DNA of 64,000 nt from Vicinamibacterales bacterium. Its GTDB lineage: Bacteria > Acidobacteriota > Vicinamibacteria > Vicinamibacterales > UBA2999. The notes under the pieces are model-generated. The model saw only the letters and a program-made list of their open reading frames with translations, did no database searches and was not told where the DNA came from. Shown in pieces: positions 1 to 64,000 of this stretch; the stretch's first letter is position 1; the number at the start of each line of letters is the position of its first letter. The stretch covers positions 131,344 through 195,343 of the forward strand of contig JBFWZN010000005.1 of assembly GCA_050185275.1 (NCBI GenBank), written 5' to 3'. Position numbers and translations under genes: made by a program.

Positions 1-270
1 GAGGGCGCGGTCGTAGCCGCCGGACAGATTCAGCTGTGGGAACAGTCCGCTGCGAGAGATCACGTCGGCGCCCTCGGCGCGCCGGACGCCCGCCTGCGCG
101 ACAGCAATCGACTCGCTGCCAGCCTCGGCCATGTCGAGCACCTGCTCGAGAGTGAGCGCCGGGGGGGGCGCCTGCTGGGCCGCGGCCGGCCATGCGGCGG
201 GCCCGAGCAGCAGTACCCCGGCCGCGACACAGGGAAGGGCCCGCGCGAGAGGTCCACGAGTTGTGCGCAT
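1..270 (-). CDS. TolC/OEP-family outer-membrane efflux protein, N-terminal part (gene continues off the left edge)
   Basis: Manual translation from ATG (revcomp) at 268-270: MRTTRGPLARALPCVAAGVLLLGPAAWPAAAQQAPPPALTLEQVLDMAEAGSESIAVAQAGVRRAEGADVISRSGLFPQLNLSGGYDRAL. This is a signal peptide followed by the typical OEP N-terminal helix. It lies 18 bp downstream of the TetR gene on the same strand. It is absent from the ORF track because it is truncated. Confidence 0.6.
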   Translation of the reverse strand, partial: MRTTRGPLARALPCVAAGVLLLGPAAWPAAAQQAPPPALTLEQVLDMAEAGSESIAVAQAGVRRAEGADVISRSGLFPQLNLSGGYDRAL

Positions 271-287
271 ACGTCTCAAGACGCTCC

Positions 288-881
288 TCAGTCTCTGCTT
301 GGGTCCTCGATGCCGATGGCATCGAGGAAGAGGTCGATGTACAGGCGTGGTGCGTCCTCGGCCGGCTCGGGAAGCCGGTCGGTGAGGATGTCCCGGCCGA
401 TGGCGTCTGCGAAGAGGGTGCCGAGCAGCATCGACGCCGCCGCCCGCACGTTCCAGACGCCGCGTGAGAAGCCGCGCTCCTTGAGGCGTGTCAGGTATCG
501 CTCGAGCTGCTCGCCCGCGGCCGAAGGGACGCGGCGGGGCATCGATTCCACGTCGGGATGGCCTTCCATTTCGCCGATCGCCATGCGGATGTGCGCACGC
601 GCCTGGAAGAGGTGCTGGTAGTGCTGCTCGGCCCAGACGAGCAGCTCCGCCTTCGGATGACGTGGCAGGTCGGGCAGTGTGGGCACCGGCACGCGGGAGG
701 CGTTCCAGCACATGGCTTCTCGGATGAGCGCTTCCTTGGAGCCATATTGGCGGAAGAGCGTCACCTCGTTCACGCCGGCCTCTTCGGCTATGCGCCTGGT
801 GGTGGCGCCGCGCCAGCCGGCTTCGGTGACCACGCGGACCGTCGCTTCGAGGAGCTGCTCGCGGATATCGGTGCGTTCCAT
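288..881 (-). CDS. TetR/AcrR-family transcriptional regulator
   Basis: The ORF 288..1022 was trimmed to the internal Met (MERTDIREQLLEATVRVVTEAGWRGATTRRIAEEAGVNEVTLFRQYGSKEAL), which is a classic TetR N-terminal HTH. The upstream extension overlaps the operator palindromes. Confidence 0.85.
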   Translation of the reverse strand: MERTDIREQLLEATVRVVTEAGWRGATTRRIAEEAGVNEVTLFRQYGSKEALIREAMCWNASRVPVPTLPDLPRHPKAELLVWAEQHYQHLFQARAHIRMAIGEMEGHPDVESMPRRVPSAAGEQLERYLTRLKERGFSRGVWNVRAAASMLLGTLFADAIGRDILTDRLPEPAEDAPRLYIDLFLDAIGIEDPSRD

Positions 882-968
882 GCGTTCCTGGTACTGCTGT
901 CCTGGCGTGACATGCGCGGCCACCCCGCCTGTCGGGGCGTATCCGGCCTGTGGAATCCGAGGTGGCCT

Positions 969-994
969 TGTGCAAGCAAGCACTTGCTTGCACA
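969..994. promoter_or_regulatory. Perfect palindrome tgtgcaagcaag-ca-cttgcttgcaca; candidate TetR operator 1
   Basis: 12-nt arms around a 2-nt centre, read directly from the sequence, about 90 bp upstream of the TetR start. Confidence 0.55.
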
Positions 995-1013
995 TCATGA
1001 CCTCTCCAGGGCT

Positions 1014-1035
1014 TGTAAGCAAGTGCTTGCTTGCC
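1014..1035. promoter_or_regulatory. Second copy of the same palindrome (tgtaagcaag-tg-cttgcttgcc); candidate TetR operator 2
   Basis: Same half-site (AAGCAAG / CTTGCTT) with 2 mismatches. Its centre is 43 bp from the centre of operator 1. Confidence 0.5.
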
Positions 1036-1159
1036 GTAGGACGCGTTTCCGTGTGCCCGGGTTCCCGCCTGGCGGTTTTGGCGCAGTGACCTCAGTGCGG
1101 GGCGCCATGCGGGACGCCAGGTGTGAAGGCGTCGGCGTGGAAGGGCCGGCCTCGCGGTT

Positions 1160-1924
1160 TCAGCCTGAATCTGAGCCGAAGGCCAGCTCGTCGAGCTGTG
1201 GGAGCACCACCTCGGCCCGTCCGGCCAACGCCAGGTCGACACCCCCCGACGCCACCGTCCTTTCAGGGTTGATCTCCACCGTGAAGGCCCCGTGCTCGCG
1301 GGCCATCCTCACCAGCCCCGCGGCAGGATGAACGAGTGCCGAGGTCCCGACCGCGAGGAACAGGCGGCAGCGTGTCGCGCCGACGGCATCGGCCAGGGCA
1401 TCGGCGGGCAGGGACTCGCCGAACCAGACGACGGCCGGGCGCGCCGGCCCCCCGCAGTGCGGGCAACGAGGGGGCATCACCGGTAGCGGCACGCGCAGAT
1501 CAGGCCAGGTTGGTGGCGCGGCCGCGCAGCCGTTCCTGCAGGCGAGTTCCCACAGGGAGCCGTGGAGTCGTACGAGCCGGGTCGTGCCGGCGCGCACGTG
1601 CAGGTCGTCGACGTTCTGCGTCACGATTCGGACGTCGGCGTCCGGACGGCACGACCAGCCGGCGAGCACGCGGTGGGCGGCATTCGGCTGCGCCTCGGCC
1701 ACGAGCGCGCGACGCCACGCATACCACTCCCAGACCAGGGCCGGATCCTGGTCGAATGCCTCCGCGGTTGCGAGCTGCTCTGCCGGAAACGACCGCCACA
1801 ACCCAGCCTGCCCGCGGAACGTGGGCACGCCGCTCGCCGCGGAGACACCGGCGCCGGTGAGGACGGTGATGGCGCCGCCAGCCCGGATGGCAGCCGCGAG
1901 CGCGTCACGCTGCAGGTCCCTCAT
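1160..1924 (-). CDS. cobB: NAD-dependent protein deacylase, Sir2/CobB family
   Basis: GAGVSAASGVPTFRG, QNVDDLH and a Zn-ribbon (CRNGC...CPHCGG). The ORF was trimmed to Met MRDLQRDALAAAIRAGG. Confidence 0.85.
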   Translation of the reverse strand: MRDLQRDALAAAIRAGGAITVLTGAGVSAASGVPTFRGQAGLWRSFPAEQLATAEAFDQDPALVWEWYAWRRALVAEAQPNAAHRVLAGWSCRPDADVRIVTQNVDDLHVRAGTTRLVRLHGSLWELACRNGCAAAPPTWPDLRVPLPVMPPRCPHCGGPARPAVVWFGESLPADALADAVGATRCRLFLAVGTSALVHPAAGLVRMAREHGAFTVEINPERTVASGGVDLALAGRAEVVLPQLDELAFGSDSG

Positions 1925-2103
1925 CGGCGACGTCCCCGCCAGGCGGCCGACACCCGCGCGGGAAGCCGACACGAAGGCGTGCGGATTCGGCGCGCTCTGT
2001 GACCGGTCCGCACGTGCGCGGTGCACGCACAGGCGCAAAACGGCCATCCCGCACGGCTCTGCTCGTCGCGCAGTCCGGCACGCAAGCTGCAATTCGGAAC
2101 GGC

Positions 2104-2460
2104 ATGCGACCTCAATTCGATCCCTCCCGACTGCTGGCGGAATACGAAGACGACCTGCTGGTGGCCGAGATCACGCAAATGCTGCTCGACACCGCGCCAG
2201 GCCTGCTCCGTACCATCGAGGAGGCCGTAGCCGCAGACGACGCCACCGCCCTCAAGGCTGGCGCGCACCGGCTGCGGGGGTCGGTCGCCACGTTCGGCCT
2301 CGACTCGGCCACACAGGCGACGCTCGACCTCGAGCGGCTGGCTGCGAGCGGCCAGATGGCCAGTGCGCCCGCCGTGGTGGCCGGTCTCACGCGGGACGTC
2401 GGGATCCTCTGCGCCGGGGCACGCAGCTGGCTTGCCACACGCGCAGCCGCCGCCTCCTGA
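2104..2460 (+). CDS. Stand-alone Hpt (histidine phosphotransfer) domain protein
   Basis: About 119 aa and all-helical. The motif AGAHRLRGSVATFG matches the Hpt phospho-His motif (HxxKG/RGS). Trimmed to ATG 2104. Confidence 0.6.
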   Translation: MRPQFDPSRLLAEYEDDLLVAEITQMLLDTAPGLLRTIEEAVAADDATALKAGAHRLRGSVATFGLDSATQATLDLERLAASGQMASAPAVVAGLTRDVGILCAGARSWLATRAAAAS

Positions 2461-2598
2461 TCGACCGGGCCGCCACCGCGCGCCCGGCCCTTCCCCCCGA
2501 CGCTCCGGCTCCGGGTATTCTCTTGTGGATCACCACCCTGCGGACACCACGTCCGTGCGGGTGGGTGACCGGGACGCCCGTGTCCCCAGGAGCAGCCA

Positions 2599-3834
2599 GT
2601 GGAACCCAACACGATGCGGCGGATCGACTTCTGGGTCGGCGTCCCGCTGTGCTTCGTGGTCACGCTCGCACACCGCCTCGGCCAGTGGCTGGGAGGGACG
2701 CGTCGCCCGCAGGACCAGCCGAAGCGCGTGCTCTTCATCCAGCTGGCCGAAATGGGCACGATGGTCGTGGCGGCCCCCGCGCTGCGCAAGGCCCGCGAGC
2801 TCTTCCCGGACGCGACCTTGCACTTCCTCTGCTTCGACCAGGCCCGGCCCAGCCTGGAGATGCTGGGAATCCTCGACCCGAACGACATCCTCACCATCGA
2901 CAGCCGATCGCTGTCGTCCGTGCTCCGGGGCACGCTGGCGTTCATGCGCAGTGCGCGGCAGCGGCGCATCGACACGGTGATCAATCTCGAGAGCTTCGTC
3001 CGCTTCAGCAGCCTCCTGTCCTATCTGGCGGGCGCCCCGACGCGCGTGGGCTTCCACCGTTTCACCCAGGAGGGGTTGTACACCGGCGACTTTCTGACGC
3101 ACCGCGTGCTCTACAACCCGCACGTGCACGCGGCCACGACCTTCCTCGACCTCGTGCACGCGCTCGTCGAGCCGCCGGGACAGATTCCGTCGGTCAAGCG
3201 CACCTATGCCGAGGACTCGTACGCCGTGCCGACCATCACCACCGATGCGGCCGCCGAGCGGGCCATCCGCGGGAAGCTCGCCGGACACGCCCCCGAGGCC
3301 GCCACGGCGAGCCGAATCGTGGTCCTCAACCCGAACGCCAGCAACCGCTTCCCCATGCGGCGCCTGCCCCTGGACTCGTACGCGGAACTCGCCTCGCGCC
3401 TGCTGGAGGACCCGGACCTCTGCATCGTCATCACGGGGGTCGCCAGCGAGAAGCCCGATGCCCGCTACATCGTGGAGCGCGTGCGTTCGCCCCGGGTGAT
3501 CGACATGACCGGCGAGACGACGATGACCGAGCTGCTCCATCTCTTCGACATCGCGCAGGTCCTGGTCACCAACGACTCGGGACCGGCCCACTTCGCCTGC
3601 CTCACACGGGTCCACGTGATCGTGTGCTTCGGCCCCGAGCACCCGGACCGGTACCGCCCATTGACCCCGCGCTCCGACGTCGTGCACACACGGCTCTCGT
3701 GCAGCCCGTGCGTGAGCCCCTTCAACCAGCGACTCACCTCCTGCAACGACAACCAGTGCCTGAAACGTGTGCGCGTCGACGACGTGTACGCGCTCGTGCG
3801 GCGCCGCCTGGACGGCATGCCGGCCGGCGCGTGA
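2599..3834 (+). CDS. Glycosyltransferase family 9 (ADP-heptose:LPS heptosyltransferase-like)
   Basis: The motifs RVLFIQLAEMGTMV, VLNPNASNRFPMRRLP and TNDSGPAHFA are GT9 hallmarks. An AGGAG lies 6 nt upstream of GTG 2599. ATG 2614 is an alternative start. Confidence 0.8.
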   Translation: MEPNTMRRIDFWVGVPLCFVVTLAHRLGQWLGGTRRPQDQPKRVLFIQLAEMGTMVVAAPALRKARELFPDATLHFLCFDQARPSLEMLGILDPNDILTIDSRSLSSVLRGTLAFMRSARQRRIDTVINLESFVRFSSLLSYLAGAPTRVGFHRFTQEGLYTGDFLTHRVLYNPHVHAATTFLDLVHALVEPPGQIPSVKRTYAEDSYAVPTITTDAAAERAIRGKLAGHAPEAATASRIVVLNPNASNRFPMRRLPLDSYAELASRLLEDPDLCIVITGVASEKPDARYIVERVRSPRVIDMTGETTMTELLHLFDIAQVLVTNDSGPAHFACLTRVHVIVCFGPEHPDRYRPLTPRSDVVHTRLSCSPCVSPFNQRLTSCNDNQCLKRVRVDDVYALVRRRLDGMPAGA

Positions 3835-3885
3835 GCCGGGACCGGCGCCACGGCCCGGGCGCGCCACTCTCAGCGTGCCGGAACC

Positions 3886-6729
3886 TCAGCGTGTTGGCAC
3901 CGAGGGCACCGGGGTTGCCGTGCCGAAGAACAGGGCATTGAAGAGGAATCGGAACGTGCCGTGCGGCTGGGCGCGAAACGCCACATCGGGCCCGAAGAGC
4001 ACCACGTGTCCACGTCCGAGTGGCACGTCCACGGCCATGGCAGTACCTTGCAGCAGCCCCTGTCCCCAGGCCCATCCGCTGCGGAGCGGCGTGGCGCTGG
4101 CGAACCACGCGACCTGGCGGCCAGGGCCGTTCCCGTCGAGCCTGAACACAGGGCTGTTGTCGTAGAACACGTCGACGTCCGGCTCGAACCCGTACCCGAG
4201 CGGGAGCGTGTTGTCCACCCGAGCCCTGAGCACCGAGCCGGGCACGTAGAAGCGGTCGGCGCCCACGGGTCTGGAGCGCCCGCCGAAGCCAGCCTCCGTG
4301 AGCCCGTTCGAGACGGACAGGCGGAGAAGGTCGGCCACGACGGTGGACCCTCCCATCGCGATCAGGGTGCCGCCCTCCTCGACGAACTGCCGCAGGTGCG
4401 GCAACGTGCGGGTGCTGGTCACCGAGCCCACGACGCCCCGATACGCGGCGGGGACGTCGGCCGGGAGCGGACCGGGAGCGGCGTCGCGTGGAGTGACCGC
4501 GCCGTCGGGCAGGATCAGCACGTCGTACTTCGCGCGCAGGCCACCGGCATCGAGGCCGGGCGGATAGACCACCTCGAACGGGAACTCGTACTGCTCGAGG
4601 AGATAGCGGAGCCAGCCGCTCGACACCGACCCGCCATAGGTATCCCAGAGGCCGACCCGCACCGGGGCGACGCGCAGCGCCTCGCCTGCCGGCGGGATCC
4701 GTGTGCCGGTCACGGAAATGCCGAGCTCCGCAGCGGCCTGTCGCAGCAGCGCGAGCACGCCGGGTCGGGCGGGCACGAACATGGCCCCCGTCCCGCCCGG
4801 CGCGCCACCGGAACGCCGGTCAGCCGGCCAGTACACGGCATGGCCGGCGGCCAGGAGGCGATTGACGGCCACGAAGGCGTCGTTCTGGTGGTGGCTCAGG
4901 AGGAACCCGCTGGCGCCGTCCACCCCGCGGACCGGTCCTGGAGGCACGGGCGCGACCGCGCCCGACAGTTCCACGAAGGGGCCGTCGAAACCGTCCAGGA
5001 CACGATCGAAGCGGACGCCCATCTGAAACGCGAGCGTCCACCCGGCGGCGTCGTAGGGCGGTGTCGGGGGTGCTCCGGGCGAGGGCCGGTCGTCGGGGTG
5101 ATCCTGCGGCTCGAACATGTCGAGCACGTGGGCCCGAAATGCCTGGGCGGTCTTCACGACGTAGGACCCGGCCGGATAGCGCCGGCCAGCGGCCTCGAAG
5201 GCGGCCGAGGCGCGCAGGACGGTCACGCCATTCTTGAGCAGCGCGTCGACGAACTTGGTGGCCGTGGGAAAGTCGGGCTGGTCGGCGGGCAGGATGTAGC
5301 CACGCGGATCCCGGAGCCGCGGGTCACGCAGTGCCTGCTCGAACCGGATCGCGGGCTGTGGCGTCTCGTCCAGGCCGGTCCGCGGCCGGGTGGATCCGCC
5401 GGACACGCCGAAGGCCTGGAGCCTCCGGGGTGTGGTGGTCCACGAATCGGTACTGCCCCTGGCGATCGCCCGAGCGCCCATCCGGTAGGCATTGAGGAGG
5501 AGCGTCTCCCGATAGCGCGAGGCCAGGTCCAGGACGGCCCGATTGGCGGTCATCGAGTACTCGATCGACTGCCTGAAGCGCCATGTCTGCGGAGGGATGG
5601 GCAGCGGCAGGTCCCCGGCCGGCAGCTGCCGTTCGGGCACGAACGGGATACGGATCGGCGTGGGGCTCCCGATGATCTCCGTCAGCAGGCCGATCTGGTT
5701 GTGGAAATAGGCCGTGGTGCGCAGCCCGCCGTTCCACCACGTGGAGTACGTGGCGCCCAGGCGGGTGGTGACGCCCCCCTTGCCCTCGGCGACGAACCGG
5801 GCCTGCATGGCCGACCCCACCATGTCGATCATCGCGGGCACCAGGGGGTCGAGCGCGTAGTTGAACGGGTCGCGGAAGGGCGGAGCGAACATCACGGTCC
5901 CCATGGGGCCGGTCTGGTGATGGTCGTAGACGATCTGGGGAAACCACTCCCGGTAGAGGACCCGGTTGATGTTGGTGGTCTCGGGTTGACTCGAGAGGAA
6001 GAAGTCCCGGTTGTTGTCGTGTCCGATGTACTTGTGGTACAGCCGCGGCACGTGTGCCAGCGAACGCCGGCGGGGGTCGGGCTCCTGCATGTACCAGTCG
6101 GCCACGAGCGCGTGGCCGTCCGGATTCGCATGGGCGACGAGCACGATCACGTCGCGCAGCACACGGAGCGTCTCGGCATCCGAGCGGCTCACGAGCTGAT
6201 ACACGAGTTCGATGAGCTGCTGGCTGCCCACCACTTCGTCGGCATGGATCCCGCCGTCGATCCACACCACGGCCTTACCCTCCGCCGCCAGCGCCCTCGC
6301 CTCGGCGTCGGTCAGGCCGGACGCGGTGGCGAGCCGTCGCGAGATGGCACGGTACCTGTCGAGCCGGGCGTGGTTTTCGGGCGCGGTGACCACGGCCATC
6401 CACTGGGAGCGTCCCTCGGCCGTCGAGCCGATGTCGACGAGCGACATCCGGGGAGACTGCCGGTCCAGCACACGCCAGTACTCCTCGAGCTGCGCGTACG
6501 TGGCCAGGAAGTAGTCGTCCCCGATATCGGCACCAAACTGCTGGCGTGGCGAGGTGAGCGCCCCAGCCACCTGGGCGGCCGGGGTCAGGGGCTGGAGCGC
6601 GGTCGCAAGCAGCAGCGCGACAAGGACGCCGAGGCCCGCGCGCGGCGTCAGCCGTGTCCCTGTCGCCGACTCCCGCGTGCTCGCGTGCTCCACCGCCGGT
6701 ATGATAGCGAACCGTTGCGCATCGCTCAC
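3886..6729 (-). CDS. M14-family zinc carboxypeptidase-like protein with large C-terminal extension, secreted
   Basis: Contains GGIHADEVVGSQ...HANPDGH (the M14 Zn-binding HxxE...H context). It has an N-terminal hydrophobic signal and is 947 aa. Confidence 0.75.
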   Translation of the reverse strand: MSDAQRFAIIPAVEHASTRESATGTRLTPRAGLGVLVALLLATALQPLTPAAQVAGALTSPRQQFGADIGDDYFLATYAQLEEYWRVLDRQSPRMSLVDIGSTAEGRSQWMAVVTAPENHARLDRYRAISRRLATASGLTDAEARALAAEGKAVVWIDGGIHADEVVGSQQLIELVYQLVSRSDAETLRVLRDVIVLVAHANPDGHALVADWYMQEPDPRRRSLAHVPRLYHKYIGHDNNRDFFLSSQPETTNINRVLYREWFPQIVYDHHQTGPMGTVMFAPPFRDPFNYALDPLVPAMIDMVGSAMQARFVAEGKGGVTTRLGATYSTWWNGGLRTTAYFHNQIGLLTEIIGSPTPIRIPFVPERQLPAGDLPLPIPPQTWRFRQSIEYSMTANRAVLDLASRYRETLLLNAYRMGARAIARGSTDSWTTTPRRLQAFGVSGGSTRPRTGLDETPQPAIRFEQALRDPRLRDPRGYILPADQPDFPTATKFVDALLKNGVTVLRASAAFEAAGRRYPAGSYVVKTAQAFRAHVLDMFEPQDHPDDRPSPGAPPTPPYDAAGWTLAFQMGVRFDRVLDGFDGPFVELSGAVAPVPPGPVRGVDGASGFLLSHHQNDAFVAVNRLLAAGHAVYWPADRRSGGAPGGTGAMFVPARPGVLALLRQAAAELGISVTGTRIPPAGEALRVAPVRVGLWDTYGGSVSSGWLRYLLEQYEFPFEVVYPPGLDAGGLRAKYDVLILPDGAVTPRDAAPGPLPADVPAAYRGVVGSVTSTRTLPHLRQFVEEGGTLIAMGGSTVVADLLRLSVSNGLTEAGFGGRSRPVGADRFYVPGSVLRARVDNTLPLGYGFEPDVDVFYDNSPVFRLDGNGPGRQVAWFASATPLRSGWAWGQGLLQGTAMAVDVPLGRGHVVLFGPDVAFRAQPHGTFRFLFNALFFGTATPVPSVPTR

Positions 6730-6845
6730 ATTCCCCCGCCGTTCCGGCCCGGCGCGCCTGGCCAGCCGGACGCGGCCCTGCCGGTCGCGCGGCCTCGCCG
6801 GCCTAGCGCCACCACCCTGCCCGAGATGGCCCAGGTCGCCTCGTG

Positions 6846-7601
6846 ATGAAGGTCCTCAGCTGGAACGTCAACGGCGTGCGTGCCCGGCAGGCGGAGCTGC
6901 AGGCCATCGTGGAGCGCGAACGCCCCGCCGTCATCTGCCTCCAGGAGCTCAAGGCGTCGCCAGAGCAGCTTCCCGTGTGGGTCGTCGAGATGGAGGGCTA
7001 CTGGTGTTACTGGCATGGGGGCAAGGGGTACTCCGGGGTCGGCCTGCACGTCAGCAAGACCCTCTGTCCGGAGAAACCGGACTTCCACCACCCGACGTTC
7101 GACTTCGAGCATCGCCTGGTGACCGTCCATCTGCCCCAGGCCACCATCGCGTCGGTCTATGTGCCGAACGGGGGCAAGGACTTCGACGCCAAGCTCCGCT
7201 TCCTCGAAGCGCTCGACGCCTGGGCCGATGCGCAGCAACAGGACGGACGCCCGCTCATCGTCTGCGGGGACCTGAACGTGGCCCGTACGGACATGGACGT
7301 ACACCCGAAGGAGCGCAAGCCGCGCGTCATCGGCCAGCGTCCCGAAGAGCGCGCCCTGCTCGAGCGGCTGATCAGCCGTGGGCTCGACGACGTCCAGCGG
7401 CGGCTCCACCCCGACGACGCGGAACTGTTCACGTGGTGGGCGCCGTGGCGCAACCTCCGGGCCCGCAACATCGGCTGGCGGATCGACTACGTGCTCGCCT
7501 CGCGCGCACTGGCGGAGCGGGCGTCCACTTGCACTGTAGAGCGTGAGACCGGCACGAGCGATCACGGTGCGCTCGTTGCGGTCTTCGACGTGCCCACATA
7601 G
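6846..7601 (+). CDS. xthA: Exodeoxyribonuclease III
   Basis: MKVLSWNVNGVRAR...ICLQELK...SDHGALV, the ExoIII/AP-endonuclease family signature. GTG 6843 is an alternative start. Confidence 0.9.
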   Translation: MKVLSWNVNGVRARQAELQAIVERERPAVICLQELKASPEQLPVWVVEMEGYWCYWHGGKGYSGVGLHVSKTLCPEKPDFHHPTFDFEHRLVTVHLPQATIASVYVPNGGKDFDAKLRFLEALDAWADAQQQDGRPLIVCGDLNVARTDMDVHPKERKPRVIGQRPEERALLERLISRGLDDVQRRLHPDDAELFTWWAPWRNLRARNIGWRIDYVLASRALAERASTCTVERETGTSDHGALVAVFDVPT

Positions 7602-7745
7602 CGCCCAGCACCGACGGCACGCGTCTGCCGTGGCGTCTCAACGGCACTCCGTCGCGGCCCCCTTCGCGACGGGCGGCGCTGCCTGTCCCGCGTCGGTCTC
7701 GGCGCCGGCGTCGACTGTCCGACCCGGGCCGCCACGCGTCCCCGC

Positions 7746-8921
7746 TCACCGTTCAGCGCGACTCCAGCGGCGTGCCAGCACCACGGCATCGGCCTGGTGC
7801 ACGAGGCGGAGATCGGTGACGCGGATGGCCTCGGTCACCAGACGCCGCGCGCCCCGGTCCGACAGGTCGTCGTGTCGCACCTCGCCGAGCAGGCGGCCCG
7901 TCTCCACGCAGAGGACGGCCAGCACGGCCTCGAGGCCGCGGAGGATCGTGCGAAGGCCCTGACCCTGGTACGCACACCAGTTCGCGAAGGCATGCGCGGC
8001 AAGGAAGCGGTTCACGGCCCGGCGGTGCGCCGGCCGCTCCAGGAGTTCGCGCGAGCCGGGCCGCCAGCTCGGCGCCGGCGGCCTGAGGTCCTCCGGGATG
8101 GCCGCGCGCACTTCCTCGTAGCGGGCCAGCATGGAGGCGGCCGACAGGGCCTCGGTGGGCGCGGCGTCCTCGGCACCCGCAGGACCGGCCGCGCCAGAGG
8201 CGCGCGGCCACGATGGCAGTGTCTCGAGCGCAGCAGCGAACGGTCCATGGCCGGGCTCCCACCTTCGCAGGACCTCGACGTGGGCGCTCAGCGCACGCAG
8301 GACGGCCGAGGGTGCCTCGTCGGCACCGAACGCGCGGATGACGTGGGACTCCCATGCCGCGTAGGCCGGCAGGTCCAGGAGCATGCGCGGGTGCAGCAGG
8401 GGCGGCAGCGTGTCGGTGGCGTCGAGGCCTTCGAGTCCGTCCCCGGCCGGGAAGGCGCGTGGCGACTCGATAATCGCGAGCGGGAGGTCGTCCCGCCACA
8501 GCAGATCGGCTGCCGTGGGGCAGAAGTGGGACAGGACCACGAACACGCCCCGACCGTCACGCAGCACCACGCGGGGGAAGTGGCGGCAGCTCGACGGCAG
8601 GGCCGCTTCCCCCTCCGAGACCTGCACGAGGCAGCGGTGCGCTCGGGCGTCGTGGAACGCGCACGCCCCGTCGGGCGTGCGGGCGAGCACGGCGCCCGCG
8701 CCGGGAGGAAGGGGCGGCTCGGTCACCAGGGGCACCGGCTCGGAAGGCAGGCGCCCGGCGGCGACCGCGGCGCGGATCAACGGCACCAGGACGGGCTCGA
8801 CCGGGATGTCCCAGCCAGCCCGGCAGCACGCGCCCCGGTTGGCGCATCCGTAGGTGGCGTGAGTGCCAAGGGCGTACACACGCAAGTTATTGTCCAGACT
8901 CAGCTTGTGATTCGTACACAA
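7746..8921 (-). CDS. Cysteine-cluster protein resembling the FliB/YkgJ (CxxCxxCC) family; function unknown
   Basis: The N-terminal YGCANRGACCRAGWDIPVE matches the C-x-GxCC-xGW motif of FliB-like or YkgJ-type proteins, and further Cys residues lie downstream. The start is uncertain: TTG 8921 in an AT-rich stretch, or GTG 8879. Confidence 0.45.
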   Translation of the reverse strand: MCTNHKLSLDNNLRVYALGTHATYGCANRGACCRAGWDIPVEPVLVPLIRAAVAAGRLPSEPVPLVTEPPLPPGAGAVLARTPDGACAFHDARAHRCLVQVSEGEAALPSSCRHFPRVVLRDGRGVFVVLSHFCPTAADLLWRDDLPLAIIESPRAFPAGDGLEGLDATDTLPPLLHPRMLLDLPAYAAWESHVIRAFGADEAPSAVLRALSAHVEVLRRWEPGHGPFAAALETLPSWPRASGAAGPAGAEDAAPTEALSAASMLARYEEVRAAIPEDLRPPAPSWRPGSRELLERPAHRRAVNRFLAAHAFANWCAYQGQGLRTILRGLEAVLAVLCVETGRLLGEVRHDDLSDRGARRLVTEAIRVTDLRLVHQADAVVLARRWSRAER

Positions 8922-9007
8922 CTATTACAGACCAGGTCCGTGACACCTGCTATCGTGCGCCGATACACCTGGATGTCAACACCAACCTTGTTGAGGGATT
9001 CTTACTG

Positions 9008-9889
9008 ATGGGCGCACCGGCACTCATGTACGGCCGCAGGTATTCAAACGGCATCAACTGGATCACGGTCATCGCGATGACCGCGTTCCACATAGGGGCC
9101 GTGGCAGCCTTCTTTTACATCGACGCCGGCGCCATCATGGCCGCGGTCGTCCTCGCGTTCGCCTCGGGCTCGCTCGGCATCGGGATGGGTTATCACCGCC
9201 TACTCACCCACCGCGGCTACAAGACGCCGAAGTGGATCGAGTACTTCCTGACGGTGTGCGGCACGCTCGCCCTCGAAGGGGGTCCGATCTTCTGGGTGGC
9301 CACGCACCGGATTCACCACCAGAAGTCGGACAAGGAGGGCGACCCGCATTCGCCGCGTGAGGGCACGTGGTGGGCACACATGGGCTGGATCATCAGCGGC
9401 CATGGGCTGCACCACGACGCCACCGTGCTCTCCCGGTACGTGCCCGATCTGAGCCGCGACCGGTTCCACGTGTGGATCTCGAAGTGGCATTGGGTGACGA
9501 ACGTCGTCGTCGGCCTTGCGCTGCTCGCCTACGGCGGGATCCCCTACGTGCTGTGGGGCGTCTTCTTCCGCACCACCTGGGTGCTGCACGTGACCTGGTT
9601 CGTCAACTCGGCGACCCACAAGTGGGGGACGCGGCGGTTCAAGACCCGTGACGACTCGACCAATCTCTGGTGGGTCGGCATCCTGGCCTTCGGCGAGGGC
9701 TGGCACAACAACCACCACGCGCATCCGGTGTCGGCCCGCCACGGCCTGGCCTGGTACGAGTTCGACATCAACTGGATCGGCATCAGCATCCTCCGCATGC
9801 TCGGTCTGGCCTGGGACGTGAAGGTGGCCAAGGTGGCCCTGCCGATGACCGAGGACCAGCTCCTGCCCAGCGAGGAAGCGGTCGCCTGA
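9008..9889 (+). CDS. Acyl-CoA/acyl-lipid delta-9 fatty-acid desaturase (membrane, di-iron)
   Basis: Three His boxes are present: HRLLTH, HRIHHQKSD and GEGWHNNHHAHP. Confidence 0.9.
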   Translation: MGAPALMYGRRYSNGINWITVIAMTAFHIGAVAAFFYIDAGAIMAAVVLAFASGSLGIGMGYHRLLTHRGYKTPKWIEYFLTVCGTLALEGGPIFWVATHRIHHQKSDKEGDPHSPREGTWWAHMGWIISGHGLHHDATVLSRYVPDLSRDRFHVWISKWHWVTNVVVGLALLAYGGIPYVLWGVFFRTTWVLHVTWFVNSATHKWGTRRFKTRDDSTNLWWVGILAFGEGWHNNHHAHPVSARHGLAWYEFDINWIGISILRMLGLAWDVKVAKVALPMTEDQLLPSEEAVA

Positions 9890-9962
9890 CGGCTGTGCGA
9901 CGCGCGAGGCCGGACGTCCCGTGGGGCGTCTGGCCCCGCCCGAAACGCACTAGAATCGGGGC

Positions 9963-10862
9963 GTGACGCGGCGCCAGCGAGCCACCATCTTCTTCGTCAC
10001 GCTCTGCGTCCTGCTGGTCGCGGCCGCGGTCTCCCTCAACATCGGCTGGATACTCATCAACGCCCGGCGCGTCACGCCGCTCGTCCTGGGCATCGTCCTC
10101 TTCGCGCTGATCATCGCGGGCCTGATCGTGTACACGGTCTTCCTGGTCCTCGAGATCCGGCGAAACGAGCAGCACGACAGCTTCATCAACGCGGTCACCC
10201 ACGAACTCAAGACGCCGCTCGCGTCGATTCGCCTGTACCTGGAGACCCTGCAGTCACGCGAGGTGGACGAGGCGCAGCGTCAGGCTTTCTACCGCATCAT
10301 GCTGGCCGACGCCGAGCGGCTCCACCATACGGTGGACCAGGTCCTCCGCGCCGGCGCCGTCGGGCAGCGCCGGAAGGTGACCGTCAAGGCCCCGGTGGAC
10401 ATCGGCCGGTTGACACGCGAGTGCGTGGATCTCGCCCTCGTGCGACACCACCTCACCGCTGACGCCATCGCATTCGAGTTCCAGGACGGCTCCCCCCTCA
10501 CCGTCGAGGGCGACGCGGAGGCCCTGCGCACCGTCATCGCGAACCTGCTCGACAACGCCGTGAAATACTCCACGGCACCGGTGCGCGTCGAGGTGGCCGT
10601 CCGTGCGCCCGCCCCCAACGCGGTCTGGGTACGGGTCCGGGATCGCGGCGTGGGCATCCCCCGAACGCAGCTCAAGCGCATCTTCAACCGCTTCTACCGC
10701 GTGCAGGCGAGGGGCCTCAAGCATGTGAAGGGCACGGGCCTCGGCCTGTATCTCGTGCGCTCGATTGCCCGCGCGCATGGCGGGCGCGTGTTCGCCCAGA
10801 GCGAAGGCGAGGGCCAGGGCGCCACGTTCACCCTGGAGCTGCCGCGAGGCGCAGGCTCGTGA
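9963..10862 (+). CDS. Sensor histidine kinase (two N-terminal TM helices, no obvious extracytoplasmic sensor domain)
   Basis: H-box FINAVTHELKTPLASI, N-box LLDNAVKYS and G-boxes DRGVGI / GTGLGLYLV. Confidence 0.85.
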   Translation: MTRRQRATIFFVTLCVLLVAAAVSLNIGWILINARRVTPLVLGIVLFALIIAGLIVYTVFLVLEIRRNEQHDSFINAVTHELKTPLASIRLYLETLQSREVDEAQRQAFYRIMLADAERLHHTVDQVLRAGAVGQRRKVTVKAPVDIGRLTRECVDLALVRHHLTADAIAFEFQDGSPLTVEGDAEALRTVIANLLDNAVKYSTAPVRVEVAVRAPAPNAVWVRVRDRGVGIPRTQLKRIFNRFYRVQARGLKHVKGTGLGLYLVRSIARAHGGRVFAQSEGEGQGATFTLELPRGAGS

Positions 10863-11617
10863 GCCGAATCCTCGTCGTGGACGACGAGCAGCACATCGCC
10901 GACGGCCTTCGGTTCAACCTGGAGGCGGAAGGGCACGAGGTGCTGATCGCGACACGGGCGGCCGACGCCATCACCCTGTTGATCGACACGGGTGAGGGCG
11001 TGGACCTGGTCGTCCTCGACGTGATGCTGCCCGATGGTGACGGCTTCACCGTGGCCACCACGCTCCGGGCCGCCGGCGTGTTCGTCCCGGTGCTCATGCT
11101 CACAGCCCGCGGGCGCCCCGAGGACGTGCTGAAGGGCTTCGAGGCGGGCGCGGACGACTATCTCTCCAAGCCCTTCGAGCTCAGCATCCTGCTCGCGAGG
11201 ATTCACGGCCTGCTGCGGCGCCGTCAGTGGAACGAGGCCGGCGCGCCCGACTCGGGCGGCGCCGGGGCCACGCCGGGCACCGGCGACCCGGTGCCCGACG
11301 TCTACACGTTTTCGGACCGTACGCTCGACTTCGGGGCCATGGAGCTCCACGCCCGGGGACGTTCGTTCAGGCTCACTCTCATGGAGTGCGGTCTGCTCCG
11401 GCACCTCGTACGCAACGCCGGGCGCGCCGTGTCCCGCCGGACGCTGCTCGAGGAGGTGTGGGGGCTGCACGAGGAGACCGACACCCGCGCCATCGACAAC
11501 TTCATCGTGCGGCTGCGCCGCTACATGGAGGAGTCGCCCTCCTCCCCGGAGTTCCTGCTCACCGTGCGGGGCGTCGGCTACAAGTTCGTGCCGGAGGGCG
11601 GGAAACAGGCGGTCTAA
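10859..11617 (+). CDS. OmpR/PhoB-family response regulator
   Basis: Receiver domain (ILVVDDE...LVVLDVMLPDGDG...KPF) plus a winged-helix C-terminus (TVRGVGYKF). It overlaps the kinase gene by a GTGA junction. Confidence 0.9.
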   Translation: MSRILVVDDEQHIADGLRFNLEAEGHEVLIATRAADAITLLIDTGEGVDLVVLDVMLPDGDGFTVATTLRAAGVFVPVLMLTARGRPEDVLKGFEAGADDYLSKPFELSILLARIHGLLRRRQWNEAGAPDSGGAGATPGTGDPVPDVYTFSDRTLDFGAMELHARGRSFRLTLMECGLLRHLVRNAGRAVSRRTLLEEVWGLHEETDTRAIDNFIVRLRRYMEESPSSPEFLLTVRGVGYKFVPEGGKQAV

Positions 11618-11620
11618 GAT

Positions 11621-12841
11621 GTGGACATGGCCGCCAGCGACACCATCGAAGCCCAGGGTCACCTGATCGACTCGGGGCTGCTCTCCGCGATCTTCGACAA
11701 GATCATCGAATTCAACGCCTCGTACGAGGTGCTCACGTTCGACATCGGCAGGACCAACGACGATGTCTCCCGCATCGAAATGCGGATCACCGCGTCCGAC
11801 GAGGCCGAACTCGCCGACATCCTGCAGCAGCTCACGACGTTCGGGGCACATCCGGTCCGGGAGGAAGACGCCCTGATCAAGCCGGCGGAGAAGGACCGCT
11901 GCGTGCCCGACGACTTCTACTCCACCACCAATCACCGCACGCACGTCCGGGTCGGTGGTCGCTGGGTGGAGGTCGAGCAGCAGCGGATGGACGCGGTGAT
12001 CGTGGTCACGGGCACACGGGCCACCTGCCGGAAGCTGCGGGACGTGAAGGCCGGTGAGCCGGTCGTGTGCGGCCATTCCGGCATCCGGGTGACGCCGGAG
12101 TTCCGCGAGCGCGACCGCCTCGGCTTCACGTTCATGAGCAACGACGTGTCGTCGGAGCGGCGGGTCGAGGGTAGCGTGGCGCGAATCGCCGACATGATGC
12201 GCGAAGTGCGCCAGGCGGGCGGCCGGATCGCCGTGGTCGCCGGACCCGTCGTCGTGCACACGGGCGGGGTCGAGCACTTCTCCGACCTCATTCGGGAGGG
12301 CTGGGTGGATGTCGTGCTGGCGGGGAATGCGCTGGCCGTGCACGACATCGAGTACGCACTGTCGGGCACCTCGCTCGGCATCGATCTCAAGAAGGGGGCG
12401 CCCGTCGAACAGGGGCACCGCAACCACATGGCTGCCATCAACGCGGTGAACCGCGCGGGAGGCATCCGCGAGGCCGTGGAGACCGGCGTGCTGCGATCGG
12501 GCGTCATGTACGAGTGCGTGAAGCACGGCGTGGCGTTCGTGCTGGCGGGCAGCATCAGGGACGACGGTCCCCTGCCGGACACGGTGATGGATCTGGTCCA
12601 GGCGCAGGAGCTTTACGCGAAGGCGCTCGCCGGCAACGTGCACCTGGTGCTCATGCTGTCGTCGATGCTGCACAGCATCGGCGTGGGCAACATGCTGCCG
12701 TCGTGGGTGCGTGTGGTGTGCGTGGACATCAACCCCGCGGTCGTCACCAAGCTCAGCGACCGTGGCTCCACGCAGACGGTAGGCGTGGTGACCGACGTGG
12801 GCCTGTTCCTGCATCGCCTGGCGGAGAGCCTTCGAGGCTGA
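11621..12841 (+). CDS. LOR/SDH-conserved-region protein (TIGR00300-like; ornithine cyclodeaminase / arginine dihydrolase-related)
   Basis: The N-terminus (AQGHLIDSGLLSAIFDKIIEFNASYEVLTFDIGRTNDD) and the overall 406-aa layout resemble TIGR00300-type proteins. This is recognised from memory only. Confidence 0.6.
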   Translation: MDMAASDTIEAQGHLIDSGLLSAIFDKIIEFNASYEVLTFDIGRTNDDVSRIEMRITASDEAELADILQQLTTFGAHPVREEDALIKPAEKDRCVPDDFYSTTNHRTHVRVGGRWVEVEQQRMDAVIVVTGTRATCRKLRDVKAGEPVVCGHSGIRVTPEFRERDRLGFTFMSNDVSSERRVEGSVARIADMMREVRQAGGRIAVVAGPVVVHTGGVEHFSDLIREGWVDVVLAGNALAVHDIEYALSGTSLGIDLKKGAPVEQGHRNHMAAINAVNRAGGIREAVETGVLRSGVMYECVKHGVAFVLAGSIRDDGPLPDTVMDLVQAQELYAKALAGNVHLVLMLSSMLHSIGVGNMLPSWVRVVCVDINPAVVTKLSDRGSTQTVGVVTDVGLFLHRLAESLRG

Positions 12842-12907
12842 TGAGGCATAAATAACTCATTCAATGGCACTTACGCGCGGATAAAGCCGTGCTATCCTGA
12901 TTCGACC

Positions 12908-13783
12908 ATGGGCATGCGCATCCTGCTCTTCCTCGCGACCAACCTCGCCATCATCGTCACGCTCTCGGTCGTGATGAGCGTGCTCGGCATCGGCGGCTAC
13001 GTCGGGCCGGGCGGCCTCGACTACCAGGCCCTGGCGGTCTTCTGCCTGATCTGGGGCATGGGCGGCTCCTTCATTTCGTTGCAGATGTCCCGCTGGATCG
13101 CCAAACGCGCCACCGGGGTTCGTCTGGTGGACGGACGTTCCGGACAGGCCGAACTCGACTGGCTGTACGAGACCGTCTCGCGACTGACGAAACAGGCCAA
13201 TCTGCCGATGCCGGAAGTGGGTATCTACGATTCCCCTGAGGTGAATGCGTTCGCGACCGGACCGAGCAAGAGCCGGAGCCTGGTGGCGGTGTCGGCGGGG
13301 CTGCTGCGGGGCATGCGGCGGGAGGAAGTCGAGGGGGTCCTCGCTCACGAGGTCGCGCACATCGCCAACGGCGACATGGTGACGATGACCCTGCTCCAGG
13401 GCGTGATCAACGCGTTCGTGATGTTCATCGCGCGCGTCATCGCGTTTGGCATCCGCCAGACGAGCGACTCCCGCAACTCGTACATGTTCAGCTACATCGT
13501 CATGATCGCGCTGGAGATCGGCCTGGGCATCCTGGGCTCCATGATCACGGCGTGGTTCTCACGGCACCGCGAGTTCCGCGCGGACCGCGGAGGCGCCCAG
13601 CTGGCGGGTCGGGAACACATGCTGGCCGCGCTGAGGCGTCTGGCGTCGAACCGTCAGCTCGTCGACACGCGGCACGAGGCCCTGGCGACGTTCAAGATTG
13701 CGGGCGCCGGCAAATGGGGCGCCTTCTTCTCGACCCATCCCCCGCTCGAAGCGCGGATCGCCGCGCTCGAGAACTTCCGCTAG
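12908..13783 (+). CDS. htpX: Membrane zinc protease HtpX (M48)
   Basis: Contains HEVAHIANGD (HExxH), four TM segments and the C-terminal STHPPLEARI. Confidence 0.9.
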   Translation: MGMRILLFLATNLAIIVTLSVVMSVLGIGGYVGPGGLDYQALAVFCLIWGMGGSFISLQMSRWIAKRATGVRLVDGRSGQAELDWLYETVSRLTKQANLPMPEVGIYDSPEVNAFATGPSKSRSLVAVSAGLLRGMRREEVEGVLAHEVAHIANGDMVTMTLLQGVINAFVMFIARVIAFGIRQTSDSRNSYMFSYIVMIALEIGLGILGSMITAWFSRHREFRADRGGAQLAGREHMLAALRRLASNRQLVDTRHEALATFKIAGAGKWGAFFSTHPPLEARIAALENFR

Positions 13784-13788
13784 TCCGC

Positions 13789-13819
13789 GGACGCAGCGGG
13801 CGCAGACGCGCCCGCGTCC
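13789..13819. terminator. GC-rich hairpin between convergent htpX and the HTH gene
   Basis: The stem is gcgggcgc-agac-gcgcccgc, extended by ggac/gtcc. There is no U-tract. Confidence 0.3.
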
Positions 13820-13846
13820 GTCACCACCACCCCGGCGCGCAACGCC

Positions 13847-14638
13847 TCAGGCCTCGGGGCGAATCTCGTCGGCCCGGTCCGTCGTCCGCCGCCGCAGCGA
13901 GGGCACATGGCTCGCTGGGGTGGCCGGGTCCTGGCGCCTGGATGAGCGCGGCGTGGACACGGCCCGGGTGCGCCGCACGGGAAGGGCGTCGGGCTCGGGC
14001 AGATGGAGCGGCAGTTCGGCGGTGGACACGGCACTGGTCCCGAGCTCGGGAGCCAGCGCCGCCGGCTGTACCCCCGACCGCTTGCTGAACGCGTCGTTCA
14101 CACCCCATGCGAGGGCCGCCAGGGCGGTCACGCACCAGAACCCGATGGCACCCGCGGCAAAGAAGCCCAGCACCCCGAGCGCGAGCGGAAACCCGAGCGG
14201 CATCAGCAGCATCGACAGCTGGGTCGAGGCCACCGCCACCCGGGGCTGTTCGCCGAGCTGCAGCCTGAGCACCGGCTCGACCTCCTCACCGGATGCGGGA
14301 GGCGTCACGCCAGCCGTCACCGACGGCTCGGGTGTCTCGAGCGACTCCGCCGGTCGCGCCACCTCGCGCTCCGGGCGCCTGGCGGGCGACTCCTCGTCGA
14401 ACAGGTGGGAGAAGTGGCGCATGGCGTAGTCGACGTCGAGACCCACCGCGCTCGCGTAGGCGCGCATGAACGCCCGCCGGTAGATGCCGGTCGGCCACCG
14501 GGTCAGGTCGCCCCGTTCCAGGCCCTCGAGCAGAGCGCCCGTGATCTTCGTCCTGTGGGCCACGGTCGCGATCGTCATCTGACGACGCTCGCGCTCGCGG
14601 GTCAGCCACGCACCGAATTCAACTGGGGTCATCGTCAC
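13847..14638 (-). CDS. RodZ-like helix-turn-helix (HTH_25/XRE-type) membrane protein
   Basis: The N-terminus FGAWLTRERERRQMTIATVAHRTKITGALLEGLERGDLTRWP is an HTH. A hydrophobic segment lies near the middle or C-terminus. Confidence 0.6.
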   Translation of the reverse strand: MTMTPVEFGAWLTRERERRQMTIATVAHRTKITGALLEGLERGDLTRWPTGIYRRAFMRAYASAVGLDVDYAMRHFSHLFDEESPARRPEREVARPAESLETPEPSVTAGVTPPASGEEVEPVLRLQLGEQPRVAVASTQLSMLLMPLGFPLALGVLGFFAAGAIGFWCVTALAALAWGVNDAFSKRSGVQPAALAPELGTSAVSTAELPLHLPEPDALPVRRTRAVSTPRSSRRQDPATPASHVPSLRRRTTDRADEIRPEA

Positions 14639-14826
14639 GACTCGTCCCGGCGCAGCTCGGCCAGGCGCCGGTTGCTGACCACCCCGAGATCGGCGGGGCG
14701 GCCGTTGTGGGCATGCCTGGAGCGCACCCGCGCCGCCTGCGCCAGGGCCCCGAGCGCGACCAGACTGAGCCCGACGAGCAGCAAGACGCTCATCGTGATC
14801 CTCCTGTGGCGGGGCGCCCCGGACAT
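14635..14826 (-). CDS. Small single-TM protein (hypothetical), ATGA-coupled to the RodZ-like gene
   Basis: Contains MSVLLLVGLSLVALGALAQA. There is a 4-bp stop/start overlap at 14635-14638. The start is uncertain (14826 or 14793). Confidence 0.3.
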   Translation of the reverse strand: MSGAPRHRRITMSVLLLVGLSLVALGALAQAARVRSRHAHNGRPADLGVVSNRRLAELRRDES

Positions 14827-14856
14827 TCGGCCGGACGGGTTAAGCTCTCAGACGAC

Positions 14857-15705
14857 ATGTATCGAACTCTCATCACGCCGGACCAACTCGTCCCCCACCT
14901 CGGTGGCGCCTGGACGATCATCGACTGCCGATTCGACCTGGGTGCGGAGCAAGCGGGACACCAGTCCTACAGGACCAGCCACGTGCCCGGCGCGGTATAC
15001 GCGAGCCTGTCTCCCGACCTCTCGGGCGGGATGACAGGTACGAACGGACGCCATCCTATCCCAACACCGGACCAGATGCGGCAAGCGTTTGCGCGTCTGG
15101 GCATTTCGAGCGGTCGTCAGGTGGTGGCATACGACCAGGATGCGGGCGCATACGCGGCACGCCTGTGGTGGATGCTCACCTATATGGGCCACGACGCGGT
15201 GGCGGTGCTCGATGGCGGGTGGGCGCGCTGGACGGCCGAGGGGCATCCGGTGGAGACCGGCGACGTGCTCCCGCAGCCGGGAAGCTTCGTGGGAGAGCCG
15301 CGAACGGAGATGCTCGTCGGCGTCGATGAGGTCGTTCCGCTGCAGACCTCGGGTTGCCTCCTCGTCGATGCCCGGGCCGCGGAGCGGTTCGAGGGCCGTA
15401 CCGAGCCACTCGACCGGGTGGCCGGACACATCCCGGGCGCGGTCAATCACCCCTATCGTGAAAACGTCACCGACGCGGGCACCATGCGCGACGAGCGCGC
15501 GATGCGGCGGTCGTGGGAGGCGACGCTCGCCGGGCGCGTGCCCTCCCAGGTCGTCATGTACTGCGGGTCGGGGGTGACGGCGTGCCACAACCTGCTGGCG
15601 ATGGCCCACGCGGGGCTTCCAGGGGGACGGCTGTACGCCGGGTCCTGGTCCGAATGGAGCAGCGACCCATCGAGGCCGGTCGAAACAGGGCCGGCGAAAG
15701 CCTGA
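14857..15705 (+). CDS. sseA: 3-mercaptopyruvate sulfurtransferase (tandem rhodanese)
   Basis: Two rhodanese domains with the active-site loop YCGSGVTACH (CG[ST]GVTA is the MST type). Trimmed to ATG 14857. Confidence 0.8.
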   Translation: MYRTLITPDQLVPHLGGAWTIIDCRFDLGAEQAGHQSYRTSHVPGAVYASLSPDLSGGMTGTNGRHPIPTPDQMRQAFARLGISSGRQVVAYDQDAGAYAARLWWMLTYMGHDAVAVLDGGWARWTAEGHPVETGDVLPQPGSFVGEPRTEMLVGVDEVVPLQTSGCLLVDARAAERFEGRTEPLDRVAGHIPGAVNHPYRENVTDAGTMRDERAMRRSWEATLAGRVPSQVVMYCGSGVTACHNLLAMAHAGLPGGRLYAGSWSEWSSDPSRPVETGPAKA

Positions 15706-15716
15706 CGTCGGCGGGA

Positions 15717-16154
15717 TCAGGCCGACTCGAGCGCGGGTGCGACGGTAATCTCGAGGCCCTGTTCGTTGGGCGCAGAGAACTGCTGGTGCACCTTGAGCCT
15801 CGAGTGCGACACCACTACGAGGGTGTCGTTGCTGGCATCGGGGTCCGGCATCAGGCGAAGCTTGGCCGTGTCGGATGCCGTGGACAGCTGCAGGGCCGCA
15901 TCGCGCGTCACGAACCCGATGATGAGCACGTCCCCGTCCGAGAGCTTGTGCATCTCGAAGCAGCGGAAGCGTCGGTCTGAAAACAGGGGCGCATTCGGCG
16001 TGGCCGGGGCGTAGGTGAAGCCGTAGACGCCGGTGGGGAGCCTGTCGATGCCGGTCCCCTCTTCCGCGGCCGTGACGAGGCGGACACGGTGCGCCTCGCG
16101 CAGCTGGCCCTGCTCGGCGGTGGTGGCGATGTTCGCGTAGGTAACCCTGCTCAT
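15717..16154 (-). CDS. Hypothetical protein (145 aa), no motif recognised
   Basis: A clean ORF with GC-rich third positions, filling an otherwise empty gap. I recognise no family. Confidence 0.45.
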   Translation of the reverse strand: MSRVTYANIATTAEQGQLREAHRVRLVTAAEEGTGIDRLPTGVYGFTYAPATPNAPLFSDRRFRCFEMHKLSDGDVLIIGFVTRDAALQLSTASDTAKLRLMPDPDASNDTLVVVSHSRLKVHQQFSAPNEQGLEITVAPALESA

Positions 16155-16271
16155 GACCGGGGAATTATACCGCCGGGCCCTGTTGCTCGCAGCGCCCTGG
16201 GACCAGAACGCCTTGTCCCCCGCGGCAGGAGCAATGCCGCAGGCAGATGCACCGCCGGCCGAAGGCCGACC

Positions 16272-16922
16272 TCATCCATGAGATGGGTCCTCGAGCGACA
16301 CACCAACCGGGCAGGACACCCCGGTGCCACCCAACCCGCAGTAGCCGGCAGGATTCTTGGCCAGATACTGCTGGTGGTACTCCTCCGCATAGTAGAAGGG
16401 AGGGGCCGGGCCGATTTCGGTCGTGATCGGGCCATAGCCGGCTTCGGCCAGACGGGCCGCGAACGCCGCGCGGGACGTCAGCGCCTGCGTCAGTTGGGCA
16501 TCCGAGGTGCAGTAGATCGCCGAGCGGTACTGGGTGCCCACGTCGTTGCCCTGTTGCATGCCCTGCGTGGGGTCGTGGCCCTCCCAGAACACGCGCAGCA
16601 GGGCGTCCCAGGACACGGCCGCCGGGTCGAAAGCCACCAGCACCACCTCGGTGTGTCCGGTCATGCCGGAACAGACCTCGCGATACGTGGGGTTCGGGGT
16701 CAGACCACCCGCATATCCCACGGCGGTGGTATAGACGCCGGGCAGGCGCCAGAACAGTCGCTCGGCTCCCCAGAAGCAGCCCATCCCGAACAGCGCCACC
16801 TCGTGGCCGGAAGGAAACGGCGGCTGCAGCCTCGTTCCGTTCACCGCGTGTGCCGCGGGCACTGGCATCGAGTCGTCGCGCCCGGGCAGCGCCTGATCCG
16901 CGGTCGGCAGCCTCAGCTTCAT
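16272..16922 (-). CDS. msrA: Peptide-methionine (S)-S-oxide reductase
   Basis: GMGCFWGAE active site plus an E. coli-like N-terminal ALPGR..MPV..HAVNG. The ORF 16272..17363 was trimmed to Met MKLRLP. Confidence 0.9.
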
Positions 16923-16979
16923 GGGAACCTCCAGGCAGCGCCACTGCAGGCAGTGCCATATGATCGCCAGCACGGCGAG

Positions 16980-17918
16980 ATGTCCGACCCGCGCACCGTC
17001 GTCCACTTCATCACGCACCGGGCCGACGCCGGCAAGCGGCTCGACCTGCTGGTGCTGAGCCGGGCGGGCGATCTCTTCGGCTCGTCCCGCAGACGGGTTC
17101 AGCTGTGGATCCAGGACGGCCACGTCCGGATGAACGGCCGGACGGTGCGGCGGCCCGCCTCGCCCGCCATGCCGGATAGCGTGGTCGAGATCGACCGCCC
17201 CGTCGAGGCGGCTGCACGACAGCGCCCCTCGGCCGAGGCATTCGACCTGTCCATTGTGTACGAAGACCACCGCCTGCTGGCCCTCAATAAGGCCGCGGGC
17301 ACGGTCGTGCACCCGTCGTACCGGAACCGTTCCGGGACACTGCTCAACGGCGTGCTCTGGCATCTGCGCGACCGACCCGCCGCTCGGCCCGGCATCCTCA
17401 CACGGCTCGATCGCGGGACGTCGGGTCTCGTGCTCGTGGCGCTCGGAGGCGACGTGCAGCGCCAGTTGCAGGGCGACGGCGCGATCGCCAAGGAATACCT
17501 GGTGCTGGTACGGGGCCGGCCACCGCGCGAGGCGGGCGTGCTCAGCGCTCCGCTGGGGCGGGACGCGGACGACCGGCGGCGCGTGGTCGTGCGCGACGAC
17601 GGCGCGCCCAGCCGCACGCGGTACGAGGTGCTTGGAACCGGCGACGACGTGTCACTGCTGCGGTGCGAGCTGCTGACCGGACGGACACATCAGATTCGCG
17701 TCCACATGGCCGCGGCGGGATGGCCGGTGGTCGGGGATGCGGCCTACGGAGTGCCGCATCCCCTGCTCGAGCACCAGGCGCTGCACGCCTGGCGGGTGAC
17801 GGTGACGCATCCAGCCTGGTCAGCGCCCCTGCGCCTGGAAGCGCGGCTTCCAGACGACTTCCGCCGGGCGCTGGAGCAGTCGTGCCCAGGCGCGCGGCAC
17901 CTGCCGCTCAGAACGTGA
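16980..17918 (+). CDS. RluA/RluD-family 23S rRNA pseudouridine synthase
   Basis: S4-like N-terminus, then [27 protein letters not shown] and [10 protein letters not shown]. The 609-aa ORF was trimmed to ATG 16980. Confidence 0.85.
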
Positions 17919-20157
17919 CGTTGTAGAGGACCCGCACGTTGCGGCCCATCTCGGGTACGACGTCCTTGATGAGCGAGAGATGATTCCGGTAGAGCGCGTC
18001 GGTCACGTTGTCCATCCGGACCGTGAACGTGCTGACGGCGGCGCCCGTCTGGAGGGAGTACGCCGCGTAGAGCCGCAGTAATCCGTAGCGGGCGTTCGGC
18101 GTTTCCTCCCGAAACACCCGCTCCTGCGCCGCCGCCGCCACAACCTCCCCGCCCGCCTGGAACGCGTTGGCCTGGTAGCGGAGGCCGCCTCGAAACCTGA
18201 GCGGCGGAATGCGCGGCAGGGCCTCGCCCGTCGTCGAGAGGGTCCCGTGCACGTAGTCGAGCCCGGCTTCCGCGGTGAGGCGAGGATGGATCTGCACGTC
18301 GGCATGCGCTTCCACGCCCTGGAGCAGACTGTCGGCCGCCACGTACTCGACGATCGGCAGCTCGTCCTCGCCGTGCGCGTGTGCCTCCTCGTCGCCGTGA
18401 CGACCGGGGAACCTGGCGTCGAACTCCTCCTCACGCGCCAGGAAGGCGTCTTCGCTCAGAGGGCTCCGGAAGATGTAGTCGGCGATGTCGTTGCGGAAGT
18501 ACGTCACCTCGCCGGAGACGCGTGCGGTGCGCCAGCGAAGCGACAGGTCCACGCCCGTGGCGCGTTCGGGTCCGATCCCCGGGTTGCCGATCTCGAAGGC
18601 GAAGTTGCCGTGATGGTTCCCGAAGAAGAAGAGCTCCTCGAGGGCCGGGTTGCGGGACGAACGCGCCACGCTCAGCGCCAGCGTGAGCCGATCATCGGCC
18701 GCAGCCGGGCGCACCAGCAGACCGAGGGAGCCGGACCCGGACGTGAAGGTCCTCGATGTCTCCCCGGCAGGGGCGTACGCCACGTGATCGACCCGTCCGC
18801 CGAACTGCGCGGTCACGTGGGGCCACTGGACCTCCTCGTAGAAGAACGCGGCCAGCCCGTTCTGATCCACGGCGGGTGACAGAGCTTCCGCACCCTGGGC
18901 GTCGAAGCTGCGCCGCAGGATCCAGGCGCCGAGGCTGCCCTTCATCCGCCCGATGGCCCGGTGCGATCCCATCAACTCGACGTCGGTCGTCCGATTGATG
19001 AACGCGGTGCCCACGTCGGCACCCTCCAGTTCCTCGTGCCGGTAGCGCCGAATCGCGAGCGTGGTCCTGTAGGCCTCGAACATCCCGGAGAGCCCCTCGC
19101 CGCCGGCACGGAAGGACACGGCGTGACGACGAGGCGTGAGCTGCAGCTGGCCATCGTCCACGACGGGAATGCCGTACCTGGTGTCGTCGTAGCCGTAGCT
19201 GCCACCGACGTAGCGCCGGTCACCTGTCCACGACAAGCCGACATTGCCGAAGCCGCTCCGCGACTGTGAGTTCACCACGGCTCCGAGTGGCGTGCCGACA
19301 TCTCCCGATCGCCGGCCGCCACCGCCCACGTGCAGGGCGAACGTGCCGTTGCCGACGTGGACATCGCCCGCGCTGCCGGCCTCGGTCGCCGCCGACCCCA
19401 GGTCGAAGGTGACGTTCCCACTGGCGCCGGTGGTGGGCCGGGTGGGAATCTGATCCGTGATCACGTTGACCAGGCCACCGATCGCATTGGCGCCGTACAG
19501 GAGCGTGGCCGGGCCGCGCACGACCTCGATGCGCTGGGCCGAGGCCGGATTGACCGTGACGCCGTGGTCCCCTGACTGGCTCGACAGGTCGCCCATTCGC
19601 TGGCCGTCCTGCAGGATGAGCACGCGGTCGCCGTCGAGGCCCCGGATCACCGGACGCGACGAGGCTGGGCCGAAACTCCGGGCGGTCACCCCCGGCTGAC
19701 GCTCGAGCGTTGCGCCGAGCGACATCTCGAGCTGCTTGGAGAGCTCCTGCCCCGCGAGCACCGAGGTGGGCTGAAACGAGTCGAACTGACTCCGGGCCTC
19801 CGGGCCCACCGAGAGCACCTCCTCGAAGTGCAGCTCGGGATCGACGGGGACCACGAGCCCCGCCTGTCCGGGGCCGGCGGCGACCTCCGTGCGCCGAGAC
19901 GAATATCCGTCGGCACGCACGCTGAGGTGATAGGTCCCTGGGGGCACGGCGTCGAACGAGAAGGAGCCGTCGGCGGCCGAGACCACCTCACGGCGCAACT
20001 CTTCGAGGGTCACCGTGGCTCCCGGCACGGGGTCTCCCGACAGGGAATTGATCAACTGTCCCCCCAGCATGTCGCCGGTCTGCGCCGAGGCCCCGGTCAC
20101 ATGGACCAACAGCGCGAGCGCGACGGCGCATGCCGACAGCGGCATTCGAAACATCAT
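17908..20157 (-). CDS. TonB-dependent receptor with N-terminal CarboxypepD_reg-like domain
   Basis: Signal peptide MMFRMPLSACAVALALLVHVTGASAQ, plug motifs (IEVVRGPATLLYGANAIGGLVNV) and a C-terminal ...LYNVTF. It carries a His/acidic insert, RHGDEEAHAHGEDE. Confidence 0.85.
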   Translation of the reverse strand: MMFRMPLSACAVALALLVHVTGASAQTGDMLGGQLINSLSGDPVPGATVTLEELRREVVSAADGSFSFDAVPPGTYHLSVRADGYSSRRTEVAAGPGQAGLVVPVDPELHFEEVLSVGPEARSQFDSFQPTSVLAGQELSKQLEMSLGATLERQPGVTARSFGPASSRPVIRGLDGDRVLILQDGQRMGDLSSQSGDHGVTVNPASAQRIEVVRGPATLLYGANAIGGLVNVITDQIPTRPTTGASGNVTFDLGSAATEAGSAGDVHVGNGTFALHVGGGGRRSGDVGTPLGAVVNSQSRSGFGNVGLSWTGDRRYVGGSYGYDDTRYGIPVVDDGQLQLTPRRHAVSFRAGGEGLSGMFEAYRTTLAIRRYRHEELEGADVGTAFINRTTDVELMGSHRAIGRMKGSLGAWILRRSFDAQGAEALSPAVDQNGLAAFFYEEVQWPHVTAQFGGRVDHVAYAPAGETSRTFTSGSGSLGLLVRPAAADDRLTLALSVARSSRNPALEELFFFGNHHGNFAFEIGNPGIGPERATGVDLSLRWRTARVSGEVTYFRNDIADYIFRSPLSEDAFLAREEEFDARFPGRHGDEEAHAHGEDELPIVEYVAADSLLQGVEAHADVQIHPRLTAEAGLDYVHGTLSTTGEALPRIPPLRFRGGLRYQANAFQAGGEVVAAAAQERVFREETPNARYGLLRLYAAYSLQTGAAVSTFTVRMDNVTDALYRNHLSLIKDVVPEMGRNVRVLYNVTF

Positions 20158-20220
20158 GTCCTCTCCAGAAACAACGGGAAACGAACGGCGGCGCCCGCGT
20201 GACAGCGGCACCGTCGCAGC

Positions 20221-20598
20221 TCAGTCGTGCGCTGGAGCAGGCGGGGGCGACCTGAGGGGCGGGTGGGCGAAGCGGACCTGTGCGGGCACGTGAACAGCCG
20301 CACGGACGAGCCCGACGCGCGCTTCCGGGGCCTGGCCGGGAAGCACGTGGCCGTCGGGAGACGGGTGGAACGCCCGTGTCCATTGGCAGACCAGACACGT
20401 AGGGGCTTCGTGGCGCGTCCCGTCCTCGCCCGCACCGATGCGATGCGCGGACGCGTCGTGCGCCGCCACCCAGGCGCCGCCGGTCACCACGTGGGCCTCG
20501 CCTATCCCGTGCAGCACGATCCCGTCCCCGGCCGCGACCAGGGCGACGAGCAGCGTGGCGGCCACGGTCCGGAGGTGGAGCCGGAGGATGGAGCACAT
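20221..20598 (-). CDS. Small secreted His-rich protein with CxxC (hypothetical; possibly DUF2946-like)
   Basis: Hydrophobic N-terminus, a CLVCQW motif and many His residues. It lies immediately upstream of, and co-oriented with, the TonB-dependent receptor. Confidence 0.35.
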   Translation of the reverse strand: MCSILRLHLRTVAATLLVALVAAGDGIVLHGIGEAHVVTGGAWVAAHDASAHRIGAGEDGTRHEAPTCLVCQWTRAFHPSPDGHVLPGQAPEARVGLVRAAVHVPAQVRFAHPPLRSPPPAPAHD

Positions 20599-20665
20599 CG
20601 GCAGACCAGTGTAATGGAGCGCCGCGCGGCCGCGTCAACCGCGTACGGCCTGGAGCGACCGGGCC

Positions 20666-22342
20666 GTGAGGGCGGCCATCGAGCCTCACTGTCGCGCCCG
20701 CTTGGCACCTGCCGGCACCGCGGGCAGGGATCCCGGGACGGCGCAGGTCGGCTACTATCGCCGCGTGGTGCTCTCCCGACGTGATTTCCTGTGGCAGACC
20801 GGGGCCGGGCTGCTCCTGCCGCTGTCCGTTCATGCGCAGGGCACGGGCTCCACGCGGTTCCGGCACGGCGTGGCGAGCGGCGACCCGCTGGCCGACCGCG
20901 TCATCCTGTGGACACGCGTGACGCCGCCGACCGTGCTCGTGGCCGCGGCACCGCCGGTGGACGTGCGCTGGACGGTCGCCACCGACCCCGCCCTCGCACG
21001 CGTGGTCGCCAGCGGGAGCGTGCGTACCAGCGCGGATCGCGACTTCACCGTGAAGGTGGACGCGGCCGGGCTCGAGCCGGGCACCACGTATTACTACGCG
21101 TTCACCGCGGCGGGTGAACGCTCGGTGGTCGGGCGGACCCGGACGCTGCCGCCGGCTGGCGCCACGCGTGTGCGGCTCGCCCTGGCGGCCTGTTCCAACT
21201 ACCCGGCGGGCTTCTTCCACGCGTACGGGCGGATCGCCGCGCGCGACGATCTGGATGCGGTGGTGCACCTCGGCGACTACATCTACGAGTACGAGAACGG
21301 CTACTTCGGCGACGGCACCGAACTCGGCCGGATACCGCAGCCCAACCAGGAGATCGTGTCCCTCGCCGACTACCGGCTGCGGTACTCGGTGTACCGCACC
21401 GATCCCGACCTGCAGGAGGCGCACCGGCAGCATCCGTTCATCGTCGTGTGGGACGATCACGAGCTGGCGGACAACGCCTCCCGGGAAGGGGCCGTCAATC
21501 ACCAGCCGGACACCGAAGGCACCTGGGCGGCCCGCAAGGCGGCTGCGTACCGCGCGTACCTGGAGTGGCTGCCGATCCGGGAGCAGGCGGGTCCGGACAT
21601 CAGGCTCTACCGGTCGTTCCGATTCGGCACGCTGGCCGACCTGGTCATGCTGGACACCAGGGCCCTGCGGGACCTGCAGGTGTCCCCGAACGATCTCGCG
21701 GCGCTCGAACGGTCGTCGCGGTCAATGCTCGGCAGTGCGCAGGAGCGCTGGCTCCACGAGCAACTGCGCGCGTCGGCGCGCGCGGACACCGCCTGGCGCC
21801 TGCTCGGGCAGCAGGTGATCTTCTCGCGTCTCAGCCCGCCGGGCCGCGCGGTCGGCACATCGGATCCGTGGGACGGCTATCCCGCCACGCGTGACCGGAT
21901 CCTGGACCTGCTCGAGACCGAGCGGATCCGCGACGTGGCCATCCTCTCCGGCGACATTCACAGCGCCTGGGGAAACGACATTCCAAGGAACCCGTGGTCG
22001 GGCTACGCGCCGCGGAACGGCGCAGGCTCCCTGGCGGTGGAATTCGTGACGCCGGCCGTCAGCTCGTCGCCGCTCTTCTGGGACGGGCGCGCCGAGGAAC
22101 GGGCTGCAGCGCTGATGCAGAGCGTGCCGAGCGTCCGCTACATGGACGGCGGGTCCAACGGGTATACCGTGGTAGACATCACGGCAGACCGCCTGCAGGC
22201 CGACTGGTACTTCGTCGGCAACGTCTGGGCGCGCACGGCGACGGAGCGATTCGGAGGCGGCATGGTCTGCGAACGCGGCACGTCGCACCTCGAGCGCGCC
22301 TCCGCGCCCGCCGCCCCCATGGACCGGCGTCCCCCCGGCTGA
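20666..22342 (+). CDS. phoD: Alkaline phosphatase D (Tat-exported)
   Basis: Tat motif SRRDFLW, then FRHGVASGDPLADRVILWTR and VHLGDYIYE. The real start is probably GTG 20765 or 20768, which places the RR motif near the N-terminus. Confidence 0.85.
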   Translation: MRAAIEPHCRARLAPAGTAGRDPGTAQVGYYRRVVLSRRDFLWQTGAGLLLPLSVHAQGTGSTRFRHGVASGDPLADRVILWTRVTPPTVLVAAAPPVDVRWTVATDPALARVVASGSVRTSADRDFTVKVDAAGLEPGTTYYYAFTAAGERSVVGRTRTLPPAGATRVRLALAACSNYPAGFFHAYGRIAARDDLDAVVHLGDYIYEYENGYFGDGTELGRIPQPNQEIVSLADYRLRYSVYRTDPDLQEAHRQHPFIVVWDDHELADNASREGAVNHQPDTEGTWAARKAAAYRAYLEWLPIREQAGPDIRLYRSFRFGTLADLVMLDTRALRDLQVSPNDLAALERSSRSMLGSAQERWLHEQLRASARADTAWRLLGQQVIFSRLSPPGRAVGTSDPWDGYPATRDRILDLLETERIRDVAILSGDIHSAWGNDIPRNPWSGYAPRNGAGSLAVEFVTPAVSSSPLFWDGRAEERAAALMQSVPSVRYMDGGSNGYTVVDITADRLQADWYFVGNVWARTATERFGGGMVCERGTSHLERASAPAAPMDRRPPG

Positions 22343-22370
22343 CCGGCACCCCTCTGCTATCCTGTGCCGC

Positions 22371-25019
22371 ATGCATCCTCGACCCCTTCTCGCGCTCTCG
22401 GGTGCGGTACTGGCGGGCCTGCTGCTCGCTCCCGCCAGCGGCCAGGTCAGGCCCGTCTACGACCTGGGAGCCGCCGGGCTCACCCAGGTCCTCCAGCGGC
22501 TGCAGACCACCGCCAGCGCTCTGCACACGGGCGCGCATCCTGACGACGAGGACTCGGGGTTCATCGCCCGGACGGCGCGCGGCGATCACGCCCGCGTGGC
22601 GTATCTGGCGCTCAACCGGGGCGAGGGCGGACAGAACCTGATCGGAACCGAACTGTTCGACGCGCTGGGCGTGATTCGCACCGAGGAGCTTCTCCAGGCC
22701 CGCCGGCTGGACGGAGGCCAGCAGTTCTTCACCCGTACGTTCGACTACGGCTTCTCGAAGTCCCGGCGCGAGGCAGGCGCCCTGTGGTCCGAGCCCGACG
22801 TGCTGGGCGACATGGTGCGGGTGATCCGCCAGTTCCGACCCCTGGTGATCTATTCGCGATTCAGCGGGACGCCGGCTGACGGCCACGGGCACCACGAGTT
22901 CGCGGGCTACCTCACCCCGATCGCGTTCCGCGCGGCAGCCGATCCGGCGCAGTATCCCGAGCAGATCGCGCAGGGCCTGCGTCCCTGGCAGGCCCGCAAG
23001 CTCTATCGCGGGACGGGCTTCCGGCCCGACCCGGCGAACCCGCCGACGGTGGACGTGGAGATCGGCGCGCTCGACCCGGTGATCGGCCGGACCTTCGGCG
23101 AGATCTCGCTGGAGGGCCGCAGCCAGCACAAGTCGCAGGAGATGGGCAGCGTGGAGATGCGGGGGCCGATGACGGCGGGGCTGATCCGAATCTCCCCCCC
23201 GGCGGCGCCAGACACCCGTGAGGCCGGCATCTTCGATGGGCTGGATGTGTCGGTGCCGGGCCTGGCGGGGCTGGCCGGCCTGCCGCCCGGCGTCATCGAT
23301 CGCGAACTCCTGGCGATGCAGACCGCGGCCGCGAAGGCGCTGACCGGCTACGACATCCTGCGTCCGGGCGCCATCCTCGGCGATCTGGCGGACGGTCTGC
23401 GTGCCACGCGAGCGGCCCGGATGACGCTGCGTACGACGACGGCCGGCACGGCCGACAGCCGCGCCGAAGCCGACTTCCTGCTCGCGTTCAAGGAGGCCGA
23501 TTTCAGCGAGGCACTCGTGCGTGCCGCCGAAGTGGTGGTCGATCCGCTCGCGTCCGACGAAACCGTGGTGCAGGGCGAAGACGTCGGTGTGGCCGTACGC
23601 ACGTTCCAGTCCGCGCGCTCGGTCGCACGGGTCACGGGCGCGTCCGTCGAGACGCCGGCGGGCTGGAGCGTCCAGGCCTCGACCGACCCGGGAGCTGCCG
23701 GGCCCGGACCTGGCAGGGGCGGGCGCCGGGAGATGCCGGCGCACGAGGCGTTCTTCCGTGTGCGCGTGCCGCCGGGCGCACCGGTCACCACGCCGTACTT
23801 CCTGCGCACGCCGCGCACCGGCGCCAGCTACGACTGGCCGACCGACGCGCCGCGGGGGCAGCCGTTCGACGCTCCGGCGCTCACGGGCGTGGTCGCGCTC
23901 GACATCGCCGGGGCAGCCGTGACGGTGCGCGTGCCGGTGCAGTACCGCTTCGCGGATGCCGTGCGGGGTGAGCTTCGCCGAAACGTCCAGGTCGTGCCTC
24001 TCGTGACCGTGGGCCTGGACTCACCGCTCCTCATCGTGCCGGCGGGCGACACGCCGCACGAGCAGCGTCTGGTGGTGCGTGTCACCAGCTTCGCCGGTAC
24101 ACCAGTGATGGGCACGCTGCGCCTGCGCCTGCCCGACGGCTGGACGGCAAGCCCCGCCGACACACCGTTTCAGCTGCCTGCCAAGGGCAGCGCCACGGCA
24201 GCCCCGTTCGTCGTGACCGCGCCGGCCGGACGGGCCCGGGGCTCGGCCACCATCGTGGCCGAGGCCGTCGTCGCAGGACGTGCCTACACCGAGGACGTGC
24301 AGGAGGTGGCGTATCCCCACATCCAGACCCACCGCCTGTACCGGCAGGCACGCGCCACGGCGGAGGTCCTGGACCTGCAGGTGGCTCCGGTCTCGGTGGG
24401 GTACGTGATGGGCAGCGGGGATCAGGTCCCCGATGCCATCCGCCGGATGGGCGTACCGGTCACGCTGCTCGATGACGAAACCCTGTCCACCGGCGACCTG
24501 GCGAGATTCGACAGCATCGTGGTCGGCGTCCGGGCCTCGGAGGCCAGGCCCGCGTTCGTGGCCAACAACGACCGCCTGCTCGAGTACGTCCGCGCGGGTG
24601 GCACCCTGATCGTCCAGTACCAGCAGGGCGACTATGCCGGCCGGCGTCTCACGCCCCTGCCCGCCGAATCCATGGGCAATTCGCGGGTCACCGACGAGAC
24701 CGCCACCGTCCGGATCCTCCAGCCCTCCCACCCCGTCTTCACGTTCCCCAACCAGATCAGCACTGCGGACTTCGAGGGGTGGGTCCAGGAACGGAACCTC
24801 TATGCCCTGACGGGGTTCGATGCGGCCTACGTGCCGCTGCTCGAGTCGGCCGACCCAGGCGAGGCGGCCCAACGGGGCGGCGAGCTCTACGCGGACGTGG
24901 GGCGCGGCCGGTTCGTGTACACCGCGTATGCCTGGTTCCGACAGCTGCCGGCCGGCGTACCTGGCGCCTACCGCCAGTTCGCGAACCTGATCAGCCTGCC
25001 CAGGGCCCCGCGGCCCTGA
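22371..25019 (+). CDS. PIG-L/LmbE-family deacetylase, large secreted multidomain form
   Basis: HTGAHPDDEDSGFI...LNRGEGGQN is the PIG-L signature. The protein is 882 aa with a signal peptide. Confidence 0.75.
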   Translation: MHPRPLLALSGAVLAGLLLAPASGQVRPVYDLGAAGLTQVLQRLQTTASALHTGAHPDDEDSGFIARTARGDHARVAYLALNRGEGGQNLIGTELFDALGVIRTEELLQARRLDGGQQFFTRTFDYGFSKSRREAGALWSEPDVLGDMVRVIRQFRPLVIYSRFSGTPADGHGHHEFAGYLTPIAFRAAADPAQYPEQIAQGLRPWQARKLYRGTGFRPDPANPPTVDVEIGALDPVIGRTFGEISLEGRSQHKSQEMGSVEMRGPMTAGLIRISPPAAPDTREAGIFDGLDVSVPGLAGLAGLPPGVIDRELLAMQTAAAKALTGYDILRPGAILGDLADGLRATRAARMTLRTTTAGTADSRAEADFLLAFKEADFSEALVRAAEVVVDPLASDETVVQGEDVGVAVRTFQSARSVARVTGASVETPAGWSVQASTDPGAAGPGPGRGGRREMPAHEAFFRVRVPPGAPVTTPYFLRTPRTGASYDWPTDAPRGQPFDAPALTGVVALDIAGAAVTVRVPVQYRFADAVRGELRRNVQVVPLVTVGLDSPLLIVPAGDTPHEQRLVVRVTSFAGTPVMGTLRLRLPDGWTASPADTPFQLPAKGSATAAPFVVTAPAGRARGSATIVAEAVVAGRAYTEDVQEVAYPHIQTHRLYRQARATAEVLDLQVAPVSVGYVMGSGDQVPDAIRRMGVPVTLLDDETLSTGDLARFDSIVVGVRASEARPAFVANNDRLLEYVRAGGTLIVQYQQGDYAGRRLTPLPAESMGNSRVTDETATVRILQPSHPVFTFPNQISTADFEGWVQERNLYALTGFDAAYVPLLESADPGEAAQRGGELYADVGRGRFVYTAYAWFRQLPAGVPGAYRQFANLISLPRAPRP

Positions 25020-25130
25020 CCCACGGCCCAGCCGACGCCTGTCCGTCCCCTGGCCGGCAAGCTGCCCAGAGAGGCGCGCACACGCTGCCTGCGGCAGTCC
25101 ACGCGGGTCGGGGCTGGGCCTGGTGTCGTG

Positions 25131-25565
25131 CTAGTGCAGCTCGGAGGGATCACGCTGCGAGTCGTCATCGAGGGGGCCAATCGGCGGGCCCAGAGGCCCG
25201 CGCTCGCAGCGCGCGGCGATGAGGAGACTCCGCAGCAGCGGGATGAGCTCCTCCTCCTGGATGGCCGCCGAAAGGTACTGCGCGCCGAGCTGCGCGGCCT
25301 CTGCCTCGAAGAGGGGATCGGGTTCCCCGATGACGATGGCGGGAGTGCCCTGGCATCCGGCTCGGATAGCCAGATGAAGGCCGTTGAACTCGCCGAGCTT
25401 GAGCTCGGTGATGAGCAACTCGGTCACGCGGGCGGTCATCTCGTGCTTGGCGCGGGCGAAGTCCGGGACAACCGTGGCCCCGTACCCAGCTGACGCCAGC
25501 GACGACCGAAGCCGATCCGCAACGGACGGGGTGGGGGCGACCACGAGTATCTGCTCATCGAGCAT
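25131..25565 (-). CDS. Receiver-like (pseudo-receiver) single-domain protein
   Basis: CheY-like alternation of beta and alpha segments. The phospho-acceptor position reads LLITELKLGEFNG (Glu rather than Asp) and the N-terminal acidic pair is absent. Trimmed to Met MLDEQILVV. Confidence 0.5.
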   Translation of the reverse strand: MLDEQILVVAPTPSVADRLRSSLASAGYGATVVPDFARAKHEMTARVTELLITELKLGEFNGLHLAIRAGCQGTPAIVIGEPDPLFEAEAAQLGAQYLSAAIQEEELIPLLRSLLIAARCERGPLGPPIGPLDDDSQRDPSELH

Positions 25566-25696
25566 CGAGCTTGGACCTCCAGAAGGATTTCCCCCCTCTC
25601 GCAAAAAGGAAGCCAATAATCCGACCGCTGAGTCAGGAGAATGTCGCGCGACGGGAGGGGACGACAGGCAGGAGTTACACCCCGTCGTGTACCGGA

Positions 25697-26770
25697 TCAA
25701 GGCACCAGGGGTGGGCCACCGGTCCTGGGATGGACGTGCTCGGGATGGTCGTCCGCGAAGCGCAGGAGGGGCTCGGGGGGAAGGGGGCCGTACCCGTCGG
25801 TCCCGCTGAAACTCCATGGCCAGGCACCCGCATAGCCCGCATCCACGGCGTGGGCCAGGTACTGGCCCAGCGTCGTGGGTGGCGGCCAGGTGCCGGGCGG
25901 GTGACAGTGTGGTCCGTTTGCCGGCACCTCCCCGATGAGAAGAGGCCGATGGAGGCCGAATGCGTCGGCCGACATACCGATGAGGTCTGGATCACTCAGT
26001 CGCCACCTGTCCGGGTAGCAGTGCAGCTGCAGGAGGTCGAGCCCCAGCCCATCGTCATCCCACCAGCGCAGGTGGCGCTGCCTGGCCGCCGCCATGGATG
26101 TCAATGCCGCGGAACATCCATGCACGATGTCGGAGCAGGTGGCCACGGCTTCGCGGAAGCGCACCCACGGGACGGCCCGCCTGACGCGCCGGGCGACGCT
26201 CCAGCCCGCCACCACGAAATCCGGCTCGTTCATCAGTTCCCAGGCGCGGATCGCGCTCCCCAGGTCCGACCGAACGCCACCCCGCCCGTATCGGGTGACC
26301 AGAGGCGCCACGACCCGGTCGAAGAGATCCCGCTGACCGGAGGCCGTCACGAAGGAGGCAGCGCGGCCGTCGGGGAGCACGTGCTCCATCACGCAGCCTT
26401 CCACCGGATCGGCCACGGACGCACGGATGCCGGCGAACATCCAGCGGTGGTCGAAGAGCACGAGGTGGAGTTTCACCCCGACGAGGGCCGCGGTCTCGAG
26501 AGCCGCATCCAGGTCGGGGCACACCCGGTCGTCGAGCCCGAGCGGCGCGCCGGTCTCGTCGGCCACGAGCCCCGCCCGCCCGTCGGCGAACACGAACCAG
26601 CGGGCCGTGGTGAAACCGAGACGCGCCACCGCATCCAGGTCGCGGACGACGCCCCGTCGGCGCGTGGACACGCCGACGTGCGTGCCCCAGACGTTGCGGC
26701 CGAAGTCGAGTCCGTAGAAGACGACGCCGTCCGCGGCGGACCAGGGGTAGTTGCAGCCGTGCAGGAACAT
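25697..26770 (-). CDS. Glycoside hydrolase, GH5/cellulase-like TIM barrel (cytoplasmic)
   Basis: IRAWELMNEPD (the NEP catalytic-acid motif) and GxNY/W-rich beta-strand ends. No signal peptide. Confidence 0.55.
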   Translation of the reverse strand: MFLHGCNYPWSAADGVVFYGLDFGRNVWGTHVGVSTRRRGVVRDLDAVARLGFTTARWFVFADGRAGLVADETGAPLGLDDRVCPDLDAALETAALVGVKLHLVLFDHRWMFAGIRASVADPVEGCVMEHVLPDGRAASFVTASGQRDLFDRVVAPLVTRYGRGGVRSDLGSAIRAWELMNEPDFVVAGWSVARRVRRAVPWVRFREAVATCSDIVHGCSAALTSMAAARQRHLRWWDDDGLGLDLLQLHCYPDRWRLSDPDLIGMSADAFGLHRPLLIGEVPANGPHCHPPGTWPPPTTLGQYLAHAVDAGYAGAWPWSFSGTDGYGPLPPEPLLRFADDHPEHVHPRTGGPPLVP

Positions 26771-26884
26771 GGGCTTCGCGCGCGTCGCCGTGGCACCCCG
26801 GGAGCGGCGCCGCGGGGACCGGTGGGCTGTTACACGCGTCTGTTATGATGCGACGCTTTCGACTCGGCCCGTCATTCCTTCCGC

Positions 26885-29068
26885 ATGGACGCCCCTCACG
26901 CACCTCCCCGCACCCGCCCGCGGCGACCGGCGCGCGCCGTCGGGCAGCCGGTCAGGAAGGGCCCCGCAGCCGTGCCGCACCCGGAACCGGCCCCGTGGCC
27001 GCCGGATCCGTCCGACCTCCGGAATCCGGCCCTGTACATCAACCGGGAACTGAGCTGGCTGGCCTTCAACGAGCGCGTGCTCGCCCAGGCCCAGGACGAG
27101 TCCCACCCGGTGCTCGAACGGGTGAAGTTCCTCGCCATCGTCGGTACCAATCTGGACGAGTTCTTCATGGTGCGCGTCTCGACGATGCTCAAGCAGCTCG
27201 AGGACGGCACCGAGCGCGTCTCTCCGGACGGGCTGAACACGAGCCAGCAGATCGTGGCCATGCGGGAGCGTGCCGCACGGATGCTCGTCGCGCAGGCTGC
27301 CTGCTGGCACAAGTTGCGGGAACAGCTCGTTGGCGTCGGCATCCGGTTCCTGGATCGCGACGACTGGACACCCGCGGTGCGTCAGCACCTGCGCGCCGCC
27401 TTCGTGGCCGACATCCTGCCGGTACTCACCCCCCTCGCCTTCGATCCGGGACACCCCTTCCCGTTCATCTCGAACCTGAGCAAGAACTTCGCGGTGGTCG
27501 TCCGGCATGAAGGCCGTACCAAGTTCGCGCGGGTCAAGCTGCCCGACATCCTCCCGCGGTTCGTGTCCGTGCCCGACCACGTGGCAGGCTCCGAGGGCAC
27601 GACGTTCGCGTTTCTCGAGGACGTGGTCCGCGACAACATCCAGGCCCTGTTCCCGCAGACCCAGGTGAAAGGGGCCTACCTGTTCCGGGTCGTGCGGGAC
27701 ACCGACCTCGAAATCGAGCAGGACGAGGCCGACGACCTGCTCGAGTCCATCGACCGGAGCCTGCGCGAGCTGCGGCGCGGCGCCCTTGCGCTGCTGCAGG
27801 TCGCCTCCGACATGCCCGCGCGGATTCTCGACATCCTGAAGGACAACTTCGAGATCGGCGAGGAGACGGTGCTCCGCAGCGCGGAGCGCGTCGGCTTCGG
27901 CGACTGGATGCAGCTCCTGCAGCAGCACAGGCCGGAGCTGAAGGATCCCGTCTTCACCCCGAAGGGCATCTGGACGGAGCACGACGACCCGGAAGTGATC
28001 TTCGACCAGATCAAGTACCACGACCAGCTCGTGCACCACCCTTTCCAGTCGTTCGACGCCGTGGAGGCGTTCCTCCGGGCGGCGATACGGGACCGCCAGG
28101 TCATCGCCATCAAGATGACGCTGTACCGGATCGGGGCGAATTCTCCGCTGATTGATCTGCTGATCGACGCATCGGAGGCCGGCAAGCAGGTGGCGGTACT
28201 CGTGGAGCTGAAGGCCCGGTTCGACGAGCGCAACAACATCATCTGGGCGCGGCGGCTCGAGTCGCATGGCGTGCACGTCGTGTACGGGTTCGCCGAGCTC
28301 AAGACGCACGCCAAGCTGTGTCTGGTAGTGCGGAAGGAGGCCGGGGGCATCCAGCGCTACGTGCACACGGCCACGGGCAACTACAACCCGGGCACGGCCC
28401 GCGCGTACACGGACCTGGGGCTGTTCACGGCCGACGCGGACATCGTCTCCGACGTATCTGAGGTGTTCAACTACCTGACGGGATACTCCAACCAGAAGGA
28501 GTTCAGGCGGCTGCTCGTGGCGCCGGTGCAGCTGCGGCAGCGGCTGGCGGAGCTGGTGGAGCGCGAGGCCGAGCACGCGCGCGCGGGCCGGCCGGCGCGG
28601 CTGATCGTGAAAGTGAACGCGGTCACCGACGACCAGATGATCCGGGTGCTCTACAAGGCGTCGCAGGCCGGCCTCGAGATCGACCTCATCGTGCGCGGCA
28701 TCTGCAGTCTCCGGCCGGGCATCCCCGGCGTGAGCGAGACCATCCGCGTGCGTTCCATCGTGGGGCGGTTCCTCGAACACTCGCGCCTGTACTGGTTCGA
28801 GAACGGGGGGGAGCCCGAGCTCTACCTGGGCAGTGCCGACTTGATGGAGCGGAATCTCGATCGCCGGGTCGAGGTGCTCACACCGGTCCGTGACCGCGGC
28901 CTCGTCGCACACCTGCGTGAAGTGGCACTCGAGGCGTACCTGCGCGACACCGTGCGGGCGCGCGTGCTGGGGCCTGACGGCACCTACAGCCGGCCCGGCG
29001 GCGACGCGGAGCCGTTCGACGCACAACGCGCACTGCTCCAGCACTACACTGAACCCCGCGTGGAGTGA
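26885..29068 (+). CDS. ppk1: Polyphosphate kinase 1
   Basis: YINRELSWLAFNERVL, KFLAIVGTNLDEFFMVRV, and the two PLD-like HKD regions (KTHAKLCLVVR / RFLEHSRLYWF). Confidence 0.92.
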   Translation: MDAPHAPPRTRPRRPARAVGQPVRKGPAAVPHPEPAPWPPDPSDLRNPALYINRELSWLAFNERVLAQAQDESHPVLERVKFLAIVGTNLDEFFMVRVSTMLKQLEDGTERVSPDGLNTSQQIVAMRERAARMLVAQAACWHKLREQLVGVGIRFLDRDDWTPAVRQHLRAAFVADILPVLTPLAFDPGHPFPFISNLSKNFAVVVRHEGRTKFARVKLPDILPRFVSVPDHVAGSEGTTFAFLEDVVRDNIQALFPQTQVKGAYLFRVVRDTDLEIEQDEADDLLESIDRSLRELRRGALALLQVASDMPARILDILKDNFEIGEETVLRSAERVGFGDWMQLLQQHRPELKDPVFTPKGIWTEHDDPEVIFDQIKYHDQLVHHPFQSFDAVEAFLRAAIRDRQVIAIKMTLYRIGANSPLIDLLIDASEAGKQVAVLVELKARFDERNNIIWARRLESHGVHVVYGFAELKTHAKLCLVVRKEAGGIQRYVHTATGNYNPGTARAYTDLGLFTADADIVSDVSEVFNYLTGYSNQKEFRRLLVAPVQLRQRLAELVEREAEHARAGRPARLIVKVNAVTDDQMIRVLYKASQAGLEIDLIVRGICSLRPGIPGVSETIRVRSIVGRFLEHSRLYWFENGGEPELYLGSADLMERNLDRRVEVLTPVRDRGLVAHLREVALEAYLRDTVRARVLGPDGTYSRPGGDAEPFDAQRALLQHYTEPRVE

Positions 29069-29101
29069 GGCCTCAGAGGGACCGGCCCACGGGGAGCTGA
29101 C

Positions 29102-30076
29102 GTGGGGTACAAGACCGTCGCCCTGCCGGTGGAGCACGGCGGGTGGGGCCTGCTGCTGGAACCGCTGGCCCTCGGCCTGGCGGCCGCCCCCTCGGGCGCG
29201 GGGTGCGCCGTGGCCGCGGCCGCCCTGGCGGCGTTCCTCACGCGTCACCCCTTGAAGCTGCTCGCGTCGGACCTCATCGCGCGGCGCCATACGTCGCGCA
29301 CCACACGCGCCCTGGCTTTCGCCGCGAGCTACGCCGCTGCCGGCCTCCTATGCCTCATGGCCGCCATCCAGCTCTCGGCCGCCTCGGTGCTGCTCCCCGC
29401 GGTCGTCGTCGCCCCGCTCGCCTTCACGCAACTGGGTTTCGATGTGCGCAACCGGAGTCGGGGGCTGGTACCGGAGATCTGCGGGTCGCTGGCGCTGGCG
29501 GCTTCCGCGGCCAGCATCGGCCTCGCCGCCGGGTGGCCGCCGGGCGCCGCGACCACGCTCTCGATGGTGGCTGCTGCCCGCACCGTGCCGGCGGTGCTGA
29601 CGGTCCGGACGCAGGTACTCCGCCTGCGCGGCGCCGAGGTCTCACCTGTCAGCCCCTCGGTCGCCCAGGCGACGGCACTCGCCACCATCGCAGCGCTCGC
29701 CGCGGTGGGCGCGGTTCCCGCGAGCATCGTCTGGATATGGACCGCCCTCACGGCGCGGGGACTGTGGTCGCTCCACGGCTCACCGCGCCGCGTGCGGCCC
29801 CAGCGTATCGGCATCGAGGAACTCGTGGTTGGACTTCTGATCGCGCTGGCGTCTGGGCTGCTGTTCCCGAGTTACCAGGCAAGGATCACGGCCACGACCA
29901 GCACCACACCCGCCACCAGACCGGCCAGGGGATACGCCGTGGCGCCGGCGGCCAGCATGGTCAACACCGTGACCACGAACGCGAGGGGGCCGATCGGCCA
30001 CAGCAACCCGAGTACAATGCGCAGTCGGAGTCGGTCATCCGTGCACAGGAGGCCGACGAGCGCGCCCATCAGGTAG
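29102..30076 (+). CDS. YwiC-like membrane protein (the 3' approx. 70 codons are doubtful)
   Basis: The N-terminal LPVEHGGWGLLLEP resembles the YwiC-family start, and the protein is multi-TM. The last ~205 bp overlap a better-looking antisense gene and use rare AGG/AGA/AGT codons. Confidence 0.5.
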   Translation: MGYKTVALPVEHGGWGLLLEPLALGLAAAPSGAGCAVAAAALAAFLTRHPLKLLASDLIARRHTSRTTRALAFAASYAAAGLLCLMAAIQLSAASVLLPAVVVAPLAFTQLGFDVRNRSRGLVPEICGSLALAASAASIGLAAGWPPGAATTLSMVAAARTVPAVLTVRTQVLRLRGAEVSPVSPSVAQATALATIAALAAVGAVPASIVWIWTALTARGLWSLHGSPRRVRPQRIGIEELVVGLLIALASGLLFPSYQARITATTSTTPATRPARGYAVAPAASMVNTVTTNARGPIGHSNPSTMRSRSRSSVHRRPTSAPIR

Positions 30077-30108
30077 AGCAGCACGAGGATGGCGAGCGGA
30101 GCGGTCAC
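29872..30108 (-). CDS. Small hydrophobic membrane protein (78 aa, approx. 3 TM)
   Basis: MTAPLAILVLLYLMGALVGLL... with very GC-rich third positions typical of real genes in this window. Convergent with, and overlapping, the YwiC-like ORF. Confidence 0.45.
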   Translation of the reverse strand: MTAPLAILVLLYLMGALVGLLCTDDRLRLRIVLGLLWPIGPLAFVVTVLTMLAAGATAYPLAGLVAGVVLVVAVILAW

Positions 30109-30375
30109 GACTGGGCGGGCCTTCCGTCTGGAGTCTGGAACCAGCCCGCGGCCGGGACGCTGCGGGCCCGCTCATCTTACCGTGCCGTGGCGTCGCGCCG
30201 CGGGCAACGTTTCCAGCCAAGGGTCGAGGCCCATGGGTCTCCCCTGGTGTGTCGGTCCGCCGACACACCACTGTGGCACAAGGCTAATCACCGGACGGGG
30301 TTGGTGCCGATAGAGCAGGCAGTGCCGGGAGAGGTCCGTACAGCCTGGCGAGCGTTCACTCTTGGAGGTCAGGAA

Positions 30376-33306
30376 ATGAAGTCAGTCCGCGGAGCGTTGC
30401 TCTTCCTTCTGCTGGTGGCCGTGGCCCCCGCCGCCGCCCAGCAGTCCGCCGGCGGCGTCACGGGCTTCGTGTTCGATGGGCAGGGTGCGGTCATTCCCGG
30501 CGCGACGGTTACCGCCACCAACGTGGACACGGGCTTCGTGCGCGAGGTCGTGAGCGGTGCCCAGGGTGCCTTCCTCCTCAACGCGCTGCCTGTCGGCACC
30601 TACAGGGTGGAGGCGGCCCTCGACGGCTTCGCACCAGCCGTGCAGCCGGCCGTGGTCGTGAACGTGTCGCGCGTGACCGACCTGTCCCTGACCCTCCAGC
30701 CTGCGCGGGTGGAGTCGACCGTCACGGTGACCGCCGCGGTGCACCCGCTGGTCTCGACGAGTGACTCGGGCGTCGGAGGGGTGGTGTCCGACACCATGTT
30801 GGAGAACATGCCCCTCAACGGACGGCAGTTCGCCAATCTTGCGGCGGTCGTGCCAGGCGTGGGGCTGGGATTCCACTCCGATCCGACGAAGAGTTCCCAG
30901 TACTCGGCCCAGGTGGCCGGCGGCCAGGGACGCAATCTCAACTTTCAGATGGACGGCGGCGACAACAACGACGACACGGTCGGTGGCCTGCTGCAGCTCT
31001 TCCCGCTGGAATCGGTGCAGGAGTTCAACCTGCTCACGCAGCGCTACAAGGCCGAGTACGGCCGCAGTAACGGTGGCGTCCTGAACGTCGTCACCAAGAG
31101 CGGCACCAACGAACTGCGCGGCACGTGGTTCACGCTCCTGCGTGACGACGCCCTGAACGCGCGTACCTTCACCGAGACGATCAACGACATCGAGAAGCAG
31201 TACTACCGGCGCTACCAGTTCGGGGGCAGCGCGGGTGGGCCGCTGGTGCAGGACCGCCTGCACTACTTCGCCGCCTACGAACGGACCCAGCAGGACACGC
31301 GCCAGGTGGTGGACACGCTGGGACTCTTCCCCGCCGACAACGGCGTCTATGCGACGCCCTACCGCGAGAACCTGTTCTCGACGAAGGTGACCGCCAACCT
31401 CGATGGTGGTGGCTACCTCGCGGTCCGGTACGGCCGCAACAGCAACTCGCAGCCCTACGGCGCCGCGTTGCGCGCCGCGCGTTCCACATGGACGACGAGC
31501 AGCAACGCGTTCAGCTCCCTCAACGCGTCGTACAACGCGGTGCTGTCGAGTTCCCGCCTGAACGAGGCGGTGTTCCAGTACGCGACGTTCGCCAACGACA
31601 TCCCCAACAGCAGCACGCTCCCGTACCTGGCCTTCCCCAACGGCGTGACCACGGGCGCCAACCCGGCGGCCCCGCAGAGCACCGAGCAGACGAAGTGGCA
31701 GTTCCGCGACGACTTCACCTGGTGGGCCGGCAGCGGAATGGGCGTGTCGCACACCGTCAAGGCGGGCGTGAACTGGATCCACGAGCCGCACCTCTACATC
31801 ACCACGGGCAGCACGTCGCCCCAGTTCACGATGGCGTCGAACAGCCTGACGGGGCCGGTGCAGCAGGTGTTCGTCATCGGTGGCGCGGGGGCCGTCAACA
31901 TCCCGCTCGACCAGGTCGGTCTCTACGTGCAGGACGACTGGCGCGCCACGCCGCGGCTGACCCTCAACCTCGGCCTGCGCTGGGACTATGTGGCGGGCAT
32001 GCCCATCAACCAGGACAACAACCCGAACTTCGTCGCCCTGCAGGAGGCCGGTCGCGCCGGCCGCTTCGACGGCACGGTGCTCGACGACTTCGGCAAGGCG
32101 CCGCGCGGTGACTGGGACAACATCCAGCCGCGCCTCGGCTTCGCCTACGACCTGCATGGCACCGGGCGTGACGTCGTCCGTGGCGGCTGGGGCATCTACA
32201 CCGACTTCGCGTACACGAATGCCAACGCGCTGACCCCCGCGCTCGATGCCCTGGGGGGCGTGGGCCTGGTGTTCTTCGCGCTCGACCCGGCAGGGATCCG
32301 GAAGAGCGACGGCACGCTGTTCTCGCCGTCGGACCCGCTCTCGACCATCGCGGCGCAGAACGGCGTGGATCCGAGCGTGCCGCCGCTCGGCGGGCACGTG
32401 CTGTCGCCGCGCATCGAGCAGCCGTACAGCTATCAGACGAACCTGGGCTGGGCGCGCCAGCTCGGCCCGTCCTCGTCGTTCTCGGTGGACTACGTGCGCG
32501 TCGAGGGCCGCGACCTGAACATGCGCCTGCGCGTCAATACGCTCGTGGATGGACGGCGCAACCTGGCCGGCCTGGCGATCCAGCCGAACTCGTTCGCCTT
32601 CCGCACCTCGCTCAGCCAGGGACGCAGTCTCTACGACGGTGTCATCCTGGCGCTCAACCGGCGGCTGGCCAACAGCATGGACCTGACGGCGTCCTACACC
32701 CTCGCGCGGGCGTGGAGCGACATCGGCACGTCGAGCGACGAACTCAACCAGAACCTCGTGCAGGACGTGCGCGACCCGTTCGGCGCGGTGCAGCAGGCGC
32801 CCTCCGCGCGCACGGACGCGCGACACCGCGTCACGGTGGCTGCGGTCGTCCAGACGCCGTGGGCCATCCAGGTGTCGCCCTTCTTCACGTTCCGCTCGGC
32901 GCTGCCCATCCACACGTTCGAGGGCATCGACTTCAACCGCGACGGCAACGTGAACGACCGCACGCCGACGGCCTACCGCTTCACCGGCCTCAACGACGAC
33001 GGCAGCGCCACCTTCGAGGAGGCGGGCGCGTGTGAGACCGTGAACTGCAGCCGTGGAGCCGCGTTCTCGCAGCTGAATCTCCGGGTGAGCCGCGGGTTCC
33101 GGCTCGCCGGCGCGGCGCGCATCGAGGCGATTGCCGAGGTGTACAACCTGTTCAACGCCACGAACCCGTCGTTCCCGCTCTCGTCGCGTCGTCTGGCCGC
33201 GTCGGGGGCCGCACTCGGCTCCTTCATGCAGCCGACGGCCTTCGCGGGCGACTTCCAGCAGCCGGAGCAGCGCATCGCCCAGCTGGGTTTCCGGCTGTCG
33301 TTCTAA
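30376..33306 (+). CDS. TonB-dependent receptor-like outer-membrane protein with CarboxypepD_reg domain (acidobacterial type)
   Basis: GGAGG lies 6 nt upstream of ATG 30376. Signal peptide MKSVRGALLFLLLVAVAPAAAQQ, CarboxypepD_reg segment (GATVTATNVDTGF...LPVGTYRV), plug (LENMPLNGRQF) and a C-terminal GFRLSF. The 1387-aa ORF was trimmed. Confidence 0.85.
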   Translation: MKSVRGALLFLLLVAVAPAAAQQSAGGVTGFVFDGQGAVIPGATVTATNVDTGFVREVVSGAQGAFLLNALPVGTYRVEAALDGFAPAVQPAVVVNVSRVTDLSLTLQPARVESTVTVTAAVHPLVSTSDSGVGGVVSDTMLENMPLNGRQFANLAAVVPGVGLGFHSDPTKSSQYSAQVAGGQGRNLNFQMDGGDNNDDTVGGLLQLFPLESVQEFNLLTQRYKAEYGRSNGGVLNVVTKSGTNELRGTWFTLLRDDALNARTFTETINDIEKQYYRRYQFGGSAGGPLVQDRLHYFAAYERTQQDTRQVVDTLGLFPADNGVYATPYRENLFSTKVTANLDGGGYLAVRYGRNSNSQPYGAALRAARSTWTTSSNAFSSLNASYNAVLSSSRLNEAVFQYATFANDIPNSSTLPYLAFPNGVTTGANPAAPQSTEQTKWQFRDDFTWWAGSGMGVSHTVKAGVNWIHEPHLYITTGSTSPQFTMASNSLTGPVQQVFVIGGAGAVNIPLDQVGLYVQDDWRATPRLTLNLGLRWDYVAGMPINQDNNPNFVALQEAGRAGRFDGTVLDDFGKAPRGDWDNIQPRLGFAYDLHGTGRDVVRGGWGIYTDFAYTNANALTPALDALGGVGLVFFALDPAGIRKSDGTLFSPSDPLSTIAAQNGVDPSVPPLGGHVLSPRIEQPYSYQTNLGWARQLGPSSSFSVDYVRVEGRDLNMRLRVNTLVDGRRNLAGLAIQPNSFAFRTSLSQGRSLYDGVILALNRRLANSMDLTASYTLARAWSDIGTSSDELNQNLVQDVRDPFGAVQQAPSARTDARHRVTVAAVVQTPWAIQVSPFFTFRSALPIHTFEGIDFNRDGNVNDRTPTAYRFTGLNDDGSATFEEAGACETVNCSRGAAFSQLNLRVSRGFRLAGAARIEAIAEVYNLFNATNPSFPLSSRRLAASGAALGSFMQPTAFAGDFQQPEQRIAQLGFRLSF

Positions 33307-33316
33307 CCGATTCCTC

Positions 33317-33348
33317 CTGGCGGGTGCCCGGCGACGGGCATCCGCCAG
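33317..33348 (+). terminator. 14-bp stem hairpin with GCGA tetraloop 11 nt after the OMP stop codon
   Basis: ctggcgggtgcccg-gcga-cgggcatccgccag, with one G:U pair. No U-tract. Confidence 0.45.
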
Positions 33349-33573
33349 CGCGTCGCCACCGCCCGCACTCGGCGACCCCCGGGCGCCGCACCGTCTCCTC
33401 CGCTCCGCTCCCGCTGCACGCCAATCGTCCACGCCGCTGCTGCCCCGTCTCTGGTTCCAACTCTCGCCTCGCCCACGGGGCACACCGCTCGCCACCCCGC
33501 CAGTCGACCGGGCGGGCCCCGGCCCCTCAGCAACGACGATGTCGATGCGTGATACTGGTGGGCCCGGACGACC

Positions 33574-34932
33574 ATGAACGGCGAGCTCTCGAGACTGCTT
33601 CGGCTGGCCGGCCCCGTCATCATCGGCGAGATCGGCTGGATGAGCATGGGGCTGGTGGACACGCTGATGGTGGGGCCGCTCGGCCCCGCGGCCATCGGCG
33701 CCACGGGCATTTCGAGCGGCGTCTTCATGGCCATTGCGATCTTCGGGATGGGCCTGATGCTGGGCCTGGATGCGCTGGTGTCTCGCGCGTTCGGCGCGGG
33801 CGACCTGGGCGAATGCCTGCGCTGGCTCCATCAGGGCCTGACGCTGGCGGCGCTGGTCACCGTGCCCGTCATGGGCCTGACGTGGGTCGCCTTCTCCACC
33901 CTGGCCGCGTGGGGTCTGCATGCCGACATCGCCACGCTGGTGGGCCCCTACCTGCGGGTGGTGTCCTTCGGCACGCTGCCGCTGCTGCTCTATGCCGTGT
34001 TCAGGCGCTACCTGCAGGGCCTGCACGTCGTCGGGCCAATCATGGTGGCCCTGCTGACAGCCAACCTGGTGAACGCCGTCGCGAACTGGGCGCTCATCCA
34101 CGGCCATCTGGGCATGCCCGCGCTGGGCGTCGAGGGTGCGGCCTGGGCCACGTCGGCCGCCCGCCTCTATCTCGCCACATTCCTGGGCCTGGCGGTGCTG
34201 CGACAGCATCGCCAGCGGGGAGATGCCCATCCCCGGGTCCCCTTCAGTCCATCTGTGGCACGCCTGCGGACGCTCATCCGCATCGGCGCACCAGCCGCGT
34301 CACAGGTCACCCTGGAGGTCGGTGTCTTCGCGGCAGCCACGGCACTGGCGGGCCAGCTGGATCCGGTGTCCTCGGCCGCTCACCAGATCGCGCTCAACGC
34401 GGCGAGCCTCGCCTTCATGGTGCCGCTCGGGCTGGCGTCGGCAGGCGCCGTCAGGGTCGGACATGCCATCGGCGCCGGCGACCCGGGACGGGCGGTGGCC
34501 GCGGGCTGGACGGCGCTCGGCACGAGTGCCGTGTTGATGACCGCGATCGGGCTGATACTCTTCCTCTGGCCGGTGCCGCTGCTGCGGGCCTTCACGCCAG
34601 ACCCTGGCGTCGTCGAGATCGGCACGGGCCTGCTGGCGATCGCCGCGGGCTTCCAGCTGTTCGACGGTGCACAGGCCGTCGCCACGGGCGTACTGCGCGG
34701 GGCCGGTGACACCCGCACACCGATGCTGACCAACATGGTGGGGCACTGGGTGCTCGGCCTGCCGGTCGGCTACGTCCTCTGTTTCGGGGCGGGCCTCGGC
34801 GTCCAGGGCCTGTGGCTCGGTCTCTCTCTCGGGCTCGTCTTCGTGTCGGTCATCCTCACGTGGGTGTGGGCCAGGCGTACGCACACGCTCTTCCCGCCTG
34901 CCACGCTCCCCCCTCTGGAGCCAACGCCGTGA
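33574..34932 (+). CDS. MATE-family efflux transporter
   Basis: 12-TM profile. LLRLAGPVIIGEIGWMSMGLVDTLMVG and GVLRGAGDTRTPM are MATE/NorM hallmarks. Confidence 0.9.
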   Translation: MNGELSRLLRLAGPVIIGEIGWMSMGLVDTLMVGPLGPAAIGATGISSGVFMAIAIFGMGLMLGLDALVSRAFGAGDLGECLRWLHQGLTLAALVTVPVMGLTWVAFSTLAAWGLHADIATLVGPYLRVVSFGTLPLLLYAVFRRYLQGLHVVGPIMVALLTANLVNAVANWALIHGHLGMPALGVEGAAWATSAARLYLATFLGLAVLRQHRQRGDAHPRVPFSPSVARLRTLIRIGAPAASQVTLEVGVFAAATALAGQLDPVSSAAHQIALNAASLAFMVPLGLASAGAVRVGHAIGAGDPGRAVAAGWTALGTSAVLMTAIGLILFLWPVPLLRAFTPDPGVVEIGTGLLAIAAGFQLFDGAQAVATGVLRGAGDTRTPMLTNMVGHWVLGLPVGYVLCFGAGLGVQGLWLGLSLGLVFVSVILTWVWARRTHTLFPPATLPPLEPTP

Positions 34933-35837
34933 CCCCTGCCATCAACGACGTGCACTGCCACCTCTTCTCGCGGGCCTTCCTGCGGGCGCTCGCCGGGCAG
35001 CGCGGAACCTCGGACACGCCCGAGAACCTCTGTACCGAGCTCGGGTGGGACGTCCCCGGAGAGCCTCCAGACCTCGCCGACCGCTGGGTGCAGGAACTGG
35101 ACCGCCACGGCGTCGGTCGAGCCGTCCTGATCGGGAGTATTCCCGGAGACGAGGACTCGGTGGCGGCCGCGGTGGCGCGACACCCGGGGCGACTGGTGGG
35201 TGCCAGCATGATCGACCCCTCGCGAGAGGACGCGGCCGGGCGGGTCGCGTTGCTGCGCGCCCGTGGCATCCGCATGCTCTGCCTGTTCCCCGCCATGCAT
35301 CACGTGGGGCTCGATGACCCGCGCACCCATGCCGTGGTGGAGGCAGCGGCGTCCACGCCGGGCATGGTGGTGTTCGTTCACTGCGGCGTGCTGTCGGTGG
35401 GCGTGCGCCGGAAGCTCGGGCTCACCAGCCGGTTCGACCTTCGGCTGGGCGATCCGCTCGCCGTGCACCGCCTGGCGCTCATGTTTCCCCAGGTGCCGTT
35501 CCTGGTGCCGCACTTCGGCGCCGGGCGGCTGCAGGAGGCGCTGATGCTCGCCGACACGTGCTCGAACGTGTACCTCGACACGTCGAGTTCGAACAGCTGG
35601 ATGCGCTACTGGCCGGGGCTCACACTGGAGGACGTGTTTCGCGCGGCGCTGAGCGTGGCGGGTCCTGGGCGGCTGATCTTCGGCACCGACTCCTCGTTCT
35701 TCCCGCGGGGCTGGCAGCAGCCGCTGTACGCGCGGCAGGTGGAGGCGATGCGCGCGACGGGCATTGGTGAAGTCGATATCGAGCGAATGCTGGCCGGGAC
35801 CTTCGACGCGCTGTTCGGGCCGGCAAGCCCCCTCTGA
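34929..35837 (+). CDS. Amidohydrolase-2-type metal-dependent hydrolase (TIM barrel)
   Basis: GTG 34929 overlaps the MATE stop codon (GTGA). The N-terminal INDVHCHLF is the HxH metal motif. Confidence 0.65.
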   Translation: MTPAINDVHCHLFSRAFLRALAGQRGTSDTPENLCTELGWDVPGEPPDLADRWVQELDRHGVGRAVLIGSIPGDEDSVAAAVARHPGRLVGASMIDPSREDAAGRVALLRARGIRMLCLFPAMHHVGLDDPRTHAVVEAAASTPGMVVFVHCGVLSVGVRRKLGLTSRFDLRLGDPLAVHRLALMFPQVPFLVPHFGAGRLQEALMLADTCSNVYLDTSSSNSWMRYWPGLTLEDVFRAALSVAGPGRLIFGTDSSFFPRGWQQPLYARQVEAMRATGIGEVDIERMLAGTFDALFGPASPL

Positions 35838-35884
35838 GCGTCGGCCGGCGCCCGCAGGGGTGACCGGCGTGCCGGTGCAATGCG

Positions 35885-35906
35885 CAGGCGCTCGGGCCAG
35901 CGCCTG
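35885..35906. terminator. Hairpin between convergent amidohydrolase and dsbA-like genes
   Basis: caggcgct-cgggcc-agcgcctg, an 8-bp stem. Confidence 0.3.
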
Positions 35907-35917
35907 TCGCCATCCTC

Positions 35918-36958
35918 TCAGCGAGCCCGCGCGAGCTCCTCGTCGATGATGCGGCTGAAGACCTCGTAGGGCTGGGCACCCGCGACGGTCCGTCCGTTGA
36001 TGAACAGCGTCGGGGTCGACGTGATCCCCAGGCGCGCACCCTCCCCGAGGCCCGCGCGCACCCGCTCGGCGTGCCTCGACGAATCGAGGCATTCGTCGAA
36101 CCGGCGCGCGTCGAGGCCAAGGCTGGCGGCATGCCGCTTCAGGTCGGCATCGGTCAACGCCTGCTGGTTCTCGAAGAGCCGGTCGTGGTACTCCCAGTAC
36201 TTGTCCTGCTCGTCGGCGCACCACCCGGCCTCAGACGCCTTGAACGCCTGCGGATGGATCTGCGTGAGCGGGAAGTCCTTCCACACGATGCGGATGCGAT
36301 CGCCGTACGTCTCGCGAAGCTGCTTCAGCGTGGGCGCCACCCGGGCACAGAAGGGACACTGGAAATCCGAGTACTCGACGATCGTGACCGGCGCGCTGGC
36401 CGGCCCGAGAACCGGATCCGTGTCGGCAATCTGCACGGGCCGCCGCGGCGGCTCGAGCAGGACGCTGATCGAGGGATCGGCCGAGCGCAGTTCGGCGATG
36501 AGGCGGTTGCGGGCATCCTCGACGGCGCGCTCCTCGAGGAACTGCCGGATGGCGCCGGACATCGCTTCGAGGGGCCGCCCCTGCATCTGGCCGCGGTTTT
36601 CCGCGTAGAAGGCCGCGACGGCGTTGTCGGTCACCGGCGTGAGCCGCGCCTGGGTCTCGGCCTCGAGATACTCGGGCACCGGTATGCCCTTGGCGGCAGC
36701 GGCCTTCTCGAGCACGAGGTTCGCGATGATGTCGTCGAGCGCGGCCCGCCGCCCTTCATAGAGCAGATCGGTGGCCTGCGCGTGCTGCGTGGGATCCAGT
36801 TCGCGCCAGCGCTCGTCGAGTTGCTGAATCGTGAAGGTCCGGTCACCGACGCGCCCGCCGACCTCGGAGGGGTTCTGCGCCGACGCCGTGTCCTGGACAC
36901 CCGGGGTGCAGGCCAGCAGGAGCACGGCGGCCCCGGCCGTGAATGAGAACTTGACCAT
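35918..36958 (-). CDS. DsbA-family thiol:disulfide oxidoreductase lipoprotein with SurA-like N-terminal domain
   Basis: Lipobox LLLAC and thioredoxin active site FQCPFC. Trimmed to Met MVKFSF. Confidence 0.8.
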   Translation of the reverse strand: MVKFSFTAGAAVLLLACTPGVQDTASAQNPSEVGGRVGDRTFTIQQLDERWRELDPTQHAQATDLLYEGRRAALDDIIANLVLEKAAAAKGIPVPEYLEAETQARLTPVTDNAVAAFYAENRGQMQGRPLEAMSGAIRQFLEERAVEDARNRLIAELRSADPSISVLLEPPRRPVQIADTDPVLGPASAPVTIVEYSDFQCPFCARVAPTLKQLRETYGDRIRIVWKDFPLTQIHPQAFKASEAGWCADEQDKYWEYHDRLFENQQALTDADLKRHAASLGLDARRFDECLDSSRHAERVRAGLGEGARLGITSTPTLFINGRTVAGAQPYEVFSRIIDEELARAR

Positions 36959-37177
36959 GCCGGGGATCATACCTGCGAGGGCGATTCTGGTCATCTCGTG
37001 CGACACCTTGCTGCCTGACCTCGTACTTCCGGGCCTCAGCGGCCGCGCCTCAGCAGCCGGCCGTCGATCCGCACGCCTGACGACGCCCGTTGCCACCGGG
37101 GCTGCCTTTGGGCTCAAAAGCCCCGGGCGTCACGGCAAGAAGGCCCGCCGTGCGTCACGCAAGACGGCCGCCATGCG

Positions 37178-39379
37178 TCACGGCAGGAAGGCTCTGACCC
37201 CGATGCGGAACGTCCGGGGCCATCCGATCGTACGCACCGGCGTGCGCCCGACGTCGTAATCGGCATCGAGGAGGTTCTCCACAGCGACGGTCACCTGCAG
37301 GCCGCGCCCCAGGTCCTGGCTGAGCGACGCATCCACGACCCCGAATCCCTCGAGCTCGAACGCGTTGCGGTCGTCGTCGAACTGCGAGCCGAACACCCGG
37401 GCCTGCACGGACCCGGTGAATCCCACCGGGTCCACGTAGGTGAACTGCCCGCCCAGCTGGAAGGTGGGCACCTGGGGCACGCGGTTGCCTTCGAGATCGG
37501 GCTGGGCCGGCGTATTCGTGAACGTGGATCGGGTCACGCCCACCAGCGCACCGAAGGTCACCCGTGACGCCGGCCGCACGTCGAGCTCGAGCTCCATGCC
37601 GGTCGCGCGGACGGTATCGGTGTTCTGCCGCTGGCGCGTGATGAGCGCGGGCGTGGTCGAGATGGTGACGTTGGTGATGGCGTCGTCCAGCTGGTTCCAG
37701 AACGCGGTCATCCGGGCCGACGTCACGCCGCGCGCGACGAGCAACCCGCCTTCGAAGCCGGTGAGACGCTCCGGATCGAGCTGATTGTTGGCGTTGGTCA
37801 GGATGTTGCCGACCCGGAAGCCCCGGTGCAGCTCGTTGAGCGTCGGCGTGCGGTACGCGCGGTACACCGCCGCGTGCGCCGAGATGTCGTCGCTCAACCG
37901 CAGTTCAGCGGAGGCGCGGGGGCTGAAGAAGTTTGCCGCATGATCGTCGGCTGTGGCATCGAGCGGGTTCGACCGCCAGAAATCGCCTCGGCCACCGAGC
38001 ACGATGGTGAGGGTGTCGGCGGGCGACAGGCTCACGCGGCCGAAAACGGCGCTGTTGAACTCGACGCCGCCGCCAAAGAACGGCCCAGTACGGGCGCCCG
38101 CGGGCGTCCGGCCGAACTCCTCGATCTCGGCGCGGGTACGCCGCCCGTCGGCCCCGACCAGCACCACGGCGTCGCCCCAGGCCCTGGTCCACTGCCCGGA
38201 CGCGTTCGAGAACGTGCTGGGCGTGGTCTGTTCACGCGTGAGCCGTTCCGTCTGCCGGTCGTCCGCGATCGCGGAGAACGTCTGGAAGTACTCCTGCCGT
38301 CCACCGCCCGCACGCACGAGCCATGCACCTCCGGCCGCCGTGCCTCCGGACTCCCCGGACAGTTGCTTCCAGGTGGTCGTATTCACCTGCAGCGGCGTCC
38401 CGTTGTCGCGCTCCTCGTCGTACAGGCTCACACGCAGCGTGCCGTGCCAGCTTCCGGCGTCGTACCCGCCGGCGAAGAAACCGGTGCCGTAGTTGCTCCT
38501 GGCCGGGGTATCGACGGCGCCACGCGAGGCCTCATCGACCGTGATGACACCGTCGGTCCGCACCAGCTCCCCAGCACCCTGTGCCTGCCAGGGTCCGCGA
38601 CTCCCACTGGCGAAGCCAGAGGCCCGGGCGGTGCCAAACGATCCGCCGTCCAGCGTGCCGCGCACGCGCGTGCGTCCCGGCGCGAACGTCAGGAGCTGCA
38701 CGACGCCACCAAGCGCCTGCGCACCATACAGGTCGCCTGTTGCGCCGCGGACCACCTCCACGCGTTCGACCGCCGCCTGGGGAATGCGGTTCCAATACAC
38801 CCAGCTGCCGAAGGGATCGTTGAGGGGCTGGCCGTCGGCGAGGACCATCGTGCGGCTCGCACCGGACCCGGACAGGCCGCGGAGGGTGACGCCCTGCGTC
38901 GTGGGGTTGGAGACCCGCGAGGACGAGCGTCGAAACAGGCTGAAGCCGGGCGTGTTGCGAAGCGCGTCATCGATGGAGCCCGCCGCGAAGTTCGTCAGCT
39001 CCGCCGATGTGACGACGGTGGTCCCCGCAGGGGTCGCCAGGCGCTCGGTGCCCCTCGACGAAGTGACGACCACCGCGTCCACGAGCGGCGCGGGATAGAG
39101 GACCAGGCGCATCCGCGTCTGCCCCGGTGCCACTGTGCCGGTCGCCGGGGCGAATCCGGGTGCGGTCACGTCCACCCGGGCGCCGGGCGCCGCATCCGCG
39201 AACGCTCGCGTCCCATCGTTGCCGGTTTCACCCGAGGCCGTGCCCACCTGGACGGCTGCGCCGGGAACGGGTGCGCCCGATGCGTCGACGACGACGATGG
39301 TGGTCTGTGCGTGCGCGACCGTGGCGCAGCCAAGCACCGTGAGCAGAACAGCCAGGAATCTGATGAGGCGTGCGTACAT
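37178..39379 (-). CDS. TonB-dependent receptor
   Basis: Signal peptide ...ATVAHAQ, a CarboxypepD_reg-like start, plug motifs (VEVVRGATGDLYGAQALGGVVQLL) and a beta-barrel. Confidence 0.85.
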   Translation of the reverse strand: MYARLIRFLAVLLTVLGCATVAHAQTTIVVVDASGAPVPGAAVQVGTASGETGNDGTRAFADAAPGARVDVTAPGFAPATGTVAPGQTRMRLVLYPAPLVDAVVVTSSRGTERLATPAGTTVVTSAELTNFAAGSIDDALRNTPGFSLFRRSSSRVSNPTTQGVTLRGLSGSGASRTMVLADGQPLNDPFGSWVYWNRIPQAAVERVEVVRGATGDLYGAQALGGVVQLLTFAPGRTRVRGTLDGGSFGTARASGFASGSRGPWQAQGAGELVRTDGVITVDEASRGAVDTPARSNYGTGFFAGGYDAGSWHGTLRVSLYDEERDNGTPLQVNTTTWKQLSGESGGTAAGGAWLVRAGGGRQEYFQTFSAIADDRQTERLTREQTTPSTFSNASGQWTRAWGDAVVLVGADGRRTRAEIEEFGRTPAGARTGPFFGGGVEFNSAVFGRVSLSPADTLTIVLGGRGDFWRSNPLDATADDHAANFFSPRASAELRLSDDISAHAAVYRAYRTPTLNELHRGFRVGNILTNANNQLDPERLTGFEGGLLVARGVTSARMTAFWNQLDDAITNVTISTTPALITRQRQNTDTVRATGMELELDVRPASRVTFGALVGVTRSTFTNTPAQPDLEGNRVPQVPTFQLGGQFTYVDPVGFTGSVQARVFGSQFDDDRNAFELEGFGVVDASLSQDLGRGLQVTVAVENLLDADYDVGRTPVRTIGWPRTFRIGVRAFLP

Positions 39380-39506
39380 AGCCGGGAATCATACTGCGGC
39401 CGCCGGGCGGACGGCCAATCCGCGGACCGATAGCGAGCGACGGAGGCGGGCGACGGGCTTGGGCGCGACGTTGCCCTCGTTCGCCCAGGTTGTTAAGCTC
39501 GGGGCC

Positions 39507-40412
39507 ATGCCTGTACGAATCGCGTGCGGATTGGCGCTGCTGCTCGCCGCCACGGCCGTGACCGGGGCACAGGATGGGGTCTTCCGGAGCTCGACGCGCA
39601 TCGTGCCCGTCGTGACCACCGTCACCGACGGCGAGGGGCGTCTGGTCCCGGGCCTCTCGGTAGAGGATTTCACGATCCTCGACAACGGCCGGCCTCAGGA
39701 GATTTCGTTCTTCCAGAGCGAGGTCCAGCCCTTCACCGCGGTGGTCATGCTGGATTTCAGCGCCAGCATGACGGCCAATCTGGATCGCCTCAAGGCGGCC
39801 ACCGAACAGTTCCTGCTGCGGATGCTCCCGGACGATCAGGCGCAGGTCGGCGCGTTCAGCGACAAGATCCAGATGAGCGGCACGTTCACGAGCGACCGTG
39901 ACGACCTGATCGGGGCCCTCTCCGATCTGCAGTTCGGCAATCCCACACGACTCTACGACGCGATCGACGAGAGCATGAACCAGCTGGAGCCGCTCGGCGG
40001 CCGGAAGGTCGTGCTGGTGTTCACCGACGGCGAAGACACGGCGAGCCGGCAAGGCCTGGGTGACGTGCTGGACCGGGCACGCCTGTCGGAGATCATGGTC
40101 TACGCCATCGGCCTGGAAGCGGAGTACTTCGACGGAGTGCGTCGCGTGCGCTCCCAGCCGGACCGCGGCCTGCGCCGGCTGGCCGAGCAGACCGGCGGCG
40201 GCTACTTCGAGCTGGAACGAACCGACGAACTGGGCCCCACCTTCACGCGCGTCGCGCAGGAACTCCACAGTCAGTACACGCTGGGGTTCACCCCACTCGT
40301 GCTCGACGACAAGGAGCACCGGCTCGAGGTGCGAATGAGCGACCGCAACATGCGCGCCCGGGCCAGGCGCAGTTATACGGCGTCGCAGGACCGCCTCAGC
40401 GACGCGCCCTGA
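39507..40412 (+). CDS. VWFA-domain protein of the acidobacterial TIGR03436 type
   Basis: Signal peptide, then FRSSTRIVPVVTTVTDGEGRLVPGLSVEDFTILDNGRPQEISFF, then a MIDAS-like DFSASM. Trimmed to ATG 39507. Confidence 0.8.
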   Translation: MPVRIACGLALLLAATAVTGAQDGVFRSSTRIVPVVTTVTDGEGRLVPGLSVEDFTILDNGRPQEISFFQSEVQPFTAVVMLDFSASMTANLDRLKAATEQFLLRMLPDDQAQVGAFSDKIQMSGTFTSDRDDLIGALSDLQFGNPTRLYDAIDESMNQLEPLGGRKVVLVFTDGEDTASRQGLGDVLDRARLSEIMVYAIGLEAEYFDGVRRVRSQPDRGLRRLAEQTGGGYFELERTDELGPTFTRVAQELHSQYTLGFTPLVLDDKEHRLEVRMSDRNMRARARRSYTASQDRLSDAP

Positions 40413-40420
40413 GCCCCCCA

Positions 40421-40741
40421 ATGAGCGAGCCCCTGTCCGAACAGGACTTCCGCCTCCGCGCCGACGAGGCTCTCGAGCACGTGGAGCGCACCTTGATGCG
40501 CCAGGCCGACGAGGGCGAGGTGGAGATCGAGCGCGCCGGCGGCGTCCTGCAGCTGGTGTTCGAAGACCCGCCGGCGAAGTTCGTGATCAGTCCCAACGCG
40601 CCGGTCCGGCAGATATGGGTGTCGGCGATGTCGCGCAGCTTCAAGCTGACATGGGACCCGCTCACGTCGTCGTTCGCGCTGGATGGCGAGCCCCTCGACG
40701 CCCTCGTCGGACGCATGGTCCAGGCCCACCTGGCCAGCTGA
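40421..40741 (+). CDS. cyaY: Frataxin homologue CyaY (Fe-S cluster assembly)
   Basis: 106 aa with an acidic N-terminal helix. Contains GGVLQLVFEDPPAKFVISPNAPVRQIWVSA, typical of CyaY. Confidence 0.85.
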   Translation: MSEPLSEQDFRLRADEALEHVERTLMRQADEGEVEIERAGGVLQLVFEDPPAKFVISPNAPVRQIWVSAMSRSFKLTWDPLTSSFALDGEPLDALVGRMVQAHLAS

Positions 40742-40932
40742 GCACGGCGGGCGGGGGCCGCACGCGTACGCGCTCCACGCCCGCACGACATCTGCGCCCG
40801 CGGCTGGGCCAGCGGTGTCACCTGCTCGACCCAGCCTCCTCCCTGATCGACGCGCTGCCTCAGGCCGCGCGCCCAGGCCCTGCGCCCGCAAGCCTGTCCG
40901 CTCATGACCGTACGTGACTCCAACGCTCCGGA

Positions 40933-41040
40933 CTCCACAGGGCGGCCAGCCTCCACAGGGCCAGCCTCCACAGGGCCAGCCTTCCTAGGGCCAGCCTTCC
41001 TAGGGCCAGCCTCCGTAGTGCCGGCCTCCATCGTGCCGGC
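40933..41040. repeat. Tandem repeat, 7 units of 15 bp (first unit 18 bp): consensus CTCCACAGGGCCAGC
   Basis: Read directly: ctccacagggcggccagc / ctccacagggccagc x2 / cttcctagggccagc x2 / ctccgtagtgccggc / ctccatcgtgccggc. It is intergenic, between cyaY and the 41262 gene. Confidence 0.9.
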
Positions 41041-41261
41041 CCTCCAGCGCGCCACGCGCAGGGAACAGGCGGCGTAGGCGAAACAAGCCACGCGATGCGT
41101 CCCCTAATGCGGACACACACGGAGGGCTCGCTGTGGACAACGGAGGGATCCCGTGGTCATGCGCCCGGAAATCACGTGCCTCGCAGCAGGTCGAGCCCGC
41201 TGACGTACGTGGCGTGACGTTTGCTCAGCGACGTGCCAGCCTGCCATCGAGGAGACAGACC

Positions 41262-41900
41262 ATGCGACGAGCACATGCACGAAACCTTCTGCTTGCGGGC
41301 GTGGCCTGTGTCGCGCTGCTCGCGCCCACCGTCAGCACGGCGGCGCCTGGAGACAGAAACGACCGGCAACGGGGGCGCAACACGCAGGGCGTCGCCCGCC
41401 AGGCCTACGCCGCAGGGTATCAGGCAGGCCTGCGGGAGGGCCTGCAACGAGGCCGGCGCGCCATCGGCGACAGGAACTGGTCGAATGCCCGCCGCCCCGA
41501 CATCCGGATCGACGCCCGCTACAGGAACGGACGCGACCGCGACGACTTCAGGCGCGGCTTCGGCGAGGGATACGATGCCGGCTTCGCGCGCGTGCGGGCG
41601 GCGTGGGGACGTCCCGGATTCCAGGTGGGCATCGTCGTGGGGAATGGCCCGCGTGCAGCGGGCCGGCGCGCCATCGGCGAGCCCGCCTTCGCCAGGGGCT
41701 TTGCGGATGGCTACGAGCGCGGCCTCGACGACGGCGACGACGGCGACCGCTACGACCCGGTCCGCCACCGCGACTACCGGCAGGCGAACGATGGCTACTT
41801 CCGCGAATATGGGCCCCAGGACGCCTATCGCGCCAACTACCGCGCCGGCTTCAGCGAGGGGTACGAATCGGGCTACCGCGACGGCAGGCGACGCTGGTAG
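41262..41900 (+). CDS. Secreted Arg/Gly/Asp/Tyr-rich protein with four internal repeats (hypothetical)
   Basis: GGAGA lies 6 nt upstream of ATG 41262. The signal peptide is MRRAHARNLLLAGVACVALLAPTVSTAAP. The repeats are AYAAGYQAGLREG / FRRGFGEGYDAGF / FARGFADGYERGL / YRAGFSEGYESGY. Confidence 0.6.
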   Translation: MRRAHARNLLLAGVACVALLAPTVSTAAPGDRNDRQRGRNTQGVARQAYAAGYQAGLREGLQRGRRAIGDRNWSNARRPDIRIDARYRNGRDRDDFRRGFGEGYDAGFARVRAAWGRPGFQVGIVVGNGPRAAGRRAIGEPAFARGFADGYERGLDDGDDGDRYDPVRHRDYRQANDGYFREYGPQDAYRANYRAGFSEGYESGYRDGRRRW

Positions 41901-42111
41901 CGGGCTCTCAGCCGACACCCCCGGGCACCGTTGACCCCGGGCTGTTGCTGCCGCCGGTGGCGCACGGGAGAGACGACAGGCAAGGGGCAGGGAGCCTGCC
42001 GGGACGCAGATGCCGGGACGCGGAGCGTCTACTGTTACGGCGGATCCCGGCGGGCTCCGTATCGAGTGGGGCGCCTGATGGCCGGAGCCGGGTCAAGAGG
42101 GCTCCGGCGCT

Positions 42112-42139
42112 TTACTCCTCGAAGGGCTTTCAGTAGAAT
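42112..42139 (+). promoter_or_regulatory. Candidate sigma-70-type promoter for tRNA-Glu (TTACTC-16 nt-TAGAAT)
   Basis: Hexamers read at 42112-42117 and 42134-42139. The -10 ends 22 nt before the mature tRNA 5' end. Confidence 0.35.
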
Positions 42140-42161
42140 TGGTGGTTCACGCCCCCCAAGT

Positions 42162-42236
42162 GCCGGTATCGTCTAGGGGTTAGGACACGTGGTTCTCAGC
42201 CACGGGACCGGGGTTCGAATCCCCGTACCGGTACCA
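42162..42236 (+). tRNA. tRNA-Glu: tRNA-Glu (anticodon CUC), CCA encoded
   Basis: Hand-folded cloverleaf. The acceptor is gccggta/taccggt (G1:U72) and the D arm is gtct-aggggtta-ggac. The anticodon stem cgtgg/ccacg carries loop ttCTCag, and the T arm is cgggg-ttcgaat-ccccg. The discriminator is A, followed by CCA. Confidence 0.88.
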
Positions 42237-42383
42237 AGCTCTTCCCACCTCGTTGTGCGTCCGCAGGGATCACTCCGGCGATTGGCCGCACGCCGGGCGG
42301 TTCGTGCCACAATCCCCGACCAGACTCGCTGAAATCATCCGCTCGCGGAGCCATGCGGCACCCCACGGGAGATCCCTGCAGCC

Positions 42384-42962
42384 ATGGACGTCGCGCCCGC
42401 CAGCCAGACGCACGGCACCGTCACCTCGAGCCCGGGCGCCGAGTACACCAGCGTCGCCAAGTGGTTCCACTGGCTGACGGTCCCAGCCCTCGGCATCGCC
42501 CTGCTGTCGGGCATGACGATCCGGTTCATCGTGGACGACACGAAGATGGCGTTCTACGCGCTGCACGAGAGCCTCGGGCTGCTGCTGCTCGCGCTGGGGG
42601 TGCTCAGGCTGGGGTGGCGGCTCCGGCACCCGCCGCCTCCCCTCGCCGCGCACCTGCCGCGTGCCATCCGCCTCGTGGCCGACGGCGTGCATCTGGCGCT
42701 GTACACCCTGCTCATCGTGCAACCCGTGCTCGGCTTCTTCACGACCAACGCCTACGGCTTCCCGCAACAGGGGGACACGGCATTCCTGGGGTTGATCGAT
42801 CTACCGGCGTTCATGGACGCACGGCCAGACCTCGCCCTGCAGCTGCACTGGGGGCACAGCATCCTGGGCTGGCTGCTGGCGGTACTCATTGGCGTCCATG
42901 TGGCTGGCACCGTCTACCACCACGCGTGGCAGAAGGACGGCACGCTGCTGCGGATGCTGTAG
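42384..42962 (+). CDS. Cytochrome b561 family protein
   Basis: Four TM helices with conserved His residues: KWFHWLT, ALHESLG, HLALY and GVHVAGTVYHH. Confidence 0.85.
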   Translation: MDVAPASQTHGTVTSSPGAEYTSVAKWFHWLTVPALGIALLSGMTIRFIVDDTKMAFYALHESLGLLLLALGVLRLGWRLRHPPPPLAAHLPRAIRLVADGVHLALYTLLIVQPVLGFFTTNAYGFPQQGDTAFLGLIDLPAFMDARPDLALQLHWGHSILGWLLAVLIGVHVAGTVYHHAWQKDGTLLRML

Positions 42963-43155
42963 CAGACGACCAGCGTGCTCACGCCGTGTTCGCTTCGGTG
43001 TAGCCCTCCATTCCGGTCCTCCGGCGCGACGCCGTGGGAAAACGATGCTCCAGGGCATTCGGTGGCTTCCCTTGCGCCCCGTGTTCCAGACTGTCGCTGT
43101 CACGCCGTGCGCAAGTCGGACCGGGATGGAGGGCTACACCCCAGCGCGAACGGCG

Positions 43156-45333
43156 CTAGCGAGGCAGCTCGAACACGTAAAGCGCATTCCCGGAAGCCGG
43201 ATGGCGGACGTCGGGTGCGATCAGGCGGGGGACGTTGCGCGGACTGCCACCGCCAATGCCGGTCATGACGGCGACGTACTGCCGTCCATCGGCAGTGAAC
43301 GAGACGGGAAAGCCCTGCACCGACGTCCCGAGCCGGGTCTGCCAGAGGATCTCGCCGGTGCGAACGTCCAGCGCCTTGAACGCGCGGTCCAGGTCGCCGA
43401 CGAACGCCACGTCGCCTGCCGTCGTCAGCACCGACGTCAGGAACGGGGCGCGCTGCTCGTAGCTCCAGACTTCGTTCATCGTGCGCACGTCGTACGCGGC
43501 GAGCTTGCCGATGTTGCCGTCGGTGCCCGGCATCTCGAAGAACCTCCGGTCGCCGGCGGTGCCGCCGGACCCCGCGCGCAGCTCGACCTGTCGTCCCCGG
43601 ATCTCCATGCAGCTCTGGCTGAGGGGAATCACGAGCAGGCCGGCGCCGGGGTGATAGCTCATCGCCTGCCAGTTGTGCCCGCCCTCGGTGCTGGGACACG
43701 CGCTCACCCAGTCGCCCACTTTTGCCTCGAGGATGTCGCCACGGTAGGTCACGGCACCCGTGCGCGGGTCGATCGACTCGAAGACGTTCTGGAAGATCGT
43801 TTCCCGGTGCGCGAGGAACGCGCCCGTCTCGCGATCGAGCTTCCACAGGATGCCGGGCTTGCCGATGGTGAACAGGAGCTTGCGGTCGTCCACGTCCACC
43901 AGCACCCGCTCGAACACCTCATCGAGGTCGAGCGCCTCCCCGGGCGCGTGCTGATAGTGCCACCGGAGCTGGCCGGTGTCGGCGTCGAGCGCGACGGTCG
44001 AGCTCGTGTACAACGCCTTGTCGAGCGCCGACATGCCGCGGCTCGCGGGAACCCATGGCTTCGCCTGGGCCGTGCCCCAGTAGGTGAGGTTCAGTTCGGG
44101 ATCGAACGAGCCGACGATCCAGGCCTCGCCACCAGCCCGGAGGTGGTCCGGCTGCGCGCCCCAGGTGTCGGCGCCCGTCTCGGCCCCCGACGCCACGGTG
44201 TGGAACTTCCAGAGGCGCTCGCCCGTGGCCGCGTCGTAGGCGCTGATGTAGCAGGGCTCGGCGCCGAACCGGTCGCATCCGCCAAGCCCCTGAATCACCT
44301 TGCCGTTGGCCACGATGGACCCAACCGTGGCCGTGTAGTTGCCCGCCGTGGTGTCGGCGACAGGCACGTCCCACACGGTACGCCCCGTGCGCGCCTCGAT
44401 GGCCACGAGCCTTGCGTCGGTCGTGGTGAAGTAGATCCGATCCCCGTAGATTGAAATGTTCCGCATCGAGGCGAGCCCGAGCGCGCGCTCCGGACCGACC
44501 CGGTTCTCCCAGATCAGCTCTCCCGTCCGGCCGTCGAGCGCCTGCAGGACGTTGAGCGGGTTGGTCAGGTAGATGACCCCGTCGTGCACGAGCGGCATCG
44601 TCTGGTTGGAGCCTCCCTCCACCATGTTCCAGACCCAGGCGAGCCGCAGCGCGCCGACGTTCTCCCGTGTGATCTGATCAAGCGGCGAGTGGCTCCAGCC
44701 CTGGTAGGTGCGCCGGGCCATCAGCCAGTCGCCGGCCGGAGGGTTGCGCAGCATCGCATCGGTGACCGGCGTGAAGGCAGGGACCTCGCCGCGCACCGTG
44801 AGACCGGCCGCCGGCGCGGGAGGCGCGACGGCCGCGGGGGCCGGTGATAGCGTCGCGGGGCCGGTAGCCGTCACGCCGACCGCAGGCACCGCCACCGCCT
44901 GATTGGTCGCGGGCGATGCCGCGACGGCCGCGCCAATCGCAATGGTGGAACCGGGCGCCAGGGCCGATGGGCCTGTGCTGGCGCCGTTGGCCTGGAGGAT
45001 GTACGCGGTGATGGCCGTCGCCGTGGCCATGCCCAGCGTCCCCGGCTGGAGCGGGGGCATGGCCCGATCGATGTAGTCGATCAGGGCGCCAGCGGGGCGG
45101 CTCCCCCATTCCGAGAGGAAGTTGACGCCTGCCAGGGCCGGCGCTTCATTGAAGCCTCCAAGGTCGGCACGGTGGCAGCTTGCGCACGACGCGTCATAGG
45201 CCGCCCGCCCCGCAGACGCCTGCGCCGCGGTGAACACGGACCCCTGCGACGTCGGCTGCTGAGCCCGAAGGTTCCAGCCAAGGGTGGCCATCACCAGGGC
45301 AATGGCCACCGCAAGCAGACGGATACGACTCAC
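43156..45333 (-). CDS. PQQ-dependent dehydrogenase (beta-propeller) with N-terminal cytochrome c domain
   Basis: Signal peptide, a CASCH haem-c motif, an Ala/Pro linker, then PQQ-propeller W-repeats ([36 protein letters not shown]). Confidence 0.85.
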
Positions 45334-45779
45334 CGGCGCTCCTTCCGGGGCATCAACCAGCCCCGGAGGTTACCCTCGGGGGCCGCGGTGCTGTGGACCT
45401 GCACGTAGAGACGATTCCGCCGCAGATGCTCGAGCTGCGCGTCGGTCACGGTGAACACGCCCTCCACCGTGCCTGCAGAGGCCTTCGTCACCGAGAGGTC
45501 GAGGAGCGTGGGTCCCCGCAGGCCGGGCGGACCCACGTGGATGTGCGCCTCCGTGGCGGGCCCCTGCAGCCCCTGAAACGTGCCGGTCACGCGCAGCGTA
45601 CGCCCGTCCAGGCGGGCCTCCACCGCCCCCACCCCGGTCGTCGTCGGCTGGAGGGTGGCATCAACGGGCAGGGGCGACAGCCGCGAGGTATAGACCCCGA
45701 CGTCCTGCGGGTACGCCTGGGAGACGCCCAGACACGACGCGAGCACACACCCGGCGAACAGGCGGAGGACAGACAGCAT
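45330..45779 (-). CDS. CHRD-domain protein, secreted
   Basis: Contains [16 protein letters not shown]...[19 protein letters not shown]. The signal peptide is [18 protein letters not shown]. Its stop overlaps the GTG start of the PQQ dehydrogenase (GTGA). Confidence 0.75.
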
Positions 45780-46115
45780 GCGCGGCTCCTGAGAGCAGGG
45801 AAAACGCGCCGGAATCATAGCACCCGGCTCTCCCCGCCCCGGGGCCGCGCGGTCCCCCTGACCGGACCGGCGAGTCGGGCTCCTCCAGCATCAGCGGGAT
45901 TGGCGGATGAGCGCGCCACCGCAAGGATGCGCTGGTTTGTGCCCGGGTGCAATCAGCAGGGCTGCCACCCGGATGGCACGCGACAGCGCTGCGCGGTCGG
46001 CCGTGCCCCGCAGCGGGCAGGTGACGGGGTTCGACGGGCAGACTTGCACTCTGCAGCGGTGTCCGCCAGCAACCGATAGACCTGTCAGCACCGCTCCTAT
46101 AGCCGGTTTTTCAGG

Positions 46116-48053
46116 ATGGCATCGGTCACAGACCCTACCAGCACTCCCTCGGGTAAGGCAGCACTCGCGGATACGCACCGCATAGGGGACGTCCTCGTCG
46201 AGGACGGCGCTATTACTGCAGAGCAGCTCAGCAAGCTCCTGCGCGTCCAGGCCCGCCTCGAAGACCACAAGCCCATCGGCCAGCTGGCTATCGAGCTGGG
46301 CATGCTCACCAGGGCGCGGCTCGAGGAAGCCCTGCGGAAGCACCGGCGCGGGCTCTCGATCGAGGGCATTCTCGTCGAGCGCGGGGTCATCCGGGCCGAG
46401 CAGGTCGCTGCGGCGCGTGATGCGCTCAAGGGCAGCGCCAGCGATGTGGCACGGCACCTGGTCGACATCGGAGCGGTGTCCGAGCGTGTCTACCTGCTGG
46501 CCTATTGCGAGCGGCACGGCATGTCGTTCATCGACGTGGAGCCCGGCCTCGTCGATCGGTCGCTGCTCAAGAAGGTCAGCATCAAGTATCTCAGCCGGCA
46601 CCGGATCGTCCCGCTGTCGATCAAGGACGGCCGGCTGAACGTGGTGATCAGCGACGTTGGGCAGAGCGAGCTGGCCGCCGAACTCGAGCGCCTGTACGGC
46701 ACGCCCATCACGTTCTGGGTCAGCGAACGGCACAAGATTGCCTCGACGCTCTCGGCCCTCGAGAACGAGACGGCCGAAGGGCGCATCGCCACGAACCGGC
46801 GCATCGAGTACCGGAACGTCGCACCCGGGGTGACCGACGACGCGGGCGGGGCCGCCGAGATCGTCGAGAGCGTCATCCTGCGCGCCATCCGCGACCGGGC
46901 GAGCGACATCCACTTCGAGCCCGACCCGAGCCGCCTGCGCGTCCGCAACCGGATCGACGGCCAGCTCATTCCGGTAGCAGAGTACCCGGCCAACCTGAGC
47001 GCGGCCATCATCTCGCGCGTCAAGGTGCTGGCCGAGGCGGACATCGCCGAGCACCGGGTACACCAGCAAGGCCGCATTTACATCCGCTGCGACGGCGAAG
47101 ACATCGACCTGCGCGCGTCCTTCTACGTCACCGTCGCCGGCGAGAACGCCGTGCTGCGGATCCTCCGCAAGGGCAGCACGCTGGTGGGCCTCGAGGAGAT
47201 GGGGTTCTCACCCGCCACCCTCACGACGTTCATCCAGGACGTGCTCGAGCCCAACAGCGGCATGCTGCTGGTGACCGGGCCGACGGGCAGCGGCAAGACC
47301 ACCACGCTCTATGCCTCGCTGCAGCGGCTCGTGGACGCCTCGAGCAAGGTGATCACGTGCGAGGACCCCGTGGAGTACGTGGTGGACGGCATCACCCAGT
47401 GTTCCGTCTCGGACCGGCCGGGCATGTCGTTCGTGGACTCGCTCAAGTCCATCGTGCGGCAGGATCCGGACATCATCCTCGTGGGTGAGATCCGCGACGC
47501 CGAGTCGGCCAACATGGCCATCCATTCGGCGCTGACAGGGCACAAGGTGCTCACGACGTTCCACACCGAGGACACCGTGGGAGCGCTCGTGCGGCTGATT
47601 CAGATGGACATCGAGCCGTTCCTGATCTCGTCGACCATCACGGCCATCGTCGGCCAGCGGCTGGTACGCCGTCAGTGCGCCCACTGCCGGGCGGACTACA
47701 CGCCGACCGCCATGGAAGTGCGTGCGCTCGGACTCTCGCGCGACGAACTCGGTGGGTTCAGCCTGACGAAGGGACGAGGATGCCCAGCCTGCCATTACAC
47801 GGGCTACCACGGACGCGTGGGTGTCTATGAACTGCTCGTCATGAACGACCTGCTGCGCGACACGATCCTGCAGAAGCCTGCCGCGCACGAGATCCGGCGC
47901 GTCGCGCAGGAGGCACCCGACTTCGTCTCGCTGCAGGAGGACGGCGTCGCCAAGGCGCTGCGCGGTGAGACGACGCTGTCGGAGATCGCGGCCAACTGCC
48001 CGCGCCGCCCGATGATGCGCCCGCTGCGGCAGCTCATGGAGATGTGCGCGTGA
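46116..48053 (+). CDS. GspE/PilB-family secretion ATPase with repeated MshEN-like N-terminal motifs
   Basis: Walker A GPTGSGKTT, Asp box ITCEDPVEY, Walker B DPDIILVGEIRD, His box LTGHKVLTTFHT, and a tetracysteine CAHC...CPAC. The N-terminus has a T2SSE_N domain preceded by tandem RIGDVLVEDGAITAEQLSKLLRVQ-type motifs. Confidence 0.9.
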   Translation: MASVTDPTSTPSGKAALADTHRIGDVLVEDGAITAEQLSKLLRVQARLEDHKPIGQLAIELGMLTRARLEEALRKHRRGLSIEGILVERGVIRAEQVAAARDALKGSASDVARHLVDIGAVSERVYLLAYCERHGMSFIDVEPGLVDRSLLKKVSIKYLSRHRIVPLSIKDGRLNVVISDVGQSELAAELERLYGTPITFWVSERHKIASTLSALENETAEGRIATNRRIEYRNVAPGVTDDAGGAAEIVESVILRAIRDRASDIHFEPDPSRLRVRNRIDGQLIPVAEYPANLSAAIISRVKVLAEADIAEHRVHQQGRIYIRCDGEDIDLRASFYVTVAGENAVLRILRKGSTLVGLEEMGFSPATLTTFIQDVLEPNSGMLLVTGPTGSGKTTTLYASLQRLVDASSKVITCEDPVEYVVDGITQCSVSDRPGMSFVDSLKSIVRQDPDIILVGEIRDAESANMAIHSALTGHKVLTTFHTEDTVGALVRLIQMDIEPFLISSTITAIVGQRLVRRQCAHCRADYTPTAMEVRALGLSRDELGGFSLTKGRGCPACHYTGYHGRVGVYELLVMNDLLRDTILQKPAAHEIRRVAQEAPDFVSLQEDGVAKALRGETTLSEIAANCPRRPMMRPLRQLMEMCA

Positions 48054-48961
48054 CGAATCCGGCGTCCGCCGTGGCGGGGGGCACCACAGGGCCCGAAGCC
48101 GTGGACCTCGAGCAGGCGCCCCCTGTGGAGCCGTTGGCGGTCCGCGTGGAGCGCCAGATCAAGGAAGGCCGGCTGACCCTGCCGGTCATGCCGGCGGTCG
48201 CGTTGGAGGTCCAGCGGCTCATCGAAGCAGAAGCCGGCATCCCGGCAATAGCCGCCGCAATCGGACGGGATCCGTCGATCGCCGCGGCCGTGGTCAAGTA
48301 CGCCAACTCCGCCATGTACGCCGGCCTGCGTGAAGTGACCGACATCCAGCAGGCCGTGATGCGCCTGGGGCTGCTGCCGGTCCAGCAGGCCGTCACGGCA
48401 CTCTCGGCCCGGTCGCTCTTCGAGCGGGCTGCCCCTGCACATGCCGAGTTCTACAAGCGCATCTGGCGCCATTCCCTGACGACGGCGCTGGCAGCCCGGC
48501 GACTGGCGTCGCGGGTCCGCATCGCGCCGGACACGGCCTTCCTGGCAGGACTGCTCCACGACCTCGGCAAGGTCGTGGTCCTCCAGTCGGCCGCGGGTCT
48601 GCAGGGACGAGCACCGGCCGGTTTTGCCATCGACGACGCGACGGTACTCGAGTTCGTCGAGGCCCTGCACTGCCCGGTGGGTGACATGCTCTTCGAGACG
48701 TGGAAGATCCCGTCGGACCTCCGCGACGTCCTCCGCCGGCATCACGACCCCTCGTTGAGCGGCGTGGGCGACATGCTCGTCGCCGTGGTACAGATGGCCG
48801 ACTTGCTCGCGGCCAAGGTGGGGGCGAGCCTCCACCCTGACCCCGAGCTTTCACTTGTCGATTGCCCCGCAGCGGCTCTCCTCCGCCTCGACGACGTGAA
48901 GCTGGCCAGCCTGCTCGTGGACCTCGAGGACGACCTCGAGGCCACACACGACGCGTTCTGA
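48044..48961 (+). CDS. HDOD-domain protein
   Basis: LPVMPAVALEVQRLI, IAAAVVKYANSAMY and LLHDLGKVVVL. The start overlaps the end of the ATPase gene. GTG 48050 would give a GTGA overlap and is an alternative start. Confidence 0.8.
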   Translation: MRVTNPASAVAGGTTGPEAVDLEQAPPVEPLAVRVERQIKEGRLTLPVMPAVALEVQRLIEAEAGIPAIAAAIGRDPSIAAAVVKYANSAMYAGLREVTDIQQAVMRLGLLPVQQAVTALSARSLFERAAPAHAEFYKRIWRHSLTTALAARRLASRVRIAPDTAFLAGLLHDLGKVVVLQSAAGLQGRAPAGFAIDDATVLEFVEALHCPVGDMLFETWKIPSDLRDVLRRHHDPSLSGVGDMLVAVVQMADLLAAKVGASLHPDPELSLVDCPAAALLRLDDVKLASLLVDLEDDLEATHDAF

Positions 48962-48984
48962 CGCGTTCGTGGCGGCGAGGGTCC

Positions 48985-49818
48985 TCAGGCGCGCGCGGTG
49001 AGGCGCCGGCCCAGCGCCACGGCCATCAGGCCCAGGAGCACCAGCCCGGCGGCTGCTGGCTCCGGGACCTTGGCCACGTCCACGAAGAAGCGTCCGGAGT
49101 CCCCGAACCGTCCGGTCCCGTCAACCAGCCTGAACTCGGCGGTGTACGTCCCGCCGGGCGCGCCGGGCGCGACCCAGAACGTAGGCGTTGCCGAGAACAG
49201 CTCGTCTCCCTGGCCAAGCGTCCAGCGATTGCCCGCGGTGAGGTCAGCTGTCGGGGTGTTGCCGAATGCAATGTTGAGCCCGAACGTCGCCGACACCAGT
49301 TCGAGCTGCACCTGGGCACCATCGAAGGGATCGTCCCATCGTCCCGCGGAGCTGTGGTACGTGACGTCGTCCACCCCTGCCAGTGAATGGACGTTTCGCA
49401 TCTCGTAGTTGCCGTACTCGAGATTCTGCGGCCATGCACTGGGCAACCCGGAACGCCAGGTGCCGGCAAAGGCACCGGACCCCTTCTGCAGCTGCACTGG
49501 TGGCAGCAGCGTCCCGACCTCCGGCGTACGGTTGTTCGCGTTGGTGTCGGCGAGCACCGGAGAGGCCGAGGGGCCCGAATACGTGTAGGTGCCGAGGGCG
49601 TGGAAGTGGTCGCCGTGATGGAAGAGCAGCGTCAGGCGGCCATCGTTCGGCTGGTCCGGATAGTCGCCCCCGCCGATCCCGGCTGGCGCCGTGAACGGAG
49701 TGCTGCGGCCATCGAGGCCCACATAGTAGGAGATCGTGTCGGCGCCGGCAGACGCGGCGACGCCGAGCAGGATGGTCAATGCCGTTGCGGTCACACGTGG
49801 TTGCATGGTCCTCGTCAT
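48985..49818 (-). CDS. PEP-CTERM-anchored secreted protein with HHGDHFH histidine cluster
   Basis: Signal peptide. The C-terminus VPEPAAAGLVLLGLMAVALGRR is PEP, then a TM segment, then a basic tail. Confidence 0.8.
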   Translation of the reverse strand: MTRTMQPRVTATALTILLGVAASAGADTISYYVGLDGRSTPFTAPAGIGGGDYPDQPNDGRLTLLFHHGDHFHALGTYTYSGPSASPVLADTNANNRTPEVGTLLPPVQLQKGSGAFAGTWRSGLPSAWPQNLEYGNYEMRNVHSLAGVDDVTYHSSAGRWDDPFDGAQVQLELVSATFGLNIAFGNTPTADLTAGNRWTLGQGDELFSATPTFWVAPGAPGGTYTAEFRLVDGTGRFGDSGRFFVDVAKVPEPAAAGLVLLGLMAVALGRRLTARA

Positions 49819-50087
49819 GGCACAGGCCAGCCGGGCGCCCCCTGGCGCATGGGCTGGTGCGGTTGCGTCGGGTGTCCGCGTGCCAGACCGGCAACGCGAC
49901 AGTCGTCCCGCCAGATGCGTGCATCCTGCGGGCAGGCGCGTGCGGTGGTAAGCGTTTCTCGACGAGCGGGTGCAGGCGGCTCACGGCTGGCGACCTCGCC
50001 GCGACCAGTGGCGCGGCCGCCCCCTCCACGGAGGCGTCCCGGCTCGTGAGGCGCGCGGGTCTGGGGACGATGTGCGGCGTCGCCGGG

Positions 50088-51725
50088 TCAGGCGTGGACG
50101 CCTGGCGCCTCGTGTCCCGTGCGGGTGACGTAGTCCACGTAGGAGCCCGGATAGAGATGTGGCTCGACGTCGGTACCGCTCTCGCCGCCCAGCTCGAGGA
50201 CGCGGTTGCCAAGGGCGCGCAGGAAGGCACGGTCGTGCGACACGAAGAGCATCGTCCCGTCGAAGTCCGTGAGCGCTTCGATCAGCATCTCCTTGGTGAA
50301 CAGGTCCAGGTGATTGGTGGGCTCGTCCAGGATCAGGAAGTTCGGGGGGTCGAGCAGCATGCGGGCCATGGCCAGGCGGGTCTTCTCGCCGCCCGACAGG
50401 GCGCGGATCCGCTTGTCCACGTCGTCGCCCGAGAACTGGAAGGCGCCGGCCAGATTGCGGAGCGCACCCACCGACTCCTGCGGAAAGTCGCGTTGCAGCT
50501 GCTCCTCCACCGTGAGCGTGGGGTCGAGAAGATCGAGCGCCTGCTGCGCGAAATACCCCATCCTGACGCTCGGCCCCAGGGCGACCGTTCCGGCGTCGGG
50601 CTCGAGGGCGCCGGCCACCATCTTGAGCAGCGTGGACTTGCCCGCGCCGTTCTTCCCCATCACGCACCAGCGTTCGCCCCGCCGGATGGTCATGCCCAGG
50701 CCCGCGTGCACGACGCGACGCCCCCAGGCCTTGGAGACGCCCTCGAGCACCGCCACCTGATCCCCGGACCGTGACGGCACCCGGAAATCGAACTTCACCA
50801 CCTTGCGCTTCTTCGGCAGCTCGATCCGCTCGATCTTGTCGAGCGCCTTCACCCGGCTCTGCACCTGGGCCGCCTTCGCGGCATGCGCGGCGAAGCGTTC
50901 GATGAAACGCTGCTCCTTGGCCAGCATCGCCTGCTGGCGGGCGTATGCCGCCTCGCGGTTGGACTCACGAATGGCGCGTTCGCGCTCGTAGAAGTCGTAG
51001 TTGCCGGAGTACGTGGTGATTTCTCCGCCGTCGATCTCTGCAATCTTCGTCGTGACGCGGTTCATGAACTCACGGTCGTGGGAGGTCATGAGGAGCGCGC
51101 CCGGCAACGAGCGGAGAAAGCCCTCGAGCCAGATGATGGATTCGATATCGAGGTGGTTGGTCGGCTCGTCCATCAGGAGGACGTCGGGCCGGCCGAGCAG
51201 GACGCGCGCCATGGCCACGCGCATCTTCCAGCCCCCCGACAGCTGCCCCACGTCGGCGTCGATGCGCTCGTCGTCGAAGCCCAGCCCGTGAAGGACCTCG
51301 CGGGCCTGGGCCTCGAGGCCGTAGCCGCCCAGATGGTCGTACGCGTCCTGTACCTCGCCAAAGCGCGTCAGGATGCGGTCGAGGTCGTCGGCGCGGGCCG
51401 GATCGCTCATGGCGTGCTGGAGCGACTCGAGTTCGTGGTGCAGGTCGCCCAACCGTCCGCTACCGGCGATGGCCTCGTCGAGGACGGAGCGGCCGGCCAT
51501 CTCCCCAACGTCCTGCCGGAAGTAGCCGATCGTGAGCTTCTTCGGCACGGAGACTTCTCCCTCGTCGGGAACCTCCTCGCCCACGATCATCCGAAAGAGG
51601 GTGGTCTTGCCGGCGCCGTTGGGCCCGACCAGACCAACCTTTTCACCCGGGTTCAACTGAAAGGCGGCGTCCACGAACAGGACCTGCCGGCCGTACTGCT
51701 TGCCGAGACGCGAGAAGGAGATCAC
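50088..51725 (-). CDS. ABC-F family ATPase (two NBDs, no TMD; YbiT/EttA-like)
   Basis: Two Walker A motifs (GPNGAGKTT, GKNGAGKST), two signature motifs (LSGGWKMR, LSGGEKTR) and two Walker B motifs (LLMDEPTNHLD, LILDEPTNHLD). The 673-aa ORF was trimmed to GTG 51725 (VISFSRLGK). Confidence 0.85.
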   Translation of the reverse strand: MISFSRLGKQYGRQVLFVDAAFQLNPGEKVGLVGPNGAGKTTLFRMIVGEEVPDEGEVSVPKKLTIGYFRQDVGEMAGRSVLDEAIAGSGRLGDLHHELESLQHAMSDPARADDLDRILTRFGEVQDAYDHLGGYGLEAQAREVLHGLGFDDERIDADVGQLSGGWKMRVAMARVLLGRPDVLLMDEPTNHLDIESIIWLEGFLRSLPGALLMTSHDREFMNRVTTKIAEIDGGEITTYSGNYDFYERERAIRESNREAAYARQQAMLAKEQRFIERFAAHAAKAAQVQSRVKALDKIERIELPKKRKVVKFDFRVPSRSGDQVAVLEGVSKAWGRRVVHAGLGMTIRRGERWCVMGKNGAGKSTLLKMVAGALEPDAGTVALGPSVRMGYFAQQALDLLDPTLTVEEQLQRDFPQESVGALRNLAGAFQFSGDDVDKRIRALSGGEKTRLAMARMLLDPPNFLILDEPTNHLDLFTKEMLIEALTDFDGTMLFVSHDRAFLRALGNRVLELGGESGTDVEPHLYPGSYVDYVTRTGHEAPGVHA

Positions 51726-51742
51726 GCCCGTACGATAGCAGG

Positions 51743-52096
51743 CTACTTGTCGGTCCAGACCTGACGCGCGGCCTCGATGGCCATCCGGCGCTGCACGACA
51801 TCGGCGAGATCGGCTTCGAGGAAGCGAAGGCCGCCGAGGACCCACTCGGCTACCTCCGGGTGCACGAGCCGGTAATACACATGGCGGCCTTCCTTGCGTT
51901 CCACGACCACGTGGTGCGCACGAAGGACCGCCAGGTTCTGCGAGGTGCGTGAGTGGCTCACCCCGAGTGTCTCCTGGAGCGCATTGACGTCGCGCTCGCC
52001 TTCCCGAAGCGCTTCGACGATGCGGACCCGGTCTGGATGGCTGAAGGCCCCGAACAGTTTCGCAAGCTCTCGAGCTGCAATGGCGCGACTGGGCAT
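51743..52096 (-). CDS. ArsR/SmtB-family transcriptional regulator (no cysteines)
   Basis: Contains LAKLFGAFSHPDRVRIVEALREGERDVNALQETLGVSHSRTSQNLAVLRAHHVV, a wHTH. The protein has zero Cys, so the ELCVCDL-type site is absent. Confidence 0.85.
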   Translation of the reverse strand: MPSRAIAARELAKLFGAFSHPDRVRIVEALREGERDVNALQETLGVSHSRTSQNLAVLRAHHVVVERKEGRHVYYRLVHPEVAEWVLGGLRFLEADLADVVQRRMAIEAARQVWTDK

Positions 52097-52122
52097 CGCG
52101 CGTATTCAATCACATTTCTTTA

Positions 52123-52144
52123 GAATGTCCATACATTCGAATGT
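52123..52144. promoter_or_regulatory. GAATGT-N4-ACATTCGAATGT inverted-repeat cluster in the arsR-proximal half of the AT-rich divergent region
   Basis: A perfect 12-bp palindrome acattcgaatgt at 52133-52144, plus an extra gaatgt at 52123-52128. It lies 27-48 bp upstream of the arsR start codon. Confidence 0.45.
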
Positions 52145-52237
52145 TCAACTCAATGATTGCAATGAACAGCCAAGCCCATTGGCCAGGCGAAGTGAGAAAA
52201 CAGTCGAAATAGAGGTGATATCGGTCGAAAGATAGGG

Positions 52238-52267
52238 TTGACAGCGACCCGCGCCCGTCAATACAAT
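52238..52267 (+). promoter_or_regulatory. Candidate sigma-70 promoter of the ABC-HlyD-TolC operon (TTGACA-18 nt-TACAAT)
   Basis: Consensus -35 at 52238-52243 and a 5/6 -10 at 52262-52267. Two GTCGAAA direct repeats sit at 52203 and 52224, 21 bp apart, just upstream. Confidence 0.5.
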
Positions 52268-52297
52268 TCATGTATTCATGTGTTTGAATATATGAAT
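52266..52297. promoter_or_regulatory. Nested inverted repeat ATTCAtgtATTCAtgtgttTGAATataTGAAT; candidate (ArsR-type) operator
   Basis: A 32-bp imperfect palindrome with 12 of 16 arm positions matching, centred at 52281/52282. It starts inside the -10 hexamer and covers the ATG (52292) of the ABC gene. Confidence 0.5.
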
Positions 52298-54472
52298 CAT
52301 AATACCAATTCAACCCAGCCATTCGACCCCCACCGCCTGCTGCCGGCGATCGAGTACCTCGCGCGGGTGCACGCGACCGAGGTGAACGCGCAGGCCCTCC
52401 AGGATGCCCTCCGCCGCACTGGGGATCCCTCCAGGGCGACGGCCGGGACCACGCCGGCCAGGCTCCTGGCCACGCTCGCCGCCGAGGCGGGCCTGGCCAC
52501 CGCCACCGTCCGGCGCCCGGTGGCGGACGTGCTGGCGGATGCCAGTCCCTCGTACCCGTGGCTGGCCTTCCACCACACGGCCGACGGGCGACTGGAGGCA
52601 CTCGCGGTCCTGGAGTACGGCCGCCGGGGCGTGAAGGTCGTCGTCCCCGGAAGCACGGCCCGGCCGGTTCGCTGGCCGGTGGCGAGCCTGCTCGAGTGGC
52701 TTCGCGTCGCCGACACCTCGGCCACCGTGGAGTGGCTCCTCGCGGAGCCCGCCGCCCCGCTCTCGCGTCTCCGGACGACACCGGGCATGGCGCGCATCGG
52801 TCCCGACAAGCGGCTTCGGGCGCTGCTCGTCGGCGAACGGCAGACGCTGTGGGTGGCGGTCGTGTACTCCGTCGTCATCGGACTGCTGTCGCTCGTCGTT
52901 CCGATCGCCGTGCAGTCGGTGGTGAACACGATTGCCTTCGGCTCCGTGATACAGCCGCTCGTGGTGCTCACGCTCTTCGTGCTCGTGGCGCTCGGCTTCT
53001 CGACAGCGTTGAACACCCTGCGGGCCAGTGTCGTCGAGATCGTCCAGCGCAGCATCTTCGCCCGTGTCTCGACGGACGTGACCTATCGACTCCTTCGGGT
53101 CCGCGCCGACGCGTTCGACCGGTACCACGGACCGGAGCTGGTCAATCGCTTCTTCGACACCGTCACGGTGCAGAAGTCCGCCTCCCTGCTGCTCATCGAC
53201 GGCCTCAGCATCGTGATGCAGACGGCCATCGGCATGCTGCTGCTCGCCGTCTACCATCCGTGGCTGGCGGTGTTCGACGTGCTCCTCGTCCTCGCGATGC
53301 TCGTCATCGTCTTCGCCCTCGGACGAGGAGCGGTCACGACGGCGATCACGGAGTCCAAGGCGAAGTACGCGCTCGAGGGCTGGCTGGAACAACTCGCCAC
53401 GCACCTGGTCACCTTCAAGTCGGCCGGCGGAACCACCTACGCCACGGCGCGGGCGCATCACCTCCTCGAGCAGTACCTCGACTACAGGAGCCGGCACTTC
53501 TCCATTCTCATCCGGCAGATCATCGGCTCCTTCGCCCTGCAGGCTGTGGCGAGCGCCGCGCTGCTCGGCATCGGGGGCTGGCTCGTCATCGAACGCCAGC
53601 TGACGCTCGGGCAGCTGGTGGCGAGCGAACTCATCGTCTCGGCGATGGTCAGCGCCTTCACGAAGTTCGGCAAGCAGCTCGAGGTCTTCTATGACCTCAG
53701 CGCAGCGCTGGACAAGCTGGGCGACCTCATCGATCTCCCACTCGAGCGCGGCGGGGGCGAGGCGACACTGCCCGGGACCGGCCCGGCGAGCCTCGAGATC
53801 CAGGACGTGCAGGTGTCCTACGACGACGACTCGCCCCCCGCGCTCCGCGTGGCCCACCTGTCCGTTCCCGCGGGCGAGCGCGTGGGCATCACCGGACCGA
53901 ACGGTTCGGGCAAGAGCACGCTGGCAGACACCATCTTCGGCATGCGCCCCCCAGCGCGCGGGGTGCTCCGCATCGATGGCGCCGATCAGCGTGCCCTTTC
54001 GCTGCGGACACTGCGCGAACATGTGGCGCTCGTCAGGAGCATCGAGCTGTTCCCGGGCTCCATCGTGGACAACGTGCGGCTCGGGCGATCCGCGATCTCG
54101 ATGGACGACGTCTCGGCGGCGCTCGAGGCCGTGGGCCTGCTCACTGATGTCCTGGCCCTGCCGGAAGGCATCCATACGACCATCCAGCCCCACGGCCGTC
54201 CCCTGTCACAGGGCCAGGCGCGGCGCCTGATGATCGCCAGGGCGATCGTCGGACGGCCCCGTCTGCTGGTGCTCGACGGGGCGCTCGACCAGATCGACGG
54301 GCCAGGAGAGCGCGAGCGACTCGCCGACCTGCTGTTCGATCCGACCGCACCGTGGACCCTGCTCTGCCTCACCGAGCAGCCAGACGTCCTCTCCCGGTGC
54401 GCGCGGGTCGTGACGATGCGGGACGGCGCGTGCGTGGACCTGGCGGTGACCGAAAAGGAGTTCGAGTCGTGA
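52292..54472 (+). CDS. HlyB-like ABC exporter: N-terminal C39-like domain (no catalytic Cys), 6-TM domain and an NBD with degenerate catalytic motifs
   Basis: ABC_membrane-type TMD, Walker A GPNGSGKST, signature LSQGQ, and Walker B LLVLDG. The start was trimmed from TTG 52238 (which is itself the -35 hexamer) to ATG 52292. Confidence 0.8.
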   Translation: MNHNTNSTQPFDPHRLLPAIEYLARVHATEVNAQALQDALRRTGDPSRATAGTTPARLLATLAAEAGLATATVRRPVADVLADASPSYPWLAFHHTADGRLEALAVLEYGRRGVKVVVPGSTARPVRWPVASLLEWLRVADTSATVEWLLAEPAAPLSRLRTTPGMARIGPDKRLRALLVGERQTLWVAVVYSVVIGLLSLVVPIAVQSVVNTIAFGSVIQPLVVLTLFVLVALGFSTALNTLRASVVEIVQRSIFARVSTDVTYRLLRVRADAFDRYHGPELVNRFFDTVTVQKSASLLLIDGLSIVMQTAIGMLLLAVYHPWLAVFDVLLVLAMLVIVFALGRGAVTTAITESKAKYALEGWLEQLATHLVTFKSAGGTTYATARAHHLLEQYLDYRSRHFSILIRQIIGSFALQAVASAALLGIGGWLVIERQLTLGQLVASELIVSAMVSAFTKFGKQLEVFYDLSAALDKLGDLIDLPLERGGGEATLPGTGPASLEIQDVQVSYDDDSPPALRVAHLSVPAGERVGITGPNGSGKSTLADTIFGMRPPARGVLRIDGADQRALSLRTLREHVALVRSIELFPGSIVDNVRLGRSAISMDDVSAALEAVGLLTDVLALPEGIHTTIQPHGRPLSQGQARRLMIARAIVGRPRLLVLDGALDQIDGPGERERLADLLFDPTAPWTLLCLTEQPDVLSRCARVVTMRDGACVDLAVTEKEFES

Positions 54473-55833
54473 GCGCAGAACACCACTGGCACATGGACGC
54501 CCGCCTGTCCCTGCACGGCGTACAGACGCCTCGTGCGGCCCGCGTGCTGTCGCGGCTGCTCGTGGTCATGATTGCCGTGGGCGCGACGCTCCTCGTCATC
54601 ACGCCCTGGCAGCAGACCATTGCGGGAAGCGGCCGTGTGATCGCGTTCTCGCCCGAGCAGCGCCCGCAGAGCATCGATGCACCGGTCGATGGCCGGGTCG
54701 TGCGCTGGCACGTCAGCGAGGGCGACACGGTCCGCCGCGGCGACCCGATCGTCGAGCTGGCCGACAACGACCCCGCCTTCGTCGAACGCCTCGAGGCGGA
54801 GCGCATGCAGGTTGCCCTCACGATTGAACAGGGGGCGCAACGGGCGCGCGTGCTCGAGGACCGCATCCATGGCCTCGAGGAGGCCCGGAGGACGGGCGTG
54901 GCTGCCGCGGAGCTCCGCGCGCGGATGGCCGGCGAACGCGCGGCCGCCGCCGAGCAGGCGCTGGCCGCGGCGCGCGCAGCCCAGGTCACGGCAGACCTCA
55001 ATCTCGAGCGCCAGACCGCACTGGCGGCCAAGGGCCTGACATCGACGCGGAACGTGGAGCTCGCGGTCCTGGAGGCTACGCAGAGGGCCGCCGAGGTCGA
55101 GCGGGCCATCGCCAGCCTGAACGCGGCGCGCAGCGAACTCGGGGCATTCGACGCCGAGCTGCAGCGCACGGAAGCCGAGGCGCTGACGCGCATCGACGAG
55201 GCCCGCGCCGGGCTCGCCTCGGCACAGAGCGATGTGGCCAAGGCCAGGGCGGAGCTGGCGCGCATGGATGTGCGCGTTTCGCGGCAGCAGGCCCAGCAGG
55301 TCGTGGCGCCGATCGATGGCACGGTGCTTCGCATCGTGGGACGGCAGAGTGGCGAGCAGCTCAAGGCCGGCGCGCCGCTGGCGGTGCTGGTACCGGCGTC
55401 GGTACGGAACGTCGTCGAACTCTGGATCAACGGCAACGACATGCCGATGGTCCAGGCAGGACGGCACGTGCGCCTGCAGTTCGAGGGATGGCCGGCGCTG
55501 CAGTTCACCGGGTGGCCGGCCGTCGCCGTCGGCACCTTCGGAGGCCGGGTGCTGCTGGTTGACGCCACCGACAACGGCCTGGGCCGCTTCCGCGTGCTGG
55601 TGGACGCAGACAGCACGGACGACCCCTGGCCGTCGAGTCACTACCTGCGCCAGGGAGTCAGGGCCAACGGGTGGGTGCTGCTCGATACGGTCCCGATCGG
55701 CTGGGAGATCTGGCGCCAGTTCAACGGATTCCCGCCGATCATCGCGCCGGAAGAGCCGCTGCCGACCGGAACCGAAGCCATCGCAGCCGGCGACGGCGCT
55801 GGAGGCGCCGGCACGTCAGGGGCCGCCAAGTGA
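54469..55833 (+). CDS. HlyD-family membrane fusion / periplasmic adaptor protein
   Basis: GTG overlaps the ABC stop (GTGA). One N-terminal TM, a lipoyl-like hairpin (APVDGRVVRWHVSEGDTVRRGDPIVEL ... VAPIDGTVLRI) and a long coiled coil. Confidence 0.85.
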   Translation: MSAEHHWHMDARLSLHGVQTPRAARVLSRLLVVMIAVGATLLVITPWQQTIAGSGRVIAFSPEQRPQSIDAPVDGRVVRWHVSEGDTVRRGDPIVELADNDPAFVERLEAERMQVALTIEQGAQRARVLEDRIHGLEEARRTGVAAAELRARMAGERAAAAEQALAAARAAQVTADLNLERQTALAAKGLTSTRNVELAVLEATQRAAEVERAIASLNAARSELGAFDAELQRTEAEALTRIDEARAGLASAQSDVAKARAELARMDVRVSRQQAQQVVAPIDGTVLRIVGRQSGEQLKAGAPLAVLVPASVRNVVELWINGNDMPMVQAGRHVRLQFEGWPALQFTGWPAVAVGTFGGRVLLVDATDNGLGRFRVLVDADSTDDPWPSSHYLRQGVRANGWVLLDTVPIGWEIWRQFNGFPPIIAPEEPLPTGTEAIAAGDGAGGAGTSGAAK

Positions 55834-57263
55834 AGGCGACCCGGGTCTTGCCGGTCCTGCCGGCCTTGTTGGTCTTGCTGCTCGCAGCCACGGTCGCGGT
55901 CGAGGGGCAGACGGTCACACCCCTGGAGGTCCCGGAGGTCCTCGAGTCGGTGGAGCGCGCGTTTCCGCTGTTGGAACGCGCGCGTGCAGAAGGCGACGCG
56001 GCTGCCGGTGTGGCACTGGAGTCGCGTGGCGCGTTCGACGTTCGGCTCAAGGCCGACGCATCGGCGTTGAACGGCTACTACTCAAATGATCGCTTCGAGA
56101 CCGGTGTCGACCAGCCCCTGGCGCTGTTCGGGGCCACGCTGTTCGGCGGCTACCGCGTCGGCCGGGGAGAGTTCGCGCCCTACGACGAGAAGACCCTGAC
56201 GTTGAGCGGAGGCGAGTGGAGCGCGGGCCTCGCCCTTCCGCTCCTCAGGAACCGGGCCATCGACGAACGCCGGGCGGGCGTGCGCCGCGCGGACCTCGGG
56301 GTGGAGGTCGTCTCGCAAGAGGTGTCCAGGCTCAGACTGCAGTACTTTCGCGAGGCGCTCTCCGCCTACTGGGACTGGGTCGCGGCGGGCCAGCAGCTCG
56401 ACATCGTCGCGGCGCTGCTCGACCTGGCCGAGCAGCGTGATCAGGATCTGGCCACTGCGGTGGCTCTGGGACAGGTCGCACCGATTGAACGGACCGAGAA
56501 CCAGCGCGCGATCCTGAACCGCCGTTCGGCTCTCCGGCTTGCACAACGCGCCGTCGAAGCGGCTGCCATCACCCTGTCGCTCTACTACCGGGCCCCCGAC
56601 GGCACTCCGATCAGGCCGCCGGTGGAGCGCGTGCCCGTGAATCTGCCCGCACCAACCCCACTCGGGCCGGGCGACGAGCTGGAAGGCCTCGCCGAGGCCT
56701 TGCAGCGCCGTCCCGAACTCCACGGCCTGCAGGCCCGACAGGCGCAACAGCAGATCGAGACGGCGCTGGCCAGGAACAGCCTGCTGCCGAAGCTCGAGCT
56801 CTTCGCTGACGTCTCGCGCGATACGGGAGAGGGCCGGCCCAGCCGGGCCGGCTCGGACGTGGCGGGAGGGCTGTCGTTCGAACTGCCGCTCCAGCGGCGG
56901 CGCGCCTCGGGCAGGCAGCTGCAGGCACTGGCGAAGCTGGCCGGGCTCGAGTCGGAGCGCCGGTTCGTGACCGACCGGATCAGGGCCGAGGTGCAGGATG
57001 CGGCAAGCGCACTCGACGCCGTGTTTACGACGCTGGACCTCGTGCGCCAGGAGGTGGTGCTGGCCAGGGACCTCGAAGGTCTCGAGCGCGACCGGTTTAC
57101 GCTCGGTGACTCCACGCTGTTTCTGGTGAACCTGCGGGAGCTCAACACCGCCGACGCCGCCGTCCGTGAGATCAAGGCACTCGCGGACTACCAGAAGGCA
57201 CGCGTCGCGTTCGACGCGGCCACCGGGCGGCTTGGGGACGCCTCGCCCACGACGACTCCCTAG
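55830..57263 (+). CDS. TolC-family outer-membrane channel
   Basis: GTG overlaps the HlyD stop (GTGA). Signal peptide plus two OEP repeats with coiled-coil heptads. Confidence 0.8.
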   Translation: MKATRVLPVLPALLVLLLAATVAVEGQTVTPLEVPEVLESVERAFPLLERARAEGDAAAGVALESRGAFDVRLKADASALNGYYSNDRFETGVDQPLALFGATLFGGYRVGRGEFAPYDEKTLTLSGGEWSAGLALPLLRNRAIDERRAGVRRADLGVEVVSQEVSRLRLQYFREALSAYWDWVAAGQQLDIVAALLDLAEQRDQDLATAVALGQVAPIERTENQRAILNRRSALRLAQRAVEAAAITLSLYYRAPDGTPIRPPVERVPVNLPAPTPLGPGDELEGLAEALQRRPELHGLQARQAQQQIETALARNSLLPKLELFADVSRDTGEGRPSRAGSDVAGGLSFELPLQRRRASGRQLQALAKLAGLESERRFVTDRIRAEVQDAASALDAVFTTLDLVRQEVVLARDLEGLERDRFTLGDSTLFLVNLRELNTADAAVREIKALADYQKARVAFDAATGRLGDASPTTTP

Positions 57264-57303
57264 CCGCGGCCCCTCCGCCGGCGACGCCCGATCGCGGATT
57301 GGC

Positions 57304-57318
57304 TAGAATGCCCAGGTG
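57304..57318 (+). promoter_or_regulatory. TAGAAT -10 element 6 nt upstream of the GTG start of the M23 gene (possible leaderless mRNA)
   Basis: The sequence tagaat-gcccag-GTG is read directly. No SD sequence and no good -35. Confidence 0.3.
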
Positions 57319-58701
57319 AGTTCACTTCTTCGCTTCATCGTGGCGGTCAGCATCCTCGCCCTGATCATCGTGGGCGTCGGCTGGATCTCGGCCGGACGGG
57401 CGGCCGGCCCGGATATCCGCATCCGCCAACCCGGCGATTTCATCGGACAGGATACGACGCTCGATCTGGCGGTCGAGGCGCCAGATGGCCTGCTGTCGGC
57501 GCTGGATGTCACGGTGGAGCAGGGCGGCACATCCTTTCCGGTGTACTCGCTCAACGCCCCGCTGAACGAGGGAGCGACCCAGGACTCGGCTGAGAGCCTC
57601 TACGTAATGCGACCCATCGGCAGGAGCGCAATCGCCGATCTCCGCACCGGGGACGCACGCATCGTGGTGCGGGCGGCCCGGCCGGTCCTGTACGGGTTCC
57701 GGCAGGCCGAATCGGTGGTCACCAAGGACGTGCAGGTCCGACTCGAGCCCCCGCAGGTGACCGTGCTTTCCACGTTCCACTACGTCAACCACGGCGGCGC
57801 GGAACTGGTGGTGTACCGTGTCGGGCCGGACGACGTCACCTCGGGCGTGCGGGTGGGCGAGCATACGTATCCCGGCTACCCGGGTTCGGCGGCCGGACTC
57901 GGCGGCGACGCCGGGGTGCGGGTGGCGTTCTTCGCGCTCCTGCACGATCAGGATCTCGCCACGCCCATCGAGGTGGTGGCGGAGGACCCGGCGGGCAACA
58001 CGACCGCCGTCCCACTCGACCATCGGGTCTTTCCGAAGGCGTTCGCGCGCAGCCGGATCACCATCGACGATCGTTTTCTGTCGCGCGTGATACCGGCCAT
58101 GGCCGCCGCCAATCCCGACCTGAATCTGGCCACTGCGCCGGAGGCCCTGGTCGACTCCTTCCTCCGCGTCAACCGGGACCTCAGGCGCGAGAACAACCAG
58201 ACGCTGGTGGAACTGGCGGGCAGGACGGCGTCCGAGATGTTCTGGCGGGATGCGTTCCAGCCTCTCGGCAACGCATCGGTGGAAGCCGGGTTTGCCGACT
58301 ATCGCACCTACCTGCACGACGGCGAGGAGATCGACCAGCAGGTGCATCTCGGCTTCGACCTGGCGGTGACGGCGCAGGTGCCGATCACGGCTGCGCAGCG
58401 CGGGCGTGTGCTCCACGCCGGCAATCTCGGCATCTACGGCACCGCGGTCGTCCTCGATCACGGACTGGGCGTGCAGTCGCTGTATGCCCATCTGTCGTCG
58501 GTCGGCGTCGCCCCCGACGAGCTGGTGGACAAGGGCGCCGTCATCGGACGCAGCGGCATGACCGGACTGGCCGCCGGCGACCACCTGCACTTCACCGTGC
58601 TGCTCCAGGGCCAGGCCGTGAACCCGGTGGAATGGTGGGATCCAAAGTGGATCCAGGACCGGGTGCTCCGGAAGCTCGACGAGGCAGGCCGCGTGAGATA
58701 A
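57316..58701 (+). CDS. Membrane-anchored M23-family (LytM-type) metallopeptidase
   Basis: N-terminal TM FIVAVSILALIIVGVGW. The C-terminal HLGFDLA...GTAVVLDHGLGVQSLYAHLS...GDHLHFTV matches the HxxxD...HxH M23 motifs. Confidence 0.85.
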   Translation: MSSLLRFIVAVSILALIIVGVGWISAGRAAGPDIRIRQPGDFIGQDTTLDLAVEAPDGLLSALDVTVEQGGTSFPVYSLNAPLNEGATQDSAESLYVMRPIGRSAIADLRTGDARIVVRAARPVLYGFRQAESVVTKDVQVRLEPPQVTVLSTFHYVNHGGAELVVYRVGPDDVTSGVRVGEHTYPGYPGSAAGLGGDAGVRVAFFALLHDQDLATPIEVVAEDPAGNTTAVPLDHRVFPKAFARSRITIDDRFLSRVIPAMAAANPDLNLATAPEALVDSFLRVNRDLRRENNQTLVELAGRTASEMFWRDAFQPLGNASVEAGFADYRTYLHDGEEIDQQVHLGFDLAVTAQVPITAAQRGRVLHAGNLGIYGTAVVLDHGLGVQSLYAHLSSVGVAPDELVDKGAVIGRSGMTGLAAGDHLHFTVLLQGQAVNPVEWWDPKWIQDRVLRKLDEAGRVR

Positions 58702-58822
58702 TTCCGGGGTCCGAGCCCACCATGCACTGCCAGGTTCCCTCAGCTATCGTGACCCGCGGGTGCCCGGCCATCCGAGGAACATTCGCCCCGTATCGGGCTC
58801 CTTGGGCCGGGGGCACCGCGTG

Positions 58823-59752
58823 ATGAAGGCGGGAGCACGGGCAGCAACCGTCGGCGTGACGGCGGCAGGGTCCATCAGCCATGGGCGGCGCACCGCAGAT
58901 CTCATCGAACTCACCAAGCCCCGGCTGAACCTGCTCGTGCTCGTGACGACGCTGGCTGGCATGTACCTGGCCGCGCCGTCCGGTGTACCCGCCCTGCTGG
59001 TGCTCCATACGCTCGTGGGTACTGCGCTCGTGGCGGGAGGCGCCGCAGCGCTGAACCAGGTGTGGGAGCGGTCGACCGACAGCCTGATGCGTCGCACCCG
59101 CTCGCGGCCGGTCCCGGCGGGCCGGGTACGCCCGGCGCACGGCACGGGCTTCGGAGTGGCCCTGTCGGCGGCGGGGCTCGCCCAACTCACGCTCGGCGTG
59201 AACGCAGTGGCCGCCGCGGTGGCCGCCCTCACCCTCGTGAGCTATGTGCTCTTCTACACGCCGCTCAAGCGGTACACCTCCCTGGCGACGCTCGTCGGCG
59301 CGGTCCCGGGGGCGCTGCCTCCCGTCATCGGCTGGGCGGCGGGCGCGGGCAGCGTCTCCGAGCCCGCCCTCGTCCTCTTCGGCATCGTGTTCTTCTGGCA
59401 GATGCCGCACTTCCTCGCCCTCGCGTGGATGTACCGCGACGATTACGCGGCGGCCGGCATCCCGCTGCTCCCGGTCATCGAGCGCGATGGGCGCCGCACC
59501 GGCCGGCAGGCCCTGTTGTACGCGGCGGCGCTCTGGCCCGTGAGTCTGCTTCCGGCGGTGGTCGGCCTGGCCGGTGTGTTCTACAGCAGCGTGGCTACCG
59601 TGCTCGGCGTGATCTTCATCGCCCTGGCGGGACAGTTCGCGAACGAGCGTTCCATGGCCGCAGCCCGTCGACTGTTCCTCGCCTCGATCACCTACCTCCC
59701 GCTCCTGTGGGGCGCGCTCGTCGCCGACCGCGTCTGGTTGTCGGCGCCTTAG
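58823..59752 (+). CDS. ctaB: Protohaem IX farnesyltransferase (haem O synthase)
   Basis: LTKPRLNLLVL..., ALNQVWERSTDSLMRRTRSRP and UbiA-family Asp-rich motifs. Trimmed to ATG 58823. Confidence 0.88.
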   Translation: MKAGARAATVGVTAAGSISHGRRTADLIELTKPRLNLLVLVTTLAGMYLAAPSGVPALLVLHTLVGTALVAGGAAALNQVWERSTDSLMRRTRSRPVPAGRVRPAHGTGFGVALSAAGLAQLTLGVNAVAAAVAALTLVSYVLFYTPLKRYTSLATLVGAVPGALPPVIGWAAGAGSVSEPALVLFGIVFFWQMPHFLALAWMYRDDYAAAGIPLLPVIERDGRRTGRQALLYAAALWPVSLLPAVVGLAGVFYSSVATVLGVIFIALAGQFANERSMAAARRLFLASITYLPLLWGALVADRVWLSAP

Positions 59753-59756
59753 GACC

Positions 59757-60173
59757 ATGGAACTGGCCGATCTTCCCGCGCTGAACGCCGTCCTCAACGG
59801 GATGGCCGGGGCACTGCTCCTGACTGGCTACCTCTTCATACGCCGGGGAGATCAGCGCAACCACATGCGCTGCATGCTCGGAGCCCTGGCCATGTCGGCA
59901 CTGTTCCTGGTGTCATACGTGATCTACCACGCGAACGTCGGCTCCCGGCCGTTCCCCGGCGAGGGCCTGATTCGTGTGGTCTACTTCGTGATCCTGATTT
60001 CGCACGTGGTGCTGGCGGCCCTCATCGTACCGCTGGCGCTCGTGACTGCGCGCAGGGGCTGGCGGGAGCAGTTCGACCGGCACGTGCGGGTGGCCCGGTG
60101 GACGTTTCCCCTGTGGATGTACGTGTCGGTCACCGGCGTCGTGATCTATCTCATGCTGTATCAGCTGTACTGA
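59757..60173 (+). CDS. DUF420-family membrane protein (cytochrome-oxidase-associated)
   Basis: LPALNAVLNGMAGALLLTGYLFIRRG...H..CML with four TM segments. Positioned after ctaB, as is typical. Confidence 0.7.
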   Translation: MELADLPALNAVLNGMAGALLLTGYLFIRRGDQRNHMRCMLGALAMSALFLVSYVIYHANVGSRPFPGEGLIRVVYFVILISHVVLAALIVPLALVTARRGWREQFDRHVRVARWTFPLWMYVSVTGVVIYLMLYQLY

Positions 60174-60245
60174 CGGGACGGGAACCCGGTGTACCGGCTA
60201 CGGTAAGATGAATCCCTTCCTCGACAGCCTGCGGTGGAGGCGACT

Positions 60246-60995
60246 ATGACGGCTCGACGTGCGATCCTCGGGGTGGCCCTGGCCCTGACCCTGGCCGCGC
60301 CGTCGCACGCGCAGACGGCGCGTGTGGCGGGAATCGTCCGGAGCACGACGGGGCAACCCGTGCCAGGCGCCATCGTGCAGGCGGACAACGAAGACCGTGG
60401 CCCCCGGCAGGTGACGTCGACGACGGATGCCAAGGGGCGCTTCGGCATGATTGGGCTGAGCGGCGGCACCGTGTGGACGTTCGTCGTCAGTGCCCCGGGC
60501 TTCCAGACGCTTGTCGCGCCCATGACCGTGCGGACGGGCAACCCCGGCAACTTCGCGTTCAGGCTGGCTCCGGCGCCAGAGCCTCCCGGAGGCACCCTCC
60601 CGAACGACATCGCCGATCGAATCACCGAGGCTGGAGCGCTGGCAGAGGCAGGACGCCACGCCGAAGCCGCGGCGGCATTCGAGCGCCTCCACCGCGACAG
60701 CCCCACGTTGACGATGATGGGGATGGTGCTCGGAGGGCTCTACCGCGAGCAGGCGCGCACCACGGCAAACGTCGAGGAACGTGCGGCCCTCCTGGCGCGC
60801 GCGGTCGATGCCTATGGGGACGTGCTGGAGGCCGACACGGCCTACGAGCGCGCACGGCTCGGCCTCGTGTTTGCGCACCTCGAAGCGGGCGACACCGCCG
60901 CTGCCCGGGCGGCCCTCGCCGAGGCGGCCCGTCTCAACCCGACGAGTCCGGGCGTCGCGGAGGCCGAGGCCGCCCTGCGCCGGGCGGGTCAGTAA
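60246..60995 (+). CDS. Secreted CarboxypepD_reg-like domain plus TPR protein
   Basis: GGAGG lies 5 nt upstream of ATG 60246. Signal peptide ...APSHAQ, then GIVRSTTGQPVPGAIVQA...TDAKGRFGMIGL, then TPR-like helices. Confidence 0.7.
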   Translation: MTARRAILGVALALTLAAPSHAQTARVAGIVRSTTGQPVPGAIVQADNEDRGPRQVTSTTDAKGRFGMIGLSGGTVWTFVVSAPGFQTLVAPMTVRTGNPGNFAFRLAPAPEPPGGTLPNDIADRITEAGALAEAGRHAEAAAAFERLHRDSPTLTMMGMVLGGLYREQARTTANVEERAALLARAVDAYGDVLEADTAYERARLGLVFAHLEAGDTAAARAALAEAARLNPTSPGVAEAEAALRRAGQ

Positions 60996-61025
60996 CTTTC
61001 CGAGCTGCCAGGCACGTCCGGACTG

Positions 61026-63161
61026 ATGCCCCATCGCTCCTCAAGGGTCACGAGCCGTTGGCAGGCCACGCTCATCCTGGCCCTCTTCGGCCTGGCCGTC
61101 GTGACCTCAGCCGTCGTGGGCTGGCGCTATGCGAGGCGTTCGTCTCCACATCTGGGACCGCTCGTCCTTCTGTCCGTGGACGGCCTGCGCACCGAACGCC
61201 TCGCGGCCTATGGCGGTGGCGACGGTACCACGCCGGCCCTCGATGCCCTGGCCGCCGAGAGTCTGGTGTTCGAGCGGGCCTACGCCCACACCACACAGAC
61301 GCTTCCATCGCACGCCTCCCTCTTCACCGGCACGCTCCCCCCTGCGCACGGGGTGCGGAACGACGTGGGGTTCTCCCTTGGGCGTGAGGCCCGGACGCTG
61401 GCCGAACTGCTCGACGCCCGGGGCTTCGCCACGGGAGGCGCGGTCTCCTCGCCCCTGCTTGGGCCGGAGAGCGGGCTGAACCAGGGGTTCACGACTTATG
61501 AAGCCGGCATCGAGGCCGATGCGGCAACGGGCCCCCTCACGACGATGCGGGACGGCGAGCTGACGATCGACGCCATCGAGCCCTGGGTGGAGGAGCAGCA
61601 GGACCAACGGTTCTTCCTCTTCGCGCACGTGGATGCCGGACCGGCAGATGCCGCACTGGGGCGGCTGGTCGATCTCCTCAAGGACAAGGGGTTCTACGAC
61701 GACGCCACCATCCTCGTCGTCGGCGCACATGGCGACCTGAGCGGCGACGACCCGCTCGCCGAGCGTGCGGTGCGCGTCCCCCTCATCGTGAAGCAGCCGG
61801 ATGCCGCCGGAGCCGGACGGCGGATCGCCGAGCCCGTGCAGCAGGTGGACCTCGTGCCCACCATCCTGGATCTCGTGCGGGCCCCGACGCCCGATGGCCT
61901 CGCGGGCCGCTCACTGCGTGAAGTGCTCGACGGAGAGGAGCTGGAGCCACCCGCGTCCGGGATTTATTCCGAGTCGATGGCCGCTCATTTCCGGCTGGGG
62001 CGACCTCCGTATGTGGCGCTCCTTCGGGATGGGGTGCGATACGTCCGGACCGAGGACGAGCGCATCGAGGCCGTGGACGAGGCTCTGGCTGCAGTGGCGG
62101 ATCCCACGGTGCTCGGCGCGCTCAGGCAGTCAGCCGACCGCCTGCGCGCCGGGCCTGGCGCCCGTCCACAGGCCGACATCCCCGAGGCCCTGGCCGATCG
62201 CGTGGCCAGCCTGGGCTGGCTCGACATGCTGCAGCCTCCTGTCACCAGCGAGCCCGCGATGACGACGCGCGAGAGTTCGGCTTTGCTGCGCGAACTCTCC
62301 AATGCCGCGCAGCTCGCGGCCGGGCACCAGTACGGCGGGGCGGCTGAACGCCTGGGCCACGTCGTTGGTCGCTACCCCTGGCTTGCCCCGGCCTGGTACG
62401 AACTCGGCCAGGTGCTCCTGCGTGCGGGCCGAACGCCGGACGCCGTGCGGGCATTCCGCGCCGCGGCAACGGCGCGCCCCGACGATGCCGAGGCGGCCGT
62501 CGCCCTGGCCTGGGCGCTGCTCCGCGACGGGCAGCACGCGGCGGCAGCACGCGAGGGGCACCGGGCGGCCGCCCTCGCCGGCCTGACCGCGCCAGACCGT
62601 GTGGCGGCTGCCTACGAAGTGGCGGCCCGCGCGGAACTGGCCGCCGACGATCTCGCCGCTGCGCTGCGTGATGCCGCACTGGCCGACGCCGCGGACGCGG
62701 AGGGGGCCTCGATCGTCAGCCTCGTGCAGGGCCTGAACCTCCTCGATCAGGATCGCCCCGCCGACGCCCTGGAGCAGCTGCAGCCCGCGGTGGCGGCGAG
62801 CGCCGCTGCCAGGGGCCAGGAGCCGCCTCGGGACCTGTACCTCGCGTTTGCTGACGCGCTTGCGCAGGTCGGGCGCGCCGAGGACGCCGACGCGGCGTAC
62901 CGGACGCAGCTGGAGCGGTTTCCGGGAACGCCCGGCGCGTACGCCGGGCTCGCGATGCTGCACGATGCCGCGGGCCGGAGCGATCAGGTGGAACGTGCCA
63001 TCGTCGATCTGCTGGAGGACATGCCGACACCCGAGGGCTTCGCCGCGGCGGCCCGCCTCTGGACCGCGGTCGGCGAACGCGAGCGCGCCGCGCAGGTGCG
63101 GGCGGATGCGCGAGCCAGGTTCAGCGGCCGCGTGCCGGCAGCCGGCCCGGCGCCGCGCTGA
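61026..63161 (+). CDS. Sulfatase/alkaline-phosphatase-superfamily enzyme (Thr-nucleophile type) fused to C-terminal TPR repeats, N-terminal TM anchor
   Basis: LLSVDGLRTERL (metal-binding Asp), with TQTLPSHASLFTG in place of the C/S-x-P-x-R sulfatase motif. The C-terminus has multiple TPR-like repeats. Confidence 0.75.
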   Translation: MPHRSSRVTSRWQATLILALFGLAVVTSAVVGWRYARRSSPHLGPLVLLSVDGLRTERLAAYGGGDGTTPALDALAAESLVFERAYAHTTQTLPSHASLFTGTLPPAHGVRNDVGFSLGREARTLAELLDARGFATGGAVSSPLLGPESGLNQGFTTYEAGIEADAATGPLTTMRDGELTIDAIEPWVEEQQDQRFFLFAHVDAGPADAALGRLVDLLKDKGFYDDATILVVGAHGDLSGDDPLAERAVRVPLIVKQPDAAGAGRRIAEPVQQVDLVPTILDLVRAPTPDGLAGRSLREVLDGEELEPPASGIYSESMAAHFRLGRPPYVALLRDGVRYVRTEDERIEAVDEALAAVADPTVLGALRQSADRLRAGPGARPQADIPEALADRVASLGWLDMLQPPVTSEPAMTTRESSALLRELSNAAQLAAGHQYGGAAERLGHVVGRYPWLAPAWYELGQVLLRAGRTPDAVRAFRAAATARPDDAEAAVALAWALLRDGQHAAAAREGHRAAALAGLTAPDRVAAAYEVAARAELAADDLAAALRDAALADAADAEGASIVSLVQGLNLLDQDRPADALEQLQPAVAASAAARGQEPPRDLYLAFADALAQVGRAEDADAAYRTQLERFPGTPGAYAGLAMLHDAAGRSDQVERAIVDLLEDMPTPEGFAAAARLWTAVGERERAAQVRADARARFSGRVPAAGPAPR

Positions 63162-63172
63162 CGCGCTCCGGC

Positions 63173-64000
63173 TCAGTCCGTCGCGCTCGTTTCCGGCTCG
63201 GCGGGGTGCACCGCCATGATGGCCAGCCCCACGGCGCTCCAGCCGAGATTGCGGACCTTTCGCACGACCGCGAGCGACACACCCGCCACAGGGTCCACGG
63301 CGATGAGGGGGGCAACGGCTCCCGACAGGGCCTCATCGATGCCTATGCGGAACGGCACGAACTTGAACGCCACCGTCACGAACCTGTTCACCGTCTCGAA
63401 GATCGTGGCCTGCACGAACGTGGGGCTGTCGTTGCCGAGCAGCCACCGCAGGGTGAGGTAGACCTCGAGCACCGCCACCGCGTGAAACAGGAGATCCACA
63501 CCGAAGACCGCCCAGAGAGACGCCCCGCGTTGCGTGGTGAAGGTCACCACGTCGGTCCGCCAGCGGGCCAGCCTGTCACGCCACGACGGGCGGGCGCCCC
63601 GCTGTGGATCCCAGGTTCCCTTGAGCAGGCGGAGGGCAACCGCCGGGGCAGCGAGCAGCGCCAGCAGTCCCGCGACTCCCAGTCCCCGCCAGCCTGGTGG
63701 CAGCGGAACGGTCGCGAGGGCCACGGCGATGCCGGCGCCGAGCATCGCCGCCACCGACAGGGCGTAGATCAGGTTCTCGAGCGCGAGCGACGCCACCGAC
63801 TCACGGGGAGCCAGGTGGTGACGCGTGAGGAACACCTTGGTGGGTTCGCTGGCAAGCAGCCCCAGCGGCGTGATGCTGCCGGCGGCATCGCCGGCCAGAA
63901 ACGCCGACAACGCCCGCGGCAGACCGAGCCGCGCGGACGGCGCCATGCACAGCCGCCAGGCCATGGCACGAAGCAGGAAGCGAACACCGGCCAGCAGCAG
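63173..64000 (-). CDS. Lysylphosphatidylglycerol-synthase-TM-region-like (UPF0104/flippase-like) membrane protein, N-terminus off the right edge
   Basis: Multi-TM. GDAAGSITPLGLLASEPTKV and FKFVPFRIGIDE resemble PF03706-type proteins. The reading frame stays open to the window end. Confidence 0.6.
   Translation of the reverse strand: MLLAGVRFLLRAMAWRLCMAPSARLGLPRALSAFLAGDAAGSITPLGLLASEPTKVFLTRHHLAPRESVASLALENLIYALSVAAMLGAGIAVALATVPLPPGWRGLGVAGLLALLAAPAVALRLLKGTWDPQRGARPSWRDRLARWRTDVVTFTTQRGASLWAVFGVDLLFHAVAVLEVYLTLRWLLGNDSPTFVQATIFETVNRFVTVAFKFVPFRIGIDEALSGAVAPLIAVDPVAGVSLAVVRKVRNLGWSAVGLAIMAVHPAEPETSATD

Follow-up and report, generated by a model that had tools for sequence, protein, structure and literature searches.

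The window, a 64-kb stretch of DNA, carries a three-gene cluster on its forward strand that codes for an ABC half-transporter, a HlyD-family periplasmic adaptor and a TolC-like outer-membrane factor (Table 1). The ABC gene, whose source is a soil Acidobacterium, is an uninterrupted open reading frame, and a public protein with 97% identity has the same length and the same start. The adaptor start overlaps the ABC stop by 4 nt (GTGA). Its product has an N-terminal membrane helix and a long coiled-coil, and scores 75.8 bits against TIGR01843, under the cutoff of that model. The adaptor and outer-membrane factor genes are also called in contig L083, a 97%-identical sequence that we used as a near-identical comparison locus.

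Table 1. Features of the ABC exporter locus, in coordinates of the window.
Feature	Coordinates	Strand	Basis or remark
ArsR/SmtB-family HTH regulator, 117 aa, divergent	51743..52096	-	Pfam HTH_5 E 2.5e-7; NCBIfam NF033788 82.1 bits vs cutoff 55
AT-rich divergent promoter/operator region	52097..52291	.	ATTCA/TGAAT inverted repeats; operator role inferred
ABC half-transporter, 726 aa	52292..54472	+	C39-like domain, then type-IV exporter membrane domain, then non-catalytic NBD
Predicted C39-like domain, aa 1-170, without Cys and hence without nucleophile	52292..52801	+	Foldseek; Cys count
Membrane domain, aa 175-485, most conserved part of the family	52814..53746	+	Pfam ABC_membrane; conservation counts
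Nucleotide-binding domain (NBD), aa 497-720	53780..54451	+	Pfam ABC_tran 84 bits; pLDDT ~90-97; dN/dS 0.10
Walker A GPNGSGKST, intact (K541, S542)	53894..53920	+	K541 in 121/121, S542 in 120/121 orthologs
Arg582 at the Q-loop Gln position	54035..54037	+	R in 121/121 orthologs
Signature LSQGQ, non-consensus	54203..54217	+	Aligned to LSGGQ; most orthologs LS[HY]RQ
Walker B LLVLDG, Asp662 retained	54263..54280	+	D662 in 121/121 orthologs
Gly663 in place of the Walker B catalytic Glu	54278..54280	+	G in 117/121 orthologs
Glu695 at the H-loop (switch) His position	54374..54376	+	E or D in 117/121 orthologs
HlyD-family periplasmic adaptor, 454 aa	54469..55833	+	Pfam HlyD_3, Biotin_lipoyl_2, HlyD_D23
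TolC-like outer-membrane factor, 477 aa, signal peptide	55830..57263	+	Pfam OEP E 5.5e-29; called in L083
M23 peptidoglycan metallopeptidase	57316..58701	+	Pfam Peptidase_M23; downstream, same strand

The ABC gene heads a conserved triad of ABC protein, HlyD adaptor and TolC-like outer-membrane factor. This was observed in a sample of 82 sequences (81 related loci and the window, with up to 8 kb of DNA on each side), where an adaptor homolog is present in 78 and an outer-membrane factor homolog in 61–64, many of the sequences being cut by contig ends. Upstream of the triad, the gene of the ArsR/SmtB regulator is concealed within a mechanical ORF (50088–52109) and is called as a 117-aa gene in L083. 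The region between this gene and the ABC gene has a GC content of 43%, as against 70% in the window, and contains the inverted repeats I1–I4, of which, for example, 52266–52278/52285–52297 reaches into the ABC start codon. The operon is probably under the control of this divergent regulator. ArsR-type homologs adjoin the ABC gene in 15 of the 82 loci; the other recurrent neighbors are NhaR-type LysR regulators (21 loci) and a small unannotated protein (13 loci), while the remainder are unrelated housekeeping genes, such as those for PEP carboxylase, glutamate dehydrogenase and subtilase. No conserved substrate gene, RTX-type or other, lies beside the triad across the 82 loci, although a distant gene is not excluded. 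An anti-phage defense system was considered and rejected, PADLOC matching only generic P-loop and HTH models.

The M23 peptidase is probably outside the export system. Its best NCBIfam match is Pgp6-like (205 bits, under the cutoff of 600), and it is present in the near-identical contig L083, but no homolog is found near the triad in the other sequences searched (of 82), and the Luteitalea TBR-22 locus has none. The peptidase was rejected as a component for this lack of conservation beside the triad.

Pfam locates ABC_membrane at residues 186–455 of the ABC protein (46.4 bits, cutoff 28) and ABC_tran at residues 521–664 (profile positions 4–135 of 137; 84.1 bits, cutoff 25), so that the criterion for the fold of a type-IV exporter half-transporter (PF00664 together with PF00005) is fulfilled. 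The full-length AlphaFold model has a pLDDT of 81.7, with blocks of the NBD at ~90–97, and HlyB of the HlyB/D complex is its top structural match (8DCK_A, E 1e-31, 710 aligned columns). The model also resembles PCAT1 and TM287/288, which an earlier, sequence-only reading of this DNA had likewise named for structural comparison. The curated families lie further away: the best NCBIfam match, TIGR03375 (LssB), reaches 230.5 bits against a cutoff of 693.1, and TIGR01846 (HlyB) 186.6 bits against 725.55.

Residues 1–170 contain no cysteine. Among 121 sequences (the query and 120 orthologs from Vicinamibacterales/Luteitalea, at least 59% identical), the domain is Cys-free in 96, and no conserved Cys column is present. 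The AlphaFold model of the domain (pLDDT 89.8) retrieves C39 and C39-like domains in first rank with Foldseek, including the C39-like domain (CLD) of HlyB (3ZUA, E 3e-4), 3B79 (TM 0.71), ComA (3K8U, TM 0.66) and the peptidase domain of PCAT1 (7N87). Membership of C39 by sequence was rejected, since neither Pfam at E<=1 nor a PDB profile search returned a C39 match. The modeled fold supports the assignment of a C39-like domain that lacks the nucleophile, as the sequence-only reading had proposed, but it does so alone, without any sequence match to Peptidase_C39. The peptidase-containing ABC transporters (PCATs) PCAT1, ComA and LahT have the same N-terminal fold (Foldseek hits 7N87, 3K8U and 6MPZ) and overall architecture; unlike theirs, the domain is predicted to have no protease activity for want of any cysteine, and it lacks the catalytic C39 Cys/His dyad of PCATs.

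The canonical catalytic trio of the NBD, consisting of the Q-loop Gln, the Walker B Glu and the H-loop His, is absent and replaced by Arg582, Gly663 and Glu695. Three independent kinds of alignment confirm this assignment. HMMER pairwise alignments (phmmer to PDB), made against P-glycoprotein chains, place 'LLVLDG' opposite 'ILLLDE', 'CLTEQPD' opposite 'IAHRLST' and 'ALVR.SIELF' opposite 'AVVSQEPALF', so that Glu is replaced by Gly663, His by Glu695, and the Q-loop has no Gln; Arg582 was put at the Gln position by a gap-free back-count from the conserved SIVDNV. A gap-free alignment with family members that retain 'LDE...TH' gives the same columns for G663 and E695, and the Pfam profile is concordant with both. 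A misplaced indel was therefore rejected: no profile, pairwise or family alignment restores Gln, Glu or His, the outcome that would have overturned the three losses first read by eye, and these, like the position of the intact Walker A, stand where they had been placed.

The signature had been listed as present, and LSQGQ does align with LSGGQ, but the motif is non-consensus. In 112 of the 121 sequences it reads LS[HY]RQ, with Arg at position 4 (R641), which the window protein itself lacks. The X-loop (TTIQPHG) does not match the exporter consensus TxVGERG either. The elements of nucleotide binding are retained, namely the A-loop Tyr510, K541 and S542 of Walker A, D662 of Walker B and D669 of the D-loop; D669 is kept in 117 and Y510 in 110 of the 121 sequences.

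Compared with its 97%-identical relative in L083, the ABC gene has an overall dN/dS of 0.094; the value is 0.10 for the NBD and 0 for the membrane domain, where 26 synonymous and no non-synonymous differences are found. As judged from these rates, the NBD is under purifying selection. Strain-specific decay, which the sequence-only reading had allowed as a refutation, is excluded, because the substitutions are fixed in 117–121 of the 121 Vicinamibacterales orthologs and dN/dS in the NBD is low.

The degenerate motifs extend beyond this clade, to a multi-phylum family that had escaped the first reading. More than 586 genomic loci belong to it, distributed over at least six phyla (Acidobacteriota, Planctomycetota, Myxococcota, Methylococcales, Bdellovibrionota and Verrucomicrobiota). 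Within a set of 151 sequences (the query and 150 representatives), the Walker B catalytic position is G in 62, E in 46 and D in 11, the H-loop position is R in 30, H in 27 and Q in 21, and the Q-loop position is R in 99, K in 7 and Q in 8. Lys, Glu and His are all retained in only 17 sequences, the Walker A Lys is missing in 23, and in some genome copies Walker A is not recognizable. Other clades with Gly at position 663 have Gly, Gln, Arg, Ser or Asn at the H-loop position, as in the planctomycete 'TGR' forms. By Fitch parsimony on a neighbor-joining tree, the Glu position has changed at least 30 times and the His position at least 21 times; because the tree is of a simple kind, these numbers of independent losses are only approximate. 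The catalytic residues are thus labile across the family. In full-text searches of open-access papers on degenerate or inactive ABC exporters and type I secretion systems (T1SS), no description of this family was found, which is not proof of absence.

In contrast to normal ABC exporters, the membrane domain is more conserved than the NBD. It holds 66 of the 80 positions that are at least 90% conserved in the family, and its mean identity to the query is 52%, as compared with 41% for the NBD. The most conserved parts are the pathway-lining membrane helices and their cytoplasmic extensions, and conserved polar residues lie within TM3, TM4 and TM6. Sequence similarity to solved exporters is weak in this domain (E 1e-6). 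His322, Asp329 and Glu446, near the periplasmic side, are specific to the family and are not conserved in PrtD and ABCB10. As regards energization by a proton gradient, these three conserved residues are the only hints.

The operon resembles the HlyB/LssB-type T1SS in the order of the domains (nucleophile-less C39-like fold, type-IV exporter membrane domain, NBD) and in the accompanying HlyD-family adaptor and OEP outer-membrane factor. It differs from them in that the ABC protein scores far under the curated cutoffs, its CLD is recognizable by fold only, the Gln, Glu and His are missing, the signature and X-loop are non-consensus, and no RTX-type or other conserved substrate gene was found near the triad in the 82 loci. 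The losses themselves have precedents in TM287/288, TmrAB, BmrCD, TAP1/2 and the NBD1 of CFTR and SUR, where the Walker B Glu and often also the H-loop His are lost and ATP binding is kept; in heterodimeric exporters, such a site has a structural or regulatory role as an ATP clamp (PMC7756269). These exporters always have one consensus site, with the deviations spread over two chains, whereas here they are all borne by one gene, so that a homodimer would have two degenerate sites.

We propose that the ABC protein is the inner-membrane subunit of a tripartite envelope exporter formed with the products of the two downstream genes, and that the half-transporter most likely works as a homodimer with two identical nucleotide sites. 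Both sites would still bind ATP, which is possible because Tyr510, K541/S542, D662 and D669 are kept; canonical hydrolysis would not be, because Gln, Glu and His are replaced. The NBDs may then clamp, sense or gate in an ATP-dependent manner, much as the degenerate site of heterodimers or the NBD1 of CFTR does, and the work of translocation would fall to the unusually conserved membrane domain. The drive could be the substrate's own gradient or an ion gradient, for which there is no direct evidence, with H322, D329 and E446 as candidate coupling residues. CFTR, an ATP-gated channel, and SUR, a regulatory subunit, provide a precedent for NBDs of the exporter fold that gate or regulate and do not power uphill transport, although both still hydrolyze at site 2 and are eukaryotic full-length ABCC proteins without adaptor or outer-membrane partners. 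A homodimer that binds ATP without canonical hydrolysis, and is powered or gated otherwise, is an inference that could go either way, since no biochemical data exist for any member. The 17 sequences that keep Lys, Glu and His indicate that hydrolysis may matter in some clades, and the strict Arg582, the acidic residue 695 and the frequent Arg at signature position 4 could mark a re-built catalytic site and not a dead one. A nucleotide-gated, non-hydrolyzing component was one of three options in the sequence-only reading, and is the one that fits best, while remaining inferred in the absence of ATPase assay data.

A bolder extension, which we hold only tentatively, is that this large multi-phylum family has abandoned ATP hydrolysis. 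The NBD would be a nucleotide sensor or dimerization clamp, or in some lineages a nucleotide-free remnant, and export through the adaptor/TolC-like conduit would be powered by an ion gradient or proceed through a gated channel, using H322/D329/E446. In SbmA/BacA (SLiPT), a membrane domain like that of ABC exporters is driven by the proton gradient and not by ATP (PMC13316013). SbmA, however, has no NBD, is an importer and is not tripartite, while the window protein keeps an NBD under purifying selection. If the extension is correct, the family would stand midway in evolution between ATP-driven ABC exporters and secondary transporters that, like SbmA, have no NBD.

In HlyB, the H-loop His adjoins the Walker B Glu at the gamma-phosphate. 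The attacking water could thus plausibly be within reach of a carboxylate that takes the place of the His, and it remains possible, if rather unlikely, that the site is a re-engineered active ATPase of unusual chemistry. The carboxylate would have shifted from position 663 to Glu/Asp695, and Arg582, with the signature Arg of most orthologs, would polarize the gamma-phosphate of an ATP-driven pump. The near-invariance of the replacements in the Vicinamibacterales clade (R582 in 121/121, G663 in 117/121, E/D695 in 117/121, R641 in 112/121), the purifying selection on the NBD and the retention of all ATP-binding elements are consistent with this. Compensation is not general, however, as the H-loop residues of the other G663 clades show; the Walker A Lys is missing in 23 of the 151 sequences, and the window protein has no signature Arg. 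Furthermore, we know of no ABC catalytic arrangement in which a carboxylate stands by the gamma-phosphate without the Gln-coordinated Mg/water network.

That the protein is a static scaffold, which anchors or assembles the adaptor/outer-membrane factor conduit or has a structural role in the envelope without a transport cycle of its own, is improbable. The catalytic residues are dispensable family-wide, Walker A is gone in some members and no conserved substrate gene adjoins the triad, all of which a scaffold would accommodate. The pathway-lining helices are nevertheless the most conserved part, with polar residues in TM3, TM4 and TM6, suggesting a working translocation path, and the ATP-binding residues, which a pure scaffold would not need, are invariant in the Vicinamibacterales clade.

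Genes for the two halves of heterodimeric exporters are normally adjacent, and the ABC subunits of T1SS are homodimers. No other NBD-like gene is found near the ABC gene in 79 of the 82 loci (DNA up to 8 kb each side), which span six phyla, and no second half-transporter is present in the 64-kb window. Among the matches in the complete genome of Luteitalea sp. TBR-22 there is one family gene, listed twice with different start codons. The single ABC gene of the earlier reading is correct for exporters, although an ABC-F gene (50088–51725, minus strand) lies ~570 nt upstream of it, beyond the ArsR gene. Its product carries the ABC_tran_Xtn linker typical of ABC-F proteins. No ABC-F-like ORF in the two-domain ABC-F length range occurs in the other sequences searched (of 82); the gene is present only in the near-identical L083 and absent from the Luteitalea TBR-22 locus. 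As a soluble twin-NBD protein, encoded on the opposite strand and not conserved, it was rejected as the missing ATPase partner.

A canonical half-transporter encoded elsewhere, with which the ABC protein would form a heterodimer with one active site as in TM287/288 or TmrAB, has little in its favor. All well-studied ABC exporters with degenerate sites are heterodimers or full-length proteins with one consensus site, and only whole-genome scans could rule out a far-off partner. Where a heterodimer has a single degenerate site, however, the deviations are divided between the two chains, and the chain with the degenerate Walker B and H-loop lends a consensus signature to the active site (PMC7756269). 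The ABC protein does not meet this expectation: because its own chain also has a non-consensus signature, as do most orthologs (LS[HY]RQ), the site of the partner would be non-consensus too, and neither site of a mixed dimer would be fully consensus. With this degenerate signature and the lack of neighboring NBD-like genes, a partner encoded elsewhere is the least supported of the three options of the sequence-only reading. A decaying pseudogene or an alignment artifact, to which only the scores far under the curated cutoffs (e.g. TIGR03375, 230 vs 693 bits) could point, is refuted by the intact 726-aa ORF with its dN/dS of 0.094, the identical motif state in 117–121 of 121 orthologs, the confident model (pLDDT 81.7, NBD blocks ~90–97) and the concordance of alignments across methods, and can be practically dismissed.

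By the textbook account, no ABC transporter works without at least one ATP site that is catalytically competent, and to our knowledge degenerate ABC sites are known only beside an active one. The family described here is abundant and widespread in the environment, and purifying selection acts on it; even so, one half-transporter gene bears every degenerate feature. Catalytic residues, and sometimes the Walker A Lys, come and go, and the membrane domain stays fixed. If its members are homodimers, they would be natural experiments on the role of ATP binding alone in an ABC exporter, on the energization of a type I secretion-like conduit without hydrolysis, and on the evolution of primary transporters into secondary transporters or channels. 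Genes of the family are publicly annotated as 'peptidase domain-containing ABC transporter' or 'ABC transporter ATP-binding protein'. On sequence evidence, both names overstate the case for the window protein, because it has neither a protease nucleophile nor the three canonical catalytic residues of an ATPase.

The ABC half-transporter is encoded by an intact open reading frame and, together with an HlyD-family adaptor and a TolC-like outer-membrane factor (OMF), constitutes an HlyB-like tripartite exporter whose nucleotide sites we infer, from sequence and in the absence of biochemistry, to be non-catalytic. Its nearest public proteins belong to Vicinamibacterales and Luteitalea (Acidobacteriota), and an NCBI protein 97% identical to it has equal length and an identical start. 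None of the curated NCBIfam models reaches its cutoff, the top match being the LssB-type type I secretion ABC model (230 bits vs. a cutoff of 693). For the full-length model (pLDDT 81.7), the top structural match is the HlyB chain of the HlyB/HlyD complex, with 710 columns aligned and E 1e-31, and PCAT1 comes next.

Motif positions were assigned from HMMER pairwise alignments with solved ABC exporters. In Walker B, LLVLDG lies opposite ILLLDE, so that Asp662 is retained and the catalytic Glu is replaced by Gly663. The H-loop reads CLTEQPD opposite IAHRLST, with Glu695 in place of the His. No Gln is found in the Q-loop (ALVR.SIELF opposite AVVSQEPALF), and a gap-free count backwards from the conserved SIVDNV places Arg582 at its position. 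The signature is LSQGQ opposite LSGGQ, and the X-loop is non-consensus (TTIQPHG vs. TLVGDRG). A-loop Tyr510, the Walker A motif GPNGSGKST and D-loop Asp669 are retained. Family members that keep LDE...TH align with the protein without gaps and in identical columns, and an alignment artefact was rejected as the source of the changes. The sequence-only reading had described Walker A, the signature and the three catalytic changes by eye, and all residues and coordinates that it gave are right. Its Walker A motif starts at nt 53894, and the pairwise alignments confirm both the LSQGQ signature and the missing Q-loop Gln. The Gly at the Walker B Glu position and the absence of the H-loop His, which it had placed at about nt 54374, are supported by the pairwise and the gap-free family alignments alike.

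A C39-like N-terminal domain without cysteine had also been proposed. Residues 1-170 contain no cysteine, and no sequence similarity to Peptidase_C39 was detected in them by Pfam (E ≤ 1) or by a PDB profile search. When the domain was modelled with AlphaFold (pLDDT 89.8), the first Foldseek matches are C39 and C39-like domains, including those of HlyB (3ZUA, E 3e-4), PCAT1 (peptidase domain, 7N87), Vibrio (3B79, TM 0.71) and ComA (3K8U, TM 0.66). The assignment of a C39-like fold lacking the nucleophile holds at the level of the predicted fold.

The start of the adaptor gene overlaps the ABC stop codon by 4 nt (GTGA). The intergenic region between the ArsR and ABC genes has a G+C content of 43%, compared with 70% in the window, and contains ATTCA/TGAAT inverted repeats, which are candidate ArsR operator sites. 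The longest mechanical ORF in this region fuses two genes and conceals the ArsR regulator, which sits in another frame. The remainder of this ORF encodes an ABC-F protein that is soluble and combines two NBDs with an ABC_tran_Xtn linker; it likely has 545 aa and a GTG start at 51725. The ABC-F gene adjoins the exporter only in the window genome and its 97% relative, and neither this gene nor that of the M23 peptidase is conserved next to the triad elsewhere. There is no second half-transporter in the 64-kb window, and the earlier observation of a single ABC gene in the operon holds for exporters, with the correction that the soluble ABC-F gene lies nearby on the opposite strand.

Coordinates of the exporter locus and of other features in the window
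Feature	Position (nt)	Strand	Remarks
PQQ-dependent dehydrogenase (725 aa) and adjoining CHRD-domain protein (162 aa)	43156-45818	-	dehydrogenase with N-terminal cytochrome c domain
T2SSE/PilB-like secretion ATPase (645 aa), then HDOD-domain protein	46116-48961	+	ATPase with MshEN domain
Longest mechanical ORF	50088-52109	-
ArsR/SmtB regulator, 117 aa	51743-52096	-	upstream of ABC gene; NCBIfam 82 bits vs. cutoff 55
Intergenic region	52097-52291		195 nt
Inverted repeat, distant pair	52103-52115 / 52278-52290
Inverted repeat, example	52266-52278 / 52285-52297		reaches ABC start codon
ABC half-transporter	52292-54472	+	726 codons; Pfam ABC_membrane aa 186-455, ABC_tran aa 521-664
His322	53255-53257		TM3-TM4 periplasmic turn; 147/151
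Asp329	53276-53278		periplasmic end of TM4; 118/151
Glu446	53627-53629		outer half of TM6; 144/151
Walker A	53894-53920
Gly663	54278-54280		Walker B catalytic position
Glu695	54374-54376		H-loop position
HlyD-family adaptor, 454 aa	54469-55833	+	N-terminal membrane helix, long coiled-coil
TolC-like OMF	55830-57263	+	signal peptide; 3' of adaptor
M23 peptidoglycan metallopeptidase	57316-58701	+	directly 3' of OMF; best NCBIfam match Pgp6-like, 205 bits, below cutoff
UbiA-family prenyltransferase, DUF420 protein, sulfatase-TPR fusion	58760-60173 and 61026-63161	+	in this order

The unusual motifs are fixed among close relatives. In a set of 121 sequences, composed of the protein and 120 orthologues with at least 59% identity, the ATP-binding residues are maintained (Lys541 and Asp662 in 121, Ser542 in 120, Asp669 in 117 and Tyr510 in 110), and so are the replacements (Arg582 in 121, Gly663 in 117, and Glu or Asp at position 695 in 117). 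The signature of most orthologues, LS[HY]RQ, is still less canonical, and its fourth residue is Arg in 112/121. The protein described here belongs to the LSxGQ minority. Comparison with the 97%-identical relative yields a dN/dS of 0.094 overall, 0.10 for the NBD (11 non-synonymous and 37 synonymous differences) and 0 for the membrane domain (0 and 26, respectively). With motifs fixed in orthologues and this low dN/dS, a pseudogene is rejected, and so is strain-specific decay, which would have refuted the sequence-only reading. The NBD is a functional domain under constraint.

Scanning one genome per species revealed more than 586 loci of the family, among them loci in Vicinamibacterales, Bryobacterales, Planctomycetota (many carriers, in Gemmataceae, Pirellulaceae, Kuenenia and Uabimicrobium), Myxococcota (Archangium and Cystobacter), Methylococcales, Bdellovibrionota and Verrucomicrobiota. 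Complete genomes with a member of the family include those of Luteitalea sp. TBR-22 (AP024452), Cystobacter fuscus (CP043491), Candidatus Uabimicrobium (AP019860) and a Bryobacterales bacterium (OZ244172). We inspected the best 150 representatives, which are clusters at the 50% identity level with at least 468 bits each, and about 80 of the loci. In the alignment of the 150 representatives with our protein (151 sequences), the Walker B catalytic position is occupied by Gly (62), Glu (46), Asp (11), Gln (7), Ala (6), Ser (6) or Arg (5), the H-loop position by Arg (30), His (27), Gln (21), Asn (15), Gly (13), Asp (11) or Ser (11), and the Q-loop position by Arg (99), Ser (12), Gln (8) or Lys (7). 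The third residue of the signature varies and is Gly in only 8/151, and no LSGGQ was found among the locus-derived sequences examined. The Walker A Lys is present in 128 sequences; only 17 retain Lys, Glu and His together, and in 95 neither Glu nor His is kept. A P-loop is not recognizable in some genome copies (ATPSASESL, GSPGGRASL, GGTAQSRSG, APSSGGSSE, APFGGGAST). The ABC genes of five loci (L069, L076, L078, L059 and L049) have lost Walker A entirely and kept the membrane domain; judging from these sequences, such members probably cannot bind nucleotide at all. Parsimony on a simple neighbor-joining tree gives, approximately, at least 30 Glu/non-Glu and at least 21 His/non-His changes, which indicates that the catalytic residues are labile and were not lost in one ancient event.

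Within the family, conservation is highest in the membrane domain. Mean identity to our protein falls from 52% in this domain to 41% in the NBD and to 20% in the N-terminal domain, and 66 of the 80 positions conserved at 90% or more fall within residues 174-485, with only 14 in the NBD. Three polar residues, His322, Asp329 and Glu446, are not conserved in ABCB10 and PrtD, which have Ser, Val and Ser at the aligned positions. These family-specific residues may bind an ion or proton or contact the adaptor.

Neighborhoods were compared in 82 sequences (81 fetched loci and the window), many of which end at contig ends. The adaptor is present in 78 and the OMF in 61-64 of them. In Candidatus Uabimicrobium amorphum (locus L050, 6493-11532) the order is permuted to OMF-ABC-adaptor, so that the three genes stay together despite rearrangement. 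Recurrent neighbors are an ArsR-type regulator (15 loci), a LysR-type regulator (21 loci) and a small protein (13 loci) without a family match in Pfam or NCBIfam; the remaining neighbors are unrelated. The LysR regulator adjoins the triad in Planctomycetota, Methylococcales and some Bryobacterales. The small protein, conserved and of about 115-150 aa, is encoded immediately upstream of the ABC gene. Examples of this setting are L057 (3082-3993, minus strand, and 7128-7568, plus strand), L029, L030, L038, L055, L056, L077 and others. In Methylomonas, the LysR-type neighbor passes the model for NhaR, a Na+-responsive activator (235 vs. 219 bits). The LysR/NhaR-type regulator and the small protein may provide a lead to the inducing signal.

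Where a heterodimeric or full-length exporter has one degenerate site, the changes in Walker B and the H-loop belong to one NBD and those in the signature to the other, which leaves one consensus site (PMC7756269). In contrast, a single chain carries all deviations here. The ABC subunits of type I secretion systems are homodimers. Since one chain combines all of them, the gene stands alone at its locus in six phyla and such subunits are homodimeric, the simplest interpretation is a homodimer whose two sites bind ATP but do not hydrolyze it in the canonical way, an inference without biochemistry for any member. The NBDs would then serve as a clamp, sensor or gate that depends on ATP, and a force other than hydrolysis would drive translocation through the adaptor/OMF conduit, possibly the gradient of the substrate or that of an ion, the latter by way of the His322/Asp329/Glu446 cluster. 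Precedents are CFTR and SUR, which are ABC proteins but not pumps (PMC7756269), and SbmA, whose membrane domain is ABC-like and whose transport is driven by protons (PMC13316013).

Alternatively, the active site could have been rebuilt with a relocated carboxylate, as the near-invariance of Arg582, Gly663, Glu/Asp695 and Arg641 within the clade might suggest. However, in other clades with Gly663 the H-loop position is occupied by Gly, Gln, Arg or Ser, and Walker A is absent from some members; we regard relocated catalysis as unlikely, if still conceivable. A canonical partner encoded elsewhere cannot be excluded without whole-genome scans, but the signature of our protein is itself degenerate and 79 of the 82 loci show no other NBD-like gene in the sequence compared, which spans at most 8 kb on each side, making such a partner improbable. 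The absence of a substrate gene beside the triad would suit a pure scaffold, an idea to which we give little credence, since polar residues lining the pathway are conserved and the ATP-binding residues are invariant.

Full-text searches of open-access papers yielded no description of such a family, and its public annotation is generic. One review of degenerate sites treats only transporters that keep one active site (PMC7756269). An HlyB-like exporter with putatively non-catalytic sites is of high value for follow-up.

Among the other genes of the window, the secretion ATPase and HDOD-domain protein are unconnected to the exporter. The dehydrogenase and CHRD-domain genes lie further upstream. 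The order UbiA-DUF420-sulfatase-TPR is common to the window and L083, the public contig that carries the 97%-identical ABC protein.
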